From assembly GCA_016783545.1 (NCBI GenBank), contig JADHWJ010000004.1:27513-91512 (forward strand): a stretch of 64,000 nt of DNA. The letters are read 5' to 3'. Positions within the stretch are counted from its first letter, which is position 1, and every line of letters begins with the position of its first letter. This DNA comes from Candidatus Aenigmatarchaeota archaeon (GTDB taxonomy: Archaea; Aenigmatarchaeota; Aenigmatarchaeia; QMZP01). Below are positions 1-64,000 of this stretch, one piece after another. The translations under genes were made by a program, and so were the position numbers. Under the pieces are notes generated by a model. It did not search any database, had not been told where the DNA came from, and was given only the letters and a program-made list of their open reading frames with translations.

Positions 1-2
1 AT

Positions 3-476
3 AGCGAGAATAATTTAATATATTATAAAACTGATACAGATGCTAAAATCATATCACCCAGAACCATGCAGACAATTGGAAATCTTATATTCGGCTCTAA
101 TCTAGAAACTTCTACAAAGGAAGGAGAATATTCAACCATACCCGCTTTTGTTTTGGAAAACGAACATCTTATAGTTTATGTAAAGAAAATAGGCTCTGAA
201 GGAAGTCCGGTAAATTATAATACAAATGATCTGTTACTCGCTGTTTTTCAAAAGGATTTGAATGAATATCTTCCTTTGCAGAGTCTGGAGATATCTGTTG
301 ACAGCAACCCCATATCAAAAACAGGTAGAGGTTATACCACTTTAGATAGAGAGGGTAATGCACTGCCTTATGGAAAAGCCATCGCATTTATGAGTTCTGA
401 TTACCTAAATTATAGTATAGAATTTATATTGGAATCCGGAGCAGATTTCATAGAAATTAAAGGAAAAGAAATATGA
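3..476 (+). CDS. hypothetical protein; frame is open to the left window edge (possibly 5'-truncated by the window)
   Basis: Track ORF 66-476. No stop in this frame between nt 3 and the ATG at 66. Its stop overlaps the start of the next pilin-like gene (ATGA at 473-476). Confidence 0.4.
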   Translation, partial: SENNLIYYKTDTDAKIISPRTMQTIGNLIFGSNLETSTKEGEYSTIPAFVLENEHLIVYVKKIGSEGSPVNYNTNDLLLAVFQKDLNEYLPLQSLEISVDSNPISKTGRGYTTLDREGNALPYGKAIAFMSSDYLNYSIEFILESGADFIEIKGKEI

Positions 477-961
477 GGAAAGGAATATCCCCCCTTGTTG
501 CAATGGTTGTTCTTATTATAATAGTTTTTGGCATAGCTGGTGTTGTTGGTCCATGGCTGTTAAATCTTGTTAGAATAAGCACACAGCAAAGTGGTTATAA
601 CACAGCAACTCAGTTAATATGCAAAAACTTTGCATACGATTTTGATACAGAGTATGGTATAGATGGTGTAGATCATGATTTCTCATCCACTCCTGATAAA
701 CTGAAATCAAGAATAGAGAATAAAGGTACTGTGAGTGCATATAATTTCTCATTTGAAATAACAATTGAAGTGTTAGATGATATTGTCATTAAAAATTATG
801 ATGTTGCACAAGCATCCCAAAAAACAGAAGAAGATCCTCTTAAACCAGGAGAATCTACAATATTGGTAGCTAATATAACCGAAGATATAACAGGTATATT
901 GAAAGAAGTAAAAATAATAAATGATGTATGCTCTGATATTTATATAGAGCAGGATATGTGA
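473..961 (+). CDS. archaeal type IV pilin-like protein (class III signal peptide)
   Basis: N-terminus MRKGISPLVAMVVLIIIVFGIAG: a basic residue plus Gly followed by a hydrophobic helix, typical of archaeal prepilin/archaellin N-termini. Confidence 0.55.
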   Translation: MRKGISPLVAMVVLIIIVFGIAGVVGPWLLNLVRISTQQSGYNTATQLICKNFAYDFDTEYGIDGVDHDFSSTPDKLKSRIENKGTVSAYNFSFEITIEVLDDIVIKNYDVAQASQKTEEDPLKPGESTILVANITEDITGILKEVKIINDVCSDIYIEQDM

Positions 962-965
962 TATT

Positions 966-1670
966 ATGAAAGAAAAAAAGGAAACTAAAAATGAGAACGG
1001 CATTGAATTTTTATTGAGTAAAGTGAATCGCTTGGAGAACATTGTTAACAAAATCAAACCCGCTAAGATACCAAGAGGAATTAATAAAACAATTGAGGAG
1101 CTACAAAGCGATGTTGTTCAGATCAAGTCTTCAATTACGCAATTAGAAGGTTTCAGAGAGGAAATTAAAGATATAGAAAACCTGGAAAATGAACTCGGGA
1201 TTGGTCAAAAGAATAAAAGCGGTGCTGTAATAGATGAGATAGAACTCGTAAAGGACAGAATAAAGAATCTTGAAAAATTAGAGGATGTTATTTTTAATAG
1301 CAAGGAATCTATTCGAAAAACAAAAGAAATTCTGGATAGTGTTAAAATGAGAGTAGAAAGCATTGATGTGAAAAACACAGAAGAAGGCCTGCAAAGGGAA
1401 CTTTCAGATATGAATGAAACAATAATAGAATTGGCTAGGAAAAACTCTGAAATGGATAAAAGACTTTCAGACATAGAGGAATTTAGCAGTGGGTTAAAAC
1501 CAGAAGATATAGAAAATTTAAAGAATGAGATATTTGCTATGCGGATGGAGCTTCAGCGTGTAAACACCAAAGCAGAGAAATTGAACTTGGATCCTATTTA
1601 CAGAAGAATGAGCGAAATTGACAGTAAAATAAAGGTAATAAGGGCTAATTCACCAGTAGTGATAGAGTAA
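966..1670 (+). CDS. coiled-coil protein, unknown function
   Basis: 234-aa ORF rich in E/K/L heptad-like repeats. No catalytic motif recognised. Confidence 0.45.
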   Translation: MKEKKETKNENGIEFLLSKVNRLENIVNKIKPAKIPRGINKTIEELQSDVVQIKSSITQLEGFREEIKDIENLENELGIGQKNKSGAVIDEIELVKDRIKNLEKLEDVIFNSKESIRKTKEILDSVKMRVESIDVKNTEEGLQRELSDMNETIIELARKNSEMDKRLSDIEEFSSGLKPEDIENLKNEIFAMRMELQRVNTKAEKLNLDPIYRRMSEIDSKIKVIRANSPVVIE

Positions 1671-1701
1671 ACAATAATAAATATAGATACTTATTCTAAA
1701 C

Positions 1702-2943
1702 ATGGGTTTATTTGATTTTTTGAAGAAGGGGGAAGAACCAAAGCCAATTAGTGTTCAGACAGTCCGTTTACAATTAACTGAACTAGATAATTGGTTGGAT
1801 AAGGAACTTTCTCAGTCAATAGAAGAGATAAAAAGCAAAGCAAAAGAATCTTACGATTCGATAAAAGAATCTGTGTTGGAAATGAAGACACCTATAGGGA
1901 ATTTGAGAAATGCAGAGTTTGGAAACAAAAAAGAATTTGCAATGGTTAATATGGCTAAGGACGGATTTGTGAAAAAGGCAAACAACGTGTTAACAGGATT
2001 CCCATCATTAAAAACCATTGATTATAGAAGCCTTAAAGAGTTCTATGAAAAGTCAGCTTCTTTAGTTGCAGATTTGAAGAATATTCCGCCAAAGCAATCT
2101 ATATTAACAAGAAAATATTTTCCCAGAGAAACAGCTGAAATAATAAATTCATTAAAGCTTGTGGATAAGAACTTAACTTCTCTTAACATATTCCTTTCAG
2201 AAGATGCAAAGATATGGAATAAAAAAGAAATCTTGGAAAATAAATTAGAAAAGCAGAAAGAATTTGAAATCAGAATAAAAAAAATGGAAAACGAAAAGAT
2301 TATTTTAGAAGAAAAAATAAAATCTTTGGATAAAGAGCTTCTAAAAAACCAAACAGGGCTGAAGGATATTGAAGAGAGCCGTGAATATAAAAAATACCAG
2401 GAGATGAAAATACATAATAATGAAACCAAATTGAAAATGGAATCAATTAAAAATAATCTTATAGTCGAGATAACATCAATACGGAGGCCTTTGAAAAAAA
2501 TAAGACATGATCATAAAAATTCATTATTAGACCAAGCCATTAGCAGGCCATTTTCTATTATCATTGAAAATAGGGAAGACGATTTAATAGATATACTGAG
2601 AGAACTTATGGGAAAGGAATCATTGAAAGAAAAAGAAAAATCAAAATTAAATAAATTCATAGAAAAGATTCCTGAAATTAGGGAATCAAAAAAAGAATAC
2701 TTTGAATTGAAAGAAATAAGAAATCAGAAAAAAGACGAATTAAAAACTATGGACATGACAGGTAAAGTAAAAGATGCTTCAGAGAAAATAAATAAAGTAA
2801 ATGGTCAGAGAGATGATACTGGGATAGATTTTGAAGAATTAAATGGTCAGATACAAAAAACCAATGAATCATTATTGAAAAATAAAAAACGAATTGAAGA
2901 ATTAGCTTCTGATTTAACAGATAAAAAAGTTAATATATATTGA
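1702..2943 (+). CDS. coiled-coil protein, unknown function
   Basis: 413-aa ORF with long K/E/L-rich predicted coiled-coil segments. Its stop overlaps the pus10 start. Confidence 0.45.
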   Translation: MGLFDFLKKGEEPKPISVQTVRLQLTELDNWLDKELSQSIEEIKSKAKESYDSIKESVLEMKTPIGNLRNAEFGNKKEFAMVNMAKDGFVKKANNVLTGFPSLKTIDYRSLKEFYEKSASLVADLKNIPPKQSILTRKYFPRETAEIINSLKLVDKNLTSLNIFLSEDAKIWNKKEILENKLEKQKEFEIRIKKMENEKIILEEKIKSLDKELLKNQTGLKDIEESREYKKYQEMKIHNNETKLKMESIKNNLIVEITSIRRPLKKIRHDHKNSLLDQAISRPFSIIIENREDDLIDILRELMGKESLKEKEKSKLNKFIEKIPEIRESKKEYFELKEIRNQKKDELKTMDMTGKVKDASEKINKVNGQRDDTGIDFEELNGQIQKTNESLLKNKKRIEELASDLTDKKVNIY

Positions 2944-4109
2944 GTTGTATGAGTCAAAGAGAATTTCTAGATAAATTGAAAGGTTCGAGAGAATTAGCTG
3001 AAAGGCTTTCCAATGGGCAACTTTGTCTTAATTGCCTTGGAAGGAATTTCGCACAGGTTTCAACAGGACTTTCGAATAATAAAAGAGGGGAACTTGTAAA
3101 TAGATTTCTAGGGAAAGGTAAAATAAAAAACGATACATGTAGAGTTTGTGACAATATCTTTCAAAGTTTAGAGCATTACAAAGATATGATAATCAAGCAG
3201 ACGAGGAATATAGAATTCGAGACATTTCAAATAGGAACACGACTCAGCTCAGAACTCATAGAAAAAGAGAAGTATCATTTAGAGCGCTTTGATGCAAAAC
3301 AATGTGAGCCTTTGAAATCAGAAATAAATAGAGAGCTCGGAAAGCTCATTGAAAAACAAACCAATAAAAAATTCAATGCAAAAAGACCTGATTTAAATAT
3401 ACTTGTAAATCTTGAGACAGACAAAGTAGAAGTGAGTATTAATTCAATTTTCATACTTTCTGGGTATAAAAAACTTGTGAGAAACATACCACAAACCAAA
3501 TGGGATATGTATAAAATAACAGTTGAGGGTATAATAGCAAAGCCTTTTATGAAATTAACAAAAGGCTCTGGGCATAGTCTCCATGGCGCTGGCAGAGAAG
3601 ACAGGGATGCGAGGTGCCTTGATTTTAGACCTTTTGTACTGGAAATAAAAGAACCAAAAAAACGAAAACTTCCTTTGAAAGAACTAAAAAAAGAAATAAA
3701 CAAATCAAAAAAAGTCCAGGTTTCAGATCTTTCTTTTTCAGATAAGAAAAAAGTAAGGGAATTGAAGGCTTCGAAGTATGATAAAACATATAGAGTGATG
3801 ATACAATTCGAAAAAACTTTCCAGGAACCAGAGAGGCTGAAAACAATTATCGGCACAATAAACCAAAAAACGCCTTCAAGAGTGCTTCATAGGCGTGCGA
3901 ACTTGCTTCGTAAAAGAGAACTCAAAAATATTAAATGGAAAAGAATAAATAACAAAAGATTACAATTAGATATAAAAGGAGAATCTGGCTTATATATTAA
4001 AGAATTAGTAACAGGCGATGATGGGAGAACAAGTCCTTCAGTTGCTGAAAAGTTAGGGCCTGTAAAGGTTATAAGCCTTGATGTTATTAAAATACATAAA
4101 AATAGGTAG
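2940..4109 (+). CDS. pus10: tRNA pseudouridine synthase Pus10
   Basis: N-terminal Cys pairs (CLNCLGR ... CRVCDN). Catalytic-core motif HGAGREDRDARCLDFRPFVLEI. The length and the pus10-L21e-rpoF-DUF655 neighbourhood are typical of archaea. Confidence 0.75.
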   Translation: MSCMSQREFLDKLKGSRELAERLSNGQLCLNCLGRNFAQVSTGLSNNKRGELVNRFLGKGKIKNDTCRVCDNIFQSLEHYKDMIIKQTRNIEFETFQIGTRLSSELIEKEKYHLERFDAKQCEPLKSEINRELGKLIEKQTNKKFNAKRPDLNILVNLETDKVEVSINSIFILSGYKKLVRNIPQTKWDMYKITVEGIIAKPFMKLTKGSGHSLHGAGREDRDARCLDFRPFVLEIKEPKKRKLPLKELKKEINKSKKVQVSDLSFSDKKKVRELKASKYDKTYRVMIQFEKTFQEPERLKTIIGTINQKTPSRVLHRRANLLRKRELKNIKWKRINNKRLQLDIKGESGLYIKELVTGDDGRTSPSVAEKLGPVKVISLDVIKIHKNR

Positions 4110-4113
4110 TATC

Positions 4114-4407
4114 ATGACTAGAGTGTATGTTGGAAGGGGAGTAATTGGTAGGTTGGGATTGAATGAAAGAAAATCCCTTATAAGTCATGGAATAGAACCT
4201 TGTCAGGAATACAGTATCGTAGTTGAAGACGGAGCTTCATACCCAGAAATTTGTTCGCAGACTCCTAAAGGCGGTACCAGGATTAATTTGGAATGGTTTA
4301 ATTATCCGTTTTTATATGCAGACGAGGGGATTGAATTTGACAACAGACGCGTACATTTGGTATTGATACCAACAGAAGGTGTTATAAACAGACATAGAGA
4401 GGTTTAA
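4114..4407 (+). CDS. hypothetical protein
   Basis: Track ORF 4078-4407. The internal ATG at 4114 (MTRVYVGRG...) avoids overlap with pus10. No motif recognised. Confidence 0.35.
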   Translation: MTRVYVGRGVIGRLGLNERKSLISHGIEPCQEYSIVVEDGASYPEICSQTPKGGTRINLEWFNYPFLYADEGIEFDNRRVHLVLIPTEGVINRHREV

Positions 4408-4408
4408 G

Positions 4409-4696
4409 ATGTCAAAAGGAAGTAAAGGTTTTAGAAGAGAAACGAGAAGCAAGTTAAAGGCAGATGTAAGAGCAAAGTTCAAACCAGAGCATTATTTGAA
4501 AAAATTCAAAAAAGATGAAAAGGTTTTAATAATGCTGGATCCGAGCAGTCAGAAAGGCATGCCTTTCCCTAAATTTAAAGGAAAAATTGGCGTTGTTGAG
4601 GGAAAAAGAGGGAATTCATATATAATAAAAATCAAAGATAAGAACAAAGAAAAAACCGTTATAGCATCCCCTGAACATTTAAAACTAACAAAGTAA
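4409..4696 (+). CDS. rpl21e: 50S ribosomal protein L21e
   Basis: Basic N-terminus MSKGSKGFRRETRSKLK and an SH3-like core KFKGKIGVVEGKRGNSYIIKI. Conserved archaeal position upstream of rpoF. Confidence 0.8.
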   Translation: MSKGSKGFRRETRSKLKADVRAKFKPEHYLKKFKKDEKVLIMLDPSSQKGMPFPKFKGKIGVVEGKRGNSYIIKIKDKNKEKTVIASPEHLKLTK

Positions 4697-4787
4697 TATA
4701 TATTAGGAATAAAGCGGGTTTTGATAGTGGATTCATGAAAACCGGAGCAGATGAAAAAGAATTCATAAATTAACAGCAGGTTTTGAT

Positions 4788-5114
4788 ATGGAAATCAAAG
4801 ATGAAAAATTTGTTTCATGGAGTGAAGTGAAGACAATCTTAGATAAAAGAGCAGAAGAAAAGGCATTGGGATATGAACAAAAGAATGCATCAGAGCATCT
4901 GAAAAAATTCTCAAAACTAACCACAACCGGAGTAAAAGAAATTGCAAAGGAGCTTTCAGAGATAGCAAAGTTAAAAGAAAGGCATATATCAATTATAACA
5001 AATCTGGCTCCTCAAGACGATGAAGATCTTAGAGTTTTATTTGCAAATGAGATTATAAATCTTACACCAGATGATAAAAGAAAAATACTCAGTATAGTGA
5101 AAAAACACTCATAA
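4788..5114 (+). CDS. rpoF: DNA-directed RNA polymerase subunit F (Rpo4)
   Basis: 108 aa. The size, the helical HRDC-like C-terminus and the conserved L21e-RpoF-DUF655 gene order support the call. Confidence 0.6.
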   Translation: MEIKDEKFVSWSEVKTILDKRAEEKALGYEQKNASEHLKKFSKLTTTGVKEIAKELSEIAKLKERHISIITNLAPQDDEDLRVLFANEIINLTPDDKRKILSIVKKHS

Positions 5115-5162
5115 CACGAATTTCAAACTTTTATTCTAAAATTCTAAAAATAAAGTGATACT

Positions 5163-5753
5163 ATGAAAAGAGAGATAAAAAAAGACGAATGGGGAATAGT
5201 TCTGGACTTCTTGCCTCACGGACATTACGGGATGGAAAGATCACAACCTATTGCGCAGGTTTTGGGAGATGTATATTTCTCTCTTCTAGATGTTATAGTT
5301 AGAGAAGACGTAACACTTAAGACAGGCGATAGAGTTTATATTGGAGACGGGAAAAGAAAGGAAGTCAAGTATATACGTGGAAGATTAGAGATTAATGATA
5401 CGTCAACTGTTTCGAAAGATGAGCTAGAGAAAGTAATAGAAGATATTATTGAAAAAAAACCAGATAAATTTATCGAATTCTTTAACAAAGCAGGTCATGT
5501 TACAACAAGACTTCATCAGTTAGAGCTTCTTCCAGGTGTTGGAAAGAAACATCTGTGGGCAATAATCGATGCAAGGAAAGAGAAACCATTCGAAAGCTTT
5601 GATGATATAAAAAAGAGGGTTTCGCTTTTACCAAACCCTGAAAAAATGATAGTTAAACGAATAATTGAAGAATTGGAAAATGCAGATAAATATAGAATAT
5701 TTGTTCCCAAGTTTGAAAAAAGAGAGCAATCGCAAAGGCCAAGATTTCGTTAA
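5163..5753 (+). CDS. DUF655-family putative RNA/nucleotide-binding protein (HhH)
   Basis: N-terminal OB-like region (VLDFLPHGH...) and a C-terminal HhH-like LELLPGVGKKHLWAIIDAR. Conserved position after rpoF. Confidence 0.6.
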   Translation: MKREIKKDEWGIVLDFLPHGHYGMERSQPIAQVLGDVYFSLLDVIVREDVTLKTGDRVYIGDGKRKEVKYIRGRLEINDTSTVSKDELEKVIEDIIEKKPDKFIEFFNKAGHVTTRLHQLELLPGVGKKHLWAIIDARKEKPFESFDDIKKRVSLLPNPEKMIVKRIIEELENADKYRIFVPKFEKREQSQRPRFR

Positions 5754-5794
5754 TTCTAAAAAAGGATTTTAAATATAGATAACAATAATATGTT

Positions 5795-6226
5795 ATGAAT
5801 GCCAAAGAAGCAATGAACACTAATGTAAAAACAATCCAGCCATCTTCTAACATAAAAAGGGCAGCTGAACAGATGACAAAATACAGGATAGGCAGTCTTA
5901 TTGTTGTTAAATCTGGAAAACTCGTTGGGATAGTAACAGAAAGAGATATACTTCAAAAAGTTGTTGCAAAAAATAAAAATACAGTAAAAACAAAAGTGTC
6001 AGATATAATGACAAAGGAAGTTATGCTGATAAGCCCTGATCTTGATATTGAAAGCGCGTCCAAAATAATGAAGAAACATAAGATAAAAAAATTACCAGTT
6101 ATTATAGATCATCATCTTGTAGGAATATTAACAGCAACAGACATAGTTTCAGCTCAGCTAGAATTAATGGATAGGCTTGGGCATCTTTTTTTAGGCGCTA
6201 ACAGAAAAAAGCTAACCGCTGGCTAG
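5795..6226 (+). CDS. CBS domain pair protein
   Basis: Two CBS repeats (AMNTNVKTIQPSS...GIVTERDILQKVV and IMTKEVMLISPD...GILTATDIV). Confidence 0.75.
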   Translation: MNAKEAMNTNVKTIQPSSNIKRAAEQMTKYRIGSLIVVKSGKLVGIVTERDILQKVVAKNKNTVKTKVSDIMTKEVMLISPDLDIESASKIMKKHKIKKLPVIIDHHLVGILTATDIVSAQLELMDRLGHLFLGANRKKLTAG

Positions 6227-6280
6227 GTTTTGTATGGTCAGTATTTTTCTATTCTAATATGATATAAAATACCTTGATTC

Positions 6281-6308
6281 AACCGCTGATTAAAATCAGC
6301 GGTTTTTT
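6281..6308 (+). terminator. hairpin plus oligo-T downstream of the CBS gene
   Basis: AACCGCTGAT-TAAA-ATCAGCGGTT perfect stem followed by TTTT. Confidence 0.4.
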
Positions 6309-6419
6309 GATTAGGTATAAATGTTAAAACCAATTATTCATATACCCATCTTAAAAATATATCTTTTGGTTTTAACATAAAAGCTTAAAGTACCTAAATT
6401 ATAGTAACAATAAACAGAA

Positions 6420-6709
6420 GGGCTCGTAGCTCAGCTTGGTCTAGAGTGTCGAACGTCTCTAAGGTCACGTCCCAGTAGACGTGCATAGGTCTTATAAGGC
6501 CAACCAGGCTAACCTGGAAACAGACTAGCTTTGGCTAGTTGGTTATCTGGCGTAGAAGCCGAAGAAGCTTTAACCTTACGGGGTTTTAGTTGCGGAAGTC
6601 CTGGGTTCAAACTGGAACGCGGGGGCACATCCCCCTCATTCCTAAGGTTCCTCTGATCCCCCTGAAATTCAGGTAAGATTGGAAGAATATGAAAATCCCA
6701 GCGAGCCCA
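6420..6709 (+). tRNA. intron-containing tRNA, isotype unresolved (about 290-nt locus)
   Basis: 5' GGGCTCG-TA-GCTCAGCTTGGTCTAGAGT (acceptor plus D-arm). 3' CTGGG-TTCAAA[84-nt insert]T-CCCAG-CGAGCCC-A (T-arm plus acceptor). About 150 nt of structured sequence lies between the D-arm and the variable region. I could not fold an anticodon arm unambiguously. Confidence 0.6.
6612..6695 (+). other. T-loop intron of the unassigned tRNA (weaker member of the two-hairpin intron family)
   Basis: Interrupts TTCAAA|T. It contains hairpins GGGGG-CACAT-CCCCC and CCTGA-AAT-TCAGG in the same order as the introns at 56813-56892 and 50622-50719. Confidence 0.5.
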
Positions 6710-6800
6710 TTTAATCTATCAACTAATAAACCCAAAACAAGCAACCAAAAGCTTTTTAAAGCCTTCTATTAATAATAGATATCTCCATAGGAGACTTGTT

Positions 6801-8456
6801 ATGTCAAATGCACAATTAGCTAATATTGGTGGACAACCTGTTATAATACTTCCAGAAGGAACTACAAGGAACAGAGGCAGGGAGGCGCAGAAAAATAACA
6901 TAGCTGCTGCAAAAGCTGTTGCAGATGCTGTGAGAACAACTTTAGGTCCAAGAGGTATGGATAAGATGCTTGTTGATTCTATGGGTGATGTTGTAATAAC
7001 AAATGATGGTGCTACAATACTCGATGAAATGCAAATTGAGCATCCAGCCGCAAAGATGATGGTTGAAATCGCAAAAACACAGGACAAAGAGGTTGGTGAC
7101 GGAACAACAACTGCTGTTATTCTTGCAGGAGAGCTTTTGAAAAAGGCAGAGGATCTTCTTGAACAGGAAATTCATCCTACTGTTATAACAAAAGGATATA
7201 GACTTGCAAAAACAAAAGCAATAGAAATTCTTAATAGTATCTCAAAAAACGTGACAATAAACGATGATAAGCTTATGAAGCAGATTGCAAACACTGCAAT
7301 AACAGGAAAATCAGCCGAAAAGGCATCTGAAGAGCTTGCACATCTTGCTGTTGAAGCAATCAAGAAAGTTGCTGAGACCTCAAACGGAAAGGTAGATGTT
7401 GACACAGAAAACATAAAGATGGAAAAGAAAGAAGGTGCTTCAATAAACGATACAAAATTAATCAATGGAATACTTATTGACAAAGAAATTATTCATTCTT
7501 CAATGCCAAAGAAAATTAAAAATGCAAAGATTGCTTTATTGGATAGTGCTTTGGAAGTGAAAGAGCTGGAATCAGATGCAAAGATAACTATTGATTCTCC
7601 TGAAAAAATGCAGGCATTCCTTGATGAAGAAGAGAAAATGTTAAAGGGTATGGTGGAAAAGGTTGTAAAATCAGGCGCAAACGTTCTTTTTTGCCAGAAA
7701 GGAATAGATGATACTGCTCAGCATTACTTTGCAAAGCAGGGAATAATTGCAGCAAGAAGGGTAAAGAAATCTGACATGGAAGCATTAGCAAGAGCAACAA
7801 GTGGAAGCGTAATATCAAATCTAAATGATCTTTCAGCCAATGATCTTGGTTTTGCAGGTGTGGTTGAAGAAAGAAAGATTTCTGGCGACCAGATGATTTT
7901 TGTTGAAGAATGCAAACACCCAAAAGCTGTTACAATTCTTATTAGAGGTGGAACAGAACATGTTGTCGATGAAGTTGAAAGAGCAATGGAAGATGCAATA
8001 AAAGGTATTGGCGCTGCTCTGGAATTAGGAAAGATAGTTGCTGGTGGTGGTTCACCTGAGATAGAGGTTGCAAAGGAAATAAGAAAATATGCTGAGAGTT
8101 TCAAAGGAAGAGAACAACTGGCAGTTAATGCTTTTGCAGATGCTATTGAAATAGTTCCAAGAAGCCTTGCAGAGAATGCTGGAATGGATCCTATAGACAA
8201 GCTCGCAAACCTTAGAGCTGAGCATGACAAAGGAAACAAGACAGTTGGTCTGGATGTTTTCACTGGTAGTGTTCAGAATATGTTAAGTGCAGGTGTTGTT
8301 GAGCCATTAAAAATTAAACTTCAGGCAGTAAAATCAGCAGCAGAAGCAGCTGAGATGATTTTGAGAATAGATGATATGATTTCTTCAGGTGGCGGGGAAA
8401 GAGCACCAGAAATGCCAGCAGGTGGCATGGGCGGAATGCCGCCAGGGATGATGTAA
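6801..8456 (+). CDS. ths: thermosome subunit (group II chaperonin)
   Basis: [20 protein letters not shown] and VGDGTTTAV motifs. C-terminal [11 protein letters not shown] tail. 551 aa. Confidence 0.95.
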
Positions 8457-8532
8457 ACATTGTCTCACCAAACACAAAAGACAAACCCACTCAAGACAAC
8501 ATTTATATAGTAGATACAACCAATAAAATATC

Positions 8533-9048
8533 ATGGCTGATTATGATGAATATGAAGTAATACCAACTTCTCCTTTGAGAAAAATAGAGCAAAGACTTTC
8601 AAGGGTAGAGACTACAAGTTCAAGTTCTGAAACAAGAAGATTAGTTGACCAAATAATCGAATTAATAAAAGCAAACCAAAAAGTGATAGATGGTGTTGTA
8701 AAGGCAGATACAGAATTAAGAAATGAACTGTCAAGAATCCCAGGAAAAATCGACGAGCTTCTTGGTAGTATGAACGAGTTCATGGACCTTCTAAAAACAT
8801 CTGCAGCAGAAGAGACAGTCTCAGAAATATCAAAGGATGTAATGGATCCGATTGTTGGAAAGTTGGATGAGCTTATACAGCATACAAAGAAGAGCACTGA
8901 CGTGAGCCAGGCATCATTAGCAAGCTTGGACACAATCGACAAGAGATTAAAAAGGCTGCATACACAGGCAAGCGTCGCACAGTCTGGAAGAAGAACATCA
9001 TATGCACATCAACCAGCACCAACTAGATATCAACAGCCAATGCAGTGA
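8533..9048 (+). CDS. coiled-coil hypothetical protein
   Basis: 171-aa ORF with helical E/K/L-rich composition. No motif recognised. Confidence 0.4.
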   Translation: MADYDEYEVIPTSPLRKIEQRLSRVETTSSSSETRRLVDQIIELIKANQKVIDGVVKADTELRNELSRIPGKIDELLGSMNEFMDLLKTSAAEETVSEISKDVMDPIVGKLDELIQHTKKSTDVSQASLASLDTIDKRLKRLHTQASVAQSGRRTSYAHQPAPTRYQQPMQ

Positions 9049-9082
9049 CTTATATTTAAGTGAGGCAGAACAATATATTACT

Positions 9083-9505
9083 ATGAAACATTTCAAGGGT
9101 ATAACACCCGTCATTTCAATAATAATTCTTTTACTAATAACAGTAGCAATCGCAGGAGCAGCATTTACATTTCTCGGAGGATATCTTGGTGCATACACTG
9201 AAAAAGCATTTATTATTACACCAGGAGGAGCATTCTGCGACGAGGTTGCTGGAAAAAACACAATATCAGTAATAGTCCAGAATACTGGTACAACCGAAAT
9301 AAAAACCACGGATTGGGTTGTGGCAGAAATTGATGGTTATGATCTAATAACTGCATTGAAAATCACAGCGGATCTTCCCTCAGGCTCATCCAAAAAAATC
9401 ATAAACACATTGAATACTGGAGATGCTGAATGGTCTTCAGGTGCACACATACTTAGACTTGGAACATCCTCAACTGTTTTGACAGAAAGAGTTGTCTGTC
9501 CTTAA
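9083..9505 (+). CDS. archaeal type IV pilin (paralog 1)
   Basis: Internal start MKHFKGITPVISIIILLLITVAIAGAAF (class III signal peptide). The track ORF 9002-9505 begins further upstream. Tandem paralog of 9546-9980. Confidence 0.65.
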   Translation: MKHFKGITPVISIIILLLITVAIAGAAFTFLGGYLGAYTEKAFIITPGGAFCDEVAGKNTISVIVQNTGTTEIKTTDWVVAEIDGYDLITALKITADLPSGSSKKIINTLNTGDAEWSSGAHILRLGTSSTVLTERVVCP

Positions 9506-9545
9506 TTTCTTAATATATTTAAGTGAAGCAGAACAATATATTACT

Positions 9546-9980
9546 ATGAAACATTTCAAGGGTATAACACCTGTTATCTCAATAATAATTTTACTATTGA
9601 TAACAGTAGCAATCGCAGGAGCAGCATACACATTTCTTGGAGGATATCTTGGTGCATACACTGAAAAAGCATTTACCATACCGCCAGGAGGAGCATTTTG
9701 TTATGCAGGTACTGATGGCAATACAGTGGTAGCAACAGTCCAGAACATGGGAACAACAACAATAAAAGCTGAAGATTGGTCTGTGGCACAGATTGATGAA
9801 TACGATCTGCTTACAGCAGGCACTGGCGACACTAGTTTAATAACCGAAGATCTCCCAACACAGTCATCCAAGGAGCTTATAGACACAATGAAAGGTACTG
9901 ATCCTTGGGGTTCAGGCAGTCATGTACTCCGATTAGGAACAGCATCTGGTGTTGTAACAGACAGAATAGTTTGTCCTTAA
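9546..9980 (+). CDS. archaeal type IV pilin (paralog 2)
   Basis: MKHFKGITPVISIIILLLITVAIAGAAY. The first ~190 nt, including the upstream leader, are nearly identical to paralog 1. The C-terminus diverges but keeps ...LRLGT.S.V.T.R.VCP. Confidence 0.65.
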   Translation: MKHFKGITPVISIIILLLITVAIAGAAYTFLGGYLGAYTEKAFTIPPGGAFCYAGTDGNTVVATVQNMGTTTIKAEDWSVAQIDEYDLLTAGTGDTSLITEDLPTQSSKELIDTMKGTDPWGSGSHVLRLGTASGVVTDRIVCP

Positions 9981-10027
9981 TTTATTTTTTTATATTTTTT
10001 AAGTTCTGATTACAAGTATCTATAAGT

Positions 10028-10654
10028 ATGAAAACAAAATATAGGTCTGCTCAAACAGAGGTTATTTCAGTTCTAATGATTACTGGTATAATAATATCCC
10101 TTGTTGGCGCAGCATATATGTGGGGCGTTCCCATGATTGATAAAAGGACAGCAACCACAGACCTTGACATTGCTGAAAAATTCATGCTTGATCTTGATAA
10201 GAAAATAAAAGAGATAGCGAATTCAGGTGGTGGAGAAGTAAGCCTGGAAATACCATTTGGTCTTCTGAGAGTAGTGCCATACGACAGCGCAGATAAGACA
10301 GGCAAAAACAACATAGCTCTTGAATACATATCAAAACAACCCATTGTACTGGGAAGCCAGAGCTATCTAATGACAAATAATCTGGACGAGCCAGCCGTGT
10401 ACGGCTCTGAGCCAAGAATAATAGCTATTAGTGGTGAAAGTTCAGGTAATGGATATCTTATCACACTGAATGCACATTATAGAGAGCTTTACTCAGGTAA
10501 TGACAGATTTAATATTGAGTTATATACAGATACTGGAAAAACCGAAAAGGTCGGAAAGGATAGTGTTACAATTTCCTTTATCGAAAATAAGGTTTTAACA
10601 GACCAGGATTTTGGTGGAAGCCTTACGCTTACTTCTATACAGATAAGAATATGA
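10028..10654 (+). CDS. putative minor pilin-like protein
   Basis: N-terminus MKTKYRSAQTEVISVLMITGIIISLVGAAY resembles a class III signal peptide. Located in the pilus locus. Confidence 0.4.
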   Translation: MKTKYRSAQTEVISVLMITGIIISLVGAAYMWGVPMIDKRTATTDLDIAEKFMLDLDKKIKEIANSGGGEVSLEIPFGLLRVVPYDSADKTGKNNIALEYISKQPIVLGSQSYLMTNNLDEPAVYGSEPRIIAISGESSGNGYLITLNAHYRELYSGNDRFNIELYTDTGKTEKVGKDSVTISFIENKVLTDQDFGGSLTLTSIQIRI

Positions 10655-10727
10655 TAAGAAAAACATTTACTCTAATCAGATAATATTTTGGTTAATTAAT
10701 ATTAACCAATTAATCAAAATAATATAT

Positions 10728-11144
10728 ATGCAAAAACGTAAAGCACAAGCAAGAGTTTTTGAAGAAGTGATACTCTTTCTTTTCGGCGTAATGATATTCA
10801 TAACATTTCTAGCATTCTACAATTCCTATCAGTTATATTTTCTTTCAGTTGGTGAAGAAAACCAGATCATAGAGATCAAAAACCTTGTTGTTTCAAACAT
10901 AGTTAAACTTGCAACAAAACCTGGGGATTCGAGTATAATAATGAAAATACCTCCGAAAATAGGAGATATCCCATACACAATAGAGCTCAGTGATACTGGC
11001 ATATTACTAAGAGGTAGCAAGATGAATACATCGAATCTTTACAACATAAAAGAATTAACAGGAGGAACTCTCGGTGGTAGTGTGTGGAGTACGCAGGGCA
11101 AGGTTACAATTATTAAGAAAGAAAACAATATTAATTTAGTATAA
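10728..11144 (+). CDS. putative minor pilin-like protein
   Basis: MQKRKAQARVFEEVILFLFGVMIFITFLAF: basic N-terminus plus one hydrophobic helix. Located in the pilus locus. Confidence 0.3.
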   Translation: MQKRKAQARVFEEVILFLFGVMIFITFLAFYNSYQLYFLSVGEENQIIEIKNLVVSNIVKLATKPGDSSIIMKIPPKIGDIPYTIELSDTGILLRGSKMNTSNLYNIKELTGGTLGGSVWSTQGKVTIIKKENNINLV

Positions 11145-11179
11145 GAAATATTCCAGTTCAGTTGGGTTGATGTTAATAT

Positions 11180-12973
11180 ATGAAATTAAAAATACAGGTG
11201 CCAAAAATCAGAAGAGCCAATGCACCTTTGAGTAGAAGGCAGGCTTTCCTAAGACTCAGAAAAGGTTATTTGACAAAAAAGAACAAAACGGAAGGTCCGA
11301 AAGAAGCAGCTGCTGTATATTTTCCCTGGGAAAGGGGGCCTCCTGGAGTAGCAGGTGGACAGAACATAGAAACCGCAGAAGAAAAGGAATTAAAAATAAT
11401 AGAAGCAAAAGAATCAGAAGGTATAGAAGTTTCTGCTGAGGTTCGGCCAGGAAGTCCTATTAAAGTGTCAAGCATTACTAATGAAAAGCTTATTGGTACG
11501 AATATATATTACCCGCTGAATCCAAGAAAACCAAAACAGGGCGAGCCAATTTTTGCATATGCAAACATAAAATGGGAATCTAAAATAAATGAGCTTATTT
11601 ATTATATAATTGAGCCAAAAATAACAGCCAGTGAAAAAACTATTTTGGAAAGCATTAAATTAGAATTAGAAGAGAGGCTTGATATTGATTTTACAAACAT
11701 TGGGCTTGTAAAGGCAAAAGAGCTATTAAGGAAAGAGGCAGAAGCAATCATTGCGAAGTCTAACATATCGCTAGAAAATAGAAAAAACATGTTATATTAT
11801 ATAGAAAGGGATATTATAGGGTTTGGCAAGGCAGATGCATTGATGAAGGATCCAAATATAGAGGATATAAGCTGTGATGGGAGAAACATATCGCTTTATG
11901 CTTATCATAGAAATCCAAAGTTCGGATCAACAAGGACAAATGTCAGATTTAAAACAAATGATGAATTGAATGATTTTATTATAAGATTTGCGCAAAAATG
12001 CGGCAAAACAATATCTGTTGCAGAACCTTTAATGGACGCTTCTCTTCCAGACGGTTCAAGGGTTCAGGCAACATTAGGGACAGATATTGCAAGAAGAGGC
12101 TCAAATTTCACAATCAGGAAATTCACTGAGGATCCGCTGACACCTGTACACATGTTGAAGTATGGAACATTAGACTCAACACAGCTTGCATATCTATGGC
12201 TTGCTGTTGAAAATGGACAGTCCATTCTAATATCAGGGGCAACCGCTACTGGAAAAACAAGCCTGTTAAATGTGGTTTCTTTATTCATAAGGCCGAGCCA
12301 GAAAGTTGTGAGTATAGAAGATACAGCAGAACTGAGGCTGCCGCTACCACACTGGATACCAGAAGTTGCAAGAAGCCCACTATCTATTAAAGGAAGAAAA
12401 GGAGAAGTTACTTTATTCGATCTATTGAAATCATCATTAAGACAGAGACCTGATTATATAATTGTTGGTGAAGTAAGGGGAAGGGAGGCATTTGTTCTAT
12501 TCCAGCAAATGGCCACAGGCCATGCAGCACTATCAACAATACATGCAGCTTCTATACCGCAACTTGTTGATAGATTAATAACACCGCCGATATCACTGCC
12601 ACCAAATCTTCTAGAGAATATAGACATAATACTGTTCCTTACACTAAGCAAGCTGAAAGGCAGATACGTAAGAAGGGTAGATGATATACTAGAGGTTGTG
12701 GGAATGGATAAAGGCAAAATTATTACAAAGAATATATTTAAGTGGAGACCTATTGATGACAATTTTGAGGTTGTTAAAAAATCAGGCACACTTAAAAAAC
12801 TGGCTGAAAGGCTTGGTATAACCGAAGATACAATAAGACAGGAATTGGTTAACAGGAAGAAGATTTTGGAATGGATGCTTGAACAAGAAATGTATGAATA
12901 TAGAGAGGTATCAAAGGTAATAAACGCATACTACACAAATCCAGAAAATCTAATTGAGAGAATAATGGGGTAG
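11180..12973 (+). CDS. type IV pilus/archaellum-type secretion ATPase (FlaI/PilB/VirB11 superfamily)
   Basis: Walker A SGATATGKTS, Walker B/Asp box PDYIIVGEVRGREA, His box STIHA. 597 aa. Confidence 0.85.
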   Translation: MKLKIQVPKIRRANAPLSRRQAFLRLRKGYLTKKNKTEGPKEAAAVYFPWERGPPGVAGGQNIETAEEKELKIIEAKESEGIEVSAEVRPGSPIKVSSITNEKLIGTNIYYPLNPRKPKQGEPIFAYANIKWESKINELIYYIIEPKITASEKTILESIKLELEERLDIDFTNIGLVKAKELLRKEAEAIIAKSNISLENRKNMLYYIERDIIGFGKADALMKDPNIEDISCDGRNISLYAYHRNPKFGSTRTNVRFKTNDELNDFIIRFAQKCGKTISVAEPLMDASLPDGSRVQATLGTDIARRGSNFTIRKFTEDPLTPVHMLKYGTLDSTQLAYLWLAVENGQSILISGATATGKTSLLNVVSLFIRPSQKVVSIEDTAELRLPLPHWIPEVARSPLSIKGRKGEVTLFDLLKSSLRQRPDYIIVGEVRGREAFVLFQQMATGHAALSTIHAASIPQLVDRLITPPISLPPNLLENIDIILFLTLSKLKGRYVRRVDDILEVVGMDKGKIITKNIFKWRPIDDNFEVVKKSGTLKKLAERLGITEDTIRQELVNRKKILEWMLEQEMYEYREVSKVINAYYTNPENLIERIMG

Positions 12974-13019
12974 TATATGATAAAGGCTGTCTCTATGAGG
13001 TCATATAAAAAAGGGAGTT

Positions 13020-13874
13020 TTGAATATGTTCGAAGAATTATCAATTAAAATGTTTGGATCATTATTTTTACCACGCCTTGATTATTTTGATGGTCTAAAA
13101 AATAATCTAAAAAAATCAAGGATAAGAATGCCGTTATATAATTATATTTGTACAATAACATTCTATTCATTTCCATTGGTATTTGCTATATCAATGATTG
13201 CGTTTTCAATGTTAATATCCATTGCAACAGGCGCTGTTTTATACGCTGTAACACTTTCTGTTATAATATCACTTGCAGCTTCTTTGGTTACATTTCTCGT
13301 AGGGTATTATTACCCAACAGTGCAGATATCAGCTGTTAAGAAGAACGTAGAAAAGTCACTCCCATTTGCAACAATGTATATGGCAACATCTGCCCATTCT
13401 GGTATGAACCCTGTTGAAATTTTTAGGGTCTTATCAATGAGAGGCGGGGTGATTGGAGAAGAAGCAAGGACGATTTATAACAATGTCAAAACAATGGGGA
13501 TGAGTCTTACAAGAGCTCTTCAAAAATCTGCACTAAAGTCACCATCTACACACTTTTCTGATTTGTTATATGGCATGGTCTCTGTTATAGCTTCAGGTGG
13601 AGATCTGGATTTATACCTAGAAGAGAAAACAAAAACATTTTTCGGGAATTACAAGAGAAGCCTCAATGAATATGCTAAAATGGTCACGCTTTATGCTGAG
13701 ATATACATAACTCTGATAATAATAGGAACCCTATTCTTCATAGTTCTACTCTCAATAATGTCTCCTCTGGTAGGAGGCACTTTGTTGGTGCAAACTTTCC
13801 TTGTATTTATCTTAACCCCGTTGATATCAGTAGCATTCATAGTCCTTTTAAAATCTTCATCACCAGAGGAATAG
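13020..13874 (+). CDS. pilus platform membrane protein, T2SS-F/FlaJ/TadC-like (first half)
   Basis: Polytopic membrane ORF directly after the ATPase, with a cytoplasmic T2SSF-like region (PFATMYMATSAHSGMNPVEIFRVL). The track start is TTG at 13020. An ATG at 13026 is preceded by GGGAG. Confidence 0.6.
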   Translation: MNMFEELSIKMFGSLFLPRLDYFDGLKNNLKKSRIRMPLYNYICTITFYSFPLVFAISMIAFSMLISIATGAVLYAVTLSVIISLAASLVTFLVGYYYPTVQISAVKKNVEKSLPFATMYMATSAHSGMNPVEIFRVLSMRGGVIGEEARTIYNNVKTMGMSLTRALQKSALKSPSTHFSDLLYGMVSVIASGGDLDLYLEEKTKTFFGNYKRSLNEYAKMVTLYAEIYITLIIIGTLFFIVLLSIMSPLVGGTLLVQTFLVFILTPLISVAFIVLLKSSSPEE

Positions 13875-13878
13875 AAAT

Positions 13879-14787
13879 ATGAAAAGCAATTTAATATTTG
13901 TGTTCACGGCAATATCTGTAATATTGATAGTGATTGGAATACTAACAGGCGATGTTGCCATACTGTCAAACATGATAGTTATATCAATCTTAATCTCCCT
14001 TATACCGTTCTTTGTTTACAGGTATACAAAATTTCTTTGGGTAAAGTCTATAGAAGGACAATTCCCAAATCTTTTGAGAGATCTTGCTGATTTAATCAGC
14101 TCTGGGATGAGCTTCTCAGAAGCAATAAGAATTACCAGCAAATCCAACTATGGAAAACTTACAGTCGAAGTTAAAAAAATGAACAACAGGCTTTCATGGG
14201 GAACACCGTTTCTGAGGGTGCTGGATATATTTGGGAAAAGAGCAAAGGATTCAAAGATAATAACAGAAGTTCTTCACATAGTAAAGGAAAGCTTCCGTTC
14301 AGGCGGAAATATAGCATCAACATTGGATTCTGTTGCAAGCAGCATTATAATGCTAAAAGATGCTGAGAATGATAGGCGTTCGATGATAAAACAGCAGGTG
14401 TTTATAATGTATGGGATATTTTTCATGTTTCTCGCCATAACAATACTGATAATAAATGTTCTTGTTCCAATGATAGCAACAACAACAGAATCTGCAACAG
14501 GGGCCACACTTTCACTCCAGTTCAAAGATCCATGTATTGATATAAATCAATTCCCATGTCAAATTTACTCATCGTTTGGTGTAATGTTAAACGCAAGGCC
14601 AGGCATCTCCAGTTATTACACGTCTCTTTTCTTCTTGACTGTTATAATAGAAGCTATATTCATAGGTCTTATAGCAGGACAACTAGGATCGAATTCCATT
14701 AATGCAGGATTTAAGCATTCCCTTATAATGTTATTTTCAGGCGTTGGTGTATTTCTTTTCCTGGCAAAAATAGGGCTATTTCTGTAA
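13879..14787 (+). CDS. pilus platform membrane protein, T2SS-F/FlaJ/TadC-like (second half)
   Basis: Second T2SSF-like ORF (FPNLLRDLADLISSGMSFSEAIRI), 4 nt after the previous stop. Confidence 0.6.
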   Translation: MKSNLIFVFTAISVILIVIGILTGDVAILSNMIVISILISLIPFFVYRYTKFLWVKSIEGQFPNLLRDLADLISSGMSFSEAIRITSKSNYGKLTVEVKKMNNRLSWGTPFLRVLDIFGKRAKDSKIITEVLHIVKESFRSGGNIASTLDSVASSIIMLKDAENDRRSMIKQQVFIMYGIFFMFLAITILIINVLVPMIATTTESATGATLSLQFKDPCIDINQFPCQIYSSFGVMLNARPGISSYYTSLFFLTVIIEAIFIGLIAGQLGSNSINAGFKHSLIMLFSGVGVFLFLAKIGLFL

Positions 14788-14821
14788 AAGGATTTTTTAG
14801 TTAATAATCCAAATTATAAGC

Positions 14822-15430
14822 ATGAGAAAAGAGTTGCCAAGACAATTTATTCACCTGTCAGGGATTTTGTTCGTATTACTTGCACAATTCATAGGAAGTG
14901 TTGTATCAATATATTTTTTTATGATAAGTTTTATTCTAATTTTCTGGGCGTGGCATATAAAATCTACAATAGAAAATTCTGAAAACGTTATCTCTAGATT
15001 AGAACATGGGTTTAGAGACGCTGTTATGAAACTAGAGAGAAAAAATGTAAAAATACCATTCACAGGCGCAATATGGTTTTATATTGGATGTGGTATTGCA
15101 TTTTTTATATTCCCTTTACATATAGCATCAGCAGCATGCATAATCCTTTCAGTCGGTGATGCATTTTCAACAATAGTCGGAAAAAGATTTGGAAGGAAAA
15201 GAATATTCGGCGTGAAAACATTTGAAGGAAGCATTGCTTTCTTTATATCATCGCTTTTTGCAGCTCTATTATTTGTATCAATTGATATTGCAATAATTGG
15301 TTGCTTAACTGCCATGGTAACAGAGATGCTCCTTGGGCATGAAAAAATATTGAAAAATCCACGAACAAGATGGTTGAATGATAATTTACTGATACCTATT
15401 CTAGCAGCACTCGTCATGTTTTTAGTTTGA
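14822..15430 (+). CDS. polyprenol/dolichol kinase-like membrane protein (CTP-transferase_1 family)
   Basis: Polytopic protein with SVGDAFSTIVGKRFGRKRIFG-KTFEGSIAFF, as seen in the CdsA/dolichol kinase family. Confidence 0.45.
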   Translation: MRKELPRQFIHLSGILFVLLAQFIGSVVSIYFFMISFILIFWAWHIKSTIENSENVISRLEHGFRDAVMKLERKNVKIPFTGAIWFYIGCGIAFFIFPLHIASAACIILSVGDAFSTIVGKRFGRKRIFGVKTFEGSIAFFISSLFAALLFVSIDIAIIGCLTAMVTEMLLGHEKILKNPRTRWLNDNLLIPILAALVMFLV

Positions 15431-15985
15431 AGACTTTAGACGTATTATACCAAGATTCAATAGCTTTTTAATCGTGGACTCAAAATCATTGATATCTCCA
15501 AACTTCTTTCTCAAATCAGTGAATTTTATTTCATTTGCACATTCTTTTATGATTTCTGCTTCAGTACCTTCAAACCTGAAAGGAACAGACTCAATGGAAA
15601 CATAAACACCCCTTTTGTCATTTTCCCTAAATTCTGATACGCAATTACCAGAAAACATTACTATATGCTCTGGTTTTGGTGGCTCTGATTCAGGCATCCT
15701 AATCATGTATTCAAACCTTAGTAAATTAGGGACAAGTCTAAACATCTTCAATGGTCTCTCATCTATGGAAGAAGTTTTCCAGTTTGCATCAACTATATTA
15801 TATTTTCTCATTTCTTGTAGGCATCTAGAAGCGGTTGAAGGTGATATATTCACTTTCCTGGCAATTTCCGATGGCGGGGCAGGGCCTTCTTTGAGACATT
15901 CAATTATATTTTTAACAGTAAGATTTGATATTAAATGAAATGTTTTCAGGGCATCTTCACTTTTTTGGACAGTAACTCTCACCAT
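15422..15985 (-). CDS. winged-helix (ArsR/TrmB-like) transcriptional regulator
   Basis: N-terminal wHTH: NIIECLKEGPAPPSEIARKVNISPSTASRCLQEMRKYNIV. Divergent from the ATP-grasp cluster. Confidence 0.55.
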   Translation of the reverse strand: MVRVTVQKSEDALKTFHLISNLTVKNIIECLKEGPAPPSEIARKVNISPSTASRCLQEMRKYNIVDANWKTSSIDERPLKMFRLVPNLLRFEYMIRMPESEPPKPEHIVMFSGNCVSEFRENDKRGVYVSIESVPFRFEGTEAEIIKECANEIKFTDLRKKFGDINDFESTIKKLLNLGIIRLKSSN

Positions 15986-16095
15986 AACTTACCTTATAAT
16001 TCAGCGGCTGATATAATTGATTTGATTTAATATTTATAAGTATTGATTAATACATGCAACTAGTTTTATGAAATCAAATACCATTTCTATTTACT

Positions 16096-16107
16096 GGAAT
16101 ATATTCC
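16096..16107. promoter_or_regulatory. perfect 12-bp palindrome GGAATATATTCC in a divergent promoter region (candidate operator)
   Basis: Lies in the 222-bp gap between the wHTH regulator and the RimK-like gene. Related half-sites GGAAATATA (16116-16124) and GGAAATAGTA (16137-16146) follow it. Confidence 0.25.
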
Positions 16108-16207
16108 GTTTTCATGGAAATATAGCTTTTATAAGAGGAAATAGTAATCTCAAAAGGGAAACCCTTTTAAATATATACTCCATTCTTGCTTTATTGAGAG
16201 GCGTATT

Positions 16208-17125
16208 ATGTCTTTATGTATATTAGGTCACGAAAAAACAGAAACAAATCTTAGGCTCATGGAAGAAGCAAAAAAACATTTTGACAAGGTTTTTTATGTT
16301 CCTATCGATTCTATAGCCATAGGACTATCAGACAAATTCTCAATTTCGTATAGAACAACTGAACTATTAAAATTTGACGCTATACTACCAAGAATATCAA
16401 AAAAACTTAGTTCATATGGATATCAGCTTCTGTCACTTTTTCCAGAAGATAAATTCATGCCGATAAGGCCAATATCATTCTTACTTTCAACTGAAAGATT
16501 TTTCCTTCTTACAGTATTGAGAAAAAGAGGAATACCAACCATAAATCTGCATCTCACAAAGACACCAAAAGCAGCTAGTGCAGTACTTGAAAAATCAAAG
16601 TTTCCAGTTATACTAAGAACAGGTGAAAAAAAGACAGGAATTTTTGTTGAAAATAAACAAGAAGCAGTAAATGTGATAGATGCGCTTGGCACATTCAAGA
16701 AATCTATATTAATAGAAGAGGTTGTGAAAGACATGGTTTCTGTTTATGTCGCAGAGCCAGATATCATTGCAGCTGTTAAGAAGAAAACAAAACAAAAAGA
16801 CGTTCTCTTTGCAAAAGGGGATATTAAAAAAACCAAGTTAAGGGCAGAAGTAGAACAACTCGCACTCGATGCAGCAAAGGCTGTGGACACACAGATGGCG
16901 AGAATTGATATAAGCCTAAACGGTTCACCAAAAGTAATAGACATAAAACTCAACCCTGAATTGATAAAAGCATCAAAAGTTACTGGCGTTGACCTGCCAA
17001 AAAAAATCATAGAATCTGTTCATAATAATTACCAGGCTCATAAAGAAAAGCCAATGCTTGTAAAATTTTTTGAGGATGCAAAATCCGTTGTAAAAGATGT
17101 ATTAAAAAGCAAGCAGATGCTTTAA
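16208..17125 (+). CDS. RimK-like ATP-grasp protein (catalytic motifs appear degenerate)
   Basis: Collinear with RimK as I recall it (FDAILPRI..., GIPT, FPVILRTGEKKTGIFVENKQEAVNVIDAL, ARIDISL...VIDIKLNPE). Several ATP/Mg positions are substituted. Confidence 0.55.
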   Translation: MSLCILGHEKTETNLRLMEEAKKHFDKVFYVPIDSIAIGLSDKFSISYRTTELLKFDAILPRISKKLSSYGYQLLSLFPEDKFMPIRPISFLLSTERFFLLTVLRKRGIPTINLHLTKTPKAASAVLEKSKFPVILRTGEKKTGIFVENKQEAVNVIDALGTFKKSILIEEVVKDMVSVYVAEPDIIAAVKKKTKQKDVLFAKGDIKKTKLRAEVEQLALDAAKAVDTQMARIDISLNGSPKVIDIKLNPELIKASKVTGVDLPKKIIESVHNNYQAHKEKPMLVKFFEDAKSVVKDVLKSKQML

Positions 17126-17187
17126 ATACGTGCATGAGAAAGCTTATAAATACAACTTAGAGCTAATGTATAATACAAGATGGTTAT

Positions 17188-18021
17188 ATGAATATAAACA
17201 CAGTTCTGAGTAACATATGGATTTGGATAGCCACGTTTATGGAACAATTTATACCCAAATACATAATTCCTAATATCCAGCTTATAATACAAATAATTAT
17301 ACTCATTATTGTTGCCCTGATTGTCGGGAAAATAGGCAAAACAATAACCATAAAGTTACTGAACATAATAGGTCTCAAAAGAATAACAGGTAGAACCTGG
17401 GCTGAGAGCATGCTGAGAATCACAGGATACAGAGGAACTGTATTGGAGCTTATAGGAGACCTGATCAAATGGCTCATTTATATTCTCTTCCTTGCACTTA
17501 TGATACAGACTATAGGCTTCCCTGGAGTTGCTGAGATCTTCACCCAGGTGGCATCTGTTATGCCAAGAATTGTTGGGGCGATATTCATTGTTGTGATAGG
17601 GTTTATAATAGCAGATTTTTTCGGCAAAGTTTTCGAAGAAGCTGCAAGAAAGATCTTTAAAGAAGACCTTGCAGGAATATTCTCTGGAGCTCTTGCTAAA
17701 TACACTATCGGAATAATATCGATAATAATAGCTCTAAGTCTACTAGGATTAGACACAGTTAGCCTAAATATAATGTTTGCAATAATAATGGCAGTTGTTG
17801 TTGGCATACTTATTTTGGGATTGAAAGATACAATACCAAATTATTCATCAGGTATGCAGGTTAGGAGTTTAGTAAAAGTCGGAGATCATGTAAAAATAGG
17901 AGAATATTCAGGTATTGTTGAAAAGATAAACCCGACAGCAACTATACTAAGAAGCAATAAAAGATCAGTACTTATCCCAAATTCTTATTTCACAAAACTT
18001 CCTGTTGAAAAAATAAAGTGA
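17188..18021 (+). CDS. MscS-family mechanosensitive channel
   Basis: N-terminal TM helices followed by the beta-domain motif VKVGDHVKIGEYSGIVEKINPTATILRSNKRSVLIPNSYF. Confidence 0.6.
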   Translation: MNINTVLSNIWIWIATFMEQFIPKYIIPNIQLIIQIIILIIVALIVGKIGKTITIKLLNIIGLKRITGRTWAESMLRITGYRGTVLELIGDLIKWLIYILFLALMIQTIGFPGVAEIFTQVASVMPRIVGAIFIVVIGFIIADFFGKVFEEAARKIFKEDLAGIFSGALAKYTIGIISIIIALSLLGLDTVSLNIMFAIIMAVVVGILILGLKDTIPNYSSGMQVRSLVKVGDHVKIGEYSGIVEKINPTATILRSNKRSVLIPNSYFTKLPVEKIK

Positions 18022-18025
18022 TATC

Positions 18026-19054
18026 ATGTTGTTAGGTATAATAACAACAGAGGAGTTCATAAACGAGCCACACAACAAAGATATTATAAATTATGGCAAG
18101 AAAAAAAATGTTGATGTTTGTAGATTTCTTTCTAAAGACATAGACTGGGAAAATAAGATTGTTAATGGTTTTGATTCTAGTGGTAAGAGAAAGAAATTCA
18201 GATTCCCAGATGTTTTATACATACGAAACGGAAGGCCTCCAATAAGTATAGGTAAAAAGATAATGAAATCTTTTGTTGTCATGAATAGCCCTGATATGAT
18301 AGACATGGAACTCGATAAGTTAAGGACGTATGAGTTCATAAAGAAACAGGGAATTGGGAATAAAGGAAAGATTAGGCAACCAGAAACACTTCCATATACA
18401 AAAGAAAATACAAGAAAATTATTTGAGAAATATAAAACATTAATCTTCAAACCAATTCACGGTATGTGGGGGAGAGGTATAATCAGAGTCGAAAGGAATG
18501 CTTCTTATACACTACATTATGAAAAAACCGAATACGATATGAATGAAAAAGATCTTTTTGAAAAAATCAATGATATAATAAATAAATTAAATGATGAGTT
18601 TATTGTTCAGGAAGCTGTCAATGCAAAAGAATATGATGGTAGAGTTTTTGATATAAGATCATTCATGTTAAAGGATGGTAAAGGGGAGATAATTAAAGGA
18701 TTTACCATAATGAGAATTGGTGCAAAGAAAAAAGTAATATCCAATGTACATGGTGGCGGTGATGATGTTTTTGAATATAAGAAAATACTTGAACAGCTCT
18801 ACCCATCAAATCATGGGGAAATAATAAAAAATTTAGAGAGTGCTTTTTTCAAAGTAGCAAAAATAATGAACAAACTATCTGTAATGGGTGCTGATATAAT
18901 GCTTGATGTTGATGGGAATGCGTATCTCATAGAAGTAAATGGATGTGGCCCTGCTATTTACCTTTTTACCAATATACCAAAAAAAGTAAAGCAGAAATTG
19001 GCTGAACACATGGTTGATTATGCTATTCATTTGTATGGTCAGAAATATAACTAA
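18026..19054 (+). CDS. ATP-grasp ligase, YheC/YheD (TTL-like) type
   Basis: FKPIHGMWGRGI, FIVQEAV, FDIRSFMLKDGKGE, ISNVHGGGD and GADIMLDVDGNAYLIEVNGCGP, in canonical ATP-grasp order. Confidence 0.6.
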   Translation: MLLGIITTEEFINEPHNKDIINYGKKKNVDVCRFLSKDIDWENKIVNGFDSSGKRKKFRFPDVLYIRNGRPPISIGKKIMKSFVVMNSPDMIDMELDKLRTYEFIKKQGIGNKGKIRQPETLPYTKENTRKLFEKYKTLIFKPIHGMWGRGIIRVERNASYTLHYEKTEYDMNEKDLFEKINDIINKLNDEFIVQEAVNAKEYDGRVFDIRSFMLKDGKGEIIKGFTIMRIGAKKKVISNVHGGGDDVFEYKKILEQLYPSNHGEIIKNLESAFFKVAKIMNKLSVMGADIMLDVDGNAYLIEVNGCGPAIYLFTNIPKKVKQKLAEHMVDYAIHLYGQKYN

Positions 19055-19073
19055 TGCCAACTAATAATTACCC

Positions 19074-19949
19074 ATGAAAGTAAATGTAAAAAATCTTATT
19101 TATGTTGGCCTAGATTTCATATTTGAGAATGGAAACCCCTGGTTCATTGAAATGAACCCCCATGCTTATGGTGCATACAGCATAAAAACAATATCAGGTG
19201 AAGCAACACCACTTAAGAAACTTTCTAATTTTACAAAAAAATACAAGAATTTCTGCGCACTGGGTTGGGAGGAAGGTAAGAAAGAAAATACAAGATGGGC
19301 GGCAAATGAATTAAGGCATTACGGGACAAAAACTGAGTTATGCCTTGTCAAAGAGAATGTTAGGAGAAGAAAATATCTGAAAACGGTTGATGGTAAAGTT
19401 GTGGAGCCTGATTGTGTCTTCAAACATGGTCATATAGGTTTTCATCTTAGGGATTCAAAAGCAAAAATAATAAACCCGCATTATTTTTTCCATATCGCTG
19501 ATAAGTGGAATACCTATAAGATAATAGCCGATAAGGTTTTTAGGATGCCTAAGACATTTCTTGTAAAATCAAGAAAACAAGCAGATGATATAATCAGAAA
19601 AAATGGGGATGTATTCAAAAATGGATTTGTTATTAAACCAAGGAACAAATCCAAAGGTAGGGGATGCTTTGTTTTGGAAGTCGGTGACAAGATTCCGGCG
19701 ATAAGGGGCGAGAGAATACTCCAGCAGAGACTGATACCAGACCTTATCAAAGGAAAATATTATTGGGATGCGAGAGTTTTCGTTGTGAACGGAGAGATAG
19801 CAGGAAGTGAGATGAGAGTAACTGAAGATAAGATAACAAATGTGGCCCGTGGCGCGAAACCAACAATAGTTCCGAAAAAAATACTAGAAAAAGTATTAGG
19901 ACCATCTCTTAAAATAACAAAGGCACTTGACAGAGCAGAAAGGGAATAA
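19074..19949 (+). CDS. circularly permuted ATP-grasp ligase (paralog A)
   Basis: The N-terminus carries the normally C-terminal Mg-site strand VGLDFIFENGNPWFIEMNPHA. The protein then runs through IADKWNTYK, FVIKPRNKSKGRGCF, ILQQRLI, WDARVFVVNGE and ITNVARGA, and ends there. Confidence 0.55.
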   Translation: MKVNVKNLIYVGLDFIFENGNPWFIEMNPHAYGAYSIKTISGEATPLKKLSNFTKKYKNFCALGWEEGKKENTRWAANELRHYGTKTELCLVKENVRRRKYLKTVDGKVVEPDCVFKHGHIGFHLRDSKAKIINPHYFFHIADKWNTYKIIADKVFRMPKTFLVKSRKQADDIIRKNGDVFKNGFVIKPRNKSKGRGCFVLEVGDKIPAIRGERILQQRLIPDLIKGKYYWDARVFVVNGEIAGSEMRVTEDKITNVARGAKPTIVPKKILEKVLGPSLKITKALDRAERE

Positions 19950-19960
19950 ATTGATGACTT

Positions 19961-21034
19961 ATGTATCTAGGCGTATTAACCGAAAGAGAGGGCAAGGACA
20001 AATCTAATGATATAATTTTTTACTCCAGTAAATATTTTAAAGATATGGCAAGTATCTGCAAAGAAAAATGTATAGAGTTTTTTATTTTCTACAAGGATGA
20101 TGTTAATTGGAAGAAAAAAACAATTAAGGGATTTTTTCTAGAGAATGATGAATGGAAAAGAAAAAAAACAGTGTTTCCTGATGTTCTTTTTTTGTGGCCG
20201 GATATAGTTCATCCCACACGTCATAAAACAAAATATATGGAAATATCAAAAAAATTCAAAATACGTGTGAATTCATCGTCTGCGATAGAGGCCATGTGGG
20301 ATAAATTAGAAACATGTAATATTCTGAAAAGACATGGAATTGCAAGTGATGGTGCTATAAGACAGCCTGAGACCCTTTCTTATACAAAAGAAAATACAAG
20401 AAAACTTTTTAAAAAGCATAATTCGCTTTTCTTTAAGCCGAGATCTAGTACATGGGGATGGGGCATCTTTATGATTTCTAAAAATAGAGATGATTATACG
20501 ATAAACTATAAAGAAAATAAATGGAATGTTACGGCCAAGGAACTTTTCATTGAGATAGAAAAAATTATGAAAGATGCAAGTTATCTTGTACAAGAATCTG
20601 TAGATCTTGTAAAGTACAATGGAAGTGTTTTTGATGTAAGAACAGTTATACAAAAAAACAAAAAAGGTAAATGGGTTATTGCATTTATGGTAGTCAGAAA
20701 AGGTGTGAAAGGAAAGATTATATCAAATTTACATGGTGGTGGCAGAGATATAGCGGATATTGAAAAAGTGTTGAAAGAACTTTATGAAGACAGATATAAA
20801 AACATTCTTTCTAATATGAGGAAAGCTGCATTGAATTCAGCAAATGCATTTCCTAATGCTGGGATACTTGGTGTGGATATAATGACTGATGAGAAAGGAG
20901 CAGTCTATATAATAGAATTGAATGGAACACCAGGGATTTATGATTTTAGACATGTACCACTAAAACAAAAAAAAGATGTTTCAAGAAACATAGTTGAATA
21001 TGCGATCTATCTTCACAATAATAAAAATGTTTGA
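19961..21034 (+). CDS. ATP-grasp ligase, YheC/YheD (TTL-like) type, paralog of 18026-19054
   Basis: FKPRSSTWGWGI, YLVQESV, FDVRTVIQKNKKGKW, ISNLHGGGR and GVDIMTDEKGAVYIIELNGTPG. Shares IRQPETL.YTKENTRKLF with the paralog. Confidence 0.6.
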   Translation: MYLGVLTEREGKDKSNDIIFYSSKYFKDMASICKEKCIEFFIFYKDDVNWKKKTIKGFFLENDEWKRKKTVFPDVLFLWPDIVHPTRHKTKYMEISKKFKIRVNSSSAIEAMWDKLETCNILKRHGIASDGAIRQPETLSYTKENTRKLFKKHNSLFFKPRSSTWGWGIFMISKNRDDYTINYKENKWNVTAKELFIEIEKIMKDASYLVQESVDLVKYNGSVFDVRTVIQKNKKGKWVIAFMVVRKGVKGKIISNLHGGGRDIADIEKVLKELYEDRYKNILSNMRKAALNSANAFPNAGILGVDIMTDEKGAVYIIELNGTPGIYDFRHVPLKQKKDVSRNIVEYAIYLHNNKNV

Positions 21035-21093
21035 CAAAGTAGAAAAAATCATAGCATAAAACCATTTATTTAATCTCAAAACAATAATATTAT

Positions 21094-21984
21094 ATGAGCT
21101 TTGATTATAAAAACACCTACCTTCTCTTCGATTCAGGGAAACCAGGACCAATGTTTGTGGTACCGCATTCGGGCGTGGCTTTTCATAAACCAGGTGATTT
21201 CCAAGATGATGGCACGCATTTCATAGGTCAGAGGCTTGCGAATAGTAAAGGAAAGGCAATAATATCAATGATAACAAGGGAAAGGGATATTGGCCTAGAT
21301 TTCTACAGACTACCTCCGACAAAAAAACTCGCTCTGGAATATTATATTCATTTCAAGAACAATAGAAAGGATTTGACAAGGGATTTTAGGAGAAGATATT
21401 CTTGGGTTGCTGCTAACAGAAAAGAACATCGTAAAAAAGAAAAAATCTATAAAAATTTTTGGAAGGTTGTGCAGAATGCAAATAGTCCAACATATTTTAT
21501 ACATAGACAATTCTTTAATCCTATAAGGCATCCGAGCTTAATTGATGTTGTACCGTTCACATGTAATAGAAAAGTGCAATCCGCTGTCAGGAAAGTTAAT
21601 AAAAAATATGAAAAAATATTCAACTTCATACTACCTTTCTACAAGAAAGCATTTTTCTATAAGAGCAACTGCATACTTTTCAAAGATAAATTGGAAAATA
21701 ACTCTGGTATAGATCTATTCAGAAGTTCAGAACCAAGAATAATATGGAGAATGAATAGGTTCAGGGAGGCAATAAAGACTGATCCGTATATAAAGATTAC
21801 ATATAAAAAAAACTTCAAGGGGAAAAATACAAAGGGACTTGTTGAACACATATTACCAGAAAGGAATTATCCAATAATACAATTTGAGATATCAGAGTTC
21901 CTTACAAGAAGATTACCTGATCTGGCTGTACATCTGATAAAAGACATTATTAACGAAACAGAATGTTATGAAAAAAGAAAATAA
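21094..21984 (+). CDS. N-formylglutamate amidohydrolase (FGase)-like putative metallo-amidohydrolase, paralog 1
   Basis: FVVPHSGVAF...DDGTHFIG...ITRERDIGLDFYR resembles the FGase pattern PHxG...D.gt...R...D.NR. Shares YKNFWK and PSL.D.V.F with 22818-23741. Confidence 0.4.
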   Translation: MSFDYKNTYLLFDSGKPGPMFVVPHSGVAFHKPGDFQDDGTHFIGQRLANSKGKAIISMITRERDIGLDFYRLPPTKKLALEYYIHFKNNRKDLTRDFRRRYSWVAANRKEHRKKEKIYKNFWKVVQNANSPTYFIHRQFFNPIRHPSLIDVVPFTCNRKVQSAVRKVNKKYEKIFNFILPFYKKAFFYKSNCILFKDKLENNSGIDLFRSSEPRIIWRMNRFREAIKTDPYIKITYKKNFKGKNTKGLVEHILPERNYPIIQFEISEFLTRRLPDLAVHLIKDIINETECYEKRK

Positions 21985-22768
21985 TATGGGAGATCTAGTT
22001 AATTTCTTTAATCTTATTTCTAAAGGCATACTATGTGGTCTTGGCGCTGGTGGAGAATATAAGAAAAGGCCGATTGCTGTGAAAGCATTATTACATCCAG
22101 AAAAAGGCTATAAACATCTTATGGGAGAACTTATAGAATCTCTTAAAGAAGAAGATATAGCTGATGGTGATATTGTAATCTTTCCAGCAAAAATATTTGC
22201 AATAGCTCAGAAAAGACTTCTTCCAAGTGAATTTCTGGAAAAATATGGAAAGCCATCAAGACTTTTGAACAAAGAACTTGATATTCTGATTGGTGATGTG
22301 AAAAAAGAATTTAATATTGAAGTTGATAGACTTGATATACATGCTTCAGATAAAACGTATGTGAAAGAAGGATATAGTTCACTGCTTCCTAAAAATCCAA
22401 ATAAAATATCAGGTGATATCTCAAAATTGATTTTAAATAAATTTAAAAAGAACATAGATGTTGTTATAACAGATACACTGAATGTAAATGCAGTGACACA
22501 TTCTTTGCTTTCTGGGTTCCCTTCTTTAATTGCTATTCCAATAGGCGCCACAAATGGTTTGGTTCCGCATGATTTAATAAGAACATCAATTGCCGCAGAG
22601 ATTACAAGAAATAAAGAAAGAAATACTCCAATAGTTATTCTAAAAGCAGAAGAAGGCTTTGCTAGAGACGGCCCGAATATAGGAAAGTTTAGATACAACG
22701 GAAGAATTGATATGAAAAAGGAAGATGTTCCGGGATTTCTTAGAAATGTATGGAAAGATATTCAGTGA
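21968..22768 (+). CDS. CofE-like (F420-0:gamma-glutamyl ligase family-like) amide ligase
   Basis: DGDIVIFPAKIFAIAQKR and IDVVITDTLNV...AIPIGATNG resemble CofE motifs (GD.vv..sK..s.aeGr and vvitDT.gR...G..AiG). An alternative ATG at 21986 avoids the 17-nt overlap with the previous gene. Confidence 0.4.
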   Translation: MKKENNMGDLVNFFNLISKGILCGLGAGGEYKKRPIAVKALLHPEKGYKHLMGELIESLKEEDIADGDIVIFPAKIFAIAQKRLLPSEFLEKYGKPSRLLNKELDILIGDVKKEFNIEVDRLDIHASDKTYVKEGYSSLLPKNPNKISGDISKLILNKFKKNIDVVITDTLNVNAVTHSLLSGFPSLIAIPIGATNGLVPHDLIRTSIAAEITRNKERNTPIVILKAEEGFARDGPNIGKFRYNGRIDMKKEDVPGFLRNVWKDIQ

Positions 22769-22817
22769 ATAAATAATAAGTAAGAGCAAATGTAATTATA
22801 TTGTACATGGTGTTGAA

Positions 22818-23741
22818 ATGAAAGTTGAAATTAAAAATGGCTATATACATTTGAAAAACAAAGACGATCCTGTATATATAGTACTTCACACAGGACCCAA
22901 TTATAGCCTGCCAACAATAAGGGATACTAATTCAGATACTGTTGCAAGCCTTTGCTGGAAAAAGACAGGCGGAAGATTATTACTCTCTACAATGGCAAGA
23001 AATCCGTTGATAGGTGTTGATTTGAATAGGGAGGTACCTGATAAAAAAACCGCAATCAAAGAATGGAAAAACGCAGTAAATGAAAATGTTGTTGATTTCA
23101 AGAAGGTCTATGGGATGGTTGCGAAGAATGAAAAGGATTATGAAAAAAGAATAATGCTGTATAAGAATTTCTGGAAAATAGCAAAATCAACAGGAAAGCA
23201 TTTTATACTTTTGCATACACAGGATTTGAGAATAGGCAACTATCCAAGTCTTTTTGATATAGTAACTTTCGATGGAATAGGTATTAAGAAAGAAAGAACA
23301 ATGGAAATAATAAAAAAATTAAATAAAAAGTTCAGGAGAGAATTTTCCAATCTGGAAAATAATTTTAAAACGCGTTTGCTGGCATCTGCTAATTCAATAG
23401 AAACTGATAAAATGCTGAATAACACTGATGCATATGCGGAGTGGTTTGAAAGAGATACAGGTGTTATAAGAAAATATGGTGATAAAAATATTGTTAAGAG
23501 ATTGGAGAATAGCATAACAAAAGAGAATTTCATCAGGGCTGTTGAAAATGTTTTGAAAAAAGACATACCCCTGAAAATAACACTGGAACAGAATTTCTGG
23601 GGAGCAAAAGCATTTGCCCCTAAAAAGGAGCTCATAGGTAAAAACAGAAAAGTTGTTGAGATAGAAGTCAATGGATTCTTGAATAATTCATATCCAGAAC
23701 TGGTTGCAGACGTATTGGTTGAATTCGTTAAGATGCTATAA
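22818..23741 (+). CDS. FGase-like putative metallo-amidohydrolase, paralog 2
   Basis: YIVLHTGPNY...DTNSDTVA...ARNPLIGVDLNRE. Also YKNFWKIAK, FILLHTQ and PSLFDIVTF. Confidence 0.4.
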   Translation: MKVEIKNGYIHLKNKDDPVYIVLHTGPNYSLPTIRDTNSDTVASLCWKKTGGRLLLSTMARNPLIGVDLNREVPDKKTAIKEWKNAVNENVVDFKKVYGMVAKNEKDYEKRIMLYKNFWKIAKSTGKHFILLHTQDLRIGNYPSLFDIVTFDGIGIKKERTMEIIKKLNKKFRREFSNLENNFKTRLLASANSIETDKMLNNTDAYAEWFERDTGVIRKYGDKNIVKRLENSITKENFIRAVENVLKKDIPLKITLEQNFWGAKAFAPKKELIGKNRKVVEIEVNGFLNNSYPELVADVLVEFVKML

Positions 23742-23767
23742 TTTGGTTAATTCTAGAAGATAATTGT

Positions 23768-24655
23768 TTATAACATTTCACTAAAGTTCTCTATTACTTT
23801 TACGCATTTCTCTGCTCTTTTCTTGATTTTGTTTTCAATCTCTCCTGGAACTTCTTTAACAACACCACCAAGGCTTATGTTTGTCACAGGACTTTCAGAA
23901 ACCCTTAGCATAGAACCTATATATTTTCCGCCGACAACAAATGCCCTAAGGTCCCAATAATCGCCTTTCATTTTCTTTATGTTGACAATTTTTTGCAGAA
24001 GATATGGCTTCTTTATTTCAATGTTATCTATCTTGCTAATATCTTTGACTATGCGAATGCCACTGCCCTTTTCTCCAGTAGTTGGTTTAAGAACGAAACC
24101 CTTCTTGAACATCCTCTCATTTTCTTTCAGAGCCCTTTCCACATTACTCATATTCTTTACAAGAAAACTTGTGGGTGATCTTATGAATGCATTCCTTATC
24201 GCAAGGTAGCTTAGCCATTTATTTCTTGTAACCCTTATGACTTCGGGTGAGTTAATTTCAATTACATTCTCTGGGTTGTATTTGAACAAGGGTTTTCTTC
24301 TTAATAATGAATCAGCTTTTATTATGTTACCATCAATATCAACAAGTTTCGCCGAGTTTCTTTTGATTGATTTTTCATTCTCTTTGATGAGACAAATATG
24401 TACATCAAGTTTCTTTAGCCCATTTTTAATAAGGTTTATTGAAGTTTCGGTTTTCAGATAACGTTTTGGTGTTAGAAGTACAATATTTTCACATTTCCTT
24501 TTCTTTAGATATTTTTCAAGTGTTTTCACTGGTTTGATATTCTTGTATAATTCATGCCATATGAATATACCAGGAAATGAGTTGGCCTCTAAAAAGTATG
24601 GCCTCATTTCTTTATCGAATATAAAATCCAATCCAGCAAAGCTAAATTTATTCAT
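23768..24655 (-). CDS. circularly permuted ATP-grasp ligase (paralog B)
   Basis: N-terminal AGLDFIFDKEMRPYFLEANSFPG. It continues with TRNKWLSY, FVLKPTTGEKGSGI, YLLQKIV, WDLRAFVVGGK and VTNISLGG, and ends without a C-terminal Mg-site strand. Confidence 0.55.
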   Translation of the reverse strand: MNKFSFAGLDFIFDKEMRPYFLEANSFPGIFIWHELYKNIKPVKTLEKYLKKRKCENIVLLTPKRYLKTETSINLIKNGLKKLDVHICLIKENEKSIKRNSAKLVDIDGNIIKADSLLRRKPLFKYNPENVIEINSPEVIRVTRNKWLSYLAIRNAFIRSPTSFLVKNMSNVERALKENERMFKKGFVLKPTTGEKGSGIRIVKDISKIDNIEIKKPYLLQKIVNIKKMKGDYWDLRAFVVGGKYIGSMLRVSESPVTNISLGGVVKEVPGEIENKIKKRAEKCVKVIENFSEML

Positions 24656-24665
24656 GAATATTAAC

Positions 24666-26078
24666 CTATGTAAACTTTAGGTTTAGTTTCTCATAAACCT
24701 TTTCTGTAAGTTCTGAAGCCCATTTGTTCAATTTACCTGTTTTTGGATCTCTCATGGACCTCAGTGTTATAAGTCTCATTATTCTTTGGTGTGTGTTAAA
24801 AACAGCGCCTCTGTAAGGGACGCCATCACATATCAAAACATCGTCAGTATTTTTCAGTGACCGCATGTGATATGCATATCTTTTGAACACAAGCTCACCG
24901 TTCTTGAAACTATAAACACCAGGCTCAACATCACCCCAGACTTTCACAGGATCATTGAATTTATTTGTAATCAGTAAATGTGCCCCGGGTTTGTGTTTCT
25001 TTGATAATCTGTTCACTCTTTCATAATCAAGTTGGTAGTCTTCTCCGAGAAATTCAAGTATATGCAAAGCAAGGAATGGTATCTCACCATTTATTGACTG
25101 TATCATTGTTATTGTTGGAAATGAGCCAAGCATCCTGAAGTTACATTCTATTGGATATATGTTTTTCTTTTTCTGGTCCATTAACATATCTATGCCAAAT
25201 ATGCCCCTATAACCCCTTTCCCGCATATATTCTCCTATTTTATGTGCGTAATTATAAGCCTGTTCCCTTATGTTCTTTGGAAATCTTGCTGATTCCCAAT
25301 CATGACCTGCGAATACACCACTGCCTATATCTGAGTTTAAAACTTCAGGTATGTCTAAGAGCTGGTATTGGAGATTGGTATATAGTGTTCCATGCTTTGT
25401 TACGCAGCATGTTAGTGATGGTGAAGGGCCTTTCACAAACTTTGAAACAACAGCTCTTCCATCCCCATATCTTTCTTTTACAACCTCTTTCATTTTTTTA
25501 AAATCATCATCAGAATTTATAAAAAACGTGCCCTTGCCACCACTTGTACCAGGTACTTGGACAACAAAATTTCCAAATAATTTTTTCATTGATGTGTATT
25601 TCATTTTTGAAAAGAATTTTACTTTCCAAGGTATTGGCTTTAGTTTCAGTTCTTCAAGTATTTCCCTGAAGCCGATTTTGCCCATCTTAACATCCATTTC
25701 ATAAAGATTATTTCCCACAATATTTGTCCAACCCATTTTATCTGTTACCTTTATAACAGATTTTGTATATTTGTATAAGAGAAGATGTGGATTTCCAAGT
25801 TTGTTTATATAATTCTTAGTTGTCTTTGCTTTCAGTATGTTTGCAGTGTTTCTTTTCCTTTTCAATAAATTACTGCCCTCTTTTTTGCTTATGCAGAGAA
25901 CTTTTGCGTTTTTCCTAATAAGAATATTATCTTTACTGTTTCTGAGGCATATTATCTTATAATTTGGCAAGAAATCTTCTGATCCCACTCTATTAAACGC
26001 AGTAACACCTATACCAACAACGTCTTTGTTTATCTGCTTGAATCTTTTCTTTATGTCATCAAAGTTCTGTATAATCAT
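24666..26078 (-). CDS. large ATP-grasp ligase (470 aa) with N-terminal pre-ATP-grasp region
   Basis: FVVQVPGTSGGKGTFFI, AVVSKFVKG, GIFGIDMLMDQKKKNIYPIECNFR. Confidence 0.55.
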   Translation of the reverse strand: MIIQNFDDIKKRFKQINKDVVGIGVTAFNRVGSEDFLPNYKIICLRNSKDNILIRKNAKVLCISKKEGSNLLKRKRNTANILKAKTTKNYINKLGNPHLLLYKYTKSVIKVTDKMGWTNIVGNNLYEMDVKMGKIGFREILEELKLKPIPWKVKFFSKMKYTSMKKLFGNFVVQVPGTSGGKGTFFINSDDDFKKMKEVVKERYGDGRAVVSKFVKGPSPSLTCCVTKHGTLYTNLQYQLLDIPEVLNSDIGSGVFAGHDWESARFPKNIREQAYNYAHKIGEYMRERGYRGIFGIDMLMDQKKKNIYPIECNFRMLGSFPTITMIQSINGEIPFLALHILEFLGEDYQLDYERVNRLSKKHKPGAHLLITNKFNDPVKVWGDVEPGVYSFKNGELVFKRYAYHMRSLKNTDDVLICDGVPYRGAVFNTHQRIMRLITLRSMRDPKTGKLNKWASELTEKVYEKLNLKFT

Positions 26079-26141
26079 CTAACACCTTAATTTTTAAGAT
26101 ATTAATATTATAGTTAAACCAATAAAAAATAGAGGTGTATT

Positions 26142-26189
26142 ATGGGCTGTGGCTGCTGTGAAACTGATAAAAAGAAAAAGAAAAAATAA
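26142..26189 (+). CDS. candidate micro-ORF MGCGCCETDKKKKKK (15 aa)
   Basis: ATG at 26142 is preceded by GAGGTG (26132-26137) with a 4-nt spacer. It is divergent from the ATP-grasp gene start (26078) and stops 1 nt before the htpX stop. Too short to appear in the ORF track. Confidence 0.3.
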   Translation: MGCGCCETDKKKKKK

Positions 26190-26190
26190 T

Positions 26191-27012
26191 CTATTTTTTA
26201 ATTCTGAAACTTTCTAATCTTTCTATTCTTATTGCTAGTGGTGGATGTGTACTGAATAGTCCAGTGAACCAGTCAGTTCTGAAAGGATTGACTATCCACA
26301 TATGAGATGTTGCAGAGCTACCGCGCAGAGAAAACCTTTTTGATACATTTGAAATTCTTTTCAGTGCTGAAGACAAACCCTCTGGGTTCTTTGATATCAA
26401 TGCTCCCATATAATCTGCTTTTAGCTCCCTGGATCTCGAGACTGCTAATCTGATTAGAAGCGCAGCTATTGGTGCGAAAATAATTATCAAAAATAATCCA
26501 ATTACATTTCCTTCGCCTCTTCTCTGCCCGCCAAAGAACAGGCTCCAATATCCAATCTGCGCTAAGAATGAGATTGCACCTGCTATGGTTGCAACCAGAG
26601 TTGCAACAAGAACATCCCTATTTTTTATATGGGCAAGTTCATGTGCCATTACACCTTCCACTTCATCTTTTTCTAATTCCAAAAGACCCCTTGTCAAGGC
26701 AACTACCGATTTTTTTGGAGAACGTCCGCACGCAAATGCATTTGGAACCTCTGTTGGAATAATATATATTTTGGGTTTTGGGATACCTGCTTCTGCGGCC
26801 AAGTTCCTTATCATTGCATTTATTCTTTCATCTTCCAATGGCTTTGCTTTATACAATTTCAATATAATCTTGTCAGAATACCAATACGAAACAAAATTAA
26901 TAACCAATGCAAAAATCAGTGCAATACCAACACCAACAGCTCCAGCAAAAACCATACCTATGAATAAAAGAATACCAGTTAAAACACTGAAAAGTACTAT
27001 TGTTCTAATCAT
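26191..27012 (-). CDS. htpX: HtpX-like M48 zinc metalloprotease
   Basis: HELAHIKNRD zinc motif. Four TM segments. STHPPLAIRIERL near the C-terminus. Confidence 0.85.
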   Translation of the reverse strand: MIRTIVLFSVLTGILLFIGMVFAGAVGVGIALIFALVINFVSYWYSDKIILKLYKAKPLEDERINAMIRNLAAEAGIPKPKIYIIPTEVPNAFACGRSPKKSVVALTRGLLELEKDEVEGVMAHELAHIKNRDVLVATLVATIAGAISFLAQIGYWSLFFGGQRRGEGNVIGLFLIIIFAPIAALLIRLAVSRSRELKADYMGALISKNPEGLSSALKRISNVSKRFSLRGSSATSHMWIVNPFRTDWFTGLFSTHPPLAIRIERLESFRIKK

Positions 27013-27018
27013 ATTTGA

Positions 27019-27504
27019 TTATTTACCAAGTTCTTTATTAACTTTCAATATCTCAATAATATCCTGAATAGCCCCTTCAGATTCTTTTTTTGTTGTATTT
27101 ACCTCAAAAACTCTTTGTTTACATTTCTCCAAAGTTTCTGTCTTACAAACATCCATTATTTCTGCTTCTATATTCTCTTCTATCTTTTCCTTGGACCAGC
27201 CCCTTTTTTCCATTCTTTCTCTGAGCTCTTTTGGATCGCATCTTAAAACAATAACAATATCAGCTGGCATATCATGTGCATAGTGTGATTCTAAAATAAG
27301 ATTCCCTTTTATTTTCAGAACTTCTTTTTCTATTTTACCCAAATCAACTACTTCACATTCTCGTTTTTTATCATATCCAGAGTACAGATTCTTTTCTTTG
27401 GCAAGTTTGTTTAATTCTACAAGTTTCCAGCCAAGTTCTTTGGCTAAAAGTTTTGCAACTTCTGTTTTACCAGTACCTGGCGTGCCTGTTATTGCTATTT
27501 TCAT
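27019..27504 (-). CDS. fap7: Fap7/adenylate kinase isoenzyme 6-like NTPase
   Basis: MKIAITGTPGTGKTEVAKLLA P-loop. Size ~160 aa. Confidence 0.7.
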   Translation of the reverse strand: MKIAITGTPGTGKTEVAKLLAKELGWKLVELNKLAKEKNLYSGYDKKRECEVVDLGKIEKEVLKIKGNLILESHYAHDMPADIVIVLRCDPKELRERMEKRGWSKEKIEENIEAEIMDVCKTETLEKCKQRVFEVNTTKKESEGAIQDIIEILKVNKELGK

Positions 27505-28496
27505 TTAAACACCCTGTAAATATAATCAGAATTTCCCATCTTTAGTCTCTCTGCTTCTCTTATGTGAAGAAGAGCTGATTTTTTATGAATTTCTTTGAAA
27601 ATATCCCTTCCAACTCTTTCAATAATCTTATCATACGTTGCTCTATCCATACCAACAACATCATTTCCCATTATAAAACCTATATCAGGGACAACTATTT
27701 CAGTTGCTTCATTATCATAATCACTGTTTTTTGCCATATTCATGAGCACATTCACAAAATATTCCTTTTTGAACATGTTTAATGCAACATTTGCTCCCAT
27801 TGCAAGCATTTTGTCAAATTTATCAATCCTTGGTTTTATGACACCTATCTTGCATAAATAAAGACAGATAGAGCAACCATTACATTTTTCATAGTCAAAA
27901 GATGGTATGTTAACAGCTTGATCAAACACTATGGCATTTTTTGGACATTCGTTTTTACAGACATTGCATATATTACAGTTGCCAATATATTCAGGTTTCC
28001 CGCCTTCGTGTATGTATTCTTTGCTTTTCTTTGTTAACGCATCAGCAAGATTTTTTATTGCTCCTCCAAAACCAGCACATTGATGTCCTTTTACATGGCT
28101 TAGAATAAGTACACCATCAGCATCCACTAGAGGCTTGCACACCTCAAAAACATTTCCATTTATCTTGGATGTTATAAAATCTTCTGATATGACAATAGGG
28201 CAGCCAATTCCTGATTCAGTAAATCCATTCTTACTTGCAATTTTTTTATACCCATCTATCGTATCCCTGGGATTGTATAATGCTACAGAATCAAAAATAA
28301 ATGGTTCTGTCTTCAAACTTTTCAGTATCTTCACAATTTTCGCAACAAATTTTGGTTTTAGATTATTTTCATTCTTAGATTCGCCCATGTGAAGCTTTAT
28401 TGCTATACTTTCCCCTGAAAGGAACAGTCCTTTTAATTCCATTTTCAGTTTTTTTAAAAACTCTTTCTCTTCTTTTTCAAATATCAATTCATTCAT
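27501..28496 (-). CDS. DUF362-domain iron-sulfur protein with 2x[4Fe-4S] ferredoxin insert
   Basis: CNICNVCKNECP and CNGCSICLYLC cluster motifs within a DUF362-like frame (IAIKLHMGE...). Confidence 0.6.
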   Translation of the reverse strand: MNELIFEKEEKEFLKKLKMELKGLFLSGESIAIKLHMGESKNENNLKPKFVAKIVKILKSLKTEPFIFDSVALYNPRDTIDGYKKIASKNGFTESGIGCPIVISEDFITSKINGNVFEVCKPLVDADGVLILSHVKGHQCAGFGGAIKNLADALTKKSKEYIHEGGKPEYIGNCNICNVCKNECPKNAIVFDQAVNIPSFDYEKCNGCSICLYLCKIGVIKPRIDKFDKMLAMGANVALNMFKKEYFVNVLMNMAKNSDYDNEATEIVVPDIGFIMGNDVVGMDRATYDKIIERVGRDIFKEIHKKSALLHIREAERLKMGNSDYIYRVFK

Positions 28497-28573
28497 AACA
28501 TCCCTATAATATCAGAATAATTGTTAATTTTAAAAGGGTTTGCTTTTAAAAAATTTAAAACCTATCAATAGAT

Positions 28574-29530
28574 ATGTCTATGGAAATTTGGACAGAAAAA
28601 TACAGGCCGAAAACACTGGGAGATGTAATAAACCAGAAACATGTAGTAAATGCACTGAAATCATGGGTAAGCGAAGGCTCAATTCCGCATATTTTATTCT
28701 CTGGTAGGGCTGGTGTTGGTAAAACCACAGTAGCAATTGCACTCGCAAGAGATCTGTTTAAAGATAATTGGGAAGGAAATTTCCTTGAACTGAATGCAAG
28801 CTCTGAGAGAGGAATTGATGTCATAAGAGGAAGAATAAAAGACTTTGCAAGGATAAAATCAATAGGTACTGAATTTAAAATCATATTCTTAGATGAAGCA
28901 GATTCCCTTACACCAGAGGCTCAACAGGCTTTGAGAAGAACAATGGAGATGTATTCTGGTTCCTGTAGATTTATACTTTCCTGTAACTATTCCAGTCGCC
29001 TTATTGAACCAATTCAGAGTAGGTGTGCTGTTTTTAGATTCAAAGAGCTTTCAAAGGAAGATGTTCTCCAGTATATTGATAGAATAATTAAAAATGAATG
29101 CATAACTGCTGAAAAAGAAGGTGTAGAAGCAGTATATGAAGTGTCTGGTGGAGACCTCAGAAAAACAACTAATATTTTGCAGGCAGCTTCAACATTAGGA
29201 ACCGTTACCAAGGACAGTGTTTATGTAGTATCTTCTCAAGCAAAACCAAAGGATATAGAAGAAATGTTGTCCTTTGCAGTAGGGGGAAAGTTCAAAGAAG
29301 CCAGGAAAAAGCTATATGAGCTCATAGTGAGCCAGGGGCTCTCAGGAGAGGACGTAGTTAGGTCAATCCATAGGCAAATATTCGAGCTGGAATTGCCTGA
29401 GGAGGCCAAATTAAAGCTGCTAGAACTCATAGGTGAGTATGAATATAGGTTAAATATGGGTTCTGATGAGCTTATACAATTAGAAGCATTTCTGGCGCAG
29501 GTTCTGAAGACCGGTAAATCTATTCAGTAA
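28574..29530 (+). CDS. rfcS: replication factor C small subunit
   Basis: WTEKYRP, GRAGVGKTT, FLDEADSLT and SRC motif (IQSRCAVFRF). 318 aa, no intein. Confidence 0.9.
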   Translation: MSMEIWTEKYRPKTLGDVINQKHVVNALKSWVSEGSIPHILFSGRAGVGKTTVAIALARDLFKDNWEGNFLELNASSERGIDVIRGRIKDFARIKSIGTEFKIIFLDEADSLTPEAQQALRRTMEMYSGSCRFILSCNYSSRLIEPIQSRCAVFRFKELSKEDVLQYIDRIIKNECITAEKEGVEAVYEVSGGDLRKTTNILQAASTLGTVTKDSVYVVSSQAKPKDIEEMLSFAVGGKFKEARKKLYELIVSQGLSGEDVVRSIHRQIFELELPEEAKLKLLELIGEYEYRLNMGSDELIQLEAFLAQVLKTGKSIQ

Positions 29531-29798
29531 AATCACAAATCCATGCACATGCATTATCCTTTGCTATGTATTTCCAGTTGCCCAAACACTGAACATGTAT
29601 AGTATCTTTGTTTCTATTTGCACAGCATTCATCATTGTATCCAGGAGTTACTGTACCACAGCTTGAACCAAGTAGTGTGCAATTGTTATCAGGGCAATTA
29701 ACACCAGTCCTATTCCCAATTGTACTATTTGTTGATTCGCTTATGCACCCAGAAGTAAGAACAACAGCCATTAAAATCAATACAACTAATATTCTCAT
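29520..29798 (-). CDS. small Cys-rich secreted/lipoprotein-like protein
   Basis: Internal start MRILVVLILMAVVLTSGC (lipobox-like), followed by 10 Cys. The longer track ORF (to 29915) would overlap the neighbouring ORF. Confidence 0.4.
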   Translation of the reverse strand: MRILVVLILMAVVLTSGCISESTNSTIGNRTGVNCPDNNCTLLGSSCGTVTPGYNDECCANRNKDTIHVQCLGNWKYIAKDNACAWICDFTE

Positions 29799-29844
29799 AA
29801 TTATAATTTGGTTTTTTATATAAAAAGCGTTCTGGTTTTTAGGC

Positions 29845-30126
29845 TTAGGCCAAAGCTTCTTCAGCTCTGAGTTTTTCCAGTTTATCTTTATATCCTCTGA
29901 CAGGTCCTTGTTCACATGTAAAGTGTGTAGCCCAATCCAGGTTTATTCCAGAGTTAACTGTAATATGCTCAACAGGATCACCTTCTGTGTCAATATCTTC
30001 CAGATCAAAATAAAATGATTTCATAGTATCACCTTCAATGTAAAAGAATGCGGGACCAGAAGTTATTATACCATGAAAGATTCTACCATGATAAGAAAGA
30101 TCCACCAAACCGTCTGGGAAATTCAT
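29845..30126 (-). CDS. hypothetical protein
   Basis: 93-aa ORF. No motif recognised. Confidence 0.35.
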   Translation of the reverse strand: MNFPDGLVDLSYHGRIFHGIITSGPAFFYIEGDTMKSFYFDLEDIDTEGDPVEHITVNSGINLDWATHFTCEQGPVRGYKDKLEKLRAEEALA

Positions 30127-30147
30127 AAGAATAATTAATAGTAAAAT

Positions 30148-30729
30148 TTATAAGACTAATCTCTTTTTCACCTGTTTTATAACATCAGCCCAATAATCTC
30201 CATGTGGTGTATACATTTCAGGATTTTCTTTTAGTTGTTTTTCCAATTCATCTATTGGAATAAACCGGATTTTCTGAACCTCTTCTTTCTGTAGTTTTAA
30301 ACCCCTGACATCACTATCAAACCTGAGAAAATAAACATAAAAAAATTCATTATTTTTGATATTCCTGAAAACTGCCTGATTTTTTCTAATCCTATAAAAA
30401 TTCAAGTCCTCTTTCTTGACCTTCAGACCAATTTCCTCTTCCATCTCTCTCAATCCAGAGTCAATAGGCTCTTCATTTGCGTTTACATGACCTGCAGCAG
30501 ATATGTCCCACATATTAGGATAGACAAATTTATCTTCAGCTCTGAGTTGCAGAAGAATTTCACCTTTGGAGTTGTATATCCAGATATGTGATGCCCTATG
30601 CCATAATCCGTCTCTATGTATTTCGCTTATCATTTTCTGGACATTGATAGGTTTATTGTTTTCATCAAAAACATCAAGCAATTCATCTGGCATAGTATTA
30701 GTTGAATTTTTGTGGTTTAAAAATAGCAT
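30148..30729 (-). CDS. NUDIX hydrolase (IDI-like subgroup)
   Basis: Nudix box GHVNANEEPIDSGLREMEEEIGL. Confidence 0.75.
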   Translation of the reverse strand: MLFLNHKNSTNTMPDELLDVFDENNKPINVQKMISEIHRDGLWHRASHIWIYNSKGEILLQLRAEDKFVYPNMWDISAAGHVNANEEPIDSGLREMEEEIGLKVKKEDLNFYRIRKNQAVFRNIKNNEFFYVYFLRFDSDVRGLKLQKEEVQKIRFIPIDELEKQLKENPEMYTPHGDYWADVIKQVKKRLVL

Positions 30730-30732
30730 CCA

Positions 30733-31290
30733 TTATACGAATCTAATATTTTTCATCAAATCATCAATTTTCTTATAGAACTCTCTTCTGGTTCCATTGT
30801 TTGTTATCTTAATGTCAGCAAGTTTGAATGTATTTTCATAGTCAAAGTATTTGCTTTCATTCCTTTCCTGAACCTGAAACTCTTCAAATGTTTTAGGGTC
30901 TCTGTCACTTTTCCTTTTCTTCAGCCTCTCAAACCTTATCTTAGGAGAAGCTTCTACAATAATAATTTTAATATCCTTTCCAAACGCTTTCTTTATTGAC
31001 TTTGTCTCTTGAGATACTCTTATGGCAGCTATTATTGATTTTTCCCAGCCCTCTTCTTTTACTTTTTCAATAACTTTGTCAGAGAAGAAAAGCTTTCCGT
31101 ATCTGTCCCTGTATTTTTTCTGGGTTTTCTGCAAGTTTATCCTATTCAGTTCTAGGCCGTCTTTTTTTGTATATTCCCTTACAACATCACCAAGCGCTAT
31201 TTTATGAAAACCATATTTCTTAACCATGTAATCAGCAGCTTCGTCTTTCCCAGAGCCAATCAATCCCATTATTCCAACCACAATAGCCAT
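30733..31290 (-). CDS. P-loop nucleotide kinase (UPF0200/dephospho-CoA-kinase-like)
   Basis: IMGLIGSGKDEAADYM P-loop. ~185 aa. Confidence 0.5.
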   Translation of the reverse strand: MAIVVGIMGLIGSGKDEAADYMVKKYGFHKIALGDVVREYTKKDGLELNRINLQKTQKKYRDRYGKLFFSDKVIEKVKEEGWEKSIIAAIRVSQETKSIKKAFGKDIKIIIVEASPKIRFERLKKRKSDRDPKTFEEFQVQERNESKYFDYENTFKLADIKITNNGTRREFYKKIDDLMKNIRFV

Positions 31291-31324
31291 ACATATTTAT
31301 ATGTCAAACAACAATAAATGTTCT

Positions 31325-31993
31325 ATGAAAATAGTGTTTTTAGGCCCTCCGGGTTCAGGAAAAGGAACATATTCATCAAGATTGGTTCCAAAACTAGGAA
31401 TACCCCATATATCAACAGGAGACCTTTTCAGAGAAAACATAAAAAATGAGACAGCACTTGGAAAGAAAGTAAAAGAAATTATTGATGCTGGAAAATTGGT
31501 TCCTGATGAAGTTACAGCTGAAATGCTCAAAGAAAGAATAGAAAAACCAGATGCCAAGAAAGGATTTATTCTTGACGGATTTCCAAGGACAATGTCCCAG
31601 GTAGAAGCACTTGACAAATTGACAAAAATAGATATTGTCATTAACCTTATATTACCTGATCATATTCTGATAAAAAAGATTGCTGCCAGAAGACAGTGTA
31701 GAAAGTGTGGTGATATATACAATCTTGCTGACATAAACGAAGATGGAATACATATGCCTCCATTGCTTCCAAAAGTTGAGGGAAAGTGCGACAAATGTGG
31801 TGGTGAAATCTATCAAAGAGATGATGATAAAGAAGAAATAGTGATGAGTAGGCTAGATGTGTATAAAAAACAGACAGCACCACTTATAGAATATTACAGA
31901 GGAAAAAATCTGTTAAAAGATGTCCCTGTTGTTGGCGGACCTGATATAATGGTTCCAAACATAATTAAAGTGTTAGAGACAATATCTTCTTAA
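31325..31993 (+). CDS. adk: adenylate kinase (long, zinc-lid type)
   Basis: MKIVFLGPPGSGKGT, GFILDGFPRT, and lid Cys pairs CRKCG...CDKCGG. The track ORF starts at 31301. Confidence 0.85.
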   Translation: MKIVFLGPPGSGKGTYSSRLVPKLGIPHISTGDLFRENIKNETALGKKVKEIIDAGKLVPDEVTAEMLKERIEKPDAKKGFILDGFPRTMSQVEALDKLTKIDIVINLILPDHILIKKIAARRQCRKCGDIYNLADINEDGIHMPPLLPKVEGKCDKCGGEIYQRDDDKEEIVMSRLDVYKKQTAPLIEYYRGKNLLKDVPVVGGPDIMVPNIIKVLETISS

Positions 31994-32016
31994 ATCTAAT
32001 TGTTTAAAAATATTTT

Positions 32017-32805
32017 ATGAGCATTCTTGATATTCTAAAAGAAAGAAAGATGGAGAATGAAGAGCCTGAAGAAAAAAAGGAAGGCTATGTGAAATTAACC
32101 GAACTGAAGAAAAAATCAGATAAACCTGTCAAGAAAAAGACAGAGAAACCAAAAAAGAAAATTATTGAAAAACCAAAGGAAATAATTCTAAGATCAGCCA
32201 ATCCAAGAAGAAAAGGATATTTTATTGTTTTTGAAGGAATAGATGGCGCCGGTGACACAACACAGACAAAAAGGCTTTACAAATATTTTGAAGAAAAAAG
32301 AAAGAATGTTGAAATAGTCCACTATCCAGAATATGAAAGTCCTGTTGGAAAGCTAATACATGAATTTTTGCACAGGAAAATCGATCTTTCAAGTGAAGTA
32401 CAGTTTCTCTTATATTCAACTGACATGATAAAGGACAGGGATAAAATAGAGGGCTGGCTTAAAGAAGGAAAGATTGTAATAGCCGATAGATATTTCACAT
32501 CAACCATATCATATCAAGCTCTTGACAACATGTCAATGCCGAACATAAAGAGATTTTCTGGCATATTTGGAATACCAAAGCCTGATGTCGTTATATATCT
32601 CAAAGCAAAAGCAGAGACAGGCATAAAAAGAAAGGTGTCTGGAAAAATTGGTCTTGATAGGTTCGAATCAAATGAAAAGCTTTTAGAAAAAATCTCAAGC
32701 AATTATAACAAAATGGCGCAGAAAAATATATTTGGTAAATGGATAATTGTTAACGGAGAAAAAACAAAGGACGAAGTTTTTGAAGAGATAATAAAAAAAC
32801 TTTGA
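32017..32805 (+). CDS. tmk: thymidylate kinase-like protein with Lys-rich N-terminal extension and Walker-A Lys replaced by Asp
   Basis: FIVFEGIDGAGDTTQ (canonical is EGxDGxGKTT), ADRY and the LID region. ~65-aa K/E/P-rich N-terminal extension. Confidence 0.65.
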   Translation: MSILDILKERKMENEEPEEKKEGYVKLTELKKKSDKPVKKKTEKPKKKIIEKPKEIILRSANPRRKGYFIVFEGIDGAGDTTQTKRLYKYFEEKRKNVEIVHYPEYESPVGKLIHEFLHRKIDLSSEVQFLLYSTDMIKDRDKIEGWLKEGKIVIADRYFTSTISYQALDNMSMPNIKRFSGIFGIPKPDVVIYLKAKAETGIKRKVSGKIGLDRFESNEKLLEKISSNYNKMAQKNIFGKWIIVNGEKTKDEVFEEIIKKL

Positions 32806-32807
32806 TT

Positions 32808-33347
32808 TTACCAGGGCTCTCTCTTTATTCTTAGGACATATCCAATTATGGATGCTATCCAATGAACTATTGGTGTTATGACAACTAATAAAATTACCCA
32901 GCTAATTTCTAATGTTATCACAAAACTAGCAAAAAGCAAGGCTCCCAGCAAAAAATCTTCCTGATCCAGTAGAGGTGCTGGCCTACCCCTTCCCAACCCA
33001 AATCTTCTTTTGAGAAATGAACCAATCAAGTCTCCGAACATTGCACCAAATCCTAAAAAGAGTCCCAGCATAATGGTCATTGGAATTATATTCAAAGCAA
33101 CAGGGCTTATATTCCACGGAAGATATGGATGTGCGAGCTGCTGTATAAAAGCTATTGCACCACCAATCATTGTGCCAAACAAAAGACCTTCCCAGGTTTT
33201 CCCAGGTCCGAATAAAGGCCTATCGAGGAAGCTTCTCCCACCATCTATTGCATGTCTTCCTTTGAGAATAGGAACCAGTCCGTTAGCTGCAAATGCTGGC
33301 AAAATAATCCAGATGGCTTCAACCAATGTAAAGATATCAAATACCAT
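32808..33347 (-). CDS. carS: CDP-archaeol synthase
   Basis: LPAFAANGLVPILKGRHAIDGGRSFLDRPLFGPGKTWEG, characteristic of the DUF46/CarS family. Confidence 0.7.
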   Translation of the reverse strand: MVFDIFTLVEAIWIILPAFAANGLVPILKGRHAIDGGRSFLDRPLFGPGKTWEGLLFGTMIGGAIAFIQQLAHPYLPWNISPVALNIIPMTIMLGLFLGFGAMFGDLIGSFLKRRFGLGRGRPAPLLDQEDFLLGALLFASFVITLEISWVILLVVITPIVHWIASIIGYVLRIKREPW

Positions 33348-33379
33348 AGTATTATTTAGTTGGAAGATAAATAATAATT

Positions 33380-34465
33380 ATGAAAGCTATTACACCAGTT
33401 ATCTCGATCATCATTCTTTTATTCATTACAGTAGCATTTACAGGTCTTGGATACACTTTCATGTTCGGTGAATATACAGAAAGGGTGGAAAAGGTCTTTG
33501 ATTATGTTATTGGAGGCTCTTATTGCCTGGACGAAGATGTTAAGATAATGATAAACAATGTTGGTACAGGGAAGATAGATCTAGGTGAAGGAGTTCAGGG
33601 TGGCGGAGGCGGCGACCAGAAGACCTATGATATAAGCGCTGCAATGGATGGCGGAGCAACCTGTTGGGTGGGTTATCAAGAACCATGGGGAGCTGTTGGA
33701 CGATGCGAGGATGGACCAGCCGGCATGCCAGGAGTATATAATTTATTTGTTACCCATTGCAATGGAGTTCCAGGTCCAGGTGAATCTGGTGGACAAATAT
33801 GCATGGGTGACAATGCGGGTGCCATTGATTTCAATGTCGCAGATGTTGCGGACAGTGAAACTGTAACAGACATTCAATTGGAGCTCACTGCAAAACAAAA
33901 TTGTTTCGCTGGAAACATAAAACCAGTTGAAATATCTTATGCCTCAGGTGATATATTCCATTTCGCAGATTTATGGGTTGAAGTATCAGACCCGCTTGCA
34001 GTAGACTATGGTTCAGCATATTTAGAATGTGATACTGTTCCTATTACCAGCACAATAACTCTGAACAGCAATGCAATATCCACTCTGCAGTCAGACATGA
34101 CAGGCGATGAAAAATTTTCAATTGGCTTAATGTATATAGATGATGAAAATGGATTTGCAGGATATTTGGACGACATAAGCGACACCAGTCCGCCAATACT
34201 TCATGTAACCACAGGCGATTCTGGTGGTGGAGGAAGTGGCGCGGCTTGCACAGGTTCTGGAAACAAAATCAGATGCGGAGACTTAACCATAGTAAAAACC
34301 AGAGGCGGAGATTTTGTTGACCCAAGCTTTACAGAGACTTCAATTGATCCAAAAGAAACCGCGAGGTTTATAGACAAATGCACAGAAAGAATATGCTCTT
34401 ATAAAATGGTTTCTTCTAGCATAGGAAAAGACACAACAGTAAGGTGTGGCGGAAGTTTAGTATAG
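33380..34465 (+). CDS. pilin-fusion surface protein (class III signal peptide plus large variable domain plus conserved Cys-containing C-terminal module)
   Basis: MKAITPVISIIILLFITVAFTG N-terminus. Gly-rich linkers. C-terminal CTGSGNKIRCGDLTIVKT...CTERICSYKMVSSSIGKDTTVRCGG shared with 34496-35617. Confidence 0.55.
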   Translation: MKAITPVISIIILLFITVAFTGLGYTFMFGEYTERVEKVFDYVIGGSYCLDEDVKIMINNVGTGKIDLGEGVQGGGGGDQKTYDISAAMDGGATCWVGYQEPWGAVGRCEDGPAGMPGVYNLFVTHCNGVPGPGESGGQICMGDNAGAIDFNVADVADSETVTDIQLELTAKQNCFAGNIKPVEISYASGDIFHFADLWVEVSDPLAVDYGSAYLECDTVPITSTITLNSNAISTLQSDMTGDEKFSIGLMYIDDENGFAGYLDDISDTSPPILHVTTGDSGGGGSGAACTGSGNKIRCGDLTIVKTRGGDFVDPSFTETSIDPKETARFIDKCTERICSYKMVSSSIGKDTTVRCGGSLV

Positions 34466-34495
34466 TTTTTTAGTTTCTAATCATATAATTAAAAC

Positions 34496-35617
34496 ATGAA
34501 GGCAATTACTCCGGTTATCTCAATTATTATTCTTTTAGTTATTGCAATTGCAATTGCAGGCAGTGCCTATTTATTCATTTTTGGCCAGTTCAATGCAAGA
34601 GTTGAAAACCTTTTTGACATAATGCATTCAGGTTCTTATTGTAGGGATGGAAACGTTGATATAATAATAAAGAATATTGGAACCACAACACTTGATTTAA
34701 AAAATCCTGGTGACGAACCACCGCCACAAGATTCCACTAACCTAGTAGGGTTATGGCATTTTGATGAAGGATCTGGCTTCACAACAACTGATTCAAGTGG
34801 AATGGGAAAAGACGGTACAATCACTAATGCTGAGTGGATAGATGACTGTGTTTCTGGGAACTGTTTGGATTTCAATGGAAATGGTTATGTGAGCACAGAT
34901 AAGTGGATAGATGGCATATGGAACAAATTCACATGGTCATCATGGGTTAAAGAGAGATATAGAGGCGGAACCTATATGATTCATAGGGCTGCTTATGCAG
35001 ATATTATATCAGAAGCCAATAGCGGAAACACAAGATTTGATACAGGGTACAATCCTTGGCGTGTATCATTTAATCATTACACTGGATATGATGAATGGCA
35101 TCATATTGCAGTGACAAGGAACGATGAAAACTTCTCTTACTATATTGACGGTGAGAGAATAGATTCAGATCAAAATTCAGGAGATACTGATTGGGATAGG
35201 GATTATCATGGTTCTTATATAGGTGGTGATGGTCATAATGGTTGGGCAGGCTATTTCAGGGGCGCAATTGATGATGTATATATCTATACCAGGGGTTTGG
35301 GTGATGATGAAGTAAAGCAGCTATTCTGTAATGGTGCCTATGGCTTGCTCGAGGAAGGGATTATTAGTAAAGCAACATATGATTCCTATAATTGTGATCC
35401 TGGTACAGGTTGTTCAGGTTCTGGAAGAAAGGTGACATGTGGAGATATGATTATAACAAAAACTTCTAGCGGAAACTTTGGCAGTGCGAGCTTTTCAAAG
35501 CCTTCAGTTGCGCCAGGGGAAATAGCAAGCCTTAAAGACAGTTGTACAGAAAGAAGATGTTCTTATAGAATAGTTTCTCCAGCAATTGGAAAGGATGTAA
35601 CAGTAAGATGTGGTTGA
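34496..35617 (+). CDS. pilin-fusion surface protein with LamG/concanavalin-like lectin domain
   Basis: MKAITPVISIIILLVIAIAIAG. LamG_3-like signature LVGLWHFDEGSG...DSSG.G.DGT...G.CL.F.G...WHHIAVT...YIDGE...FRGAIDDVYIYTRGL. Same C-terminal Cys module as 33380-34465. Confidence 0.6.
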   Translation: MKAITPVISIIILLVIAIAIAGSAYLFIFGQFNARVENLFDIMHSGSYCRDGNVDIIIKNIGTTTLDLKNPGDEPPPQDSTNLVGLWHFDEGSGFTTTDSSGMGKDGTITNAEWIDDCVSGNCLDFNGNGYVSTDKWIDGIWNKFTWSSWVKERYRGGTYMIHRAAYADIISEANSGNTRFDTGYNPWRVSFNHYTGYDEWHHIAVTRNDENFSYYIDGERIDSDQNSGDTDWDRDYHGSYIGGDGHNGWAGYFRGAIDDVYIYTRGLGDDEVKQLFCNGAYGLLEEGIISKATYDSYNCDPGTGCSGSGRKVTCGDMIITKTSSGNFGSASFSKPSVAPGEIASLKDSCTERRCSYRIVSPAIGKDVTVRCG

Positions 35618-35621
35618 TTTA

Positions 35622-35732
35622 TGGGCTCGGAGAGGTCTTCGGCTTTGCTGAAGGCAAGTGCCTTAGCACAACGATCGAACTCCCGGCCTCCACGTTATCA
35701 GCGTGGCGTTCTAACCACTGAACTACGAGCCC
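35622..35732 (-). tRNA. tRNA-Ile(GAU) with ~38-nt intron at the T-loop/T-stem junction
   Basis: GGGCTCG-TA-GTTC-AGTGGTTA-GAAC-G-CCACG-CTGATAA-CGTGG-AGGCC-GGGAG-TTCGATC-[GTTGTGC...GAAGAC]-CTCTC-CGAGCCC-A. Confidence 0.8.
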
Positions 35733-35768
35733 ATTAACGATTAATATTGGTCTCTTTTATATTTATAA

Positions 35769-35873
35769 CGCCCCCGCTGGGATTTGAATTCCTGAATAAC
35801 TTGTTGACCAAATTATTTCCCAGGTCCCAGGCTCGAGAAGCCTGAATGCTTAACCAGACTACACCACGGGGGC
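35769..35873 (-). tRNA. tRNA-Glu(CUC) with 30-nt intron between T-stem and T-loop (53/54)
   Basis: GCCCCCG-TG-GTGT-AGTCTGGTTAA-GCAT-T-CAGGC-TTCTCGA-GCCTG-GGAC-CTGGG-[AAATAATTTGGTCAACAAGTTATTCAGGAA]-TTCAAAT-CCCAG-CGGGGGC-G. Confidence 0.8.
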
Positions 35874-35912
35874 CTTATAGATAATATTACATTTCTTTAT
35901 TTAAAGAATTAA

Positions 35913-36281
35913 TTATTTCTTTCTTTTTAATAAATCAAAGTTCTTTTCAGGATCAATTATAAAATTTCCGCAGAGGATGTTTCTACCAATTATCAATGGA
36001 AAGTTCATATGTGATCTGTCCTGTAGATTGATTTCTGCAACAAATTTCCTTCCTGCAATTTCTATAACACCCTCAACAACAGGTCTTTTAATCTTTTCAT
36101 GTAAAGACGGATTTTTTACTGTTGTTGTTCTATGAGGAGGTCCAAACCCGGCTCTTTTAGCGAGTTTTGTATCCATTGATGTTAAAAAAGCACCAGAATC
36201 CATAAGCGCGAGCACACTAACGGTTTTCTTACCACTAAGCTTTACGTTCTCGATAACACCTACAATTTTCTTTTTAACCAT
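35913..36281 (-). CDS. retropepsin-like aspartic protease domain protein (DUF785/RimK-associated type)
   Basis: ALMDSGAFLTSMD (D-S/T-G-A) and ...FPLIIGRNIL. 122 aa. Confidence 0.5.
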   Translation of the reverse strand: MVKKKIVGVIENVKLSGKKTVSVLALMDSGAFLTSMDTKLAKRAGFGPPHRTTTVKNPSLHEKIKRPVVEGVIEIAGRKFVAEINLQDRSHMNFPLIIGRNILCGNFIIDPEKNFDLLKRKK

Positions 36282-36349
36282 AATATTCCATATAATACTT
36301 GTCTAAATTCCTTAAAAAACAGAAAACGTAAGTTAATTTAGGAGATTTT

Positions 36350-37867
36350 ATGGATAATTTCATAGTTCACTCACTCATAAAGCCAGGTACTATGCACTCA
36401 AGGGACTATCAAGCATCTATACTAAAAACAGCTAAAGAAAAACATACGTTGGCATGCCTACCAACAGGTCTTGGTAAAACACCCATAGCCATACTGTTAA
36501 CTGCACATAGATTGGAAAAATTCCCAGATTCTAAGATAATGGTTTGCGCACCGACAAAGCCTTTGACAGAACAACATTTTAGAAGCTTTAAGAAATTTCT
36601 AAATCTTGATGAAAGTTTTTTTCAGGTTATAACAGGGACAATAAAACCAAATGAAAGAGAAAAATTATATCTAGAAAAAAAACTTATTTTCGCAACTCCG
36701 CAGACAATAAGAAATGACATTGAAAACAAAAGACTCTCTCTAAAAGAATTTTCTCTTTTAGTGATAGATGAAATCCATCATTCAATTGGTGCATATTCCT
36801 ATAATTTTGTTGCAGAGGAATATCTGAAAAATTCCACAAACACAAGAATATTGGGATTAACAGCGAGCCCTGGTGCTACAAGAAACAAAATAGATGAGAT
36901 ATGTAAAAATACAGGAATAGAAGCAGTTGAGATAAAAACAGAAGTTGATGAGGATGTCTCTCCATATGTGAAAGAAAAAGAAATGGGAGTGATTAGCGTT
37001 GAATTACCACCGAGCTTTCTGAAAATAAGAGAGCATTTGGATGTTGTCTATAGAAAAAAAATCAATTCAATAAGTAAATGGGGTCTAAGAAAAAAAGCCT
37101 CAAAAAGAATACTTCTGGAAATGCAAAAGAGATTTATTTTACAGGCGAATCGAGGTGACAAGAGGGCATTTGTAATGATGTCACTCATATCACAGGCCAT
37201 AAAAGTTGAACATTCGATTGGTCTATTAGAGACACAGGGGATATCTATCCTGGAAAAATATTTCCAGAAATTAAGAAAAGATAAAACAAAAGGCGCGCAA
37301 AGACTCTTGAAAGACAAGAATATTTTGAATGCAATGTACTTTGTAGACAAGCTTTATGATGAGGGTGCAAAACATCCGAAAACAGGAAAGCTCTGTCAGA
37401 TTGTAATTGAACAATTAAACGAAAATCCTAAATCCAGAATAATAATCTTTGCAAATTACAGGGATACTGTAAAAGACATAGTTTCTGTCCTTGAGAAGAT
37501 AGATGGTGTAAGACCTGTTATGTTAGTTGGGCAAAAGGAAGGCATTACCCAGAAAAAACAAGTAGAGACAATAAAGAAATTTGAGAGCGGAGAGTTTAAT
37601 ATTTTAATCGGGACAAGCATATCAGAAGAAGGTCTTGATATATCTAAGGCAAACATTGCAATCTTTTATGAACCTGTGCCAAGCCCTCTAAGAAGCATAC
37701 AGCGACGTGGTAGGGTGGGTAGAATGAAAGTTGGTAAAGTTATAATACTTATCACAAAAGGAACAAGGGATGAAGCTTATTACTGGTCTGCTTTTCACAA
37801 AGAAAAGGAAATGAAAAGAATACTCTATGATATGAAATATGGAAGAGGACTTGAAAAGTTCAAGTAG
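36350..37867 (+). CDS. Hef/FANCM/Mph1-family SF2 helicase (no nuclease domain)
   Basis: RDYQ, PTGLGKT, VIDEIHH, LGLTASPG and QRRGRVGR motifs. Confidence 0.7.
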   Translation: MDNFIVHSLIKPGTMHSRDYQASILKTAKEKHTLACLPTGLGKTPIAILLTAHRLEKFPDSKIMVCAPTKPLTEQHFRSFKKFLNLDESFFQVITGTIKPNEREKLYLEKKLIFATPQTIRNDIENKRLSLKEFSLLVIDEIHHSIGAYSYNFVAEEYLKNSTNTRILGLTASPGATRNKIDEICKNTGIEAVEIKTEVDEDVSPYVKEKEMGVISVELPPSFLKIREHLDVVYRKKINSISKWGLRKKASKRILLEMQKRFILQANRGDKRAFVMMSLISQAIKVEHSIGLLETQGISILEKYFQKLRKDKTKGAQRLLKDKNILNAMYFVDKLYDEGAKHPKTGKLCQIVIEQLNENPKSRIIIFANYRDTVKDIVSVLEKIDGVRPVMLVGQKEGITQKKQVETIKKFESGEFNILIGTSISEEGLDISKANIAIFYEPVPSPLRSIQRRGRVGRMKVGKVIILITKGTRDEAYYWSAFHKEKEMKRILYDMKYGRGLEKFK

Positions 37868-37897
37868 GTTTATAATATTTGGATTCTAAACAAAATC

Positions 37898-38206
37898 ATG
37901 GAAATTGAAGAAATGAAAAGACAGGCATTTGCTATGATAGAAGACTATAACAAGAAGAACGGATTGGATCATAATAAAGAAACGGTTTTTCCACATCTAA
38001 TTGAAGAGGTGGGCGAACTTGCAAGAGAGTTGAATCATGGTAAGCTTAACTGGAGAAAAGATTATAACAAAAATAATTTTGAGGAAGAATTGATCGATGT
38101 CTTGATACAGATATTGATACTCGCAAATGATAACAATGTTAATATTGGTGAAGTTTTTGAGAGGAAAATAAAATCTTTGAGGGCTAGATTTGAGCTGGAT
38201 GGATAA
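37898..38206 (+). CDS. MazG-like nucleotide pyrophosphohydrolase
   Basis: LIEEVGELAREL ... EELIDVLIQILILAN four-helix MazG pattern. Confidence 0.55.
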   Translation: MEIEEMKRQAFAMIEDYNKKNGLDHNKETVFPHLIEEVGELARELNHGKLNWRKDYNKNNFEEELIDVLIQILILANDNNVNIGEVFERKIKSLRARFELDG

Positions 38207-38371
38207 ATATATTTACTCCAGAATATATTTCTAAAACAAAAACTGGGCAATATTGCCCTATCTTTCCCCTAGAAGTGTATAGTGGACCATAGAAAACTTT
38301 ATAAAGGGAAATGTGCAAGATATATTATCAATTTATACATATTTAGTGCAGGATAGTGAAATTGGAGTTAT

Positions 38372-39301
38372 ATGCAAGCTAATATAAAATGCCCTGAATG
38401 TAAATCTTCAGGTATTATTTATGATCATTCGAGAGGAGAATCTGTCTGTGACAAATGCGGATTCATAATAAAAGAAAGTATGATTGATCTGACTCAGGAG
38501 TGGAGAGCATTTGATGAAGATCAGAGATCAAGGAGAGCAAGAACCGGAGCAGCACTAACACCAACAAAACATGATCATGGTCTAACAACTGAGATAGGAA
38601 AGGGTAGAGGAGAACTATTCAAAGTTGAATCAAAGAAAAGGGCTCAATATTACAGACTGACAAAGTGGCATAAAAGACTTATTAAATCAAGAGATAGAAA
38701 TCTTTCTTTTGCATTTTCTGAACTTCAAAGACTTGTTTCTTTCTTAAGCCTTTCAAAAGCTGTCCACGAAAAGGTTGCAAGCTTATACAAAGAGGCTGTT
38801 GTAAGAGGATTGGTTAGAGGAAGATCAACAGAATCAATAATTTCAGCTTTGTTATACATAACATGTAGGGAAGAAGGTGCTCCAAGAACTCTTGATGAAA
38901 TAGCAAAGGCTTCAAACATAAACAAGAAAGATGTTGGAAAAACATACAGATACATTGCAAGAAAGCTTGGAATAAGAATACTACCTGCAAAAGCACAGGA
39001 TTATATACCAAGATTCGGTTCATTACTGGACTTATCAGAAAAGGTTCAGGTAAAGGCTGTTGATGTTTTGGACGATGCTACAAAATATGATGTTACTTCA
39101 GGAAAAGGACCAATAGGAGTTGCTGCAGCTGCTTTGTACATATCCGCTGTTCTATCAGGTGAGAAGAAAACCCAAAGAGAGGTTGCAGACATAATCGGTG
39201 TAACTGAGGTTACAATTAGAAATAGGTACAAAGAGATTGTTGAAAGTCTGGGCATAAAGGAAGAAGTTGAAAAGAAAGTCAAAGAACAAGAAGACCTTTA
39301 G
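38372..39301 (+). CDS. tfb: transcription initiation factor IIB (TFB)
   Basis: Zn-ribbon CPECKS...CDKCG, B-reader EWRAFD, two cyclin-like repeats. Confidence 0.9.
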   Translation: MQANIKCPECKSSGIIYDHSRGESVCDKCGFIIKESMIDLTQEWRAFDEDQRSRRARTGAALTPTKHDHGLTTEIGKGRGELFKVESKKRAQYYRLTKWHKRLIKSRDRNLSFAFSELQRLVSFLSLSKAVHEKVASLYKEAVVRGLVRGRSTESIISALLYITCREEGAPRTLDEIAKASNINKKDVGKTYRYIARKLGIRILPAKAQDYIPRFGSLLDLSEKVQVKAVDVLDDATKYDVTSGKGPIGVAAAALYISAVLSGEKKTQREVADIIGVTEVTIRNRYKEIVESLGIKEEVEKKVKEQEDL

Positions 39302-39338
39302 ACCAAGTTTTTATTTAATCCAATACAAATATCTAATC

Positions 39339-39896
39339 ATGAAAAGAATCTTAATACCATCAATTCTTTTATTTTTTCTGTTGTCAGTATCTGTAAGTGC
39401 ATATGAGTTTCAGGTAAAGCTAACACTGGACAATTTAGATAACAAAGTATATATCCCAGGAACCGGTGAGGTGAGCTCTTCTGATATAGTCGATGCAGTT
39501 AATACAAATCCAATACATTTCTATCTAGCATCATACCTTAACAATGTTTTAGCAGGCCTTGTCACCTATAATAAAAATTCAACAGCAATAGCTGTCAGTA
39601 AATCCGGAAGTACACATTCAATACAGGTAAATCAAAACCTTGCAAATTCAAATGCGATTCTTGTTTTTACAAAAGGTAATTGGAAAACAATAGATAACAG
39701 AATAACCCTGATAGAAAGATTAAAATTTCTTTCTAGGATCTCTCCAAGTTTTTCGTATGGTCTGGGTTTGAAATACCCAATCAAACTTTTACTAAGTCCT
39801 GGAATAGATATAGCGAATAACATGACTGCTCAGAGGGGCCTACATAAAATTGCTGTAGAGAATACGGGTTCAGGCGTATCCATAAAAAGTATATAA
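39339..39896 (+). CDS. secreted hypothetical protein
   Basis: Internal start MKRILIPSILLFFLLSVSVSAYE (signal peptide). The track ORF 39267-39896 overlaps the tfb 3' end. Confidence 0.4.
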   Translation: MKRILIPSILLFFLLSVSVSAYEFQVKLTLDNLDNKVYIPGTGEVSSSDIVDAVNTNPIHFYLASYLNNVLAGLVTYNKNSTAIAVSKSGSTHSIQVNQNLANSNAILVFTKGNWKTIDNRITLIERLKFLSRISPSFSYGLGLKYPIKLLLSPGIDIANNMTAQRGLHKIAVENTGSGVSIKSI

Positions 39897-39918
39897 ACCC
39901 ATTTATCCATTTTCAAGT

Positions 39919-40293
39919 ATGAAAGTGCTTGCAGGCGGAACTTTTAATAATATTCACAAAGGACATGTTTTTTTCATTAGTGAATGTAAAAAGCTGGGTG
40001 ACTTCTTAGTTATTGTTATAGCAAACGATAGCACTGTTCTTAAAAGAAAAAAACTTTTAAGAAATGCAGAAAAGAGAAAGGAATCTGTTGAATCATTAGG
40101 AATTGCTGATAGTGTTATTATAGGTAATGAAAAAAATCACCTGGAAATAATTGAGAAAGAAAGACCTGATATAATTGCTCTCGGTTATGACCAGAAGATG
40201 CCCGGGCTTGAAGAAAAGACAAAAGAACTTGGACTGAAAATTATTAGGATAAAAAAATTAGAAGGATATTCCACCAGAGCTAACATTAGGTGA
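39919..40293 (+). CDS. ribL: cytidylyltransferase-family nucleotidyltransferase (RibL FAD synthase-like)
   Basis: GGTFNNIHKGH (GTFxxxHxGH), VIVIANDSTV, PDIIALGYDQ. Confidence 0.5.
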   Translation: MKVLAGGTFNNIHKGHVFFISECKKLGDFLVIVIANDSTVLKRKKLLRNAEKRKESVESLGIADSVIIGNEKNHLEIIEKERPDIIALGYDQKMPGLEEKTKELGLKIIRIKKLEGYSTRANIR

Positions 40294-40942
40294 CCTGAAG
40301 TTCGCTTAGAGGGCATTTTATATATTCACCTTCTATTTCACATCCAGGAGGCATCTGAATACCACCAACTTCACCCTGTTCTAAAAGATTAGAAATATTC
40401 TTCAAATCATCTGGTGACATACCCAACATTGAATAAAGATCTTCATTTGTATCAGGTAATCCCTGAAAGTTTAATAGTAAATATGCAACAAATGCGATTA
40501 TTATAACAATACCGATTATTGTGAATTTGTTTATCCCCTTTCCTTCAAATTTCTTTGCAGTGTTTATTCTATTCTCCAGTTTCTTTATAACACCTTTTAG
40601 CCTTTCAATATCCTCTCTTCTATATGTAACAAAAAATAAACCAATACCGAATACTATCGATGACACAAGACCTCCAATAAAAAGGTCTATTTGCATAAGC
40701 TTAAGAATACCTGTGCTAAATGACTGGAAAAAACCAGACAGTGGTACAGCGCTAATTAAACATAGAAATCCAATACCAATACCAAGTAAAAATTTTAAAA
40801 TAGGATGTATATATGCCCTATAAAATCTAGTTGCAAGAGAACCGAAAAACAGTATGAAAAACACATAAAAAATTATCTGGGAAAAAAATAAAATTTGTGG
40901 TAATTGGTTTATTATTTCCATCATACCTGCTATCGGTGGCAT
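40286..40942 (-). CDS. membrane protein, unknown function
   Basis: Four or five hydrophobic helices. No motif recognised. Confidence 0.4.
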   Translation of the reverse strand: MPPIAGMMEIINQLPQILFFSQIIFYVFFILFFGSLATRFYRAYIHPILKFLLGIGIGFLCLISAVPLSGFFQSFSTGILKLMQIDLFIGGLVSSIVFGIGLFFVTYRREDIERLKGVIKKLENRINTAKKFEGKGINKFTIIGIVIIIAFVAYLLLNFQGLPDTNEDLYSMLGMSPDDLKNISNLLEQGEVGGIQMPPGCEIEGEYIKCPLSELQVT

Positions 40943-41023
40943 ATTTTTTTATTTATTTTCAGGATTAATAAACTATCTGTCACTGTGAACCTTTTTAAAG
41001 GCTAAATGTAATTAATTAGAATT

Positions 41024-41476
41024 ATGGCAAGAATGTATAGTAGGAAAAGAGGGAAATCAAGTTCAAAAAAGCCCTCAAAGAAATCCGCGAGTTGGGTAAA
41101 ATACAAACCAACAGAAGTAAACGAACTTATAGTTAAGCTCGCAGGTGATGGCCACCAATCAAATTTTATAGGAATAATTCTTAGAGATAGGTATGGAATT
41201 CCTGATGTGAAGACCATAGCCAAAAAATCAATAGTGCAGATAATGAAAGACAAAAAAGTCTATTCAAAACTTCCTGAAGATTTGCTTAATATGCTAAAAA
41301 GAGCAGTTAATTTAGATGAACATTTGAAGAAAAATAAAAGAGATTATACATCAAAAAGAGGTTTAGAACTAACTGAATCAAAAATAAGAAGACTGGCCAA
41401 ATATTATAAAAGAAAAGAAGTTCTCCAGGCTGATTGGAAGTATGATCTAGAGAGAGCAAGACTTCTGGTTAAATAA
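41024..41476 (+). CDS. rps15: 30S ribosomal protein S15 (uS15/S13e)
   Basis: [14 protein letters not shown]..., [12 protein letters not shown], ...[19 protein letters not shown]. Confidence 0.85.
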
Positions 41477-41487
41477 AATCTATTTTT

Positions 41488-41607
41488 AGGGCAAGGCCCT
41501 TATAGTGGGATAACAAATTTATCAGGAGGAGGTTTATAAGGGGGCAAGGCCCTTATAGTGGGATAACAAATTTATCAGGAGGAGGTTTATAAGGGGGCAA
41601 GGCCCTT
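41488..41607. repeat. 53-bp direct tandem repeat, ~2.3 copies
   Basis: The unit GGGCAAGGCCCTTATAGTGGGATAACAAATTTATCAGGAGGAGGTTTATAAGG repeats with period 53 (GCAAGG at 41491, 41544, 41597). It lies between the convergent S15 and surface-protein genes. Confidence 0.85.
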
Positions 41608-42430
41608 ATTTTGGTTTAAAAGAATACTTTGAATCATCTTTTTTTTCTGATTTAACTTTTTCTGACTTTAGTTTTGGTACATTAAGTTTAAGCTTAGGGA
41701 ATTTAAGAAATTTCTTTCCCCGAGTAAATGCAAAGAAAATAAGCAAACCCACAACAAATCCTATTCCAAAAAATGTTGGTTGAGTGGCAGTTAATTTCCC
41801 TGTTATTTCACCAAGATGTTGTTTTTCTGTTTCAAGCACTTCTTTTTCACCGCTCAGGTCAGATATCCTACCAGTTAAATCATTAACTTTTCTTTCGAGT
41901 TCTGTCTTTTCTGTATTCAGGGATTCATATTTTGATTTGTATTGCTCTATGTCATCTATTCTACTGCTGAGATTTGTTCTCATGCTATTGATTATGTTCT
42001 CAAGCTCATATTTCAGATTGGATATTTCTGCATTTACATTAGCCAGGCTTTGAAGATTCTCAACTTCATTTATAGATAATGTAACCTTGATATCAAGGTC
42101 AGCAAGCTTGACATTATTCGCATTAATCTGTGTAGTATATGTTCCCACACCAACATCCGATGGAACCGCTACTTTAACATTAACATATGTTGGAACATAC
42201 GCAAGTATATTTGTACTATAATTTGAATTTCCCTCGAATGTCACCCAGCTATTTGGGGAAGTAAATGTGATTGTTTGGGTTGTATTTTCTGTGTTCTGCA
42301 CAACCAACGCATAATTATAATCAGTTCCTTTTTCAATAGTTATTGACATGTCAGGAGTTGGGGTTGATAGGGCATAAACGCTGTTAATCAGTAGCAGAAA
42401 AGCGAAAACACCGAAAAATACCGATTTCAT
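41606..42430 (-). CDS. surface-anchored protein: signal peptide, beta-rich domain, coiled coil, C-terminal TM and Lys-rich tail
   Basis: MKSVFFGVFAFLLLINSVYA signal. Coiled-coil segment (LENIINSMR...LERKVNDLTGRISDLSGEKEVLE). TM FFGIGFVVGLLIFFAF. Confidence 0.45.
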   Translation of the reverse strand: MKSVFFGVFAFLLLINSVYALSTPTPDMSITIEKGTDYNYALVVQNTENTTQTITFTSPNSWVTFEGNSNYSTNILAYVPTYVNVKVAVPSDVGVGTYTTQINANNVKLADLDIKVTLSINEVENLQSLANVNAEISNLKYELENIINSMRTNLSSRIDDIEQYKSKYESLNTEKTELERKVNDLTGRISDLSGEKEVLETEKQHLGEITGKLTATQPTFFGIGFVVGLLIFFAFTRGKKFLKFPKLKLNVPKLKSEKVKSEKKDDSKYSFKPK

Positions 42431-42522
42431 AACTAATTATTATTAAAGCACATATTTATGTTTAATTTATGTCTGACCAATAATACTATAGATAAGCAGC
42501 GTAACAAATTAGAAGGTCGATT

Positions 42523-44139
42523 ATGGAAGCCGCAAAAAAACAGAGATTATCGAAATTAGTTGAATATCTGGAAAACATTAAAGGTAGGCATACCGAACTG
42601 GTTACAGTCTATATACCAAGCGGATACAATATAAATAAAGTCGCTGAGCAATTGAGACAAGAACAGAGCACAGCACAAAACATAAAAAGTAAGGCCGTGA
42701 GAAAGAATGTTTTGTCTGCATTGGAAAAAATATTACAACATCTAAAACTCTACAGACAAACACCTGCAAACGGACTGGCTATATTCTGCGGTAATGTTTC
42801 TGAGAAAGACGGCACTGCTGATATTGAAATGTGGGCAATTGAGCCACCAGAATCAGTTAAACTAAGACTTTATAGATGCGATCAGAATTTCATTCTGGAC
42901 CATCTTAGAGATATGGTGAGAGAAAAAGAAATATACGGACTCGTTGTGATAGACAAATCAGATGCTGAAGTAGGGCTTCTGAAGGGAAAGAAAATAGAAC
43001 CCCTTAAACATTCTGAGAGTAATGTTCCTGGAAAAACAAAGGCCGGTGGGTGGTGTGTACATGAAAAAACCAATATAGAAACAAACAGCCAAACGATCGT
43101 TGATAAACTAAAAGAAGGTGATAAAATAAAATCATTTGATTTTGAAAATAAAAGAATAGTAAAATCCTTCTGCAAAAGAAAATTTTCAAGGAAATCTAAA
43201 GTAGCATATAAAATTGGAATAAGATATTCAAAGCTTATGGTTACAGGAGAACATTTATTTTTTCTATCATTTGACAAAAAAACAAAACCAGCGGATTGTT
43301 TGGAAATCGGAGATAATGTTTTATTCTATGATGGGTTCAAAGTTGAGAGGGAAAAAATCACTTCAATAAAAAAAATCAAAAATCCAAAAGGCCTTTTCTT
43401 TGATTTGGAAGTCCCAAATTACCAAAGTTTTATGGCAAATGGCTTCATTCTTCACAATTCACAGGCCAGATACCAACGAATCCGTGAGAACATGCTTAAT
43501 GATTTTCTGAGAAAAGTTGGTGAGATTGTAAATTCAAAGTTCAAAGAGATGAGAGACCTAAAAGGCATAATAATAGGAGGTCCTGCTGGAGTAAAAGAGC
43601 AGTTTGCTGAGGGAAAATATCTTGAGCCTCCAATCAAGAAAAAAATCATAGGTATTGTTGATACATCGTATACAGGCGAACCTGGGTTAAAAGAACTTAT
43701 TGAACGATCAGACGAGCTGATTTCAGAGGCATCTGCGATAAGAGAGAACAAAATACTAGAGAGGTTCTTTGGAGAGCTTGCAACTGATGGCCTGGCTGTT
43801 TATGGATTTGTAGAGACAATAGAAGCACTGAAAAATGGAAATGTTGAGATGCTTTTGCTCTCAGAGAGCTTTGACTGGGTAAAAGCAAAGCTTGAATGTC
43901 CTAAGTGTGGCGGAGGTGCAGAGGTTGAGGAAAAGGAAGAATTCCTTAAAGACGAGAGATGTTCTAATTGCAAGTCAGCAATGACGGTTGTTGCAAAAGC
44001 AGAGCTTATCGATGAAATGATAAAACTTGCTGAACAGATGGGTTCTGATGTTGAGATGATTTCTGATGAAAGTCCAAGAGGTATTCAGGTAAAAGAACTT
44101 GGTGGGATAGCTGGAATCTTAAGATATAAGACGGAGTAG
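42523..44139 (+). CDS. prf1: peptide chain release factor aRF1, interrupted by a mini-intein
   Basis: aRF1 collinearity (NIKS-region AQNIKSKAVRKN; GG...SQARYQRIRE; C-terminal domain). 538 aa minus the 135-aa intein gives 403 aa. Confidence 0.85.
   Translation: MEAAKKQRLSKLVEYLENIKGRHTELVTVYIPSGYNINKVAEQLRQEQSTAQNIKSKAVRKNVLSALEKILQHLKLYRQTPANGLAIFCGNVSEKDGTADIEMWAIEPPESVKLRLYRCDQNFILDHLRDMVREKEIYGLVVIDKSDAEVGLLKGKKIEPLKHSESNVPGKTKAGGWCVHEKTNIETNSQTIVDKLKEGDKIKSFDFENKRIVKSFCKRKFSRKSKVAYKIGIRYSKLMVTGEHLFFLSFDKKTKPADCLEIGDNVLFYDGFKVEREKITSIKKIKNPKGLFFDLEVPNYQSFMANGFILHNSQARYQRIRENMLNDFLRKVGEIVNSKFKEMRDLKGIIIGGPAGVKEQFAEGKYLEPPIKKKIIGIVDTSYTGEPGLKELIERSDELISEASAIRENKILERFFGELATDGLAVYGFVETIEALKNGNVEMLLLSESFDWVKAKLECPKCGGGAEVEEKEEFLKDERCSNCKSAMTVVAKAELIDEMIKLAEQMGSDVEMISDESPRGIQVKELGGIAGILRYKTE
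43054..43458 (+). mobile_element. mini-intein (135 aa, no endonuclease domain) in the aRF1 GGQ loop
   Basis: Starts with Cys (CVHEKT). Block B LMVTGEH (TxxH). Block F FFDLEVPNYQSFMANG. Block G FILHN followed by Ser+1. Confidence 0.7.
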
Positions 44140-44141
44140 GT

Positions 44142-44513
44142 ATGGGAATAAAAGCAGAATTTAATTGTGACATGGCACTAAGAGATATTTCTGAGTTCAA
44201 AAATGGGAACAGAAAGCTTGAGGAATGCATTCCAGAGAAACTGGAAGCCGGAAAGGTCTATGATTTTCTCAAAAAAGACCAAAGACTTTATTATATTTCT
44301 GATGATCCTCAGTGGGATTTTGGAGAAATTCCTTTATGTGTAACACAAGGAGAAGGAAAATTATCAAGACCATTAGCAAGCGTAAAAATTTTAGAAGCAA
44401 CGCATTTCCTTCTTAATGGAGAGATTCATACAAAAGGAAAGTATAAAGTGATTGAAGTCTTTGACCCAAAAGACCCTAAGATACATTTTGAAAACCTGAA
44501 AAGAATTAAATAA
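44142..44513 (+). CDS. hypothetical protein
   Basis: 123-aa ORF starting 2 nt after aRF1. No motif recognised. Confidence 0.35.
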   Translation: MGIKAEFNCDMALRDISEFKNGNRKLEECIPEKLEAGKVYDFLKKDQRLYYISDDPQWDFGEIPLCVTQGEGKLSRPLASVKILEATHFLLNGEIHTKGKYKVIEVFDPKDPKIHFENLKRIK

Positions 44514-44581
44514 CAATACATTTTGCCGAAAAAAATATTCTAAAATAATCGATATAAATAGTTTGGATTCAAATTAAACTC

Positions 44582-45196
44582 ATGCCTAATACACAAGATA
44601 TAGTAGTTGTGGATATAGATGGTACAGTAGCAGACTGTTGCGAGAGAAAATTCAAATCTTTGCATGATTCTGGTGTACATATCCTGGAAACCGAGGATTT
44701 TTTTGTTGACTCGCATTTAACACCAGAGCAATTGAAGACATTTCTTTCCATATTCCTTTCCAATAAATATATTCATTTAGATGAGCCAGTTCCATATGCT
44801 GCAGAAGTTCTTCAAAGACTGGAAAAATCTGGAAAAAGAATAGTCTATCTTACAGCTCGCCATGATTCTGATTCTGAAGACTCTATGAGATGGGGAACAA
44901 TTCAGTGGTTGAAGAGGTATAACTTTCCCCTTGACACGGATCACCTATTCATGAAAATTGATAAAGGCGAGAGTAATAGGGAATGCAAAGAAAGAGAGAT
45001 GAGAGAGATATCAGGATTAGGAAACGTTTATGCTGGTATAGGAGACATGAGAGAAGATGCGGACGTTTATTTAAAATTTACTAGTAATTGTGTATTATTG
45101 ACAACCTTTCACCCAGAAAGCGAGTATGAAGGATTAGACAAAAGAGTAAAGCTTGTGGATGATTGGCAACAGATAGGAAGATATTTAGGAGTTTAA
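44582..45196 (+). CDS. HAD-superfamily phosphatase
   Basis: Motif I VVVDIDGTV, motif II YLTAR, motif IV GIGDMREDAD. Confidence 0.6.
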   Translation: MPNTQDIVVVDIDGTVADCCERKFKSLHDSGVHILETEDFFVDSHLTPEQLKTFLSIFLSNKYIHLDEPVPYAAEVLQRLEKSGKRIVYLTARHDSDSEDSMRWGTIQWLKRYNFPLDTDHLFMKIDKGESNRECKEREMREISGLGNVYAGIGDMREDADVYLKFTSNCVLLTTFHPESEYEGLDKRVKLVDDWQQIGRYLGV

Positions 45197-45910
45197 ATGT
45201 CACCTGAACGTTCAGTTGAATTTTTTGGAGAAGTGCCAAAAGCGCTTTGTAAAAGCAAACTTGTAGTTAGTCATCTAAGAGATGTTGCAAGAGAATTGGG
45301 AGACAATACCCTAGAACAAGGATTTAGTGGTGTTGCTGTTCCAGATGAACTTGGACCATACCTATTAACATTATATATGAACGAAGTAATGATGGATGCA
45401 ATGGACAGATTACAATGCCAGGGCGCATCTCTTTTCCATGAAGGTCCTGATGAAGATTATTTATATGGTTGTGTTGGTTCGATATCTGACAGACTTAGGG
45501 TTAGGAACATATCTGCTACAAAGGCAACAACCGTCATTAAAGTAGGAAAACAATCCCCGGATAGATTTACTCCATTATGTTGGAGAGAGAAAAGACCAAT
45601 GATTTCAATTTCACCTGGCGCAGAAGAAGATATTTCACTAGAAGTATACAATACCACTACTAATGCGTTAGAAGAAACAAGACCAATGAAAAGCAGTAGC
45701 AGGGATAGTAGTGTTGACGAAGGTACAGGAATTAGTACAAGTAGCGCAATTTATGTTCCTGTTATGGTAGGCAATTCCCCGTATGGTGTAGTAAGGGCCT
45801 ATAGAACCAGTGGAGATAGGTTTATTGCTGATGATGTACCTAAACTTCTAAGACTGGGAAAAGAAGAGGCACCACTTTTTGAGTTATTTCACAGAGTTTA
45901 TGGGGAGTAG
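45197..45910 (+). CDS. hypothetical protein (possible GAF-like C-terminal region)
   Basis: 237-aa ORF whose start abuts the HAD stop. VPVMVGNSPYGVVRAYRTSGDRFIADDVPKLLRLG resembles the end of a GAF domain. Visibly less AT-rich than its neighbours. Confidence 0.3.
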   Translation: MSPERSVEFFGEVPKALCKSKLVVSHLRDVARELGDNTLEQGFSGVAVPDELGPYLLTLYMNEVMMDAMDRLQCQGASLFHEGPDEDYLYGCVGSISDRLRVRNISATKATTVIKVGKQSPDRFTPLCWREKRPMISISPGAEEDISLEVYNTTTNALEETRPMKSSSRDSSVDEGTGISTSSAIYVPVMVGNSPYGVVRAYRTSGDRFIADDVPKLLRLGKEEAPLFELFHRVYGE

Positions 45911-46022
45911 TTTAAAATATTTCTAAACTATAGTTCCTGACAAAATAAATCAGAATATTTCAGGAACTGAATAGCTAATGATGATTTCTAACTTATTATA
46001 ATATTATCTATAATTAATTATT

Positions 46023-48725
46023 ATGAAGAAGATTTTCCTAGTTATATTACTATCGCTAATTCTCATACCTAATGCTGCATATGCTGAGATTGTTATAAAC
46101 ACGTATTCTGATTCCCAATATTATGGGCCTACCAGCATTTTCAGTGAAGGGCCTGTTTATTTTACAGTAAGTGATGGAAGTTATTGTTGCGATAAGACAG
46201 ACGTTGTGATTAAAAGCCAGAATGAGAACATAACAGTTGCTGCATATGACAATGGTATAATACCAGATAAAGAGCCAAATGACGGTATTTTCTTCGGTGT
46301 TTTTCATATAGGAGAGGGCCTAGCAGATAGTGCTATAAATTATATACGCTCAGAAACAGATGAAGCTCTTGAAATACATGTTTCATTTAGCAGAATATCC
46401 TCAGGGAATAGGATTATATACACAGAATTCAGCAAGCCAGTGGCTGTAGAGTTATCAGCTGAATTCAGAGACAATGCAGTGACATTAAACTGGAATCCTT
46501 CATCTGACATATCTGGCATAAAAAATTATATTGTTTATAGACATACTGAGAAATTCTCAGAATCTGATATAAGCAGAATCAGTTCATTTATGACTGAAAA
46601 TACAAGTTACATAGACAGATCGATAGAAGATGGTAAAATCTATTATTATTCTGTGATACCTGTAGATAATCTGAACACAAAGGGACAGTTCTCAAATATT
46701 GTTGAGATATCTACACCTGATATCACAGCTCCTAAATCCATAACAGATTTACATTATACGCAATATAGAGGAGAGGTCACGCTAAAATGGAACAGACCAT
46801 ATGATAATGTAGGTATTGCAAAATATCTTGTCTATAGGGATACCCTTTCAATTGAATCCCCAGAAACACAGATACCTTATGCTGAGACAGATAATATAAT
46901 CTATATTGATAAAAACACAAATGATGGAGAAAGGTTTTACTACGCTGTTTTTGCTGTTGATACTTTGAATAATATTGCAAGACCGTCCAACAATGTTCTT
47001 GTTGAAATAGATAAGACACCTCCTGAAAAAATCACTGACCTTGAAGCACATCAGAGAAAAAACGGAGAGATATTTTTGAACTGGTCAGGATCAGACATGT
47101 ACAGAATATATTATTCTATATATCCAATCACATCTGTTAATGGATTAAGTAATGTCATCATTAACGAAAGTACATTTTCAGATTTTCCAGAAAAGCCAAT
47201 GTATTACACTGTTTCTGCAATTGATGTTTATGGAAATGAAGCAGAGAATTCAAATATTGTGTTTGGAGATCCAGATGACATATCACCAAACCCACCTGAA
47301 AATCTAAACGCAATAGCATATTCAAATGGAACTGTTTTTCTTTCATGGGATCCATCTGGTTCCCAGGATGTGATGTATTATGATGTCTACAGAACAAGAG
47401 AAAATGAGTATGTTCATATTACCCGGACAGACGAAAAAAGAGTTTTTGATAGAAATATAATTCCTGGAACATATCATTATATTGTAAAAGCAGTTGATGG
47501 TGCTGGTAACGAGGGAGAAAGTTCTGTTCAGGTAAATGTCATAGATACTGAAATAAATCTTATTATACTCCATCCTCAAAATGACATATCTGTTTCCCAA
47601 GCGCAGATACTTGTTCTTGGTAGTGTGGATACTGACGCTGAAATAGAAGTTGAAAATAACGGCATTGTTTTTGATGCCATGATAAGCGAGAATGGAAATT
47701 TCGCTGGATATGCAAACCTCAGTGACGGTGAAAACGAATTGAAGGTGAAAGCAACAGATCCTGCGGGAAATAGTAAAGAGCAGAAGTTGAAAATAACCAA
47801 TAGGTATGTTTCAGCATCAACTGATGCCAGAAAAAAAATTCAGGAATATATAGGAAAAAATATAACATTTGATAATACACTATTCGATGAATTAGTAGAA
47901 TCTGATCCGTCTCTTTCAGGTTCAGATATGTTCACAACATATGTTTTCACAAGAACCACAGAAATAGTAGGATTTGTTATTTTGATTATTCTAGTAGTTG
48001 TAGTTATTGTTTTCCATAAAAAAACAAAGAAAGAGATAGTCAAAATTGTCGGAACAAAACTAAAATATGAATATGATGAAAAGAGCAGGCTAAAAAACGC
48101 TGCAACAAAATATATATCAGCAATACCTTCTGAGATTATAAGAGGCGTGAAAAACCTGAGGATTAAGAGAGTTGAAAAAGAAGCCACTGTTCTTTTTGCA
48201 GATATAAGAGGATTTACAAATCTAGCATCCAAGCTTGGTCATAATAAAACAGCAGATATGCTTGATATATTTTTCAAGGAAATGGCAGATATTATTATAA
48301 AACATGGTGGTTCAGTGGCAGAATATGTTGGTGACAGAATATATGCAACATTCAACCTGAACAAAGAATGTAATAATCACTCTCACAGTGCTGTAAAAAG
48401 TTCTGAAGAAATGCATGGTGTTGTAAAAGAACTGAATAAAAAAATATTCGGGGTTGATAACAAAATGCAGATAGGTGTTGGTATAAAAACAGGAAAATTG
48501 GTTGCAGGTACTATTGGACATCCAGAAGCATTAAAATATGCTGCTGTTGGTGATGTTGTAAATATAGCATCAAAACTTTCTGATAGTGCAAATGCAGGAG
48601 AGACAATAATAGATGAAGATACCTACAAAGAAATAAAAGATAAAGTAAATGTGATAAGAAATTCAATCACTTTAAAGGGTGGAAAAGTGATAAACGCGTT
48701 CAAAATATTATCTTTGAAAGAATAA
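46023..48725 (+). CDS. receptor-type class III nucleotidyl cyclase: signal peptide, ~4 FN3-like repeats, Ig-like region, TM, cyclase domain
   Basis: Repeats with WNPSSD...YIVYR, KWNRPYD...YLVYRD and LSWDPSG...YDVYRT. TM IVGFVILIILVVVVIVF. Cyclase motifs ATVLFADIRGFT, EYVGDRIYATF, GVGIKTGKLVAGTIG, GDVVNIASKL. Confidence 0.7.
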   Translation: MKKIFLVILLSLILIPNAAYAEIVINTYSDSQYYGPTSIFSEGPVYFTVSDGSYCCDKTDVVIKSQNENITVAAYDNGIIPDKEPNDGIFFGVFHIGEGLADSAINYIRSETDEALEIHVSFSRISSGNRIIYTEFSKPVAVELSAEFRDNAVTLNWNPSSDISGIKNYIVYRHTEKFSESDISRISSFMTENTSYIDRSIEDGKIYYYSVIPVDNLNTKGQFSNIVEISTPDITAPKSITDLHYTQYRGEVTLKWNRPYDNVGIAKYLVYRDTLSIESPETQIPYAETDNIIYIDKNTNDGERFYYAVFAVDTLNNIARPSNNVLVEIDKTPPEKITDLEAHQRKNGEIFLNWSGSDMYRIYYSIYPITSVNGLSNVIINESTFSDFPEKPMYYTVSAIDVYGNEAENSNIVFGDPDDISPNPPENLNAIAYSNGTVFLSWDPSGSQDVMYYDVYRTRENEYVHITRTDEKRVFDRNIIPGTYHYIVKAVDGAGNEGESSVQVNVIDTEINLIILHPQNDISVSQAQILVLGSVDTDAEIEVENNGIVFDAMISENGNFAGYANLSDGENELKVKATDPAGNSKEQKLKITNRYVSASTDARKKIQEYIGKNITFDNTLFDELVESDPSLSGSDMFTTYVFTRTTEIVGFVILIILVVVVIVFHKKTKKEIVKIVGTKLKYEYDEKSRLKNAATKYISAIPSEIIRGVKNLRIKRVEKEATVLFADIRGFTNLASKLGHNKTADMLDIFFKEMADIIIKHGGSVAEYVGDRIYATFNLNKECNNHSHSAVKSSEEMHGVVKELNKKIFGVDNKMQIGVGIKTGKLVAGTIGHPEALKYAAVGDVVNIASKLSDSANAGETIIDEDTYKEIKDKVNVIRNSITLKGGKVINAFKILSLKE

Positions 48726-48786
48726 AGCCCTGATTTCTGACATAAAAACTAGCTCCTGTACGCGAAAGAAAAGCCTCAATAAGACC

Positions 48787-49938
48787 CTATATGCCACGAG
48801 TTTGCCTATTTTCTTCGCTCACCTTGCCCGTAGAGGGCTCTATTGCATTCCCAAGGACTTTTTTAACATTAATATCTAGTCCTTTTCTCAATTCATCTCC
48901 TTTATTCTCTTTTGAAAAGAAATCCATCTTTGCAGCAAGGCTAATCTTTGCTGCAATTAATCTTGCAATTTTTCCTTTTACCTCATTAGGAGCATTTTGT
49001 ATATGTTCATGCCCAAACAAAATCCCAAATTTAGGAGCCTTGAATCTTTCCTTGTCTTTCATATGCCTGAAAAGAGCTTTCTCAGAACCCAATAGTTGTA
49101 TTGTAGAAGATGGCATCTTAGCAATCTTTTCCAACCCGCCTGCAATTGAAAGTAATCTTGCAGCAAGCAAAGGGCCTGCAACAGCGCTTATATTCGGAAT
49201 AATCTTATTACATGAAGATTCTATGTATTTTTCAAGGCTAGTCTTCACAACATATAGTTCAGAAATAGACCTTGCTATACCCTGAACCTCTTTAATATCA
49301 TCATCAGAAAAATCCATACCAGCAGAACTTTCCACATATTTGGCAAGTTCACCATCTCTTATATTATCCCTTCTTCCGTGCTTATAGACAATATCTGCAT
49401 ACTTCTCATTAGTTTTGATTATCTCCCCCATTTCAGGAAAATGAAGACCATACCATTCCTTAAGTCTTTCTGAAATTACATTTACTTCCTTTGTTATTTC
49501 ATCTAAAATACCAATAGCGTGCATAACTATTTCATCTTTTCTAACTTTTTTTATCTCCCCTTTTGCTAGTAAAATATTCACTTTTGAGAGCAAATCATTG
49601 ATCTCAGCTTGAGACATGGCCCATTTAAGATGAAGAGCAAGACTTCTGAATTCATCATTGAGTTTTTTGGCTGCTATATTATCAACCACATGTATGCAGG
49701 ATATGTCTTTATATCTCATATCTTTTTTATCCCATGCAATTTCCTTAAATCCGCAAGAAATTAAATTTTTAAGAATCTCTTCTTCTTCGTGTAGAATTTC
49801 ACCTTTCCTTGATTTCGAAATCCTTTCTGCTATAAGTTCGGCTTCTTTGGGGAAAAGTCTTTTGTCTAATATTTTCCCGTCTTTATCAAAGGCGAAGACG
49901 CCCATGATGTTTGTTGCCATGAAAGCTCTAAATTCCAT
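48787..49938 (-). CDS. nop5: box C/D sRNP core protein Nop5 (Nop56/58)
   Basis: AGPLLAARLLSIAGGLEKIAKMPSSTIQLLGSEKALFRH...PKFGILFGHEHIQ. Confidence 0.85.
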   Translation of the reverse strand: MEFRAFMATNIMGVFAFDKDGKILDKRLFPKEAELIAERISKSRKGEILHEEEEILKNLISCGFKEIAWDKKDMRYKDISCIHVVDNIAAKKLNDEFRSLALHLKWAMSQAEINDLLSKVNILLAKGEIKKVRKDEIVMHAIGILDEITKEVNVISERLKEWYGLHFPEMGEIIKTNEKYADIVYKHGRRDNIRDGELAKYVESSAGMDFSDDDIKEVQGIARSISELYVVKTSLEKYIESSCNKIIPNISAVAGPLLAARLLSIAGGLEKIAKMPSSTIQLLGSEKALFRHMKDKERFKAPKFGILFGHEHIQNAPNEVKGKIARLIAAKISLAAKMDFFSKENKGDELRKGLDINVKKVLGNAIEPSTGKVSEENRQTRGI

Positions 49939-50069
49939 ATCAAAATCAGAACCTGCTGTTATATTGTTTCCGGTTCCGATACCTCCACTTTTTAACGAAG
50001 ATACTGATTTCTCCGAATAAAGATATAATTAATTGTACTTAGATAATAAAAGCATAAATAACAGTGTTA

Positions 50070-50225
50070 TGCGGGGGATGCGATCTTCTGCTCTGCTGAA
50101 GGTATGTGCTTCAGCACAGTATTCGAACACATGGAGGCACTAAGCCACTGGGTCCTAAACTTAGCCTTGTGATAATACATAATATTAACACAATCCAGCC
50201 CCTTTGACCACTTGGGTACCCCCGC
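50070..50225 (-). tRNA. tRNA-Leu(UAG) with two introns (anticodon stem ~30/31, and T-loop/T-stem junction)
   Basis: GCGGGGG-TA-CCC-AAGTGGTCAAA-GGG-G-CTGG[34 nt]G-TTTAGGA-CCCAG-TGGCTTAGTGCCTCC-ATGTG-TTCGAAT-[38 nt]-CGCAT-CCCCCGC-A. The long variable arm fits Leu. Confidence 0.65.
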
Positions 50226-50254
50226 GATAGTTGATACTATTTTTTTGCGGTTAA

Positions 50255-50455
50255 CGCTCCCGCGGGGATTTGAACCCCGGTTTCCAGCAAGTATTCTCCG
50301 AGAAGAATACTCCTCTCCGGGTATTTTCGCTCACGGAACCCTTTTCGAGGCTTCCGCCATCGCCCAAAAGCGTTCACGGAAAACCCTTTCAAAGGTTCTC
50401 ACTTTTTTCGAAGCTCGAAAACCCGGCATACTTGACCAGGCTATACTACGGGAGC
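50255..50455 (-). tRNA. tRNA-Glu(UUC) with two introns (canonical 37/38, ~93 nt; variable region, ~33 nt)
   Basis: GCTCCCG-TA-GTAT-AGCCTGGTCAA-GTAT-G-CCGGG-TTTTCG[93 nt]A-CCCGG-AGA[hairpin GAGTATTCT..AGAATACT..]C-CGGGG-TTCAAAT-CCCCG-CGGGAGC-G. Confidence 0.7.
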
Positions 50456-50498
50456 ATATTGTTAATTATATTATTTCTTTTAAAAATAAGTTTAAATA

Positions 50499-50734
50499 TG
50501 GGCTCGGCCGGATTTATGGACCGACTGAACAAAGCCCAGTCTAGTTATCGAACCGGCGATCCCCGCCAAATTGATACAAAAACGATCTGTTATTGTAACG
50601 TCAAGGCGATGTCATAGCCAATGTCCGCGTTCTTTGATTACTAACCGCTTATACAACTCCTTTCATTATGAAAGGGGTGATAGTGCGGTAAGAGGGGGAA
50701 TCTGTCACCCTCTTGCGCTCTAGACCACGAGCCC
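50499..50734 (-). tRNA. tRNA-Val(GAC) with three introns (D-loop 98 nt, canonical 37/38 ~29 nt, T-loop ~34 nt)
   Basis: GGGCTCG-TG-GTCTAG[98 nt]TTGGCTATGAC-A-TCGCC-TTGACG[29 nt]T-GGCGG-GGATC-GCCGG-TTCGA[34 nt]AT-CCGGC-CGAGCCC-A. Confidence 0.7.
50622..50719 (-). other. D-loop intron of tRNA-Val carrying the conserved two-hairpin module
   Basis: AGCGC-AAGAGGG..CCCTCTT-ACCGCACTATCAC-CCTTTC-ATAAT-GAAAGG-AGTTGTATAAG. Aligns with the tRNA-Pro T-loop intron. Confidence 0.7.
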
Positions 50735-50774
50735 ATATACTGATATTTTACACTTATAGAAATAAATAGAAAAA

Positions 50775-51116
50775 TTAAGCTCCGCTATATCTTTCAGCTT
50801 CTCTTTGATACCTTCTAATAGCATCTGGAGTAAGTTGTCCATCAGTTGACCATGAACCATCTTCAAATACAAGCCTTTCCCATGTTGAACCATCAAAACG
50901 TGCACCCTCTCTTTCCGGGTCTCCTTTTTTAGGGAACTTTTCAATCATAACGTCTACATGTTCTAATACGTCTGAATCTTCTCCTCTAACAAAAGTTCTA
51001 TAACTAGAAGATAGAGCAGCCCAGGTTTCACCTCTAGGATCACTGGTTACTATTCCACCAGATTCTGTTATTTTTAAACGAGTATTTTCACTTAGATATG
51101 TTGGCATAAAAATCAC
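50775..51116 (-). CDS. hypothetical protein
   Basis: 113-aa ORF, compositionally less AT-rich than its neighbours. No motif recognised. Confidence 0.35.
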   Translation of the reverse strand: MIFMPTYLSENTRLKITESGGIVTSDPRGETWAALSSSYRTFVRGEDSDVLEHVDVMIEKFPKKGDPEREGARFDGSTWERLVFEDGSWSTDGQLTPDAIRRYQREAERYSGA

Positions 51117-51186
51117 AACTTATAGGTTCTTCTTTGGATACATAATTTATAAAACTAACCCAGAAAAATCCCACAAATCCCAGATT

Positions 51187-51564
51187 TTATTTCATGGTCA
51201 TTAAGAATTTCTTTCCATCTATCTTCCAGTATGCGACCTCTTTTCCAGATTCCAGTTTTCCTTTCATCTCTTCTGGTATAGCCAAGTCAAATGTTTCATA
51301 GTCTTGCATATCCATTAGTTGAACAGAGTCATCGGAAATAGAAATAACCTGTGCTGTTCTTTTGTCAATATTCGGTGCTTCCAGGCTTGCTGTTCCAGGT
51401 CTGAATATCAATTTCTTTTTCCCATCTATTATACCAACAAGTTCTATTTGATATTTTGCAGAACCATGCCTACCTGTCTTGGATTTTTTATATCCCATAA
51501 CTTTGTATGGTTGGTCATCCACTAAAACAAAATTTCCCTTCTTAAGTTCTTTTGCTAGTACCAT
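51187..51564 (-). CDS. eif5a: translation initiation factor 5A (aIF5A) with Arg at the hypusine position
   Basis: SKTGRHGSAKY loop (canonical S-K-x-G-K-H-G-x-A-K). SH3-like N-domain plus OB C-domain. 125 aa. Confidence 0.8.
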   Translation of the reverse strand: MVLAKELKKGNFVLVDDQPYKVMGYKKSKTGRHGSAKYQIELVGIIDGKKKLIFRPGTASLEAPNIDKRTAQVISISDDSVQLMDMQDYETFDLAIPEEMKGKLESGKEVAYWKIDGKKFLMTMK

Positions 51565-51621
51565 ATCGATTATTATTGTGTTTTAGTTATTTAAATGTTC
51601 AGAGAAATATTGTATTCGAAG

Positions 51622-52197
51622 TTATTTCTTAATCTTTGCTAAAATTTCTTCCAGATGCTTTGCCAAATCCTCTGGATTCAGACCAGCTTTCAGATAAACA
51701 GAGAAATCTTTTTTGTATTTATCTGGATTTTCTTTTTTCAGTTTCAATGCAAACTGAACAATATGATCTCCTTTTGCTCTCTTGTCATTGGGTAAAATAT
51801 CTTTTGAGCATGGTATATTAAGGCCAGCATCTATTGCACCCTTTACAGCAGCATAAATCCTTGAACCTTTTGTTGATCTCTGAAGACCCATATCTAAAAT
51901 AGCATCTTTACCCTTTTCCTTTGAAGCACATAATCTACCAACAAGGTATGCTGATGGTATTGAACCACCATGACCCTTCCAACCAAGCTTTTTAATATCC
52001 TTGTTACTAACAGATGCCAAAATCTTATCTCCCTTTGAATCGTGTTCAATTAACTGGCAGCTGATATTATTATTGGATTTTCTAATAACAAATCTCAGCT
52101 TTCCGGATTTTAACAACCTAAATCTAAGTTTATAATCTGTCTTTTTTTCTCTTCTTCTCCTATGTGCCATTTTATACGTATTAGTTCCTTTTGACAT
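51622..52197 (-). CDS. rpl18: 50S ribosomal protein L18 (uL18/L5e)
   Basis: RRRREKKTDYKLRFRLLKSGKLRFVIRKSNNNI... typical uL18 N-terminus. Confidence 0.85.
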   Translation of the reverse strand: MSKGTNTYKMAHRRRREKKTDYKLRFRLLKSGKLRFVIRKSNNNISCQLIEHDSKGDKILASVSNKDIKKLGWKGHGGSIPSAYLVGRLCASKEKGKDAILDMGLQRSTKGSRIYAAVKGAIDAGLNIPCSKDILPNDKRAKGDHIVQFALKLKKENPDKYKKDFSVYLKAGLNPEDLAKHLEEILAKIKK

Positions 52198-52199
52198 AA

Positions 52200-52727
52200 T
52201 TACCTCTTTTTCTTCACAGCTTTTGTTTTAGTCTTTGTGGTTTTAGGTTTTTCATCTTTTTTAACAGTTTTTGCTTTCCTGGGTTTTGGAGCTTTCAAAA
52301 GCTCATTTTCTTTCAAATAATAAAGTAAATGCTTTCGATTTCTAAACATTCCACCTTTAATCTTAAGATATAGTTCTTTGTATGTTGCTTTTTCTATCTG
52401 TTTATCATCTCTTAATTCTTTCAGAAGTTTTCTCAAAGGCCTTGCTATTTTTATCCAATTCATTTTCTTAGTAGACCTTGCACCTTTCTTACCCTTCTTG
52501 CTGCCAATAGAGTATCTCCTTCCCATTTTTTTCTTGGCAAGTATTTTTTTTGCATATTTCCTTGAAGTGCCCTTTTTCTGAGTCTTTATTATAATACCTT
52601 TTCCTATAAGTTCTCTGACATCTTCTCTTGTAAGAGCTTCTCCAACTTCCTTTGAATCCAAAACTCTTACTCTAGAAACACCACATTTTAGTATGTCTGC
52701 GGCAATTCTTTTTTGTTGCATTATCAT
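52200..52727 (-). CDS. rpl19e: 50S ribosomal protein L19e
   Basis: QKRIAADILKCGVSRVRV..., KGTSRKYAKK. Confidence 0.85.
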   Translation of the reverse strand: MIMQQKRIAADILKCGVSRVRVLDSKEVGEALTREDVRELIGKGIIIKTQKKGTSRKYAKKILAKKKMGRRYSIGSKKGKKGARSTKKMNWIKIARPLRKLLKELRDDKQIEKATYKELYLKIKGGMFRNRKHLLYYLKENELLKAPKPRKAKTVKKDEKPKTTKTKTKAVKKKR

Positions 52728-53335
52728 TTTTTTTCCTCCACAACATCTTCTTCAACACCAAAATCTTCTTGTGAAAACTTAAAATCAGAATCTTTTTTAA
52801 TTTTCTTTTTGTTTTTAAGTATCTCTCTGGCAAGCAGCCAAAAAATAATACCAATTGATTTTTTACCATTATTATTTGCAGGTATTATGAGATCAATATC
52901 CTTTGCTGCATTGAAAGTATCACCCAATGCGACTATTGGTATTCTTTTCTTTTTACCCTCTTTTATTATCTGTTCATCTATCAGAGGATCTACAGCAACA
53001 ATAGCATCAGGTTCATAAAAATCCTTATAAGACGGATTTGTCAATGTTCCTGGTGAGAATCTGCCTGTAATAGCCTTTCCATCAATAACATCTGCAAATT
53101 TATTCAATGCTATGTTTGCATTTTCCTTTCTTGCAACAACCATAATATTATTGAAATTCGAAAGGAAATTCGCAGCTATTTTTATTCTTTCATCTACTTT
53201 TTGCAGGTTAAAAACAGCAACACCATCGTCCCTTATTTTATATACGAATTTCTTTATGAAAGGTGTGCACGTCTTCATTCCTATATGAACTCCTGCTTTC
53301 AGGTATTCTGATTTATCTATTAACATACTAACCAA
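52724..53335 (-). CDS. rps2: 30S ribosomal protein S2 (uS2/SAe)
   Basis: YLKAGVHIGMKT..., AVDPLIDEQIIKEGKKKRIPIVALGDT. 4-nt overlap with rpl19e. Confidence 0.85.
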   Translation of the reverse strand: MVSMLIDKSEYLKAGVHIGMKTCTPFIKKFVYKIRDDGVAVFNLQKVDERIKIAANFLSNFNNIMVVARKENANIALNKFADVIDGKAITGRFSPGTLTNPSYKDFYEPDAIVAVDPLIDEQIIKEGKKKRIPIVALGDTFNAAKDIDLIIPANNNGKKSIGIIFWLLAREILKNKKKIKKDSDFKFSQEDFGVEEDVVEEKK

Positions 53336-53420
53336 CGTTTAATATAACAATAATGATTATTAAACCTATGTATTTATAAAAGATTTTTTAAAGAATTATT
53401 TGGCAATTTGGGCTTTTAAA

Positions 53421-53609
53421 TTATTTTTTTTCTTCTTTTATTTCAATTGGTATTACATCTTTTTCCCACTCTAACTTAGCTATCTCTATCGGTTCTGTAA
53501 CATTTCTTGGAACATCTACTAGAATAGGTGATCCCTGTGCTACCTGTAAGGCTCTGGCTGCTATAATTCTTGTTTTCTCATATCTTGTCATAAGTTTTTT
53601 ATTTTTCAT
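53421..53609 (-). CDS. rpoK: DNA-directed RNA polymerase subunit K (Rpo6)
   Basis: MTRYEKTRIIAARALQVAQGSPILV. Confidence 0.75.
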   Translation of the reverse strand: MKNKKLMTRYEKTRIIAARALQVAQGSPILVDVPRNVTEPIEIAKLEWEKDVIPIEIKEEKK

Positions 53610-53666
53610 ATGAAATACCTAATTTATAGTTATTTAATAGAAGGGTTTATAAGCGTTCATCAATAC

Positions 53667-54464
53667 TTAACCAATATACCTTAGTTGTTCTTTACCTTTG
53701 ACAGGTGCTCTCTCTTCTTTTGATATCTGCATCAAAGCTTTTCTTTGAAGCTCTTCTACTTTCTTTATGAATTTTTCCATTTCCTTTACCCTTTCTTCTA
53801 GCCTATTCATGCTTACTTTAAGTTTCAAGACCTTTGTTATGGAATTTAGCACTGATTCAGCTGATTTTGGGTCTGTTACTATAGGAAATCCAGATGTTTC
53901 TCCAAGTACGCATATACCTGACATGCCTCTTTCTTTACCAAGACCTAAAAACAAGCCAGCAGCGCCTACTATATAACCAACCTTTTCTCCTGCAACAAAG
54001 TCTATGCCAGATTTTTCATATTTCTTAATTATCTTATCATCTGTGGCAGCTCCGATTATACCTGGTTTTTTTTCTATCTCACCGGTTGCAAGTCCACCTA
54101 TAGTAATCATCTCTTTAACGCCTAGTTTTTGTATAAACTCCAGTACAGATTCAACAACATCATAATGACCATTCGGTGAAAGACTTTGACAGTCACCTGT
54201 CATAAATACAATATCTCTTTCACCAGCCTTCTTTGCTTTGTAATAATAAAACTTATTTTTTAACAATCCGATTTTAAAGTCATCGTGAAGTATTACAAAT
54301 GGAAAAAAGTGCTCTGAATATAATTCTGCGAATTTCTTTGCTTTAAGCTCTTTTATAAGGTAGCCAGCAGCAACTCTTCCTATATTTCCAACACCAGGCA
54401 AACCTTCAATAAAAATAGGGTTCTTTAGCTTAGGAATTTTACCAATTTTTTTAATAGTAGTCAT
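53667..54464 (-). CDS. PAC2-family (proteasome assembly chaperone-like) protein
   Basis: NPIFIEGLPGVGNIGRVAAGYLI..., followed by a C-terminal coiled coil. Confidence 0.5.
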   Translation of the reverse strand: MTTIKKIGKIPKLKNPIFIEGLPGVGNIGRVAAGYLIKELKAKKFAELYSEHFFPFVILHDDFKIGLLKNKFYYYKAKKAGERDIVFMTGDCQSLSPNGHYDVVESVLEFIQKLGVKEMITIGGLATGEIEKKPGIIGAATDDKIIKKYEKSGIDFVAGEKVGYIVGAAGLFLGLGKERGMSGICVLGETSGFPIVTDPKSAESVLNSITKVLKLKVSMNRLEERVKEMEKFIKKVEELQRKALMQISKEERAPVKGKEQLRYIG

Positions 54465-54559
54465 ATAATCACTTATTTTAATATATTAATTCTTCTTTAT
54501 AAATTGTTAACATAAACAGAAACATCAATTAATGCATTATTCAGACTAAACAATGCAAT

Positions 54560-54575
54560 TGGACCCGTAGCTCAG
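54560..54575 (+). repeat. orphan copy of the tRNA-Arg 5' end (TGGACCCGTAGCTCAG), left direct repeat
   Basis: Exact 16-nt match to 55714-55729. The two copies bracket the LAGLIDADG-like ORF. Confidence 0.8.
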
Positions 54576-54608
54576 TTTATTTTTTATATATGAAATTGAA
54601 TTAATAAT

Positions 54609-55724
54609 ATGAGAGTAAAGCTAATTGGTAATAAACAGAACGAGTTCTTGAAAAAAGTCTTAACCAATATTCCTCAAAAGGAATTAGCTAAACAACTTGG
54701 AGTATCTAGAAGTTGTATTCGTAAATGGTTGCGCTCTGATAGGTTATTACCAGATCATGTATTCAAAAGATTATGTGATGATTATAAATTGCAAGAATAT
54801 AGAAAATATGTTTTAGAGCGACTTGAAGATAATTGGGGACAAGTAACTGGTGGTAGAGAAAAAATAAAAAACGTGAAAGATATCAATAAATTAATGGAAG
54901 TGGTTAGAAAAAGTAGAATATCTTCTAAAGTTATTCATATTAAAAAAGTTAATACGAAAACAAAATTTGGTTTAGATGTGAAAAAAATGAATCTTGATCC
55001 GACACCTTTGATCATTGTAATGTTACTGACTGATGGTTGTGTTCATATAAAAAAGACATGTGCAGAGATAGTATTTATATCAAAAAGTAATGAATTAATT
55101 GATATTTTTTTGGAACTTGTAAGAATGAAATATGATGATGTAAAAATAAGTTTATATGAAAATAAAAAATCTATTAAAAAAGTGTATTTTTTTCTACCTT
55201 TAAGAAATGAACTAGTTACTATCATACAATCTTACAAAAAATCACCTTGTGGTGAAGGGATTACAAATTATCTTAAAAAGTCCCAACCAACATTGAATTT
55301 TCTTATGAATTTAAATGAAATTTATAAAGTTTTGAGTCTAAGATTGGCATTTACAACTGAAGGGTGTATTACAATGGCGAAATATAATCGTCGAAGTGAA
55401 TTGGTAATAAAACCAAAACTTATAATAGCATGTTCGCATCCTAAACTTTGTATGGGATGGAAAAAGATACTAGAACAATTTGGGTTAAAGTTTAGTGTAA
55501 TGAAGGATAATAGTAAATGGAGTGGTATATCAGGTCTTTGTTCTGAGAATCAAAAAAATATACACAAGTTTTATAAAATGGGGGGTTTTATAAGAAATGT
55601 TAAAATAACAGGAAAAAGTAAGTATTTTAAAGGAATAGAAAAAAATAAGTTATTAGAAGTATTTGTGAGAAGAAAGAAGTTTAAAAGTATAAATGAGATA
55701 AATAAAGTGTTGATGGACCCGTAG
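54609..55724 (+). CDS. LAGLIDADG-like double-motif homing endonuclease candidate with N-terminal HTH
   Basis: HTH IPQKELAKQLGVSRSCIRKWL. Motifs IIVMLLTDGCV and LRLAFTTEGCI lie ~110 aa apart. The stop codon TAG lies inside the tRNA-Arg acceptor/D region (CCG-TAG-CTC). Confidence 0.5.
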   Translation: MRVKLIGNKQNEFLKKVLTNIPQKELAKQLGVSRSCIRKWLRSDRLLPDHVFKRLCDDYKLQEYRKYVLERLEDNWGQVTGGREKIKNVKDINKLMEVVRKSRISSKVIHIKKVNTKTKFGLDVKKMNLDPTPLIIVMLLTDGCVHIKKTCAEIVFISKSNELIDIFLELVRMKYDDVKISLYENKKSIKKVYFFLPLRNELVTIIQSYKKSPCGEGITNYLKKSQPTLNFLMNLNEIYKVLSLRLAFTTEGCITMAKYNRRSELVIKPKLIIACSHPKLCMGWKKILEQFGLKFSVMKDNSKWSGISGLCSENQKNIHKFYKMGGFIRNVKITGKSKYFKGIEKNKLLEVFVRRKKFKSINEINKVLMDP

Positions 55725-55729
55725 CTCAG
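55714..55729 (+). repeat. right direct repeat (functional 5' end of tRNA-Arg)
   Basis: TGGACCCGTAGCTCAG, identical to 54560-54575. Confidence 0.8.
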
Positions 55730-55953
55730 GATATTTCTCCATAAAAAACAATTTTAAAATAATATGGCGAAATATGAGCAGTTGGATTAGAGCACCAGAC
55801 TTCTAATTATAGAAGTTTCGAGAATCCTGGAAAGGGTTCTGTGAGAAGAAATCTGGGGGTCGAGGGTTCGAGAGACCCTTTTTCAAAAAAGCGTCTACAG
55901 AAAAGGAGCTGACGCTTCCAATGAGAAAGGCTCAGAAAACCCCTCCGGGCCCA
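55715..55953 (+). tRNA. tRNA-Arg(UCU) with three introns (D-loop ~51 nt, canonical 37/38 ~45 nt, T-loop ~66 nt)
   Basis: GGACCCG-TA-GCTC-AG[51 nt]GTTGGATTA-GAGC-A-CCAGA-CTTCTA[45 nt]A-TCTGG-GGGTC-GAGGG-TTCGA[66 nt]AC-CCCTC-CGGGCCC-A. There is an A3:C70 mismatch in the acceptor stem. Confidence 0.7.
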
Positions 55954-55955
55954 TT

Positions 55956-56795
55956 ATGAAATTTGGACATGCCATATGGTATGGTGACAGACCGTTTGAG
56001 AAAGCAATAAAGAACATACATAGAATTGGGTATGACTATATCGAGCTATCCCTTGATTATCCAACAATGGAAACTCTTGAGAAGAATAAAGAAATGGTAA
56101 AAAGAATCAAAGCACTACTAAAGGATTTGGACATGGAGATAGGTTTCCATGCACCATTCGCAGGTGTTGAGTTATTACATCCAAGGAAAATAATCTCAGA
56201 TGCTGGTTTTAAAATAATGGAACGTGCGATGAAGTTTGCAACACAGTTCTCTCCAGCTTATTTTGATATACATCTACGAGGCAATCCGCCAACAATCAAG
56301 CTTAGAGATGTTAGGGAAGAAATATACGATAAATCAATCTTAGTGGGTCAGCGCTTATCAAAACTAAACAAGAAATTAAAACTTAACATAACAATAGAGA
56401 ATAAACCAAACCTTCCCTTTTGTTTCTTGGACGATTTTAAGTTTTTCTTTGCAGGTGTGAAAGATCTGGATATGTGTCTGGATGTAGGTCATGTGATTTG
56501 TGCTAACAATGATGGTAGAGGAAAAAACGAGGGAAATGCAGATATTTCTGAATGGATAGATGCCTTCAAAAACAAAATAAAAGTTCTTCATTTACACAAC
56601 TGTAGGAAAACAGAGGGAAGTGTATGGGATCATTACATATTAGAGGATGGGATAATAGATATAGAAAAAGTCTGTAAGCAAATCAAAGATACAAAATGTA
56701 AGTATATTCAATTAGAGATATTTTCAAATGAAAATGGTCTGGCAAATGATAAAGATTTCAAAAGAAATTTAGAGCTTGTAAAGACTTTTTTATAA
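55956..56795 (+). CDS. xylose isomerase-like TIM-barrel protein (sugar phosphate isomerase/epimerase family)
   Basis: IGYDYIELSLDYP..., FHAPF, ITIEN, LDVGH and LHLHN pattern. Starts 3 nt after tRNA-Arg. Confidence 0.55.
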   Translation: MKFGHAIWYGDRPFEKAIKNIHRIGYDYIELSLDYPTMETLEKNKEMVKRIKALLKDLDMEIGFHAPFAGVELLHPRKIISDAGFKIMERAMKFATQFSPAYFDIHLRGNPPTIKLRDVREEIYDKSILVGQRLSKLNKKLKLNITIENKPNLPFCFLDDFKFFFAGVKDLDMCLDVGHVICANNDGRGKNEGNADISEWIDAFKNKIKVLHLHNCRKTEGSVWDHYILEDGIIDIEKVCKQIKDTKCKYIQLEIFSNENGLANDKDFKRNLELVKTFL

Positions 56796-56798
56796 ATA

Positions 56799-57015
56799 TG
56801 GGGCTACCCGGATTTTCACCTTTACATAATCTCCTTTGAAACTCAAAGGGATGATAGTACGGTAAGAAGGGAAATGTGTTCCCTTCTTGCGTTTTGAACC
56901 GGGGTCTGAAGCATTCCAGTTTCTCAGGCTTTTGGCCTGAAGACCTTTTGATGGAAGCGAAGCCCCAAAAGGTCTTCCCCATGCTCCAATGCTAAACCAA
57001 ACTACACTATAGCCC
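56799..57015 (-). tRNA. tRNA-Pro(GGG) (tentative) with two introns (anticodon loop ~63 nt, T-loop 80 nt)
   Basis: GGGGCTA-TA-GTGT-AGTTTGGTTTA-GCAT-T-GGAGC-ATGGGG[63 nt]T-GCTTC-AGAC-CCCGG-TTCAAA[80 nt]T-CCGGG-TAGCCCC-A. The alternative GGA reading was rejected because there is no long variable arm. Confidence 0.6.
56813..56892 (-). other. T-loop intron of tRNA-Pro carrying the conserved two-hairpin module
   Basis: ACGC-AAGAAGGGA-ACACATT-TCCCTTCTT-ACCGTACTATCAT-CCTTTGA-GTT-TCAAAGG-AGATTATGTAAAG. Confidence 0.7.
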
Positions 57016-57022
57016 CATAAAA

Positions 57023-58582
57023 TTAGATTTGTTTTAATAATTTATTTACTTTTTCCCTTCCAATTGCAATAATAAATGGTGCTAATCTCGGACCTTTCTC
57101 CTTTCCTATTAGAACCGTGTAAGCAGCCCTGAAGAAATCTTGTGGTGCCAATTCATTCTTTTTTGTTATATCCCAGAATTGGTTGTAAAGCTTTTCCTCT
57201 GTAATTGGTTTTTCCAAGAGCTTTCCCAGGTCTTTTAATGCATTTTTCTCAGATTTTGACAGCCCTGAAGCATCAGCCTTTTCTTTTATCTCAAATTTAT
57301 ATTTATCTGGTGCGTGGTTTTCCAGCCAGAATTTTGCATTTTCAATTATCTGTCTGCACCTGTTTTTATCATATTCTGTTTTTGCACCCCAATCCAAAAT
57401 ACCCCTTTTAATAGCATTTTCAGTGTCAAAAATATTTACAAGTGTTGCAGCATGTCTAAAGCTTGGCTGCACTGGCATACTTTTCTGAGGCCTGTCTATG
57501 CAAGACATTTCATACACCCTTGACCAATGCATTTTATCCCTTTTTGAAACATCTTCTTTTCCAAAGTATATTCTCTCTGTCTTATAAAAATCTTCATATA
57601 TCTTTATCACATCTTCATCAAAACTAAATGCAAACTCTTTTACTGGTTTTGTTCCTGCAAAGAAAAATCTCGCTATCTCAGGTAGATAGACATTCAATAC
57701 ATCATTTAGTGTTATAACATTTCCTATTGAGCTTGACATCTTTCCACCAGCTCCCTTGATAATCACATAGTCATACATCTGATAGACAGGTGGTTCTGAA
57801 CCATAAACTGATTTTATTATCTCAATCCCAACAGTTCTGGAGCCTCCTGGTGTTGAATGTTCTTTTCCTGCTGGTTCAAAGTCAACTTTTTCATGATCCC
57901 ATCGCATTGGCCAGTCAACTCTCCATTGAAGCTTTGCGATTCCTTTTTCCCTGAAATCAAATGAGCTTTCAAACCCACATTCACATCTGTAGCTTAGCTT
58001 ATATTTTCCATCCCAATCAGTAACTGATGCTTCTTCTTTTCCGCATTTTTCACAATAAATTCTTACAGGATTCCATTCATCAGAAAGTGGGTCTTTCCTG
58101 TATTTATTCAGTATTTTCCTTATAGTGTCTTTATTTTCCAAAGCCTTTTTAATACTTTCAGCATATGCACATTTTTTGTACATTTCGTTTTGCTTTATAA
58201 ATTCTGGATTAACCCCTATTTTTGGCAGAACTTCTTCTACTGCCTTTTCAAAATGTTCTGCATATGACTTATGGCAACCAAATGGGTCTGGTGTGAGAAC
58301 GATCGGCTTTAAGAGATATTTTTCCAATTCCTTTGCTTTTGGCATGTTTTTTGGTACTTTCCTCAATCTATCATAATCGTCCCAAGAATAGATAAATCTT
58401 ACTTTTGCACCAGTGTCCTTTAGGGCTCTTGCTGCAATATCAACTGTAAGTATTTCCCTACAATTGCCTATATGTATTACACCAGAGGGAGTTATTCCAG
58501 CAGCAACTGTATATATTTTCTTTTTCCCCTTCTCGGCTATAACCCTATCTGCAATTTGATCAGCCCAAAATAATCTTTCCAT
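57023..58582 (-). CDS. lysK: lysyl-tRNA synthetase, class I
   Basis: PSGVIHIGN (HIGH) and KMSSSIGN (KMSKS). 519 aa, archaeal class I LysRS architecture. Confidence 0.9.
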   Translation of the reverse strand: MERLFWADQIADRVIAEKGKKKIYTVAAGITPSGVIHIGNCREILTVDIAARALKDTGAKVRFIYSWDDYDRLRKVPKNMPKAKELEKYLLKPIVLTPDPFGCHKSYAEHFEKAVEEVLPKIGVNPEFIKQNEMYKKCAYAESIKKALENKDTIRKILNKYRKDPLSDEWNPVRIYCEKCGKEEASVTDWDGKYKLSYRCECGFESSFDFREKGIAKLQWRVDWPMRWDHEKVDFEPAGKEHSTPGGSRTVGIEIIKSVYGSEPPVYQMYDYVIIKGAGGKMSSSIGNVITLNDVLNVYLPEIARFFFAGTKPVKEFAFSFDEDVIKIYEDFYKTERIYFGKEDVSKRDKMHWSRVYEMSCIDRPQKSMPVQPSFRHAATLVNIFDTENAIKRGILDWGAKTEYDKNRCRQIIENAKFWLENHAPDKYKFEIKEKADASGLSKSEKNALKDLGKLLEKPITEEKLYNQFWDITKKNELAPQDFFRAAYTVLIGKEKGPRLAPFIIAIGREKVNKLLKQI

Positions 58583-58618
58583 AAGAATAAATTATAAAAG
58601 CAGAATTAAAAATGACCT

Positions 58619-59425
58619 TTACTTTTCTTTCTCAAAATCATCAAGAGATAATTCTCTAAGACTGTCTATTGTATTCTTATCTATAACAATATCTTTCATT
58701 TCTTTCTTCGCTTTCTTGTTTGATTTCTTTCCTTTTTTCATTTTAGCAGTGCTCCTTTTCGGTTTTGATGTTTTTAATTTCTTCTTAGGCTTTTTAAAGC
58801 TTTTGCCTTTTTTAGGAGTTTTTGCTTCTATTTCCTCTTTTTCAGGCTCTTCGAGCTCTTTATCAATTTTCTCTTCATATCCTTTGAGACCAGCGTCTAT
58901 TCTCTCTCTTATCTCCTTTTTAGACATTCCAAAATAATTTTCAAGTTCCTTTGTACCCTTTAGTATTTTTGTTCTTCCAGACTTCTCAGAATTCACAAGA
59001 CCTTTCTTATGCAGAATTTTTATGTAGAGATATGCCTTATTGCCCTGTATTTTGATTATATCTGACTGTTTAATCGGTTCTTTGTAAACAACTAATGCCA
59101 GAGTCCTTTTACAACCCTCTTTTATGTCAGAATAAGGTGTTAGATGAGCAACCTTTGGAAGATGCTCTGTTTTCACTTGCATCTGCCAGCCTCCTGGAAG
59201 CTGTGATATCTCAATGCCTTTTTTAGAATAATCATTTCTCAATTCCTCAAGGAGCTTTTTCACATAACCAGCAGAGCCAATATTCGCTATCTTTCCAAGA
59301 TCATTGAGCATTATAGGATCTTTTGCCATGAATAGTGCTGCTTCAAGAATCCCTTTCTTATCTTCTGTCATATAGAAAATATAGTAAGCATCGCTTAAAT
59401 AAATTATTTTACCTTTTGCTGACAA
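58619..59425 (-). CDS. scpB: ScpB-like segregation/condensation protein with Lys-rich C-terminal tail
   Basis: ILEAALFMAKDPIMLNDLGKI... wHTH repeats. An alternative start at 59371 (MTEDKKG) avoids overlap with scpA. Confidence 0.55.
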   Translation of the reverse strand: MSAKGKIIYLSDAYYIFYMTEDKKGILEAALFMAKDPIMLNDLGKIANIGSAGYVKKLLEELRNDYSKKGIEISQLPGGWQMQVKTEHLPKVAHLTPYSDIKEGCKRTLALVVYKEPIKQSDIIKIQGNKAYLYIKILHKKGLVNSEKSGRTKILKGTKELENYFGMSKKEIRERIDAGLKGYEEKIDKELEEPEKEEIEAKTPKKGKSFKKPKKKLKTSKPKRSTAKMKKGKKSNKKAKKEMKDIVIDKNTIDSLRELSLDDFEKEK

Positions 59426-60104
59426 ATATCTCTTTGAATACCTCTTCCTGTCTGCAGCTCACCCTTCTTTCCTGTTCTAAATATATCAAAGGCAGAAATG
59501 TTTCTATTACTTCACTTCTTTCCCATTTGTTCACAAGTTTTGAAAATTCTATCTCTCTTTGCTTTATTTTATCAAGGATACCATCTATCTTTTTGTATAA
59601 ATCACCAATTCTTTCTAATATTTTATTATCTTCGATTACTATCTGATTCTTTGCCTTTCTTAGTCTCTTTACTTTACGTTTCTCGGTTTTCAGTGCCTTT
59701 TTTAGGGCAAAAATAAGATCATCGACTATAAGCTTTCTTTCAGGAAGCCTTCTTGGAGGTAGTTCCAAAGGACCTATTTCGTCTGTTTCTCCTCTAAGAA
59801 TAGCTTGTTCATCTTCACCAATAATCTCCAGTTCTTCAGTAGCCTCATCCTCTGATTCATGAAACAATTCAAGGAATTCAAGGTGATCTGATTTCATTCT
59901 TAAAAGAATGGCGGCGATTATTACATATTTTGCAGGTATTTTAAAATCAATTTCTTTTGTTTTTTCTATATGTTTAATAAAAGAGTCTGAAAGTAATCCA
60001 ATATTCAAATCCCATGGGTCGAGTCCTTCCCACGCAACAATCTCATAGATAACTTGTTCCCAGCTCTGTTCAGATGTTATTAGTTTCATTATTTTATCTT
60101 CCAT
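59409..60104 (-). CDS. scpA: ScpA-like kleisin
   Basis: GLDPWDLNIGLLSDSFIKHI...IPAKYVIIAAILLRMKS N-terminal kleisin motif. C-terminal winged helix. Confidence 0.55.
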   Translation of the reverse strand: MEDKIMKLITSEQSWEQVIYEIVAWEGLDPWDLNIGLLSDSFIKHIEKTKEIDFKIPAKYVIIAAILLRMKSDHLEFLELFHESEDEATEELEIIGEDEQAILRGETDEIGPLELPPRRLPERKLIVDDLIFALKKALKTEKRKVKRLRKAKNQIVIEDNKILERIGDLYKKIDGILDKIKQREIEFSKLVNKWERSEVIETFLPLIYLEQERRVSCRQEEVFKEIFVSKR

Positions 60105-60338
60105 ACTGATCCTTTCACAAATGCTTAGCCTTAATCAATAATATTGATTATTTGGTTAATATTTAAAACAATTAATTAAGCTAACCTTTGTGTTTTCAGA
60201 CGCTACCGCAAGTCGCAAAAATGCTAGGTTTCACCCAAAAAATGAAACTAACGGGAGCTACTTTCAAATATATATTAGTTCAAGTTGTTTTTATAGAGCT
60301 ATCACTGCACGATATTAAATATTTAAAAAAGAGATTCG

Positions 60339-60596
60339 TTATGTAGTGTCGCATTGCCCTACCGCTGTACACGCATCACCACATGGTTGGCATCCTGCAA
60401 AAAGATTACAGCCGGCATCTGCTGCGGTTGCTGGACATCCTCTACCAGCATTTCCAGTGAATCCAAGCCATTTGCTCAATACATCGCCAACATCGCCGAG
60501 TTTAACACCAAAAACAGTCAATATGACCAGTGCTGCGACAAGAAGTACAACAATAATTATAACAATTTGAAGCGTAAGACTCATTCCTTTTCTCAT
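60339..60596 (-). CDS. small pilin-like protein with GC-rich, Cys-rich C-terminus
   Basis: MRKGMSLTLQIVIIIVVLLVAALVIL (class III signal-like). C-terminus GCPATAADAGCNLFAGCQPCGDACTAVGQCDTT. Confidence 0.45.
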   Translation of the reverse strand: MRKGMSLTLQIVIIIVVLLVAALVILTVFGVKLGDVGDVLSKWLGFTGNAGRGCPATAADAGCNLFAGCQPCGDACTAVGQCDTT

Positions 60597-60690
60597 GATA
60601 ATTTATTAGTCTAGGACCTTTAAATGCTTTATGTAAAATGGATGAACATATAGTGTGTATTTAATTACACAACTGAACTAAATATAAAAC

Positions 60691-61032
60691 ATGGTTCATA
60701 TAGATAATCTAAAATGGGGTGAGATAACAATAGATGGTAAAACATATTGCTCTGATATGGCTATATTCTGGGATGGGGCTATAAAATACATAACAAAAAA
60801 CCATAAACTTACAATACAAGAATTCATGCTTCTTCTTCCAAAGAAACCAGAAGTTTTAATAGTGGGTATTGGCATTAATGGTGCTATGAGTGTAGACGAA
60901 GATGTTAAACAGGTTGCTGAGGACAAGAAAATAAAGATATTCGAAGAGACTTCCGAAAAGGCTGTTGACATTTTCAATGCAATGATATCTGATGAAAAAA
61001 GAGCGGTTGCTGTTATTCACACGACCTGTTAA
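60691..61032 (+). CDS. Mth938-like (DUF498) domain protein
   Basis: KWGEITIDGKTY..D..I...PEVLIVGIGINGAM...AVAVIHTTC pattern. Confidence 0.45.
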   Translation: MVHIDNLKWGEITIDGKTYCSDMAIFWDGAIKYITKNHKLTIQEFMLLLPKKPEVLIVGIGINGAMSVDEDVKQVAEDKKIKIFEETSEKAVDIFNAMISDEKRAVAVIHTTC

Positions 61033-61063
61033 TTCTTTTATAAACCAAAGCTAAAAATAAACC

Positions 61064-61588
61064 ATGATAGCGGTTTTAAGGCTTGGTCATCGTCCATTTA
61101 GGGACAGTCGTGTGTCCACACACTGTGCTTTAATAGCACGTGCTTTTGGAGCAGATAAATTAATCTATTCTGGGGAACATGACCAAAAATTAGAGGATTC
61201 TATAAACAAAGTCACAGATAACTGGGGCGGACCTTTCAAGATAGAACACACCAAATCAGCTTTGAAAACCATAAAAGATTTCAAGAAAAAAAACTTTAAG
61301 ATATGCCACTTAACAGTTTATGGATTACCTATACAAAATGAAATTGGGAAAATAAGAAAATATAAGAATATTTTGATTATTATTGGCGGGAGCAAAGTTC
61401 CAGGGGAAATATATCAGCTAGCTGACTTTAATATTGGAGTGACTCAGCAACCCCACTCAGAAATGGGAAGCCTTTGCATATTTCTTGATAGATATTTTGA
61501 AGGGAAGGAATTAAATAATAAATTCAATGGATGGAAAATGAAAGTTATACCAAACGAAAATAAAAAAATAATAGAAAAAAAGAAATAA
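61064..61588 (+). CDS. trm56: tRNA (cytidine56-2'-O)-methyltransferase aTrm56
   Basis: VLRLGHRPFRDSRVSTHCALIARAFGADK, and SPOUT C-terminal region IIGG.KVP. Confidence 0.75.
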   Translation: MIAVLRLGHRPFRDSRVSTHCALIARAFGADKLIYSGEHDQKLEDSINKVTDNWGGPFKIEHTKSALKTIKDFKKKNFKICHLTVYGLPIQNEIGKIRKYKNILIIIGGSKVPGEIYQLADFNIGVTQQPHSEMGSLCIFLDRYFEGKELNNKFNGWKMKVIPNENKKIIEKKK

Positions 61589-62989
61589 TTATTTTTTTGT
61601 CCAAAAAACTTTACCTTTTCTAATATTTTTATTTACATGTCCCTTTCTATATATAGAATTCAGTATTCTTGATGCAGATGACTTATTTATCTTGAGTTTT
61701 TCAGCAATTCCTTTGGAATAAATCCCTAATTCAATATTATCTAAGACTTCTTTGTCTCTTTTTGTTAGAATTTTCTTTTTTCCCAACAATTCTTCAAATT
61801 CATATTTATATTCTATTTTTAATTTATTTAGATTCGACTCTATAGAATCTATTTTATTATATCTATAATTTATTAAACCAAATAAAAAATACAATAACTT
61901 TTTTGGAAACATTTCTAATAAACCGTATTCATATACTTTAAGATAATTCTCAATTCCCTGAATTACAAAATATCCTCCTGTTCCTCTTTTCCAGCCTCTT
62001 TTTCTTGCATCTTCATTTGAAACACTGTGGTTAATAAACCCGGTTTTAATTCCTATAAAATTGAGCATATTAATATAATATTCCCTCTCTTTTGGCGATG
62101 AAACACCAATAGAAATATAATTTATATAATTATTAGGAGCTAAGTTTACACTAGATTCTGCTGCAAATAATCCCTTAAAAAAAGATTTTGTGAATTCTTC
62201 ATTTGAAGGTATATTATCTTTCTTAATAATTTCCAGAATATTTTGAAATATAAATCTTAAAAATGTGTCATAATATTTTATAGATAAAGAACCAAAATCA
62301 ACTGTTGTTCTGTATCTTTTATCTAACATTATTTTGACAAACTGTGTTTTTTTAATACCCACATTTCTAATCCAGTATCTCAAAGATTCTTTTTTTAACC
62401 TTTCAATATTATTTTCATCTTTTATATTTAGTATTATCTGAGATAGGAGTCTATCTTTAGGTATAAATTTCAATAAAATCTTCATTGCCTTTTTTATTAA
62501 TATTGGCTGAGAATTTGTAAAACTGATATAATGCCTACTTTTACCTCTCATAGATTTTATCATTTCGCCATCTAACAGACCCAGACCTTCACAAAGTTCA
62601 TTATCTATACGGATGTTTTTAGGTAAGACTAGAAAATTTATTTTATTGTTTTTGGTGATGTACCAAATACCTAGTTTTCCTTCAGGTATCCTGAAATAGA
62701 GTATGCCATCCTTGATTTTAAAACTATTGGGAATGAAATCATATTTCCATACAGAACGAATTAAACCAAATTCTGATACAAGTTTATAGTACTTTTTGTA
62801 TTTTACTTTTCCCCATGTTTTTATCTGTTTTTCATGTAATTCTAGTTTTGGGTATCTGGGAACAGATTTTTTCCATTTCATTATAGGTATCCATAAATAA
62901 CTGAAATTTATTTTTTCTATATTACTCTTATTTAACATTTTCTTTGGTATCTTCATGATTAAATCTTCAATTAGTTCATCTTCGCACAT
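61589..62989 (-). CDS. LAGLIDADG-like endonuclease candidate with C-terminal HTH
   Basis: Motifs GLGLLDGEM and FFKGLFAAESSV lie ~135 aa apart. C-terminal HTH KGIAEKLKINKSSASRILNSIYRKG. Abuts the trm56 stop. Confidence 0.4.
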   Translation of the reverse strand: MCEDELIEDLIMKIPKKMLNKSNIEKINFSYLWIPIMKWKKSVPRYPKLELHEKQIKTWGKVKYKKYYKLVSEFGLIRSVWKYDFIPNSFKIKDGILYFRIPEGKLGIWYITKNNKINFLVLPKNIRIDNELCEGLGLLDGEMIKSMRGKSRHYISFTNSQPILIKKAMKILLKFIPKDRLLSQIILNIKDENNIERLKKESLRYWIRNVGIKKTQFVKIMLDKRYRTTVDFGSLSIKYYDTFLRFIFQNILEIIKKDNIPSNEEFTKSFFKGLFAAESSVNLAPNNYINYISIGVSSPKEREYYINMLNFIGIKTGFINHSVSNEDARKRGWKRGTGGYFVIQGIENYLKVYEYGLLEMFPKKLLYFLFGLINYRYNKIDSIESNLNKLKIEYKYEFEELLGKKKILTKRDKEVLDNIELGIYSKGIAEKLKINKSSASRILNSIYRKGHVNKNIRKGKVFWTKK

Positions 62990-63071
62990 ATGGTATAATT
63001 GAATCTTATATTTAAAAGCTTCATTTTATAGTTGAAGACAATTTAAAACTAAAAAAAATAATCTATTTCTT

Positions 63072-63998
63072 ATGGATGAAAAGATTAAACAAAAATTAGA
63101 GAATCAGCAGTATAGAATAGTAGGTAATCATAGTGCTGTAAAAATTTGTAATTGGACTAAAAAATCTTTAATAGACAATGGTGAGTGTTATAAATCCAAA
63201 TTTTATTCAATACCAACACACCGCTGTTGCCAGATGACACCTTCAATGTTTTGCCCGAACAAATGCCAATTTTGCTGGAGATCAATTGAACATTTTAATG
63301 CAGTAAAACTTTCAAAGTCAGATGAACCAAAAGATATAGTTGATGGTTGTATAGAGGGTCAGAGACATCTTCTGAATGGGTTTCCTGGTAATACAGAAAT
63401 CAATATGGAAAAGTTCAAAGAAGCACAAGAACCAACAAACTTTGCTATCAGCTTATCGGGTGAACCAACTATCTATTCAAAACTAGATGGTTTGATAGAA
63501 GAGCTTAACAAAAGAAAAAAGTTTTCTTTTCTGGTTACAAACGGACAGTTTCCAGAAAGACTTGAAAAACTAGAATCCTTACCAACACAGCTATATGTTT
63601 CCTTGGATGCACCAACAAAAGAACTCTACCAAAAAATAGATAGACCAAGTCTCAAAGATTTCTGGGAAAGGTTCAACAAAACTCTGGAACTCCTTCCAAC
63701 ACTAGATACAAGAAAGGTTCTGAGACTAACAGCTGTCAAAGGTCTAAATATGACAAAGGTAGAAGAGTATGCCAAGCTCATAGAAAAAGCTAATGTAGAC
63801 TGGATTGAGATAAAGGCCTATATGTGGGTAGGTGAAAGTAGAAATCGTCTGAAAGAAGAGAACATGCCAACCCACAATGATATTCAAGAATTTTCAAAAC
63901 AAATCGCTGAAAAAATTGAAATGGATATAATAGACGAACAGAAAGAAAGTAGAGTCTGCCTTTTAGCTGAAAAAGATTCTAGGGAGAGATTCCTGTGA
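63072..63998 (+). CDS. taw1: tRNA 4-demethylwyosine synthase Taw1 (TYW1, radical SAM)
   Basis: HSAVKICNWTKKSL...CYK..FY.I..HRC.QMTPS..CPNKCQFCWR cluster motifs. SLSGEPT. Confidence 0.8.
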   Translation: MDEKIKQKLENQQYRIVGNHSAVKICNWTKKSLIDNGECYKSKFYSIPTHRCCQMTPSMFCPNKCQFCWRSIEHFNAVKLSKSDEPKDIVDGCIEGQRHLLNGFPGNTEINMEKFKEAQEPTNFAISLSGEPTIYSKLDGLIEELNKRKKFSFLVTNGQFPERLEKLESLPTQLYVSLDAPTKELYQKIDRPSLKDFWERFNKTLELLPTLDTRKVLRLTAVKGLNMTKVEEYAKLIEKANVDWIEIKAYMWVGESRNRLKEENMPTHNDIQEFSKQIAEKIEMDIIDEQKESRVCLLAEKDSRERFL

Positions 63999-64000
63999 AC

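What the first reader, a model, noticed from the sequence alone, without database searches (positions are those of the whole stretch)
50070..50734. Three adjacent tRNAs carry seven introns, and every tRNA in the window is interrupted
tRNA-Leu(UAG), tRNA-Glu(UUC) and tRNA-Val(GAC) lie head-to-tail within 665 nt. Together they carry introns in the anticodon stem, T-arm junction, canonical 37/38 site (twice), variable region, D-loop and T-loop. With tRNA-Ile, tRNA-Glu(CUC), tRNA-Arg, tRNA-Pro and the unassigned tRNA, 8 of 8 tRNA genes in 64 kb are intron-containing, and I count at least 16 introns. Such density and positional diversity of non-canonical introns is best known from Thermoproteales. 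Here it occurs in an AT-rich small-genome archaeon. It implies a broad-specificity splicing endonuclease, and it means standard tRNA finders would miss or mis-call most of these genes. The ORF track indeed calls spurious ORFs across them.
Basis: seen in the sequence. Interest (0 to 1): 0.6.

Follow-up and report, generated by a model that had tools for sequence, protein, structure and literature searches.

The report
Heavily interrupted tRNA genes in DPANN archaeon
All eight tRNA genes in this stretch of an AT-rich DPANN archaeon are broken up by at least 17 archaeal-type introns, several belonging to related, apparently mobile families, which is an extreme example of a known phenomenon, not a new one.

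Summary
On the minus strand, 50070-50734 holds tRNA-Val(GAC), tRNA-Glu(UUC) and tRNA-Leu(UAG) head to tail. They carry seven introns at 15/16, 37/38 and 59/60 (Val), 37/38 and 45/46 (Glu), and 30/31 and 59/60 (Leu).

Five more tRNA genes in the window are also interrupted, and I found no uninterrupted tRNA. That gives 14 well-defined introns in seven genes, plus at least 3 in an eighth gene I could not resolve.

- After in-silico splicing, ARAGORN accepts all seven resolved genes.
- Spliced Val aligns without gaps to an uninterrupted Val gene in the closest relative.
- Of 18 junction pairs, 10 have a strict bulge-helix-bulge motif and 6 a relaxed one. Random junctions give 0.5% and 2%.

The organism is a DPANN archaeon whose closest named relatives are Aenigmatarchaeota. 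Its relatives also carry interrupted tRNAs, but at different sites.

Three intron families recur between different tRNAs. One has a conserved 17-nt core and sits in the T-loop of tRNA genes in at least five other archaeal assemblies.

Splicing itself is inferred. I found no RNA data, and the window holds no splicing endonuclease gene.

Multi-intron tRNA genes, non-canonical positions and transposing intron families are already known, from Thermoproteales, Asgard archaea and some DPANN. I rate this a new, unusually dense member of a known kind.

The parts
50499..50734 (-). tRNA-Val(GAC) gene, 236 nt, mature 73 nt, three introns
   Evidence: The spliced product is accepted by ARAGORN. It aligns without gaps, 59/68 identical, to the uninterrupted Val(GAC) of relative L001.
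50621..50719 (-). Val intron at 15/16 (D-loop), 99 nt; member of intron family A
   Evidence: Central helix 4/4 paired, inner helix 3 bp, no outer helix, so a relaxed motif. About 75% identical over 70 nt to the Pro 59/60 intron, z = 19.6.
50569..50598 (-). Val intron at 37/38, 30 nt
   Evidence: Strict hBHBh' motif: central helix 4/4, outer helix 5 bp, inner helix 5 bp.
50513..50546 (-). Val intron at 59/60 (T-loop), 34 nt; no recognisable BHB
   Evidence: The register is fixed by the gapless alignment to L001: T-loop TTCGATT here, TTCAATT there. The central helix is only 2/4 paired; both splice sites lie in an internal loop between the T-stem and an intron hairpin.
50255..50455 (-). tRNA-Glu(UUC) gene, 201 nt, mature 75 nt, two introns
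   Evidence: ARAGORN accepts the spliced product. It is 61/75 identical to the spliced Glu(UUC) of relative L002, which has introns at the same 37/38 and 45/46 sites.
50323..50415 (-). Glu(UUC) intron at 37/38, 93 nt; intron family C
   Evidence: Strict BHB: central helix 4/4, outer 5 bp, inner 4 bp. Homologous to the Arg 37/38 intron (z = 6.6) and to the L002 Glu 37/38 intron.
50342..50387 (-). 46-nt element nested inside the Glu 37/38 intron, with its own strict BHB
   Evidence: Central helix 4/4, outer 5 bp, inner 8 bp. It is absent from the homologous introns of L002 Glu and window Arg. Its start repeats the sequence that follows it.
50282..50314 (-). Glu(UUC) intron at 45/46 (variable region), 33 nt
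   Evidence: Central helix 4/4 (CCGG:CTGG). There is no contiguous flanking helix; an 8-bp hairpin starts after a mismatch. L002 Glu is interrupted at the same site.
50070..50225 (-). tRNA-Leu(UAG) gene, 156 nt, mature 84 nt, two introns
   Evidence: ARAGORN accepts the spliced product. It is 70/84 identical, without gaps, to the spliced Leu of L001. tRNA-Leu contigs of other organisms lose similarity at 50121 and at 50158-50160, then continue as uninterrupted tRNA.
50161..50194 (-). Leu intron at 30/31 (anticodon stem), 34 nt
   Evidence: Strict BHB: central helix 4/4 with two G-U pairs, outer 3 bp, inner 5 bp.
50084..50121 (-). Leu intron at 59/60, 38 nt; intron family B
   Evidence: Central helix 3/4, outer helix 5 bp. 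83% identical over 35 nt to the Ile(GAU) 59/60 intron, z = 13.
35769..35873 (-). tRNA-Glu(CUC) gene with one 30-nt intron at 53/54 (35789-35818)
   Evidence: Strict BHB with a 9-bp inner helix. Blind BHB-guided splicing gives this product uniquely. Rfam tRNA score 36.6 bits.
35622..35732 (-). tRNA-Ile(GAU) gene with one 38-nt intron at 59/60 (35636-35673); family B
   Evidence: Strict BHB. Blind BHB-guided splicing gives this product uniquely.
55715..55953 (+). tRNA-Arg(UCU) gene. Introns at 15/16 (55730-55781, 52 nt), 37/38 (55806-55850, 45 nt, family C) and 59/60 (55873-55939, 67 nt)
   Evidence: Two strict BHBs and one relaxed. ARAGORN accepts the spliced product; the acceptor stem has an A3-C70 mismatch.
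56799..57016 (-). tRNA-Pro(GGG) gene. Introns at 37/38 (56914-56976, 63 nt) and 59/60 (56813-56892, 80 nt, family A)
   Evidence: Both motifs are relaxed. ARAGORN accepts the spliced product. A Pro(UGG)-like contig in run X4 matches only the exons and the intron ends.
6420..6709 (+). Unassigned tRNA gene, 290 nt. Strict-BHB introns at 29/30 (6452-6488, 37 nt) and 59/60 (6612-6695, 84 nt). The middle, 6489-6611, is unresolved and must hold at least one more intron; it may be Ile(UAU)
   Evidence: The 5' acceptor and D-arm and the 3' T-arm and acceptor are clear. Relaxed BHB-guided splicing gives 5037 acceptable products, so the identity cannot be fixed. The sequence is identical in independent assemblies.
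54560..55729 (+). LAGLIDADG-family ORF (54609-55724) bracketed by an exact 16-nt direct repeat, TGGACCCGTAGCTCAG (54560-54575 and 55714-55729). The repeat is the first exon of tRNA-Arg up to its 15/16 splice site
   Evidence: Homologues carry Pfam LAGLIDADG_3, and one is named a homing endonuclease. Two LAGLIDADG-like motifs, LLTDG and TEG, are conserved. Both junctions are present in independent assemblies.

Best explanation
These are functional, single-copy tRNA genes of a DPANN archaeon related to Aenigmatarchaeota, and each is interrupted by one to four archaeal protein-spliced introns.

Proposed mechanism (inferred, not shown):
- Each gene is transcribed as a long precursor.
- At each exon-intron boundary the RNA folds into a bulge-helix-bulge motif. 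A 4-bp helix forms between the last exon bases and the 3' part of the intron, with the two cut sites 2 nt downstream of each strand of that helix.
- The tRNA splicing endonuclease EndA cuts both sites, and an RtcB-type ligase joins the exons.
- About a third of the junctions are relaxed, and one has no recognisable motif. The endonuclease must therefore tolerate relaxed motifs, as the (alpha-beta)2 and epsilon2 types and the loop-bearing alpha4 enzymes reported for DPANN do.

Shown here:
- The introns are not independent. At least three sequence families recur in different tRNAs, and once at different positions.
- One family is conserved in T-loop position 59/60 across several related genomes.
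- Close relatives carry different intron sets.

From those three points I infer that introns are gained and lost quickly by a DNA-level copying process, as proposed for Thermoproteales.
For: 1. **Cloverleaves.** Removing the 14 proposed introns gives seven tRNAs of 73-84 nt that ARAGORN accepts at default stringency with the expected anticodons.
2. **BHB geometry.** Of 18 junction pairs, 10 are strict and 6 relaxed. Random junctions of the same lengths in the same genes give 0.5% and 2.1%.
3. **Comparative evidence.**
   - Relative L001 (Nop5 73% identical) has Val(GAC) uninterrupted, next to Leu(UAG) and upstream of Nop5. Spliced window Val aligns to it without gaps, 59/68 identical.
   - Spliced Leu and Glu match relatives at 83% and 81%.
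   - tRNA-Leu and tRNA-Pro contigs from other organisms or paralogues lose similarity at the predicted exon boundaries.
4. **Base composition.** Exons are 61% G+C, introns 41%, the window 34%.
5. **No intact copies.** All 8 tRNA genes are interrupted and no uninterrupted copy exists in 64 kb. They must therefore be the working genes.
6. **Lineage-wide pattern.**
   - L002 has Glu(UUC) with three introns, and a Val(GAC)-like and a Val(CAC)-like gene with one each.
   - All Rfam tRNA hits in five relatives' loci contain insertions or are partial.
7. **Intron families.** Family A z = 19.6, B z = 13, C z = 6.6. The family A core lies in T-loop introns of at least five other archaeal assemblies with 34-57% G+C.
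8. **Known positions.** 29/30, 30/31, 45/46, 53/54 and 59/60 are already reported for archaeal BHB introns (PMC4090602).
Against: - There is no RNA evidence. No RNA run holds this organism, so splicing is inferred.
- No EndA or RtcB gene lies in the window.
- The Val 59/60 intron has no recognisable BHB. The Glu 45/46 intron has only the central 4-bp helix.
- One gene, 6420-6709, could not be resolved into a unique mature tRNA. It could be partly decayed.
- BHB rules plus ARAGORN alone do not fix the multi-intron solutions uniquely under relaxed rules. Those solutions rest also on homology and cloverleaf logic.
- tRNA-Arg has an A3-C70 mismatch in the acceptor stem.
Confidence: 0.85

Rival explanations
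1. The insertions are primarily DNA-level mobile elements: small non-coding insertion sequences that carry or create BHB-forming ends. They persist in tRNA genes only because the host endonuclease can splice them out. On this view they are selfish parasites with no function of their own. This complements the main explanation rather than excluding it; the two differ on why the introns are there.
For: - Three sequence families are shared between unrelated tRNAs.
- Family A occurs at both 59/60 and 15/16, and in many tRNAs of other genomes. L081 holds two tandem units.
- Content turns over quickly between relatives.
- One element is nested inside another intron.
- Target sequence is duplicated directly at three insertions.
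- Other selfish elements are present in the window: two LAGLIDADG-like ORFs and an intein-domain hit in aRF1.
Against: - No transposase, terminal inverted repeats or regular target-site duplications were identified.
- The 17-nt core of family A is conserved across genomes with 34-57% G+C. That could equally reflect a function of the RNA.
- No mechanism of insertion is known, even in Thermoproteales (PMC4090602).
Confidence: 0.45
2. Some or all of these loci are decaying tRNA pseudogenes disrupted by insertions, and working copies lie elsewhere in the genome.
For: - The gene at 6420-6709 cannot be resolved into a unique tRNA.
- Val 59/60 lacks a BHB.
- Arg has an acceptor-stem mismatch.
Against: - All 8 genes are interrupted and none is intact in 64 kb.
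- Exons keep near-intact cloverleaf pairing (one A3-C70 mismatch in Arg) and 61% G+C in a 34% G+C genome.
- Junctions are strongly enriched for BHB motifs.
- Relatives show the same pattern.
- DPANN genomes generally carry single-copy tRNA genes (my own knowledge, not tested).
Confidence: 0.05
3. The interruptions are assembly or binning artefacts of a metagenome-assembled contig.
For: The window comes from a metagenome assembly.
Against: - Contigs from a second study (runs X2-X4, marine, 2024) match the tRNA loci and both ORF junctions 100%.
- The insertions have specific BHB structure.
Confidence: 0.01
4. The 1.2-kb stretch 54576-55781, which holds the LAGLIDADG ORF, is itself a giant D-loop intron of tRNA-Arg. 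It would use the upstream exon copy at 54561-54575 and so be an ORF-bearing BHB intron in a tRNA gene.
For: - The 16-nt repeat ends exactly at the 15/16 splice site.
- By my reading of the sequence, the upstream copy can form the same 4-bp central helix, plus a 6-bp inner helix in a register shifted by one base, with the same 3' splice site.
- The ORF fills 92% of the interval.
- ORF-bearing BHB introns of this kind exist in archaeal rRNA genes (my own knowledge).
Against: - The downstream copy has the better TATA-like box at the usual distance, judged by eye.
- Homologous ORFs in other genomes sit beside or inside DUF763 genes, not tRNA genes.
- There is no RNA data.
Confidence: 0.15

Closest known systems
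Multi-intron tRNA genes of Thermoproteales (Pyrobaculum, Thermofilum, Caldivirga). Sources: Sugahara 2008 and Fujishima 2010, as cited in PMC4090602 and PMC8450103
   Same: [quoted passage not shown]
- Several introns per gene.
- Near-identical introns in unrelated tRNAs, read as intron transposition.
- Some motifs form only after another intron has been removed.
   Different: - The organism here is a mesophile-like, AT-rich DPANN archaeon, not a hyperthermophilic crenarchaeon.
- In this sample 8 of 8 genes are interrupted, at 2.1 or more introns per gene. Thermoproteales have about 70% of genes interrupted and 0.84 introns per gene on average. The record is 71 introns in 46 genes, about 1.5 per gene, in P. 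calidifontis (PMC8450103, PMC11291895).
- The intron families here are unrelated in sequence to those.
- There is a strong hot spot at T-loop 59/60, used in 6 of 8 genes.
Asgard Atabeyarchaeia and Freyarchaeia tRNA genes (PMC11291895)
   Same: Nearly every tRNA gene is interrupted (92-95%). Many introns are non-canonical, and over half of the genes have several.
   Different: The superphylum is different, and I made no sequence comparison with those introns. Those figures come from complete genomes; mine come from 8 genes in one 64-kb window.
Disrupted tRNA genes of other DPANN archaea: ARMAN-2 / Ca. Micrarchaeum with epsilon2 EndA, Nanoarchaeum, and Pace-, Woese- and Nanohaloarchaea with loop-bearing alpha4 EndA (PMC3239211, PMC5829648)
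   Same: Same superphylum and small genomes. Non-canonical and multiple introns are linked to broad-specificity endonucleases. Those authors expected that standard tools miss disrupted tRNA genes in DPANN genomes.
   Different: My two literature searches found no description of Aenigmatarchaeota-type tRNA genes. The endonuclease type here is unknown. The density is higher than I saw reported for those lineages.
Ectopic and multiple tRNA introns in the red alga Cyanidioschyzon merolae and in cryptophyte nucleomorphs (PMC3728597, PMC4090602)
   Same: Introns lie in the D-arm, anticodon arm and T-arm of one gene, with BHB-like junctions, in reduced genomes.
   Different: Those hosts are eukaryotes. 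Their introns are often very short (3-24 nt), and permuted genes occur. I found no permuted genes here.

Membership tests
Archaeal protein-spliced (BHB) tRNA introns | The insertion interrupts a tRNA gene, and removing it restores a canonical cloverleaf | tested here: met
   All seven resolved genes are accepted by ARAGORN after splicing. Spliced Val aligns without gaps to an uninterrupted orthologue.
Archaeal protein-spliced (BHB) tRNA introns | A bulge-helix-bulge motif, strict 3-4-3 or relaxed, places both cut sites 2 nt 3' of each strand of a 4-bp helix | tested here: met
   Of 18 junction pairs, 10 are strict and 6 relaxed. Random junctions give 0.5% and 2.1%. There are two exceptions: Val 59/60 (central helix 2/4) and Glu 45/46 (central helix only).
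Archaeal protein-spliced (BHB) tRNA introns | The intron is excised from RNA, giving a spliced mature tRNA and a released or circular intron | not testable with these tools
   No RNA run could be listed for this organism.
Archaeal protein-spliced (BHB) tRNA introns | The genome encodes the splicing endonuclease EndA and an RtcB-type ligase | tested here: inconclusive
   No tRNA_int_endo or RtcB Pfam hit in any ORF of 100 aa or more in the window. phmmer with an M. jannaschii EndA sequence I recalled from memory also found nothing. The rest of the genome was not available.
Thermoproteales-type multi-intron tRNA genes with transposing intron families | Two or more introns per gene, including non-canonical positions | tested here: met
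   Val has 3, Arg 3, Glu(UUC) 2, Leu 2, Pro 2, and the unassigned gene at least 3.
Thermoproteales-type multi-intron tRNA genes with transposing intron families | Closely similar introns occur in tRNAs of different identity | tested here: met
   Val 15/16 resembles Pro 59/60. Leu 59/60 resembles Ile 59/60. Glu 37/38 resembles Arg 37/38.
Thermoproteales-type multi-intron tRNA genes with transposing intron families | The host belongs to Thermoproteales / TACK | tested here: not met
   Nop5 relatives and the genomes sharing intron family A are named Aenigmarchaeota/Aenigmatarchaeota, which are DPANN. The system works like the Thermoproteales one but is not a member of that clade.
Split or permuted tRNA genes | Exons lie at separate loci or in permuted order | tested here: not met
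   All exons of the seven resolved genes are colinear within one locus. The duplicated first exon of tRNA-Arg at 54561-54575 is the only possible exception, and it is unresolved.
Self-splicing group I or group II introns | A match to a catalytic intron RNA family | tested here: not met
   No such Rfam match in the window, at gathering score or at E up to 5. The introns are 30-99 nt long.
LAGLIDADG homing endonucleases (for ORF 54609-55724) | Two LAGLIDADG motifs with conserved acidic residues, and a Pfam LAGLIDADG match | tested here: inconclusive
   - The motifs LLTDG and TEG are conserved in the alignment with five homologues.
- Homologues carry PF14528, and one is named a homing endonuclease.
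- The ORF itself hits only helix-turn-helix models in Pfam.
- I did not predict its structure.

The most novel reading that the evidence does not exclude
Genome-wide, this Aenigmatarchaeota-like lineage carries the heaviest tRNA intron load known: every gene interrupted, more than 2 introns per gene, and some genes above the reported archaeal maximum of three. The load is sustained by actively copying, sequence-conserved intron families. One of them, family A (core TTACCGYACTATCAYCC, preceded by a GCGCAAGARGGG hairpin), targets T-loop position 59/60 across genomes with 34-57% G+C and can jump to other sites. This would be a tractable natural system for working out how archaeal BHB introns move, possibly with the help of the LAGLIDADG genes found beside tRNA genes.
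Probability: 0.4. Interest if true: 0.65.

Novelty: new member of a known kind. Interest (0 to 1): 0.5.

Why it matters
- **Annotation.** Standard annotation would report no or almost no tRNAs for this organism and would call false ORFs across them. Genome-completeness and codon-usage inferences for such DPANN genomes would then be wrong. Kaneta et al. (PMC5829648) raised the concern that newly sequenced DPANN genomes hide undetected disrupted tRNA genes.
- **Evolution.** A second, unrelated lineage with recurring intron families and fast intron turnover gives an independent test bed for how archaeal tRNA introns spread. That mechanism is still unknown (PMC4090602).
- **Enzyme specificity.** A junction without a recognisable BHB (Val 59/60), and junctions that keep only the central helix, set a concrete specificity requirement for the endonuclease of this lineage.
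- **Genome economy.** In a reduced genome, 58% of the length of the seven resolved tRNA genes is intron. It is unclear why that load is tolerated or selected.

Tried and rejected
- **RNA evidence.** Two searches for RNA runs, one with the tRNA cluster and one with the thermosome-subunit gene (Cpn60/TCP-1 family), listed nothing.
- **EndA in the window.** phmmer with an M. jannaschii EndA sequence I recalled from memory, plus Pfam scans of about 70 ORFs, found none.
- **Resolving the gene at 6420-6709.**
  - Contiguous and one-intron searches for an anticodon arm gave many candidates. The best were TAGGT or TCGGT / CTTATAA / ACCTG or ATCTG, which would be Ile(UAU).
  - Relaxed BHB-guided splicing gave 5037 products acceptable to ARAGORN, with almost every anticodon.
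  - Strict-only splicing stopped at 106-114 nt.
  - Independent assemblies were identical and no orthologue turned up.
  - I leave the gene unassigned.
- **Blind splicing as an objective test.** BHB rules plus ARAGORN give a unique answer for the two single-intron genes. Under relaxed rules the answer is not unique for Leu and Pro, and the Glu(UUC) solution is missed because its 45/46 intron fails the helix rule. One run timed out.
- **Intron-less or ORF-less alleles in the four DNA runs.** None were found.
- **Family A as a known RNA.** There was no Rfam match. No complementary target lies in the window. The nine viral-contig hits lack the family's other features and are chance matches. Most of the 89 genome-collection hits are also chance, as I would expect for a 17-mer in a collection of that size.
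- **Link between the LAGLIDADG ORF and tRNA genes in other genomes.** Its homologues lie beside or inside DUF763 genes instead. The second LAGLIDADG-like ORF in the window is unrelated in sequence.
- **Exact look-up of the window's Nop5.** It failed because the recorded gene uses a different start codon.
Full report
**1. Observation**

Read on the minus strand, 50734-50070 contains three head-to-tail tRNA genes. Standard tools mostly miss them:
- ARAGORN in default mode finds no tRNA in the whole 64-kb window.
- ARAGORN with its intron option finds only tRNA-Glu(UUC). It models that gene as a 91-nt tRNA with one 112-nt intron, which is wrong.
- The Rfam tRNA model reaches its gathering score once, at 35676-35732, and gives a second match only in E-value mode.
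- Mechanical ORFs 50212-50544 and 50270-50617 run over the cluster.

**2. Anatomy**

I located the conserved tRNA blocks by eye and then let a script choose the splice register.

| Gene | Window coordinates (strand) | Introns: tRNA position, window coordinates (length) |
|---|---|---|
| Val(GAC) | 50734-50499 (-) | 15/16, 50719-50621 (99 nt); 37/38, 50598-50569 (30 nt); 59/60, 50546-50513 (34 nt) |
| Glu(UUC) | 50455-50255 (-) | 37/38, 50415-50323 (93 nt); 45/46, 50314-50282 (33 nt) |
| Leu(UAG) | 50225-50070 (-) | 30/31, 50194-50161 (34 nt); 59/60, 50121-50084 (38 nt) |
| Glu(CUC) | 35873-35769 (-) | 53/54 (30 nt) |
| Ile(GAU) | 35732-35622 (-) | 59/60 (38 nt) |
| Arg(UCU) | 55715-55953 (+) | 15/16 (52 nt); 37/38 (45 nt); 59/60 (67 nt) |
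| Pro(GGG) | 57016-56799 (-) | 37/38 (63 nt); 59/60 (80 nt) |
| unassigned | 6420-6709 (+) | 29/30 (37 nt); 59/60 (84 nt); 123-nt unresolved middle |

- That is 14 defined introns in seven genes, plus at least three in the eighth.
- The unresolved middle of the eighth gene must supply about 30 nt of exon, so it holds at least one more intron.
- Two acceptor-stem scans found no further tRNA genes, interrupted or not.
- Position 59/60 in the T-loop is used in six of the eight genes.

**3. Are they real introns?**

- *Cloverleaves.* The seven spliced sequences (73-84 nt) are all accepted by ARAGORN at default stringency with canonical cloverleaves.
- *Splice-site geometry.* I derived the geometry of the archaeal bulge-helix-bulge motif from the canonical 37/38 case. 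Each cut lies 2 nt 3' of one strand of a 4-bp helix. The two 3-nt bulges are staggered, and the central helix is flanked by an outer and an inner helix.
  - Of 18 junction pairs tested, 10 are strict (central helix 4/4, both flanking helices at least 2 bp). The 18 include a nested element and one tentative junction in the unassigned gene.
  - Six are relaxed and two fail.
  - Random junctions of the same lengths in the same genes are strict in 0.5% of cases and relaxed in 2.1%.
- *Base composition.* Exons are 61% G+C and introns 41%, in a 34% G+C window.

**4. Comparative evidence**

- The closest Nop5 homologue, 73% identical, lies on a 4.8-kb contig (L001). There, Val(GAC) and Leu(UAG) again sit directly upstream of Nop5.
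  - That Val gene is uninterrupted. My spliced Val aligns to it without a single gap, 59/68 identical. This also fixes the T-loop register: TTCGATT here, TTCAATT there.
  - Its Leu gene has introns at 37/38 and in the T-loop, not at 30/31.
  - There is no Glu(UUC) between the two genes.
- A more distant relative (L002, GCA_053536195.1, Nop5 56% identical) shows the same pattern:
  - Glu(UUC) has three introns: D-loop, 37/38 and 45/46. The last two sites are shared with the window.
  - A Val(GAC)-like gene has a D-loop intron.
  - A Val(CAC)-like gene has one intron.
- In the source metagenomes, tRNA-Leu contigs of other organisms match only the middle exon. They continue as uninterrupted tRNA exactly at my predicted boundaries.
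- A Pro(UGG)-like contig matches only the Pro exons and the ends of the T-loop intron.
- Contigs from a second study are 100% identical to the window across these loci, which rules out an assembly artefact.

**5. Honest limits of the in-silico splicing**

- A blind search that removes any BHB-like interval and then asks ARAGORN recovers the two single-intron genes uniquely.
- Under relaxed rules it gives several acceptable products for Leu and Pro. It misses my Glu(UUC) solution, because the 45/46 intron has only the central helix.
- For the unassigned gene it gives 5037 acceptable products. That gene stays unassigned. Ile(UAU) is my best guess.
- The multi-intron solutions therefore rest on BHB motifs, cloverleaf logic and homology together, not on any one of them.

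**6. Intron families**

An all-against-all comparison shows three families.

- *Family A:* Val 15/16 and Pro 59/60, about 75% identical over 70 nt, z = 19.6. By my reading of that alignment, differences in the two hairpins keep the pairing.
- *Family B:* Leu 59/60 and Ile 59/60, 83% identical over 35 nt, z = 13.
- *Family C:* Glu(UUC) 37/38 and Arg 37/38, z = 6.6. It also aligns with the Glu 37/38 intron of L002.

Relative to its two homologues, the window's Glu intron carries an extra 46-nt element (50342-50387). The element sits in the loop of the intron's hairpin and has its own strict BHB, so it is an intron-like element nested in an intron.

Family A extends beyond this genome:
- Its core, TTACCGYACTATCAYCC, is preceded by a GCGCAAGARGGG...CCCYCTT hairpin.
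- Exact-pattern scans found it in at least five other archaeal assemblies with 34-57% G+C.
- These include Candidatus Aenigmatarchaeota S146_145_esom (three contigs), an uncultured archaeon (two contigs) and several metagenome contigs.
- In nine tRNA-gene loci the family's 5' end directly follows the T-loop.
- In L081 two units lie in tandem in one intron of about 190 nt.

Family A matches no Rfam family. The copy in the Val D-loop is thus an ectopic member of a family that normally sits in the T-loop.

Taken together with the different intron sets of L001 and L002, this points to rapid gain and loss by copying. Fujishima et al. inferred the same for Thermoproteales (cited in PMC4090602).

**7. 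Organism and surroundings**

- The window encodes archaeal informational proteins: Nop5, aIF5A, TFB, RFC small subunit, RpoF, ribosomal proteins (uS2, uS15, uL18, eL19), a thermosome subunit and class I LysRS.
- It also encodes three tRNA-modification enzymes. Pus10 and aTrm56 act on the T-loop, and a Taw1-like enzyme acts on position 37.
- No EndA or RtcB was found in any ORF of 100 aa or more.
- Named Nop5 relatives are Aenigmarchaeota/Aenigmatarchaeota at 50-56% identity.

**8. Mechanism**

- *Shown:* gene structure, BHB motifs, intron families and turnover between relatives.
- *Inferred from established knowledge of archaeal tRNA splicing:* EndA cuts at the two bulges and an RtcB-type ligase joins the exons.
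- Six junctions are relaxed. Val 59/60 has no recognisable motif; both its sites lie in a 7 x 8 internal loop between the T-stem and an intron hairpin. The enzyme must therefore have broad specificity.
- Kaneta et al. report that DPANN lineages carry alpha4-type EndAs with an extra loop (L3), associated with increased tRNA disruption. They predicted undetected disrupted tRNA genes in such genomes (PMC5829648).

**9. Comparison with what is known**

- Non-canonical positions 29/30, 30/31, 45/46, 53/54 and 59/60, multiple introns and intron transposition are all described (PMC4090602).
- Archaeal tRNA genes are said to hold up to three introns. The record genome, P. calidifontis, has 71 introns in 46 genes. 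Thermoproteales average 0.84 introns per gene (PMC8450103).
- Atabeyarchaeia and Freyarchaeia have introns in 92-95% of their tRNA genes (PMC11291895).
- Here, 8 of 8 genes are interrupted, with at least 17 introns (2.1 or more per gene). That is at or above those figures, but the sample is only eight genes.
- My two full-text searches found no description of tRNA introns in Aenigmatarchaeota.
- I therefore file this as a new, extreme member of a known kind. The nested element, the conserved family A and the possible fourth intron in one gene are the parts worth following up.

**10. A side finding**

- Directly upstream of tRNA-Arg lies a 371-aa ORF (54609-55724). Its homologues are LAGLIDADG homing-endonuclease family proteins.
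- The ORF is bracketed by an exact 16-nt direct repeat that ends precisely at the 15/16 splice site of tRNA-Arg. Both junctions are confirmed in independent assemblies.
- There are two readings: a mobile gene inserted with duplication of the first exon, or an ORF-bearing giant intron. The data cannot decide between them.

Noticed in passing
window 54560-55729: A LAGLIDADG-family ORF (54609-55724) is bracketed by an exact 16-nt direct repeat, TGGACCCGTAGCTCAG. The repeat equals the first exon of tRNA-Arg and ends exactly at its 15/16 splice site. The ORF's stop codon TAG is U8-A9-G10 of the downstream tRNA, and L002 shows the same arrangement with a LAGLIDADG_3 ORF and tRNA-Glu.
   Followed up: partly
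window 50342-50387: A 46-nt element with its own strict BHB sits nested in the hairpin loop of the Glu(UUC) 37/38 intron. It is absent from the homologous introns of L002 Glu and window Arg. Its first 16 nt (AGGGTTTTCCGTGAAC) repeat the sequence that follows it (GGGTTCCGTGAGC).
   Followed up: partly
window 6512-6517 and 6545-6550: The unassigned tRNA gene holds two alternative 3' halves for the putative anticodon stem, ACCTGG and ATCTGG. One lies inside a strict-BHB interval. This may be another duplication made at an insertion.
   Followed up: partly
L081 about 2900-3100 (Aenigmatarchaeota S146_145_esom, contig WAQT01000006.1): A Val(UAC) gene has a T-loop intron of about 190 nt made of two tandem family A units. 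In L023 the family A hairpin carries a large extra insertion.
   Followed up: partly
run X4, 276-nt contig laid on window 56799-57023: A Pro(UGG)-like gene has no 37/38 intron. Its 59/60 mini-intron is about 24 nt and shares only its ends (ACG...GTGAAAA) with the window's 80-nt family A intron. It may be a paralogue in the same genome or a gene of a relative.
   Followed up: no
window 61589-62989 (-): A second LAGLIDADG_3-like ORF of 466 aa with a weak Pfam hit lies between aTrm56 and a Taw1-like gene. It is unrelated in sequence to the first one.
   Followed up: partly
window 42523-44139 (+): The aRF1 (peptide chain release factor) gene carries a hit to the intein splicing domain at residues 277-312, which suggests a mini-intein.
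   Followed up: no
window 2940-4109, 61064-61588, 63072-63998: Three tRNA-modification genes lie in the same window: Pus10 (pseudouridine 54/55), aTrm56 (2'-O-methyl C56) and a Taw1-like radical-SAM wyosine enzyme. Pus10 and aTrm56 act on the T-loop, beside the 59/60 intron hot spot, which raises the question of whether modification comes before or after splicing.
   Followed up: no
window 41489-41609: A perfect tandem repeat of a 53-nt unit, 2.3 copies, lies between the S15 gene and a coiled-coil ORF. Each unit contains a GGGCAAGGCCC hairpin.
   Followed up: no
window 55717 and 54563: tRNA-Arg(UCU) has an A3-C70 mismatch in the acceptor stem, and both copies of the first exon carry it. The related Arg gene in L010 has G3-C70.
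   Followed up: no
window 16208-24655: A run of five ATP-grasp genes (RimK and YheC/D types) and an F420-ligase-like gene suggests a peptide- or polyglutamate-ligation cluster.
   Followed up: no

What the first reader, a model, noticed from the sequence alone, without database searches (positions are those of the whole stretch)
54560..55953. LAGLIDADG-like ORF bracketed by a 16-nt duplication of the tRNA-Arg 5' end, fused onto a three-intron tRNA
TGGACCCGTAGCTCAG occurs at 54560-54575 and again at 55714-55729, where it forms the real 5' acceptor/D-arm of tRNA-Arg(UCU). Between the copies lies a 371-aa ORF with an N-terminal HTH and two LAGLIDADG-like motifs (LLTDGCV, FTTEGCI). Its stop codon is the TAG inside the tRNA (CCG-TAG-CTC). 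Only the downstream copy can pair with the D-loop intron end (GCTC/GAGC plus ATATTTC/GAAATAT helices), so the upstream copy looks like a target-site remnant left by insertion of an endonuclease cassette at the tRNA 5' end. The original tRNA promoter would now drive orphan 5' fragment, endonuclease mRNA and tRNA as one transcript. Homing-endonuclease genes are classically found in archaeal rRNA introns and inteins. An association with a tRNA gene 5' end, in a genome where tRNA introns appear mobile, is unusual and could relate to intron spread. The acceptor stem also carries an A3:C70 mismatch, and A3 is part of the ORF's GAC codon.
Basis: partly seen in the sequence, partly recalled or inferred. 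Interest (0 to 1): 0.75.

Follow-up and report, generated by a model that had tools for sequence, protein, structure and literature searches.

The report
Homing-endonuclease cassette rebuilding a tRNA gene
A selfish endonuclease gene has lodged itself in an archaeal arginine-tRNA gene and carries its own copy of the tRNA's first 15 bases to rebuild the gene; seven relatives also sit directly upstream of a tRNA gene, which points to a concrete way in which tRNA fragments and odd tRNA introns could arise.

Summary
TGGACCCGTAGCTCAG occurs exactly twice (54560-54575, 55714-55729; none expected by chance). The second copy starts a three-intron tRNA-Arg(UCU) gene. The 371-aa ORF between the copies stops at the tRNA's T8-A9-G10.

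The ORF folds with high confidence (pLDDT 95) as an N-terminal HTH plus a double LAGLIDADG core resembling I-DmoI and I-Tsp061I. Both catalytic acidic residues are kept in 55 of 55 aligned homologs.

The decisive result is recurrence. All eight loci examined for this HTH-LAGLIDADG subfamily (31-42% identity to the window ORF, different metagenomes) have the ORF directly upstream of a tRNA gene: five tRNA-Arg, one Lys, one Ile, one undetermined. In six the ORF overlaps the tRNA. Six carry an orphan tRNA 5' fragment just before the ORF's TATA box, in states from intact to decayed.

I conclude this is a free-standing homing-endonuclease cassette that inserts in the tRNA D-loop (nt 15-17). It displaces the resident 5' end and supplies its own.

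Two details do not. The orphan can also pair with the intron end, and a single-transcript model is unlikely.

The closest precedent is the Caldiarchaeum tRNA-Thr insertion of Sugahara et al. 2012, there ascribed to an integrase. Nuclease activity and target remain untested.

The parts
54560..54577 (+). Orphan copy of tRNA-Arg nt -1 to 15 (TGGACCCGTAGCTCAG). It is followed by TT, which matches nt 16-17 of an intron-less gene. Read as the displaced resident 5' end and/or the left homology arm of the cassette.
   Evidence: Exact 16-nt repeat, none expected by chance. Homologous orphans lie at the same position in L210, L213, L216, L218 and L214.
54576..54590 (+). T-run (TTTATTTTTT, 54576-54585) overlapping a TATA box (TTTATATA, 54583-54590). 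Putative stop for upstream transcription and promoter of a leaderless ORF mRNA, 18 nt before the ATG.
   Evidence: Read from the sequence. A TATA-like block recurs at this place in most of the six aligned loci. Function is inferred.
54609..55724 (+). 371-aa ORF. HTH domain at about aa 14-60 (54648-54788). Double LAGLIDADG core at about aa 119-335 (54963-55613). Motif acidic residues D142 (55032-55034) and E251 (55359-55361). Stop codon TAG is tRNA nt 8-10.
   Evidence: GC is 27.3% against 34.5 +/- 3.1% for the other long ORFs.
55680..55694 (+). TTTAAAAGTATAAAT inside the 3' end of the ORF. Putative promoter of the rebuilt tRNA gene.
   Evidence: A similar TTTAAAAG / ATATAAAAG motif ends 21 nt upstream of the two other tRNA genes of the window, and 27 nt upstream here. 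It is absent at that distance from the orphan. Inferred.
55715..55729 (+). tRNA-Arg(UCU) exon 1 (nt 1-15), the downstream copy of the repeat.
55730..55781 (+). Intron 1, 52 nt, in the D-loop at 15/16. GCUC[AGG]AUAUUUC...GAAAUAUGAGC[AGU] forms a helix-bulge-helix. It lies exactly where the orphan ends.
55782..55805 (+). Exon 2 (nt 16-37): D-loop, 3' D-stem, anticodon stem and loop with anticodon TCT.
55806..55850 (+). Intron 2, 45 nt, at the canonical 37/38 position.
55851..55871 (+). Exon 3 (nt 38-58).
55872..55938 (+). Intron 3, 67 nt, in the T-loop at about 58/59. The exact boundary is ambiguous by 2 nt.
   Evidence: both splice variants give a valid cloverleaf. Also.
55939..55953 (+). Exon 4: 3' T-stem, 3' acceptor strand CGGGCCC and discriminator A. 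C70 faces A3.

Best explanation
This is a free-standing LAGLIDADG homing-endonuclease cassette specialised on tRNA genes, in an Aenigmatarchaeota (DPANN) genome.

The cassette consists of four parts: its own TATA box; the HTH-LAGLIDADG ORF; a tRNA-type promoter embedded in the ORF's last codons; and a copy of tRNA nt 1-15.

It sits in the D-loop of tRNA-Arg(UCU), after nt 15-17. The resident 5' end is pushed upstream and becomes an orphan. The cassette's own 5' copy joins the rest of the gene, so the essential tRNA stays intact.

Inferred steps:
- The enzyme cuts naive tRNA genes in the D-arm DNA (GCTC...GAGC, a natural pseudo-palindrome).
- The break is repaired by copying a cassette-bearing allele.
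- The orphan copy provides the left-hand homology.
- The intron at 15/16 (9/10 or about 22/23 in relatives) interrupts the recognition site in the rebuilt gene and protects it from its own enzyme.
- The A3:C70 mismatch may be a scar of a hybrid gene, with a donor-type 5' strand and a resident 3' strand.

Shown: the repeat, the fold, the conserved catalytic residues and the recurrence of the architecture. Inferred: cleavage, target, repair route and the immunity role of the intron.
For: (1) The repeat and the ORF/tRNA overlap are real.

(2) The fold is LAGLIDADG. The model has pLDDT 95.4 and pTM 0.82. The top PDB matches are archaeal intron endonucleases I-Tsp061I and I-DmoI (TM about 0.6-0.7 normalised to the target), then I-AniI, I-OnuI and PI-PfuI. 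D/E at positions 142 and 251 and G at 143 and 252 are present in 55 of 55 homologs.

(3) The architecture recurs in loci whose ORFs are only 31-42% identical to this one (identities to the window ORF):
- L210: orphan GGGCCCATAGCTCAG+TT, TATA, ORF whose TAG is nt 8-10 of a complete tRNA-Arg(TCG). This is followed by a relic T-arm plus a 3' acceptor strand TGGGCCC that complements the orphan 7 of 7. A resident tRNA was therefore split by ORF plus a foreign tRNA.
- L213: intact orphan; ORF ends GGC CCG TAA in tRNA-Arg(CCT), which has an intron at 9/10.
- L214: decayed orphan; tRNA-Lys(TTT), intron at 9/10.
- L216 and L218: decayed orphans; tRNA-Arg(TCT) with D-arm introns at 15/16 and about 22/23.
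- L215 and L219: the ORF ends inside a tRNA; no orphan seen.

(4) The orphan-TATA-ATG region aligns across six loci.

(5) Family C-termini that look tRNA-derived (GP*, PVA*, PVV*, SSAW*) occur in 12 of 155 members against 8 of 1155 control ORFs. The patterns were chosen after seeing the data. All 4 of the 12 that I checked at DNA level end in a tRNA.

(6) The ORF is compositionally foreign (GC 27.3% against 34.5 +/- 3.1%). It is absent from within 5 kb of the PAC2 gene in 80 related genomes, where synteny breaks exactly at the orphan.

(7) A sister subfamily shows the same layout at a protein-coding gene in L009: N-terminal fragment of DUF763, then the endonuclease ORF, then a divergent full-length DUF763.
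Against: - No empty-site allele of this tRNA-Arg locus was found. The closest genomes have only 75% PAC2 identity and a different tRNA at that place.
- No cleavage or expression data exist.
- In the window the orphan has A3 like the functional copy. The hybrid-gene explanation of A3:C70 therefore needs co-conversion, and the orphan may have arrived with the cassette rather than being the resident end.
- The orphan lacks a tRNA-type promoter at the usual distance.
- Fifteen to seventeen nt is short for a homology arm.
- Two of eight loci have no visible orphan.
- Promoter motifs in a 34% GC genome are weak evidence.
Confidence: 0.7

Rival explanations
1. The ORF lies in a giant bulge-helix-bulge intron. 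The tRNA gene would start at the upstream copy (54561). The 1206 nt from 54576 to 55781, holding the ORF and an internal duplicate of exon 1, would be a D-loop intron at 15/16, like the LAGLIDADG-bearing rRNA introns of Crenarchaeota. Either 5' splice site gives the same mature tRNA.
For: The orphan plus its next 7 nt forms the same helix / 3-nt bulge / helix with the intron's 3' end (-8.8 kcal/mol). The whole insertion sits formally at position 15/16. The closest structural relatives, I-Tsp061I and I-DmoI, are encoded in archaeal introns.
Against: Orphans in L214, L216 and L218 are decayed (about 11 of 15 nt) while the downstream tRNAs are intact or, in L218, pair only through two G-U wobbles. 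The orphan is therefore not the working exon there. A T6 run follows the orphan. The ORF has its own recurring TATA, and the downstream copy has a tRNA-type promoter motif. The model also gives no reason for an exon-1 duplicate inside an intron.
Confidence: 0.1
2. The repeats are att-type repeats left by site-specific integration. This is the model proposed for Caldiarchaeum tRNA-Thr: an integrating plasmid or virus recombined with the tRNA 5' end, and most of the element was later lost.
For: Direct repeats of a tRNA end flanking foreign DNA are the classic signature of integration. Sugahara et al. 2012 (PMC3293823) describe the same layout and favour pNOB8-type integration.
Against: The only gene between the repeats is a LAGLIDADG protein, not a tyrosine or serine recombinase. 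The element is 1.1 kb in every locus where both ends are seen. The repeat is 16 nt, shorter than the 44-bp SSV1 att site cited in PMC3293823. No relatives were found in the phage, plasmid or viral collections.
Confidence: 0.07
3. The protein is a domesticated DNA-binding protein. A WhiA-like HTH-LAGLIDADG regulator would bind tRNA D-arm DNA. The orphan would be its operator, placed just upstream of its own TATA box for autoregulation, and nothing is mobile any longer.
For: WhiA (LAGLIDADG plus HTH, a transcription factor) is among the best structural matches (ranks 2, 7, 13). The orphan abuts the ORF's TATA box in most of the six aligned loci. From memory, the homing endonuclease I-TevI is known to repress its own promoter.
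Against: The catalytic acidic residues are kept in 55 of 55 homologs. From memory, WhiA has lost them. Family members are rare singletons (90%-identity clusters of 1-3 sequences) in unrelated genomic contexts. L210 shows a resident tRNA physically split by the insertion. Orphans decay.
Confidence: 0.08
4. The repeat is a chance repeat or an assembly artefact.
For: None beyond the general caution that applies to metagenome assemblies.
Against: No matches in 100 shuffles. An independent assembly is identical. The same layout occurs in other samples.
Confidence: 0.01

Closest known systems
Insertion at the tRNA-Thr(GGU) locus of Caldiarchaeum subterraneum (Sugahara et al. 2012, PMC3293823)
   Same: A 5' tRNA fragment lies upstream. 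A 1.9-kb insertion carries one ORF on the same strand, immediately before a rebuilt tRNA. The rebuilt tRNA has an extra non-canonical intron next to the junction (24/25). The authors proposed this as a route to intron gain and tRNA fragmentation.
   Different: There the ORF (813 bp) was called a putative recombinase from an SVM prediction, and the event was ascribed to pNOB8-type site-specific integration. It is one locus in one population. Here the ORF is shown to be a LAGLIDADG protein, it overlaps the tRNA, and the layout recurs in eight loci.
Archaeal intron-encoded LAGLIDADG endonucleases (I-DmoI, I-Tsp061I, I-PorI) in rRNA bulge-helix-bulge introns
   Same: Same fold, with both acidic residues kept. 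Archaeal host. Association with a stable-RNA gene and with bulge-helix-bulge introns.
   Different: Those ORFs lie inside the intron and leave no duplication. This one lies outside the 52-nt intron, has an extra N-terminal HTH domain and its own promoter, and is flanked by a duplicated exon segment.
Free-standing homing endonucleases with 'collaborative' or trans homing (F-CphI next to the psbA intron of cyanophage S-PM2; T4 mobE and I-TevIII). Papers listed; the mechanism is described from my own knowledge.
   Same: The endonuclease gene lies next to, not inside, an ORF-less intron. The intron would interrupt the enzyme's target and protect the carrier genome. Gene and intron would be inherited together.
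   Different: Different enzyme families, bacterial phages, group I introns. No duplicated gene segment is needed there because flanking homology is long.
Endonuclease elements in fungal mitochondria that carry a replacement piece of the invaded gene (for example Allomyces atp6). Recalled from memory, not checked here.
   Same: The mobile ORF travels with a copy of the terminal part of the target gene. The copy replaces the resident part, which is left as a displaced fragment.
   Different: Protein-coding gene, 3' end replaced, organelle, different endonuclease families. L009 looks like an archaeal protein-gene counterpart.
tRNA-targeting integrative elements of archaea (SSV and pNOB8 types)
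   Same: A tRNA gene is the target, and a direct repeat of a tRNA end is left behind while the gene is rebuilt.
   Different: These elements use tyrosine recombinases and a longer att site (44 bp for SSV1, as cited in PMC3293823), and are kilobases to tens of kilobases long. No integrase is present here.

Membership tests
LAGLIDADG homing endonucleases (single-chain, two-domain) | Two alpha-beta-beta-alpha-beta-beta-alpha domains packed through two LAGLIDADG helices | tested here: met
   AF2 model pLDDT 95.4. Foldseek hits I-Tsp061I (E 4e-7), I-DmoI (TMt 0.66-0.70), I-AniI, I-OnuI, PI-PfuI. The Pfam LAGLIDADG_3 match is below threshold (18.2 against 22.5 bits).
LAGLIDADG homing endonucleases (single-chain, two-domain) | Acidic residue followed by Gly at the end of each LAGLIDADG helix (metal-binding catalytic pair) | tested here: met
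   LLTD142G and TTE251G. D/E in 55 of 55 and G in 55 of 55 aligned homologs.
LAGLIDADG homing endonucleases (single-chain, two-domain) | Site-specific double-strand cleavage of a 14-40 bp target lacking the element | not testable with these tools
   Needs enzyme assays. The target in the tRNA D-arm is inferred only from where the orphans end.
LAGLIDADG homing endonucleases (single-chain, two-domain) | Mobility: occupied and empty alleles, patchy distribution | tested here: inconclusive
   No empty allele of this locus was found. Indirect support: split resident tRNA in L210, decaying orphans, singleton clusters, foreign GC.
Intron-encoded endonuclease of an archaeal bulge-helix-bulge intron | ORF located between the two splice sites of the intron | tested here: inconclusive
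   The ORF is outside the 52-nt intron 1. It would be inside only if the orphan is used as exon 1. That pairing is possible (-8.8 kcal/mol), but relatives argue against it.
Integrase-mediated tRNA-gene integration (SSV / pNOB8 type) | Tyrosine-recombinase integrase gene in the element | tested here: not met
   No integrase domain in Pfam. The fold is LAGLIDADG. It is the only ORF of 60 aa or more on that strand between the repeats.
Integrase-mediated tRNA-gene integration (SSV / pNOB8 type) | Direct repeats of part of the tRNA gene at both borders | tested here: met
   16-nt exact repeat.
Caldiarchaeum-type tRNA 5'-fragment insertion (Sugahara 2012) | 5' tRNA fragment, single-ORF insertion on the same strand, rebuilt tRNA with an additional intron at the junction | tested here: met
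   Orphan 54561-54575, ORF 54609-55724, intron 1 at 15/16 where the orphan ends. Compared with the description in PMC3293823.
Caldiarchaeum-type tRNA 5'-fragment insertion (Sugahara 2012) | Homology of the inserted ORF | not tested
   The sequence of the 813-bp ORF 'b' is not in the held text or supplements.
Archaeal tRNA gene with multiple bulge-helix-bulge introns | Exons join into a canonical cloverleaf, and each junction lies in a helix-bulge-helix | tested here: met
   ARAGORN calls the joined exons tRNA-Arg(tct). The precursor fold keeps the acceptor stem and the intron hairpins (z = -4.9). For intron 1 the 4-bp helix is flanked by 3-nt bulges. Introns 2 and 3 were not analysed in the same detail.

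The most novel reading that the evidence does not exclude
HTH-LAGLIDADG cassettes of this kind could be a general generator of disrupted tRNA genes in Archaea. Each invasion would leave a free tRNA 5' fragment, the raw material for split tRNAs. It would also install, or select for, a non-canonical bulge-helix-bulge intron in the D-arm, because the intron makes the rebuilt gene immune to the enzyme. The cassettes would then be vehicles that spread introns, and hybrid tRNA genes, between tRNA isoacceptors and between lineages. In some loci the ORF might be expressed from a spliced-out kilobase-sized tRNA intron.
Probability: 0.3. Interest if true: 0.85.

Novelty: new variant of a known kind. Interest (0 to 1): 0.74.

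Why it matters
How archaeal tRNA genes acquired introns at odd positions, and how split tRNA genes arose, has been debated since Nanoarchaeum. One proposal is that mobile elements disrupt tRNA genes and that introns protect against them (the Randau and Söll suggestion as summarised in PMC4390854; Sugahara et al. 2012, PMC3293823). That idea has lacked an identified enzyme.

This locus and its seven relatives link three things: a recognisable endonuclease family, tRNA 5' fragments, and D-arm introns at or near the break point. The hypothesis therefore becomes testable with one protein and a few synthetic DNA substrates.

It also shows a way for a selfish gene to sit inside an essential RNA gene without being spliced out, by bringing a replacement 5' end and promoter. 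There are practical consequences as well. Such loci are invisible to ARAGORN and Rfam, so tRNA sets of DPANN genomes are under-called. The enzymes would also be new meganucleases with tRNA-gene specificity.

Tried and rejected
- ARAGORN on the window and Rfam at gathering and E-value thresholds do not detect the tRNA. The exons had to be joined by hand.
- A sequence-only search of PDB with the family profile found only HTH proteins, no LAGLIDADG. The fold search was needed.
- Search for an empty site: 80 Aenigmatarchaeota loci were fetched through the neighbouring PAC2 gene. None has tRNA-Arg(TCT), the ORF or the downstream AP_endonuc_2 gene within 5 kb. Where I read the region upstream of PAC2 it holds tRNA-Glu and/or tRNA-Ile genes. 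No occupied-versus-empty comparison was therefore possible.
It was useless for this question.
- Word-indexed profile searches added only two new proteins and no names. Cluster look-up gave no names or taxonomy.
- The viral-contig scan failed for the broad alignment and found nothing with the narrow one. No relatives in the phage or plasmid records.
- My first test for tRNA-derived C-termini used exact peptides from 60 ARAGORN tRNAs. It was badly designed and uninformative. It was replaced by a pattern test chosen after seeing the data, which should be read with that caveat.
- An HMM scan of the 80 related loci found only one distant small LAGLIDADG ORF (L038), downstream of a tRNA, not this architecture.
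- The Sugahara supplements hold no sequences, so homology to their ORF could not be tested.
- Rejected: transposase-type target-site duplication. There is no transposase, and the repeat coincides with a functional gene segment.
Full report
**1. What is in the sequence**

- The 16-mer TGGACCCGTAGCTCAG is present at 54560-54575 and 55714-55729 and nowhere else in the 64-kb window, even allowing two mismatches. No dinucleotide shuffle produced a match.
- The similarity continues for 7 more bases with two changes (TTTATTT against GATATTT).
- Between the copies lies one long ORF, 54609-55724 (371 aa). Its stop codon TAG is T8-A9-G10 of the downstream tRNA.
- Neither ARAGORN nor Rfam recognises a tRNA here. 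Joining 55715-55729, 55782-55805, 55851-55871 and 55939-55953 gives a 75-nt sequence that ARAGORN folds as tRNA-Arg(tct), with one A3:C70 mismatch.
- The three introns are 52 nt (D-loop, 15/16), 45 nt (canonical 37/38) and 67 nt (T-loop, about 58/59).
- The precursor folds much better than shuffles (z = -4.9) and keeps the acceptor stem and the intron hairpins.
- A Logan assembly contig from SRR12042682 is identical over 7116 nt covering everything.

**2. The host and the neighbourhood**

- The flanking genes are ribosomal proteins, RpoK and a PAC2 protein on one side. On the other side are an AP_endonuc_2/xylose-isomerase-like protein and class I LysRS.
- PAC2 relatives (at most 75% identity) all come from Aenigmatarchaeota or other DPANN MAGs.
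- None of the 80 loci holds tRNA-Arg(TCT). Where I read the region upstream of PAC2 (eight loci) it holds tRNA-Glu and/or tRNA-Ile genes, many with introns at non-canonical positions. The ORF and the downstream gene are absent from all 80 loci. Synteny therefore breaks exactly at the orphan copy.
- The ORF has 27.3% GC, against 34.5 +/- 3.1% for the other long ORFs of the window.

**3. The protein**

- Pfam gives an N-terminal HTH_3 match at threshold and a sub-threshold LAGLIDADG_3 match.
- A profile search of 1.84 billion cluster representatives finds 1433 clusters at E <= 1e-3 and 100 at E <= 1e-30, so this is a large, unannotated family.
- With 55 sequences AlphaFold2 gives pLDDT 95.4 and pTM 0.82.
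- Foldseek against PDB returns LAGLIDADG enzymes throughout the top of the list. The best matches are I-Tsp061I, I-DmoI (TM normalised to target 0.66-0.70), I-AniI, bI3 maturase, I-OnuI variants and PI-PfuI. WhiA also appears.
- The motif-terminal acidic residues (D142, E251) and the following glycines are kept in 55 of 55 aligned homologs. This favours an active nuclease over a WhiA-like or maturase-like derivative.

**4. The decisive evidence: the layout recurs**

The first five homologs found (29-37% local BLAST identity) have a different N-terminus. Three of them lie next to DUF763 genes.

The profile search revealed closer relatives that share the window ORF's N-terminal HTH region with an NWG motif. 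There are about 22 clusters of this kind among the top 150.

I could fetch seven such loci. P0011, P0013 and P0024 were chosen by identity alone. P0020, P0026, P0038 and P0042 were chosen because their C-termini looked tRNA-derived. The identities below are to the window ORF over the 55-sequence alignment. [quoted passage not shown]

| Locus (protein, identity) | Orphan upstream of the ORF | How the ORF ends | Downstream tRNA |
|---|---|---|---|
| L210 (P0011, 42%) | GGGCCCATAGCTCAG+TT, then TATA | TAG = nt 8-10 of the tRNA | Complete tRNA-Arg(TCG) |
| L213 (P0020, 37%) | Intact, GGGCCCGTAGCTCAG+TT | GGC CCG TAA in the tRNA | tRNA-Arg(CCT), intron at 9/10 |
| L214 (P0038, 32%) | Decayed | GGC CCG TAA in the tRNA | tRNA-Lys(TTT), intron at 9/10 |
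| L216 (P0013, 38%) | Decayed | Stops 9 nt before the tRNA | tRNA-Arg(TCT), D-loop intron at 15/16 as in the window |
| L218 (P0024, 36%) | Decayed | Stops 57 nt before the tRNA | tRNA-Arg(TCT), D-arm intron at about 22/23 |
| L215 (P0026, 34%) | None seen | Ends in the D-loop TAG, other reading frame | tRNA of undetermined identity |
| L219 (P0042, 31%) | None seen | Ends in the D-loop TAG, other reading frame | tRNA-Ile(GAT) |

- In L210 the tRNA is followed by a relic variable loop, T-arm and 3' acceptor strand (TGGGCCC). This strand is perfectly complementary to the orphan, not to the functional tRNA. A resident tRNA was therefore physically split by insertion of ORF plus another tRNA.
- The region from orphan through TATA to the start codon aligns across six loci.
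- Among 155 family proteins, 12 end in GP, [PA][VI][AV] or S[SL]AW, against 8 of 1155 control ORFs. These peptides are the translations of GGGCCCG-TAG, CCCGTAGCT-TAG / CCGGTGGTG-TAG and AGCTCAGCCTGG-TAG. The patterns were chosen after seeing the data. All four of the 12 that I checked at DNA level do end in a tRNA.

**5. Reading the anatomy**

- The three well-preserved orphans end in GCTCAG+TT. An intron-less tRNA-Arg reads GCTCAG|TTGG, so the break is after nt 15-17, in the D-loop.
- Right after it comes a TATA box (TTTATATA, 54583-54590), 18 nt before the ATG. This fits a leaderless mRNA. In the window it overlaps a T6 run.
- The last codons of the ORF contain TTTAAAAGTATAAAT (55680-55694). 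The window's two other tRNA genes have TTTAAAAG / ATATAAAAG ending 21 nt upstream. The orphan has nothing comparable at that distance.
- The cassette therefore looks self-contained: promoter, ORF, tRNA promoter, tRNA nt 1-15. The downstream copy is the working 5' end.
Both form GCUCA/UGAGC, then a 3-nt bulge, then a 6-bp helix. The energies are -13.1 kcal/mol (downstream) and -8.8 kcal/mol (orphan).

**6. Mechanism (inferred)**

- The enzyme would recognise D-arm DNA, which with its GCTC...GAGC stems is a natural pseudo-palindrome shared by many tRNAs.
- After cleavage of a naive gene, repair would copy a cassette-bearing allele. The orphan gives homology on the left and the tRNA body on the right.
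- Where only the left side is homologous (a different tRNA), the right side would be joined illegitimately, as the tandem 3' ends in L210 suggest.
- A rebuilt, uninterrupted gene would recreate the target. In five of the seven loci where the rebuilt tRNA could be parsed it has an intron at 9/10, 15/16 or about 22/23 (L215 could not be parsed). All three positions lie within a 20-22-bp site centred on nt 15-17. I read these introns as immunity. This matches the long-standing idea that introns protect tRNA genes from mobile elements (summarised in PMC4390854). It also resembles 'collaborative homing' of free-standing endonucleases with ORF-less introns (papers listed; mechanism from my own knowledge).
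- The A3:C70 mismatch here, and the two G-U pairs in the L218 acceptor stem, could be scars of hybrid genes. Because the orphan also carries A3, this needs co-conversion and remains speculative.

**7. Rivals**

- A giant ORF-bearing intron starting at the orphan is not excluded for this locus. It is disfavoured by the decayed orphans elsewhere and by the internal promoters.
- Integrase-type integration, the model of Sugahara et al. for Caldiarchaeum, lacks an integrase here.
- A domesticated WhiA-like regulator using the orphan as operator fits the position of the orphan next to the TATA box. It does not fit the conserved catalytic residues, the split tRNA in L210, or the singleton, patchy distribution.
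- Chance or artefact is excluded as far as sequence allows.

**8. Comparison with what is known**

- The closest precedent is the Caldiarchaeum tRNA-Thr locus: 5' fragment, 1.9-kb insertion with one ORF, rebuilt tRNA with a new intron at 24/25. It was reported once, with an uncharacterised ORF (PMC3293823).
- I found no paper linking LAGLIDADG genes to archaeal tRNA 5' ends. There are no relatives in phage, plasmid or viral collections.
- The protein meets the structural and motif criteria of the LAGLIDADG family. Cleavage and mobility are untested.
- The locus is not a member of the intron-encoded class in the strict sense, nor of integrase-type elements.
- L009 shows the same layout at a protein-coding gene: DUF763 N-terminal fragment, endonuclease ORF, divergent full-length DUF763. 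From memory, this resembles fungal mitochondrial endonuclease elements that bring a replacement gene end.

**9. Verdict**

The core interpretation is supported and sharpened, and two secondary claims are corrected.
- I rate it a new variant of a known kind: a homing-endonuclease element with a new target class and a self-repairing architecture.
- The mechanism is inferred but well constrained. Interest is 0.74, because it offers an identifiable enzyme for the debated origin of disrupted tRNA genes.

Noticed in passing
L210:2950-2966 and L210:4110-4236: Nested arrangement: orphan 5' end 'a', then ORF, then complete tRNA-Arg(TCG) 'b', then a relic variable loop, T-arm and 3' acceptor strand of 'a'. 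The two 3' portions are 74% identical over 34 nt. ARAGORN accepts a chimera of a-5', the b body and a-3' as a tRNA, so a second product cannot be excluded.
   Followed up: partly
L009:2683-5614: A 57-aa N-terminal fragment of a DUF763 protein lies upstream of a homologous LAGLIDADG ORF. The fragment is 54% identical to the DUF763 of L006. A full-length but divergent DUF763 gene (28% identical to the fragment) follows the ORF. This is the same fragment-ORF-complete-gene layout at a protein-coding gene. In L006 and L007 the DUF763 gene lies upstream of the ORF instead.
   Followed up: partly
window 55829-55845; window 50330-50346 and 50374-50390 (minus strand): The motif GGAAAGGGTTCTGTGAG in intron 2 of tRNA-Arg recurs twice (GAAAGGGTTTTCCGTGA, GAAAAGGGTTCCGTGAG) in the large intron of a tRNA-Glu(UUC) gene at about 50255-50455 (minus strand). 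This suggests a shared intron module, or a protein-binding or K-turn-like element.
   Followed up: no
window 55911-55925; L023, L037, L041, L058 (tRNA-Ile T-loop introns upstream of PAC2): T-loop introns of several Aenigmatarchaeota tRNAs share a hairpin followed by CTTCCA (window: GACGCTTCCAATGAG). This may be a family of related, perhaps mobile, introns at position 58/59.
   Followed up: no
window 35676-35732 (minus strand): The only Rfam tRNA hit of the window is the first 57 nt of a tRNA-Ile(GAT) gene, which breaks off after TTCGA. It probably has a T-loop intron like intron 3 of tRNA-Arg. ARAGORN finds no tRNA at all in 64 kb, so standard tools badly under-call tRNAs in this genome.
   Followed up: partly
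window 54464-54560: Synteny with 80 related genomes ends at the PAC2 start. Where read, relatives have tRNA-Glu and/or tRNA-Ile upstream of PAC2, while this genome has the orphan, the ORF and tRNA-Arg. The whole module may have arrived by, or caused, a rearrangement.
   Followed up: partly
L038:3000-3680 (minus strand): A small (about 205 aa) double-LAGLIDADG ORF (ILMGDG, LFATDG) lies about 100 nt downstream of a tRNA gene that starts with GGACCCGTAGCTCAG. It is a distant family match (E 2.5e-5) with a different layout, and a masked N-run lies next to it.
   Followed up: no
L218:3653-3748: The rebuilt tRNA-Arg(TCT) has two G-U wobble pairs in the acceptor stem (GGGTCCG / CGGGCTC). Like A3:C70 in the window, this could be a sign of hybrid 5' and 3' origin.
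   Followed up: no
window 55713-55724: If the ORF mRNA and the tRNA were ever co-transcribed, RNase P cleavage at G1 (55715) would remove the stop codon and leave a non-stop mRNA. In L213 and L214 the stop TAA is made of T8, A9 and the first intron base.
   Followed up: no

Follow-up and report, generated by a model that had tools for sequence, protein, structure and literature searches.

A structured tRNA intron module shared by different tRNA genes of a Candidatus Aenigmarchaeota genome, probably a copied BHB intron family

Introduction

In Euryarchaeota the tRNA-Trp intron at position 37/38 houses a C/D box guide RNA, with C, D, C′ and D′ boxes, which 2′-O-methylates its own tRNA. There is as yet no explanation for the gain of introns at unusual positions in archaeal tRNA genes, and documented copying of introns comes from only one crenarchaeal order, the Thermoproteales, the study of which reportedly dealt with 16 intron groups. 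[quoted passage not shown] (2010, Mol Biol Evol 27:2233) and is covered in other papers (PMC4090602, PMC4033280, PMC3239211, PMC10714607), and the spread of introns between archaeal tRNAs is therefore not new. Disrupted multi-intron tRNAs and permissive splicing endonucleases are documented in DPANN archaea (PMC3239211, PMC5829648) and include endonucleases with a specificity loop (PMC5829648). The pre-tRNA-Pro(GGG) of ARMAN-2 (Micrarchaeota) contains T-loop introns at 53/54 and at the known hotspot 59/60, the latter with a relaxed motif that is cut in vitro by the organism's own endonuclease (PMC3239211).

Here we describe a structured module of about 70 nt that occurs in introns of different tRNAs of a DPANN archaeon. 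Like the euryarchaeal tRNA-Trp case, it is a structured, conserved RNA inside an archaeal tRNA intron with BHB-dependent release, which is predicted for the present introns; unlike that case, it has no C/D boxes and no Rfam match. As far as the accounts cited describe the Thermoproteales families, the module resembles them in its absence from orthologs, in the many multi-intron tRNAs of the genome, and in its BHB or relaxed BHB junctions. On the same accounts it differs from them in its host, a member of the DPANN (Aenigmarchaeota) with 34% G+C instead of a crenarchaeal hyperthermophile, in its extent, with a single family of three to four members within 64 kb only, and in its long (~70 nt) body with two hairpins and a three-way junction. 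With ARMAN-2 it shares a DPANN host and the favoured site 59/60; unlike here, the ARMAN-2 introns described are short (13–25 nt), and no paralogous intron family is reported for them (PMC3239211). The literature that was searched yielded no report of tRNA intron families, whether paralogous or transposed, from DPANN or Aenigmarchaeota; such reports may exist elsewhere.

Results

Interrupted tRNA genes in the window

The window, i.e. the whole 64-kb stretch of DNA that was analysed, has a G+C content of 34% and encodes archaeal housekeeping proteins (class I LysRS, Nop5, eIF5A, L19e, TFIIB, RFC, thermosome and eRF1). It belongs to a Candidatus Aenigmarchaeota MAG (DPANN), and its thermosome protein is identical to MBL7206340.1. 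Judged by ribosomal protein S2, its closest genomes, at 67–72% identity, are MAGs assigned to Aenigmatarchaeota. The best relatives in the searched collections are 63% identical in LysRS and 73% identical in Nop5, and none of them is close.

Application of ARAGORN to the raw 64-kb window yields no tRNA at all, and Rfam recovers one tRNA at the gathering threshold and two at most. The tRNA genes were recovered by a scan for acceptor stems together with interrupted T-arms, followed by a search for BHB geometry, in-silico splicing and submission of the spliced genes to ARAGORN. In this way six tRNA genes are found, all of them interrupted, with 14 introns that total 709 nt. They comprise tRNA-Ile(UAU) (6420–6708, plus strand; four introns) and, on the minus strand, tRNA-Ile(GAU) (35623–35732; one intron), tRNA-Glu(CUC) (35769–35873; one intron), tRNA-Glu(UUC) (50256–50455; two introns, none in the T-loop), tRNA-Val(GAC) (50500–50734; four introns, in the D-loop, in the D-stem at 22/23, at 37/38 and in the T-loop) and tRNA-Pro(GGG) (56800–57016; two introns, of 63 nt at 37/38 and of 80 nt in the T-loop at 59/60). 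After removal of the introns ARAGORN accepts the genes as Pro(ggg), Val(gac), Ile(tat), Glu(ttc), Ile(gat) and Glu(ctc), and a canonical cloverleaf is restored in all six, as well as in a tRNA-Glu(ttc) from the metagenome contig discussed below. The Pro and Val identities given in the initial annotation are thereby borne out, and the tRNA at 6420–6708, which had been left unassigned, is tRNA-Ile(UAU). These results indicate that standard finders seriously underestimate the number of tRNAs in such MAGs.

Several further features of these genes were observed. In most archaea AUA is decoded by a tRNA with an agmatidine-modified CAU anticodon, and a UAU anticodon is known from a few lineages, e.g. 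Nanoarchaeum; a tRNA-Ile with this anticodon is present at 6420–6708 (plus strand), and the syntenic tRNA adjoining the thermosome gene in a relative (contig L013, 10210–10380) also reads as Ile(UAU). The 37/38 intron of tRNA-Glu(UUC) (50323–50415, minus strand; 93 nt) contains an internal direct repeat, AAAGGGUUUUCCGUGAACGC / AAAGGGUUCCGUGAGCGA. Both tRNA-Ile(UAU) and tRNA-Val(GAC) appear to carry four introns, as compared with the maximum of three per archaeal tRNA that is stated in the 2011 paper on ARMAN-2 (PMC3239211).

Homology of the tRNA-Pro and tRNA-Val introns

The reference copy of the module is the 59/60 intron in the T-loop of tRNA-Pro (56813..56892, minus strand; 80 nt), which was delimited by the BHB scan and scores 100 bits with the covariance model; its initially annotated ends are exact. 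The second copy is the D-loop intron of tRNA-Val, located just 5′ of G18G19 (50648..50719, minus strand; ~72 nt), which was delimited by alignment to the Pro copy and scores 96 bits. The span originally given for this intron, 50622–50719, is too long at the 3′ end, as it runs on through the D-loop exon CGGUUAG and through a second intron, 27 nt long; the module-bearing intron ends at about 50648. Its 5′ boundary lies at 50716 or 50719, a 3-nt ambiguity in which comparison with the D-loop of the closest relative favours 50719 (16–87 of the pre-tRNA).

The two introns can be aligned over ~70 nt with ~80% identity. The local alignment score of 58 compares with 13.8 ± 2.2 for dinucleotide-shuffled controls (z ~20), so that the proposed similarity stands far above the shuffled level. 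In an all-versus-all comparison of the 14 introns, Pro/Val is the only outlier among 91 pairs (z 21, next best 2.7), and no second intron family is present among the window introns. The pair has exact 9- and 7-mer runs in common, and the window contains the 15-mer CTTACCGYACTATCA at two positions only. The Pro and Val introns are homologous.

Common fold and compensatory changes

In the Pro copy, RNAfold predicts a hairpin P1 (56864..56888, minus strand), with a 9-bp stem AAGAAGGGA / UCCCUUCUU and a 7-nt loop, and a hairpin P2 (56829..56852, minus strand), with an inner stem CCUUUGA/UCAAAGG that is extended by AUC/GAU. Outside AUC/GAU, the 'linker' between the hairpins pairs with the 3′ tail. 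The initial annotation had proposed a two-hairpin fold common to Pro and Val, and both copies do fold in this manner, with folding z-scores of about −4.7 to −5; the hairpins are also retained in folds of the complete pre-tRNAs.

The stems of the two copies differ by seven substitutions in 32 positions. Six of these form three compensated double changes, of which P1 has two and P2 has one. By type, A-U becomes G-C in two cases and G-C becomes C-G in the third. The seventh substitution breaks a pair. In a simulation with random placement of the substitutions, a pattern compensated to this degree has P = 4e-4, which upholds the compensatory stem changes noted earlier. The overall divergence between Pro and Val is 22% in stems and unpaired parts alike, and the linker, with two changes in 13 positions (15%), is no better conserved than the rest. 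The special conservation that had been attributed to the linker is thus not observed, and the structural constraint on the module is visible only through compensation. The broader claim of selection on RNA structure keeps its support from the compensated changes, which is thin in so far as only two to four sequences are compared. In an alignment of the four copies discussed here 94% of the cells are paired, compared with 46–65% when the partners are slid; this figure leans towards structure because the alignment was fitted to the model.

Splice-site geometry

The BHB rule was calibrated on a canonical 37/38 intron and comprises an exon helix, a 4-bp helix and a 3-nt bulge that is cut after the second base. 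For the Pro 59/60 intron the scan gives the T-stem (A = 5 bp), a central helix with four of four pairs (B), bulges AA|A and AA|U, and an outer helix of 1 bp, and the motif is therefore relaxed. The central 4-bp helix is formed by the 3′-terminal UGAA of the intron (56815..56818, minus strand) and the T-loop residues U54–A57 (UUCA, 56895–56898). This UGAA falls outside the region that Pro and Val have in common. A UGAA or CGAA arrangement at the 3′ end recurs in the 59/60 introns of tRNA-Ile(UAU) and tRNA-Ile(GAU) and in that of the tRNA-Pro on contig L013; intron ends of the form '...UGAAAA' can thus be shared without homology, as a consequence of a recurring 59/60 splice design.

For the Val D-loop intron the scan gives A = 5, B = 3/4 and C = 3 (pre-tRNA 19–87), in competition with an alternative fold. 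The strand equivalent to UGAA is UAUA, which pairs with UAGA of the D-loop at three of four positions and lies inside the shared tail. The location of the Pro strand outside and of the Val strand inside the shared region suggests that the junction-proximal bases have apparently been refitted to a new exon context. In the minimum-energy folds of both copies the ACC of the linker pairs with GGU. This pairing is in competition with the central BHB helix and makes the junction geometry of Val uncertain; the outer helix is weak. The closing helix of the Pro and Val copies has decayed, which leaves a relaxed motif. Excision of the introns from the pre-tRNAs is predicted from this geometry. A standard 3-4-3 BHB that leaves a 7-nt T-loop does not fit the ~34-nt T-loop intron of tRNA-Val (50514–50547, minus strand).

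A copy on a metagenome contig

A second scan of the metagenome collection, with the 3′ strand of P1 plus the linker (CCCTYCTTACCGYACTATCA) as the query, matched exactly one contig, L023 (Hain-H51-01um), the name of which reads like that of a groundwater sample filtered at 0.1 µm. The contig encodes a tRNA-Glu(UUC) with a 158-nt intron at 37/38 and a 76-nt intron at 59/60, and the match lies in the latter, at the same T-loop site and with the same 5′ boundary as in Pro. The first ~49 nt of this intron together with 15 nt of the T-arm are 92% identical to the Pro sequence of the window (64 nt), and the copy scores 36.5 bits (E 2.5e-10) with covariance model R2. The rest of the contig shows no other resemblance to the window. 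The tRNA-Glu(UUC) of the window, unlike its counterpart on L023, has no T-loop intron, so that members of the family reside in different tRNAs in different genomes.

The contig copy also clarifies the anatomy of the module. Its 'linker' GUACUAUCAUC pairs with GAU-CGAUAGUAC to form a clean 11-bp stem; the linker is thus not single-stranded but belongs to a longer helix, of which it makes up one side. This copy lacks the inner P2 hairpin. The 5′ CGCA pairs with the 3′ UGCG, and the junction consists of the T-stem, UUCA/AGAA with three of four pairs, and the 4-bp outer helix CGCA/UGCG, i.e. a near-strict BHB. From this arrangement the module can be described as a three-way junction of a closing helix, P1 and P2. 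As a separate observation, the 158-nt 37/38 intron of the same tRNA (L023, 45–202, plus strand) is unusually long and contains several hairpins.

A probable diverged copy in tRNA-Ile(UAU)

The T-loop intron of tRNA-Ile(UAU), also at 59/60 (6612..6695, plus strand), had been put forward as a third copy. A covariance model trained on the Pro and Val copies alone matches 6615–6685 of the window, in the sense orientation and at full length, with 14 bits and an E-value of 0.044 for 128 kb. The intron sequence outside the training copies amounts to only ~560 nt, and the placement of this match is therefore unlikely to be due to chance. The intron has a GAACGC start, a CACAU loop in P1 and an AGAU...AAG end in common with the module. 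Nothing is seen by sequence alone: pairwise alignments to Pro and Val give z < 1.2, without significant similarity, and the intron also escapes an nhmmer profile, which relies on sequence only. The identical site and the weak covariance match stand, without sequence similarity beside them, and on the covariance model the intron is probably a diverged member of the family.

Four copies, one of them weak, are thus at hand, at 59/60 in the T-loop (Pro, Ile-UAU and Glu of L023) and in the D-loop 5′ of G18 (Val). The covariance-model search that had been suggested for further copies finds, outside the training copies, only the weak Ile(UAU) match in the window and the 36.5-bit match on L023. Chance or convergence between AT-rich hairpin-forming introns of no common origin could be invoked for the Ile(UAU) copy, with its want of similarity by sequence alone, and relatives also possess two-hairpin T-loop introns of unrelated sequence. 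Against such a resemblance stand the z of about 20 of the Pro/Val alignment with its exact 9- and 7-mer runs, its position as sole outlier of the 91 pairs, and a single match in the whole metagenome collection, which shares both the T-loop site and the 5′ boundary. As an account of the family as a whole, chance has next to no probability; for Pro, Val and L023 it is already refuted, and Ile(UAU) is the only copy for which it is possible.

Orthologous loci in relatives

Loci of relatives that encode homologs of LysRS, Nop5 and the thermosome, ~140 kb in total, were compared with the window and searched with models R1 and R2. The closest relative (contig L017), with a Nop5 that is 73% identical and with the same 900-aa gene downstream, has a syntenic tRNA-Val(GAC) upstream of Nop5 which is intronless. 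The contig starts inside this tRNA; when the five missing 5′ bases are supplied, ARAGORN calls Val(gac), and the tRNA aligns with the spliced window tRNA. The tRNA-Pro(GGG) that adjoins LysRS is likewise intronless in a second relative (L015), and in a third (L013) it contains a single 59/60 intron of unrelated-looking sequence. The 59/60 introns of L013, in tRNA-Pro and tRNA-Ile(UAU), are not detectably related to the module. Their treatment as a family of their own was rejected (z 1.5).

These intronless or differing relatives point to a fast turnover of introns in the group. On the sequences compared, the D-loop copy of Val is most simply regarded as a gain; a loss is possible, given the distance of the nearest relative (Nop5 73% identical). 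The initial proposal of homologous introns at non-homologous positions, with the spread that this implies, is strengthened by the intronless Val and Pro genes of the relatives and by the Glu copy of L023.

No copy of the module is found in the ~140 kb of relatives' loci with either model, nor in the only three, distant, relatives found among GTDB genomes by ribosomal protein S2, and the module is undetectable in relatives at ~60% protein identity. An exact 22-mer spanning linker and P2 has no match in the genome and metagenome contig collections, which lack the source genome, and a 19-mer of the module has none in viral contigs. Extensions beyond the window that were obtained through its edge proteins (1.5 kb and 5.2 kb) contain no tRNA copy of the module.

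Two additional features were observed in the Nop5 region. Between tRNA-Val(GAC) and Nop5 on L017 (72–230, plus strand) lies what, by reading, looks like a tRNA-Leu(UAG) with introns of its own, in the slot that in the window is occupied by tRNA-Glu(UUC). In a more distant relative (L018, 4493–5554, minus strand) a gene for a free-standing LAGLIDADG_3 protein adjoins Nop5.

Features absent from the module and its surroundings

No Rfam family matches the module, at gathering or E-value thresholds, in scans of the whole window and of small regions; even when regions a few hundred bases long are scanned at high sensitivity nothing reaches threshold, and the weak matches differ between copies. On reading of the alignments, no C/D (RUGAUGA/CUGA) or H/ACA boxes are conserved between the copies. 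Searches of both strands with the covariance models reveal no copy outside tRNA introns in the 64-kb window or in the ~140 kb of related loci. Pfam scans of 40 proteins of the 64-kb window contain no splicing endonuclease (EndA), RtcB ligase, reverse transcriptase, transposase or integrase. With no Rfam family, no boxes, no copies outside tRNAs and no mobility gene, the function beyond splicing that had been envisaged, as a protein-binding site, a stable sRNA or a mobility element, finds no support.

These results bear on the possibility that splicing sets free from the intron an RNA with a function in its own right, be it a small RNA in stable or circular form, a guide RNA or a decoy for proteins, and that this function maintains the structure in place of splicing. 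The compensated changes that preserve the structure and the 92% identity of ~49 nt across two genomes and two host tRNAs speak for such an RNA, and archaeal BHB introns are reportedly released as circles (PMC3326292). The Rfam and box results argue against it, as do the absence of the inner P2 hairpin from L023, a linker without complementary target in the window, and the failure to detect the module in relatives at ~60% protein identity; we regard a functional RNA as unlikely.

The near-identical copies at unrelated sites and in another genome could also derive from a MITE-like DNA element that lands in tRNA genes, with the hairpins as palindromes for a transposase or recombinase, and by reading the copies are flanked by short repeats (AGC...AAGC in Val, AAA...AAAA in Pro). 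Such repeats are, however, expected from BHB symmetry anyway. Moreover, all four copies lie in the sense orientation, inside tRNA genes and at junctions able to form a splice motif, without intergenic or coding copies in the ~64 kb and the ~140 kb of related loci; terminal inverted repeats are lacking, both palindromes being internal, and no transposase or integrase gene is nearby. A DNA element of this type is quite unlikely.

Discussion

The module is most probably the body of a paralogous family of archaeal BHB tRNA introns that was copied between tRNA genes in an Aenigmarchaeota-like DPANN lineage and the structure of which is kept for splicing; we estimate the probability of this reading at roughly 0.75. 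The core of ~70 nt would fold by itself into two adjacent hairpins, P1 of 9 bp and P2 with a 7-bp inner stem and an extension formed by the linker and the 3′ tail. In the best-preserved copy the CGCA/UGCG closing helix would join the hairpins in a three-way junction that brings the intron ends together; combined with adjacent bases of the exons, these ends may build the splice motif. The motif predicted for tRNA-Pro consists of the T-stem, a 4-bp helix of T-loop UUCA with UGAA at the 3′ end of the intron, and two 3-nt bulges with the cut sites. The splicing endonuclease of the host would cut the bulges and an RNA ligase would rejoin the exons, so that the T-loop UUCAAAU is restored.

We infer that splicing is the reason for the conservation of the structure. 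A mis-folded intron would spoil the splicing of a single-copy essential tRNA, and selection could thus act on the fold even if the excised RNA has no role. The D-loop copy of Val would be a gain specific to this lineage, derived from a T-loop intron at 59/60, of which only the junction-proximal 3′ bases were refitted. The copying itself presumably proceeded by DNA-level recombination or by reverse splicing, and the module provides a concrete substrate with which to address this question.

A more far-reaching proposal is that the module is an autonomous mobile RNA. Its body would be recognized by the endonuclease/ligase pair or by a dedicated factor, and the excised, probably circular intron would insert by reverse splicing at BHB-like sites in other tRNAs and become fixed by reverse transcription or recombination. 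DPANN archaea would then harbour a selfish, viroid-like RNA capable also of passing from one genome to another, a movement for which the basis is the 92% identity over ~49 nt between two otherwise unrelated contigs with different host tRNAs. We consider this improbable.

With a copied intron family as the preferred explanation, the copying process described for the Thermoproteales would now extend to the phylogenetically and ecologically remote DPANN, which suggests that introns spread generally in archaea whose splicing endonucleases are permissive. The case offers a well-defined, foldable unit of ~70 nt and a polarised event, given by an intronless ortholog versus a D-loop gain. The finding is unsurprising and is of interest mainly to specialists in tRNA gene evolution.

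Two observations outside the tRNA genes may be added. A cluster at 16208–24655 of the window, unrelated to the introns, contains five ATP-grasp genes (RimK / YheC-D / TTL-like) and a gene resembling F420-0:gamma-glutamyl-ligase. The eRF1 gene (42523–44139, plus strand) exceeds the usual length by ~120 aa, and its residues 277–312 match Pfam Intein_splicing with 41.7 bits (cut-off 35.8), which suggests that the extra length corresponds to a mini-intein.
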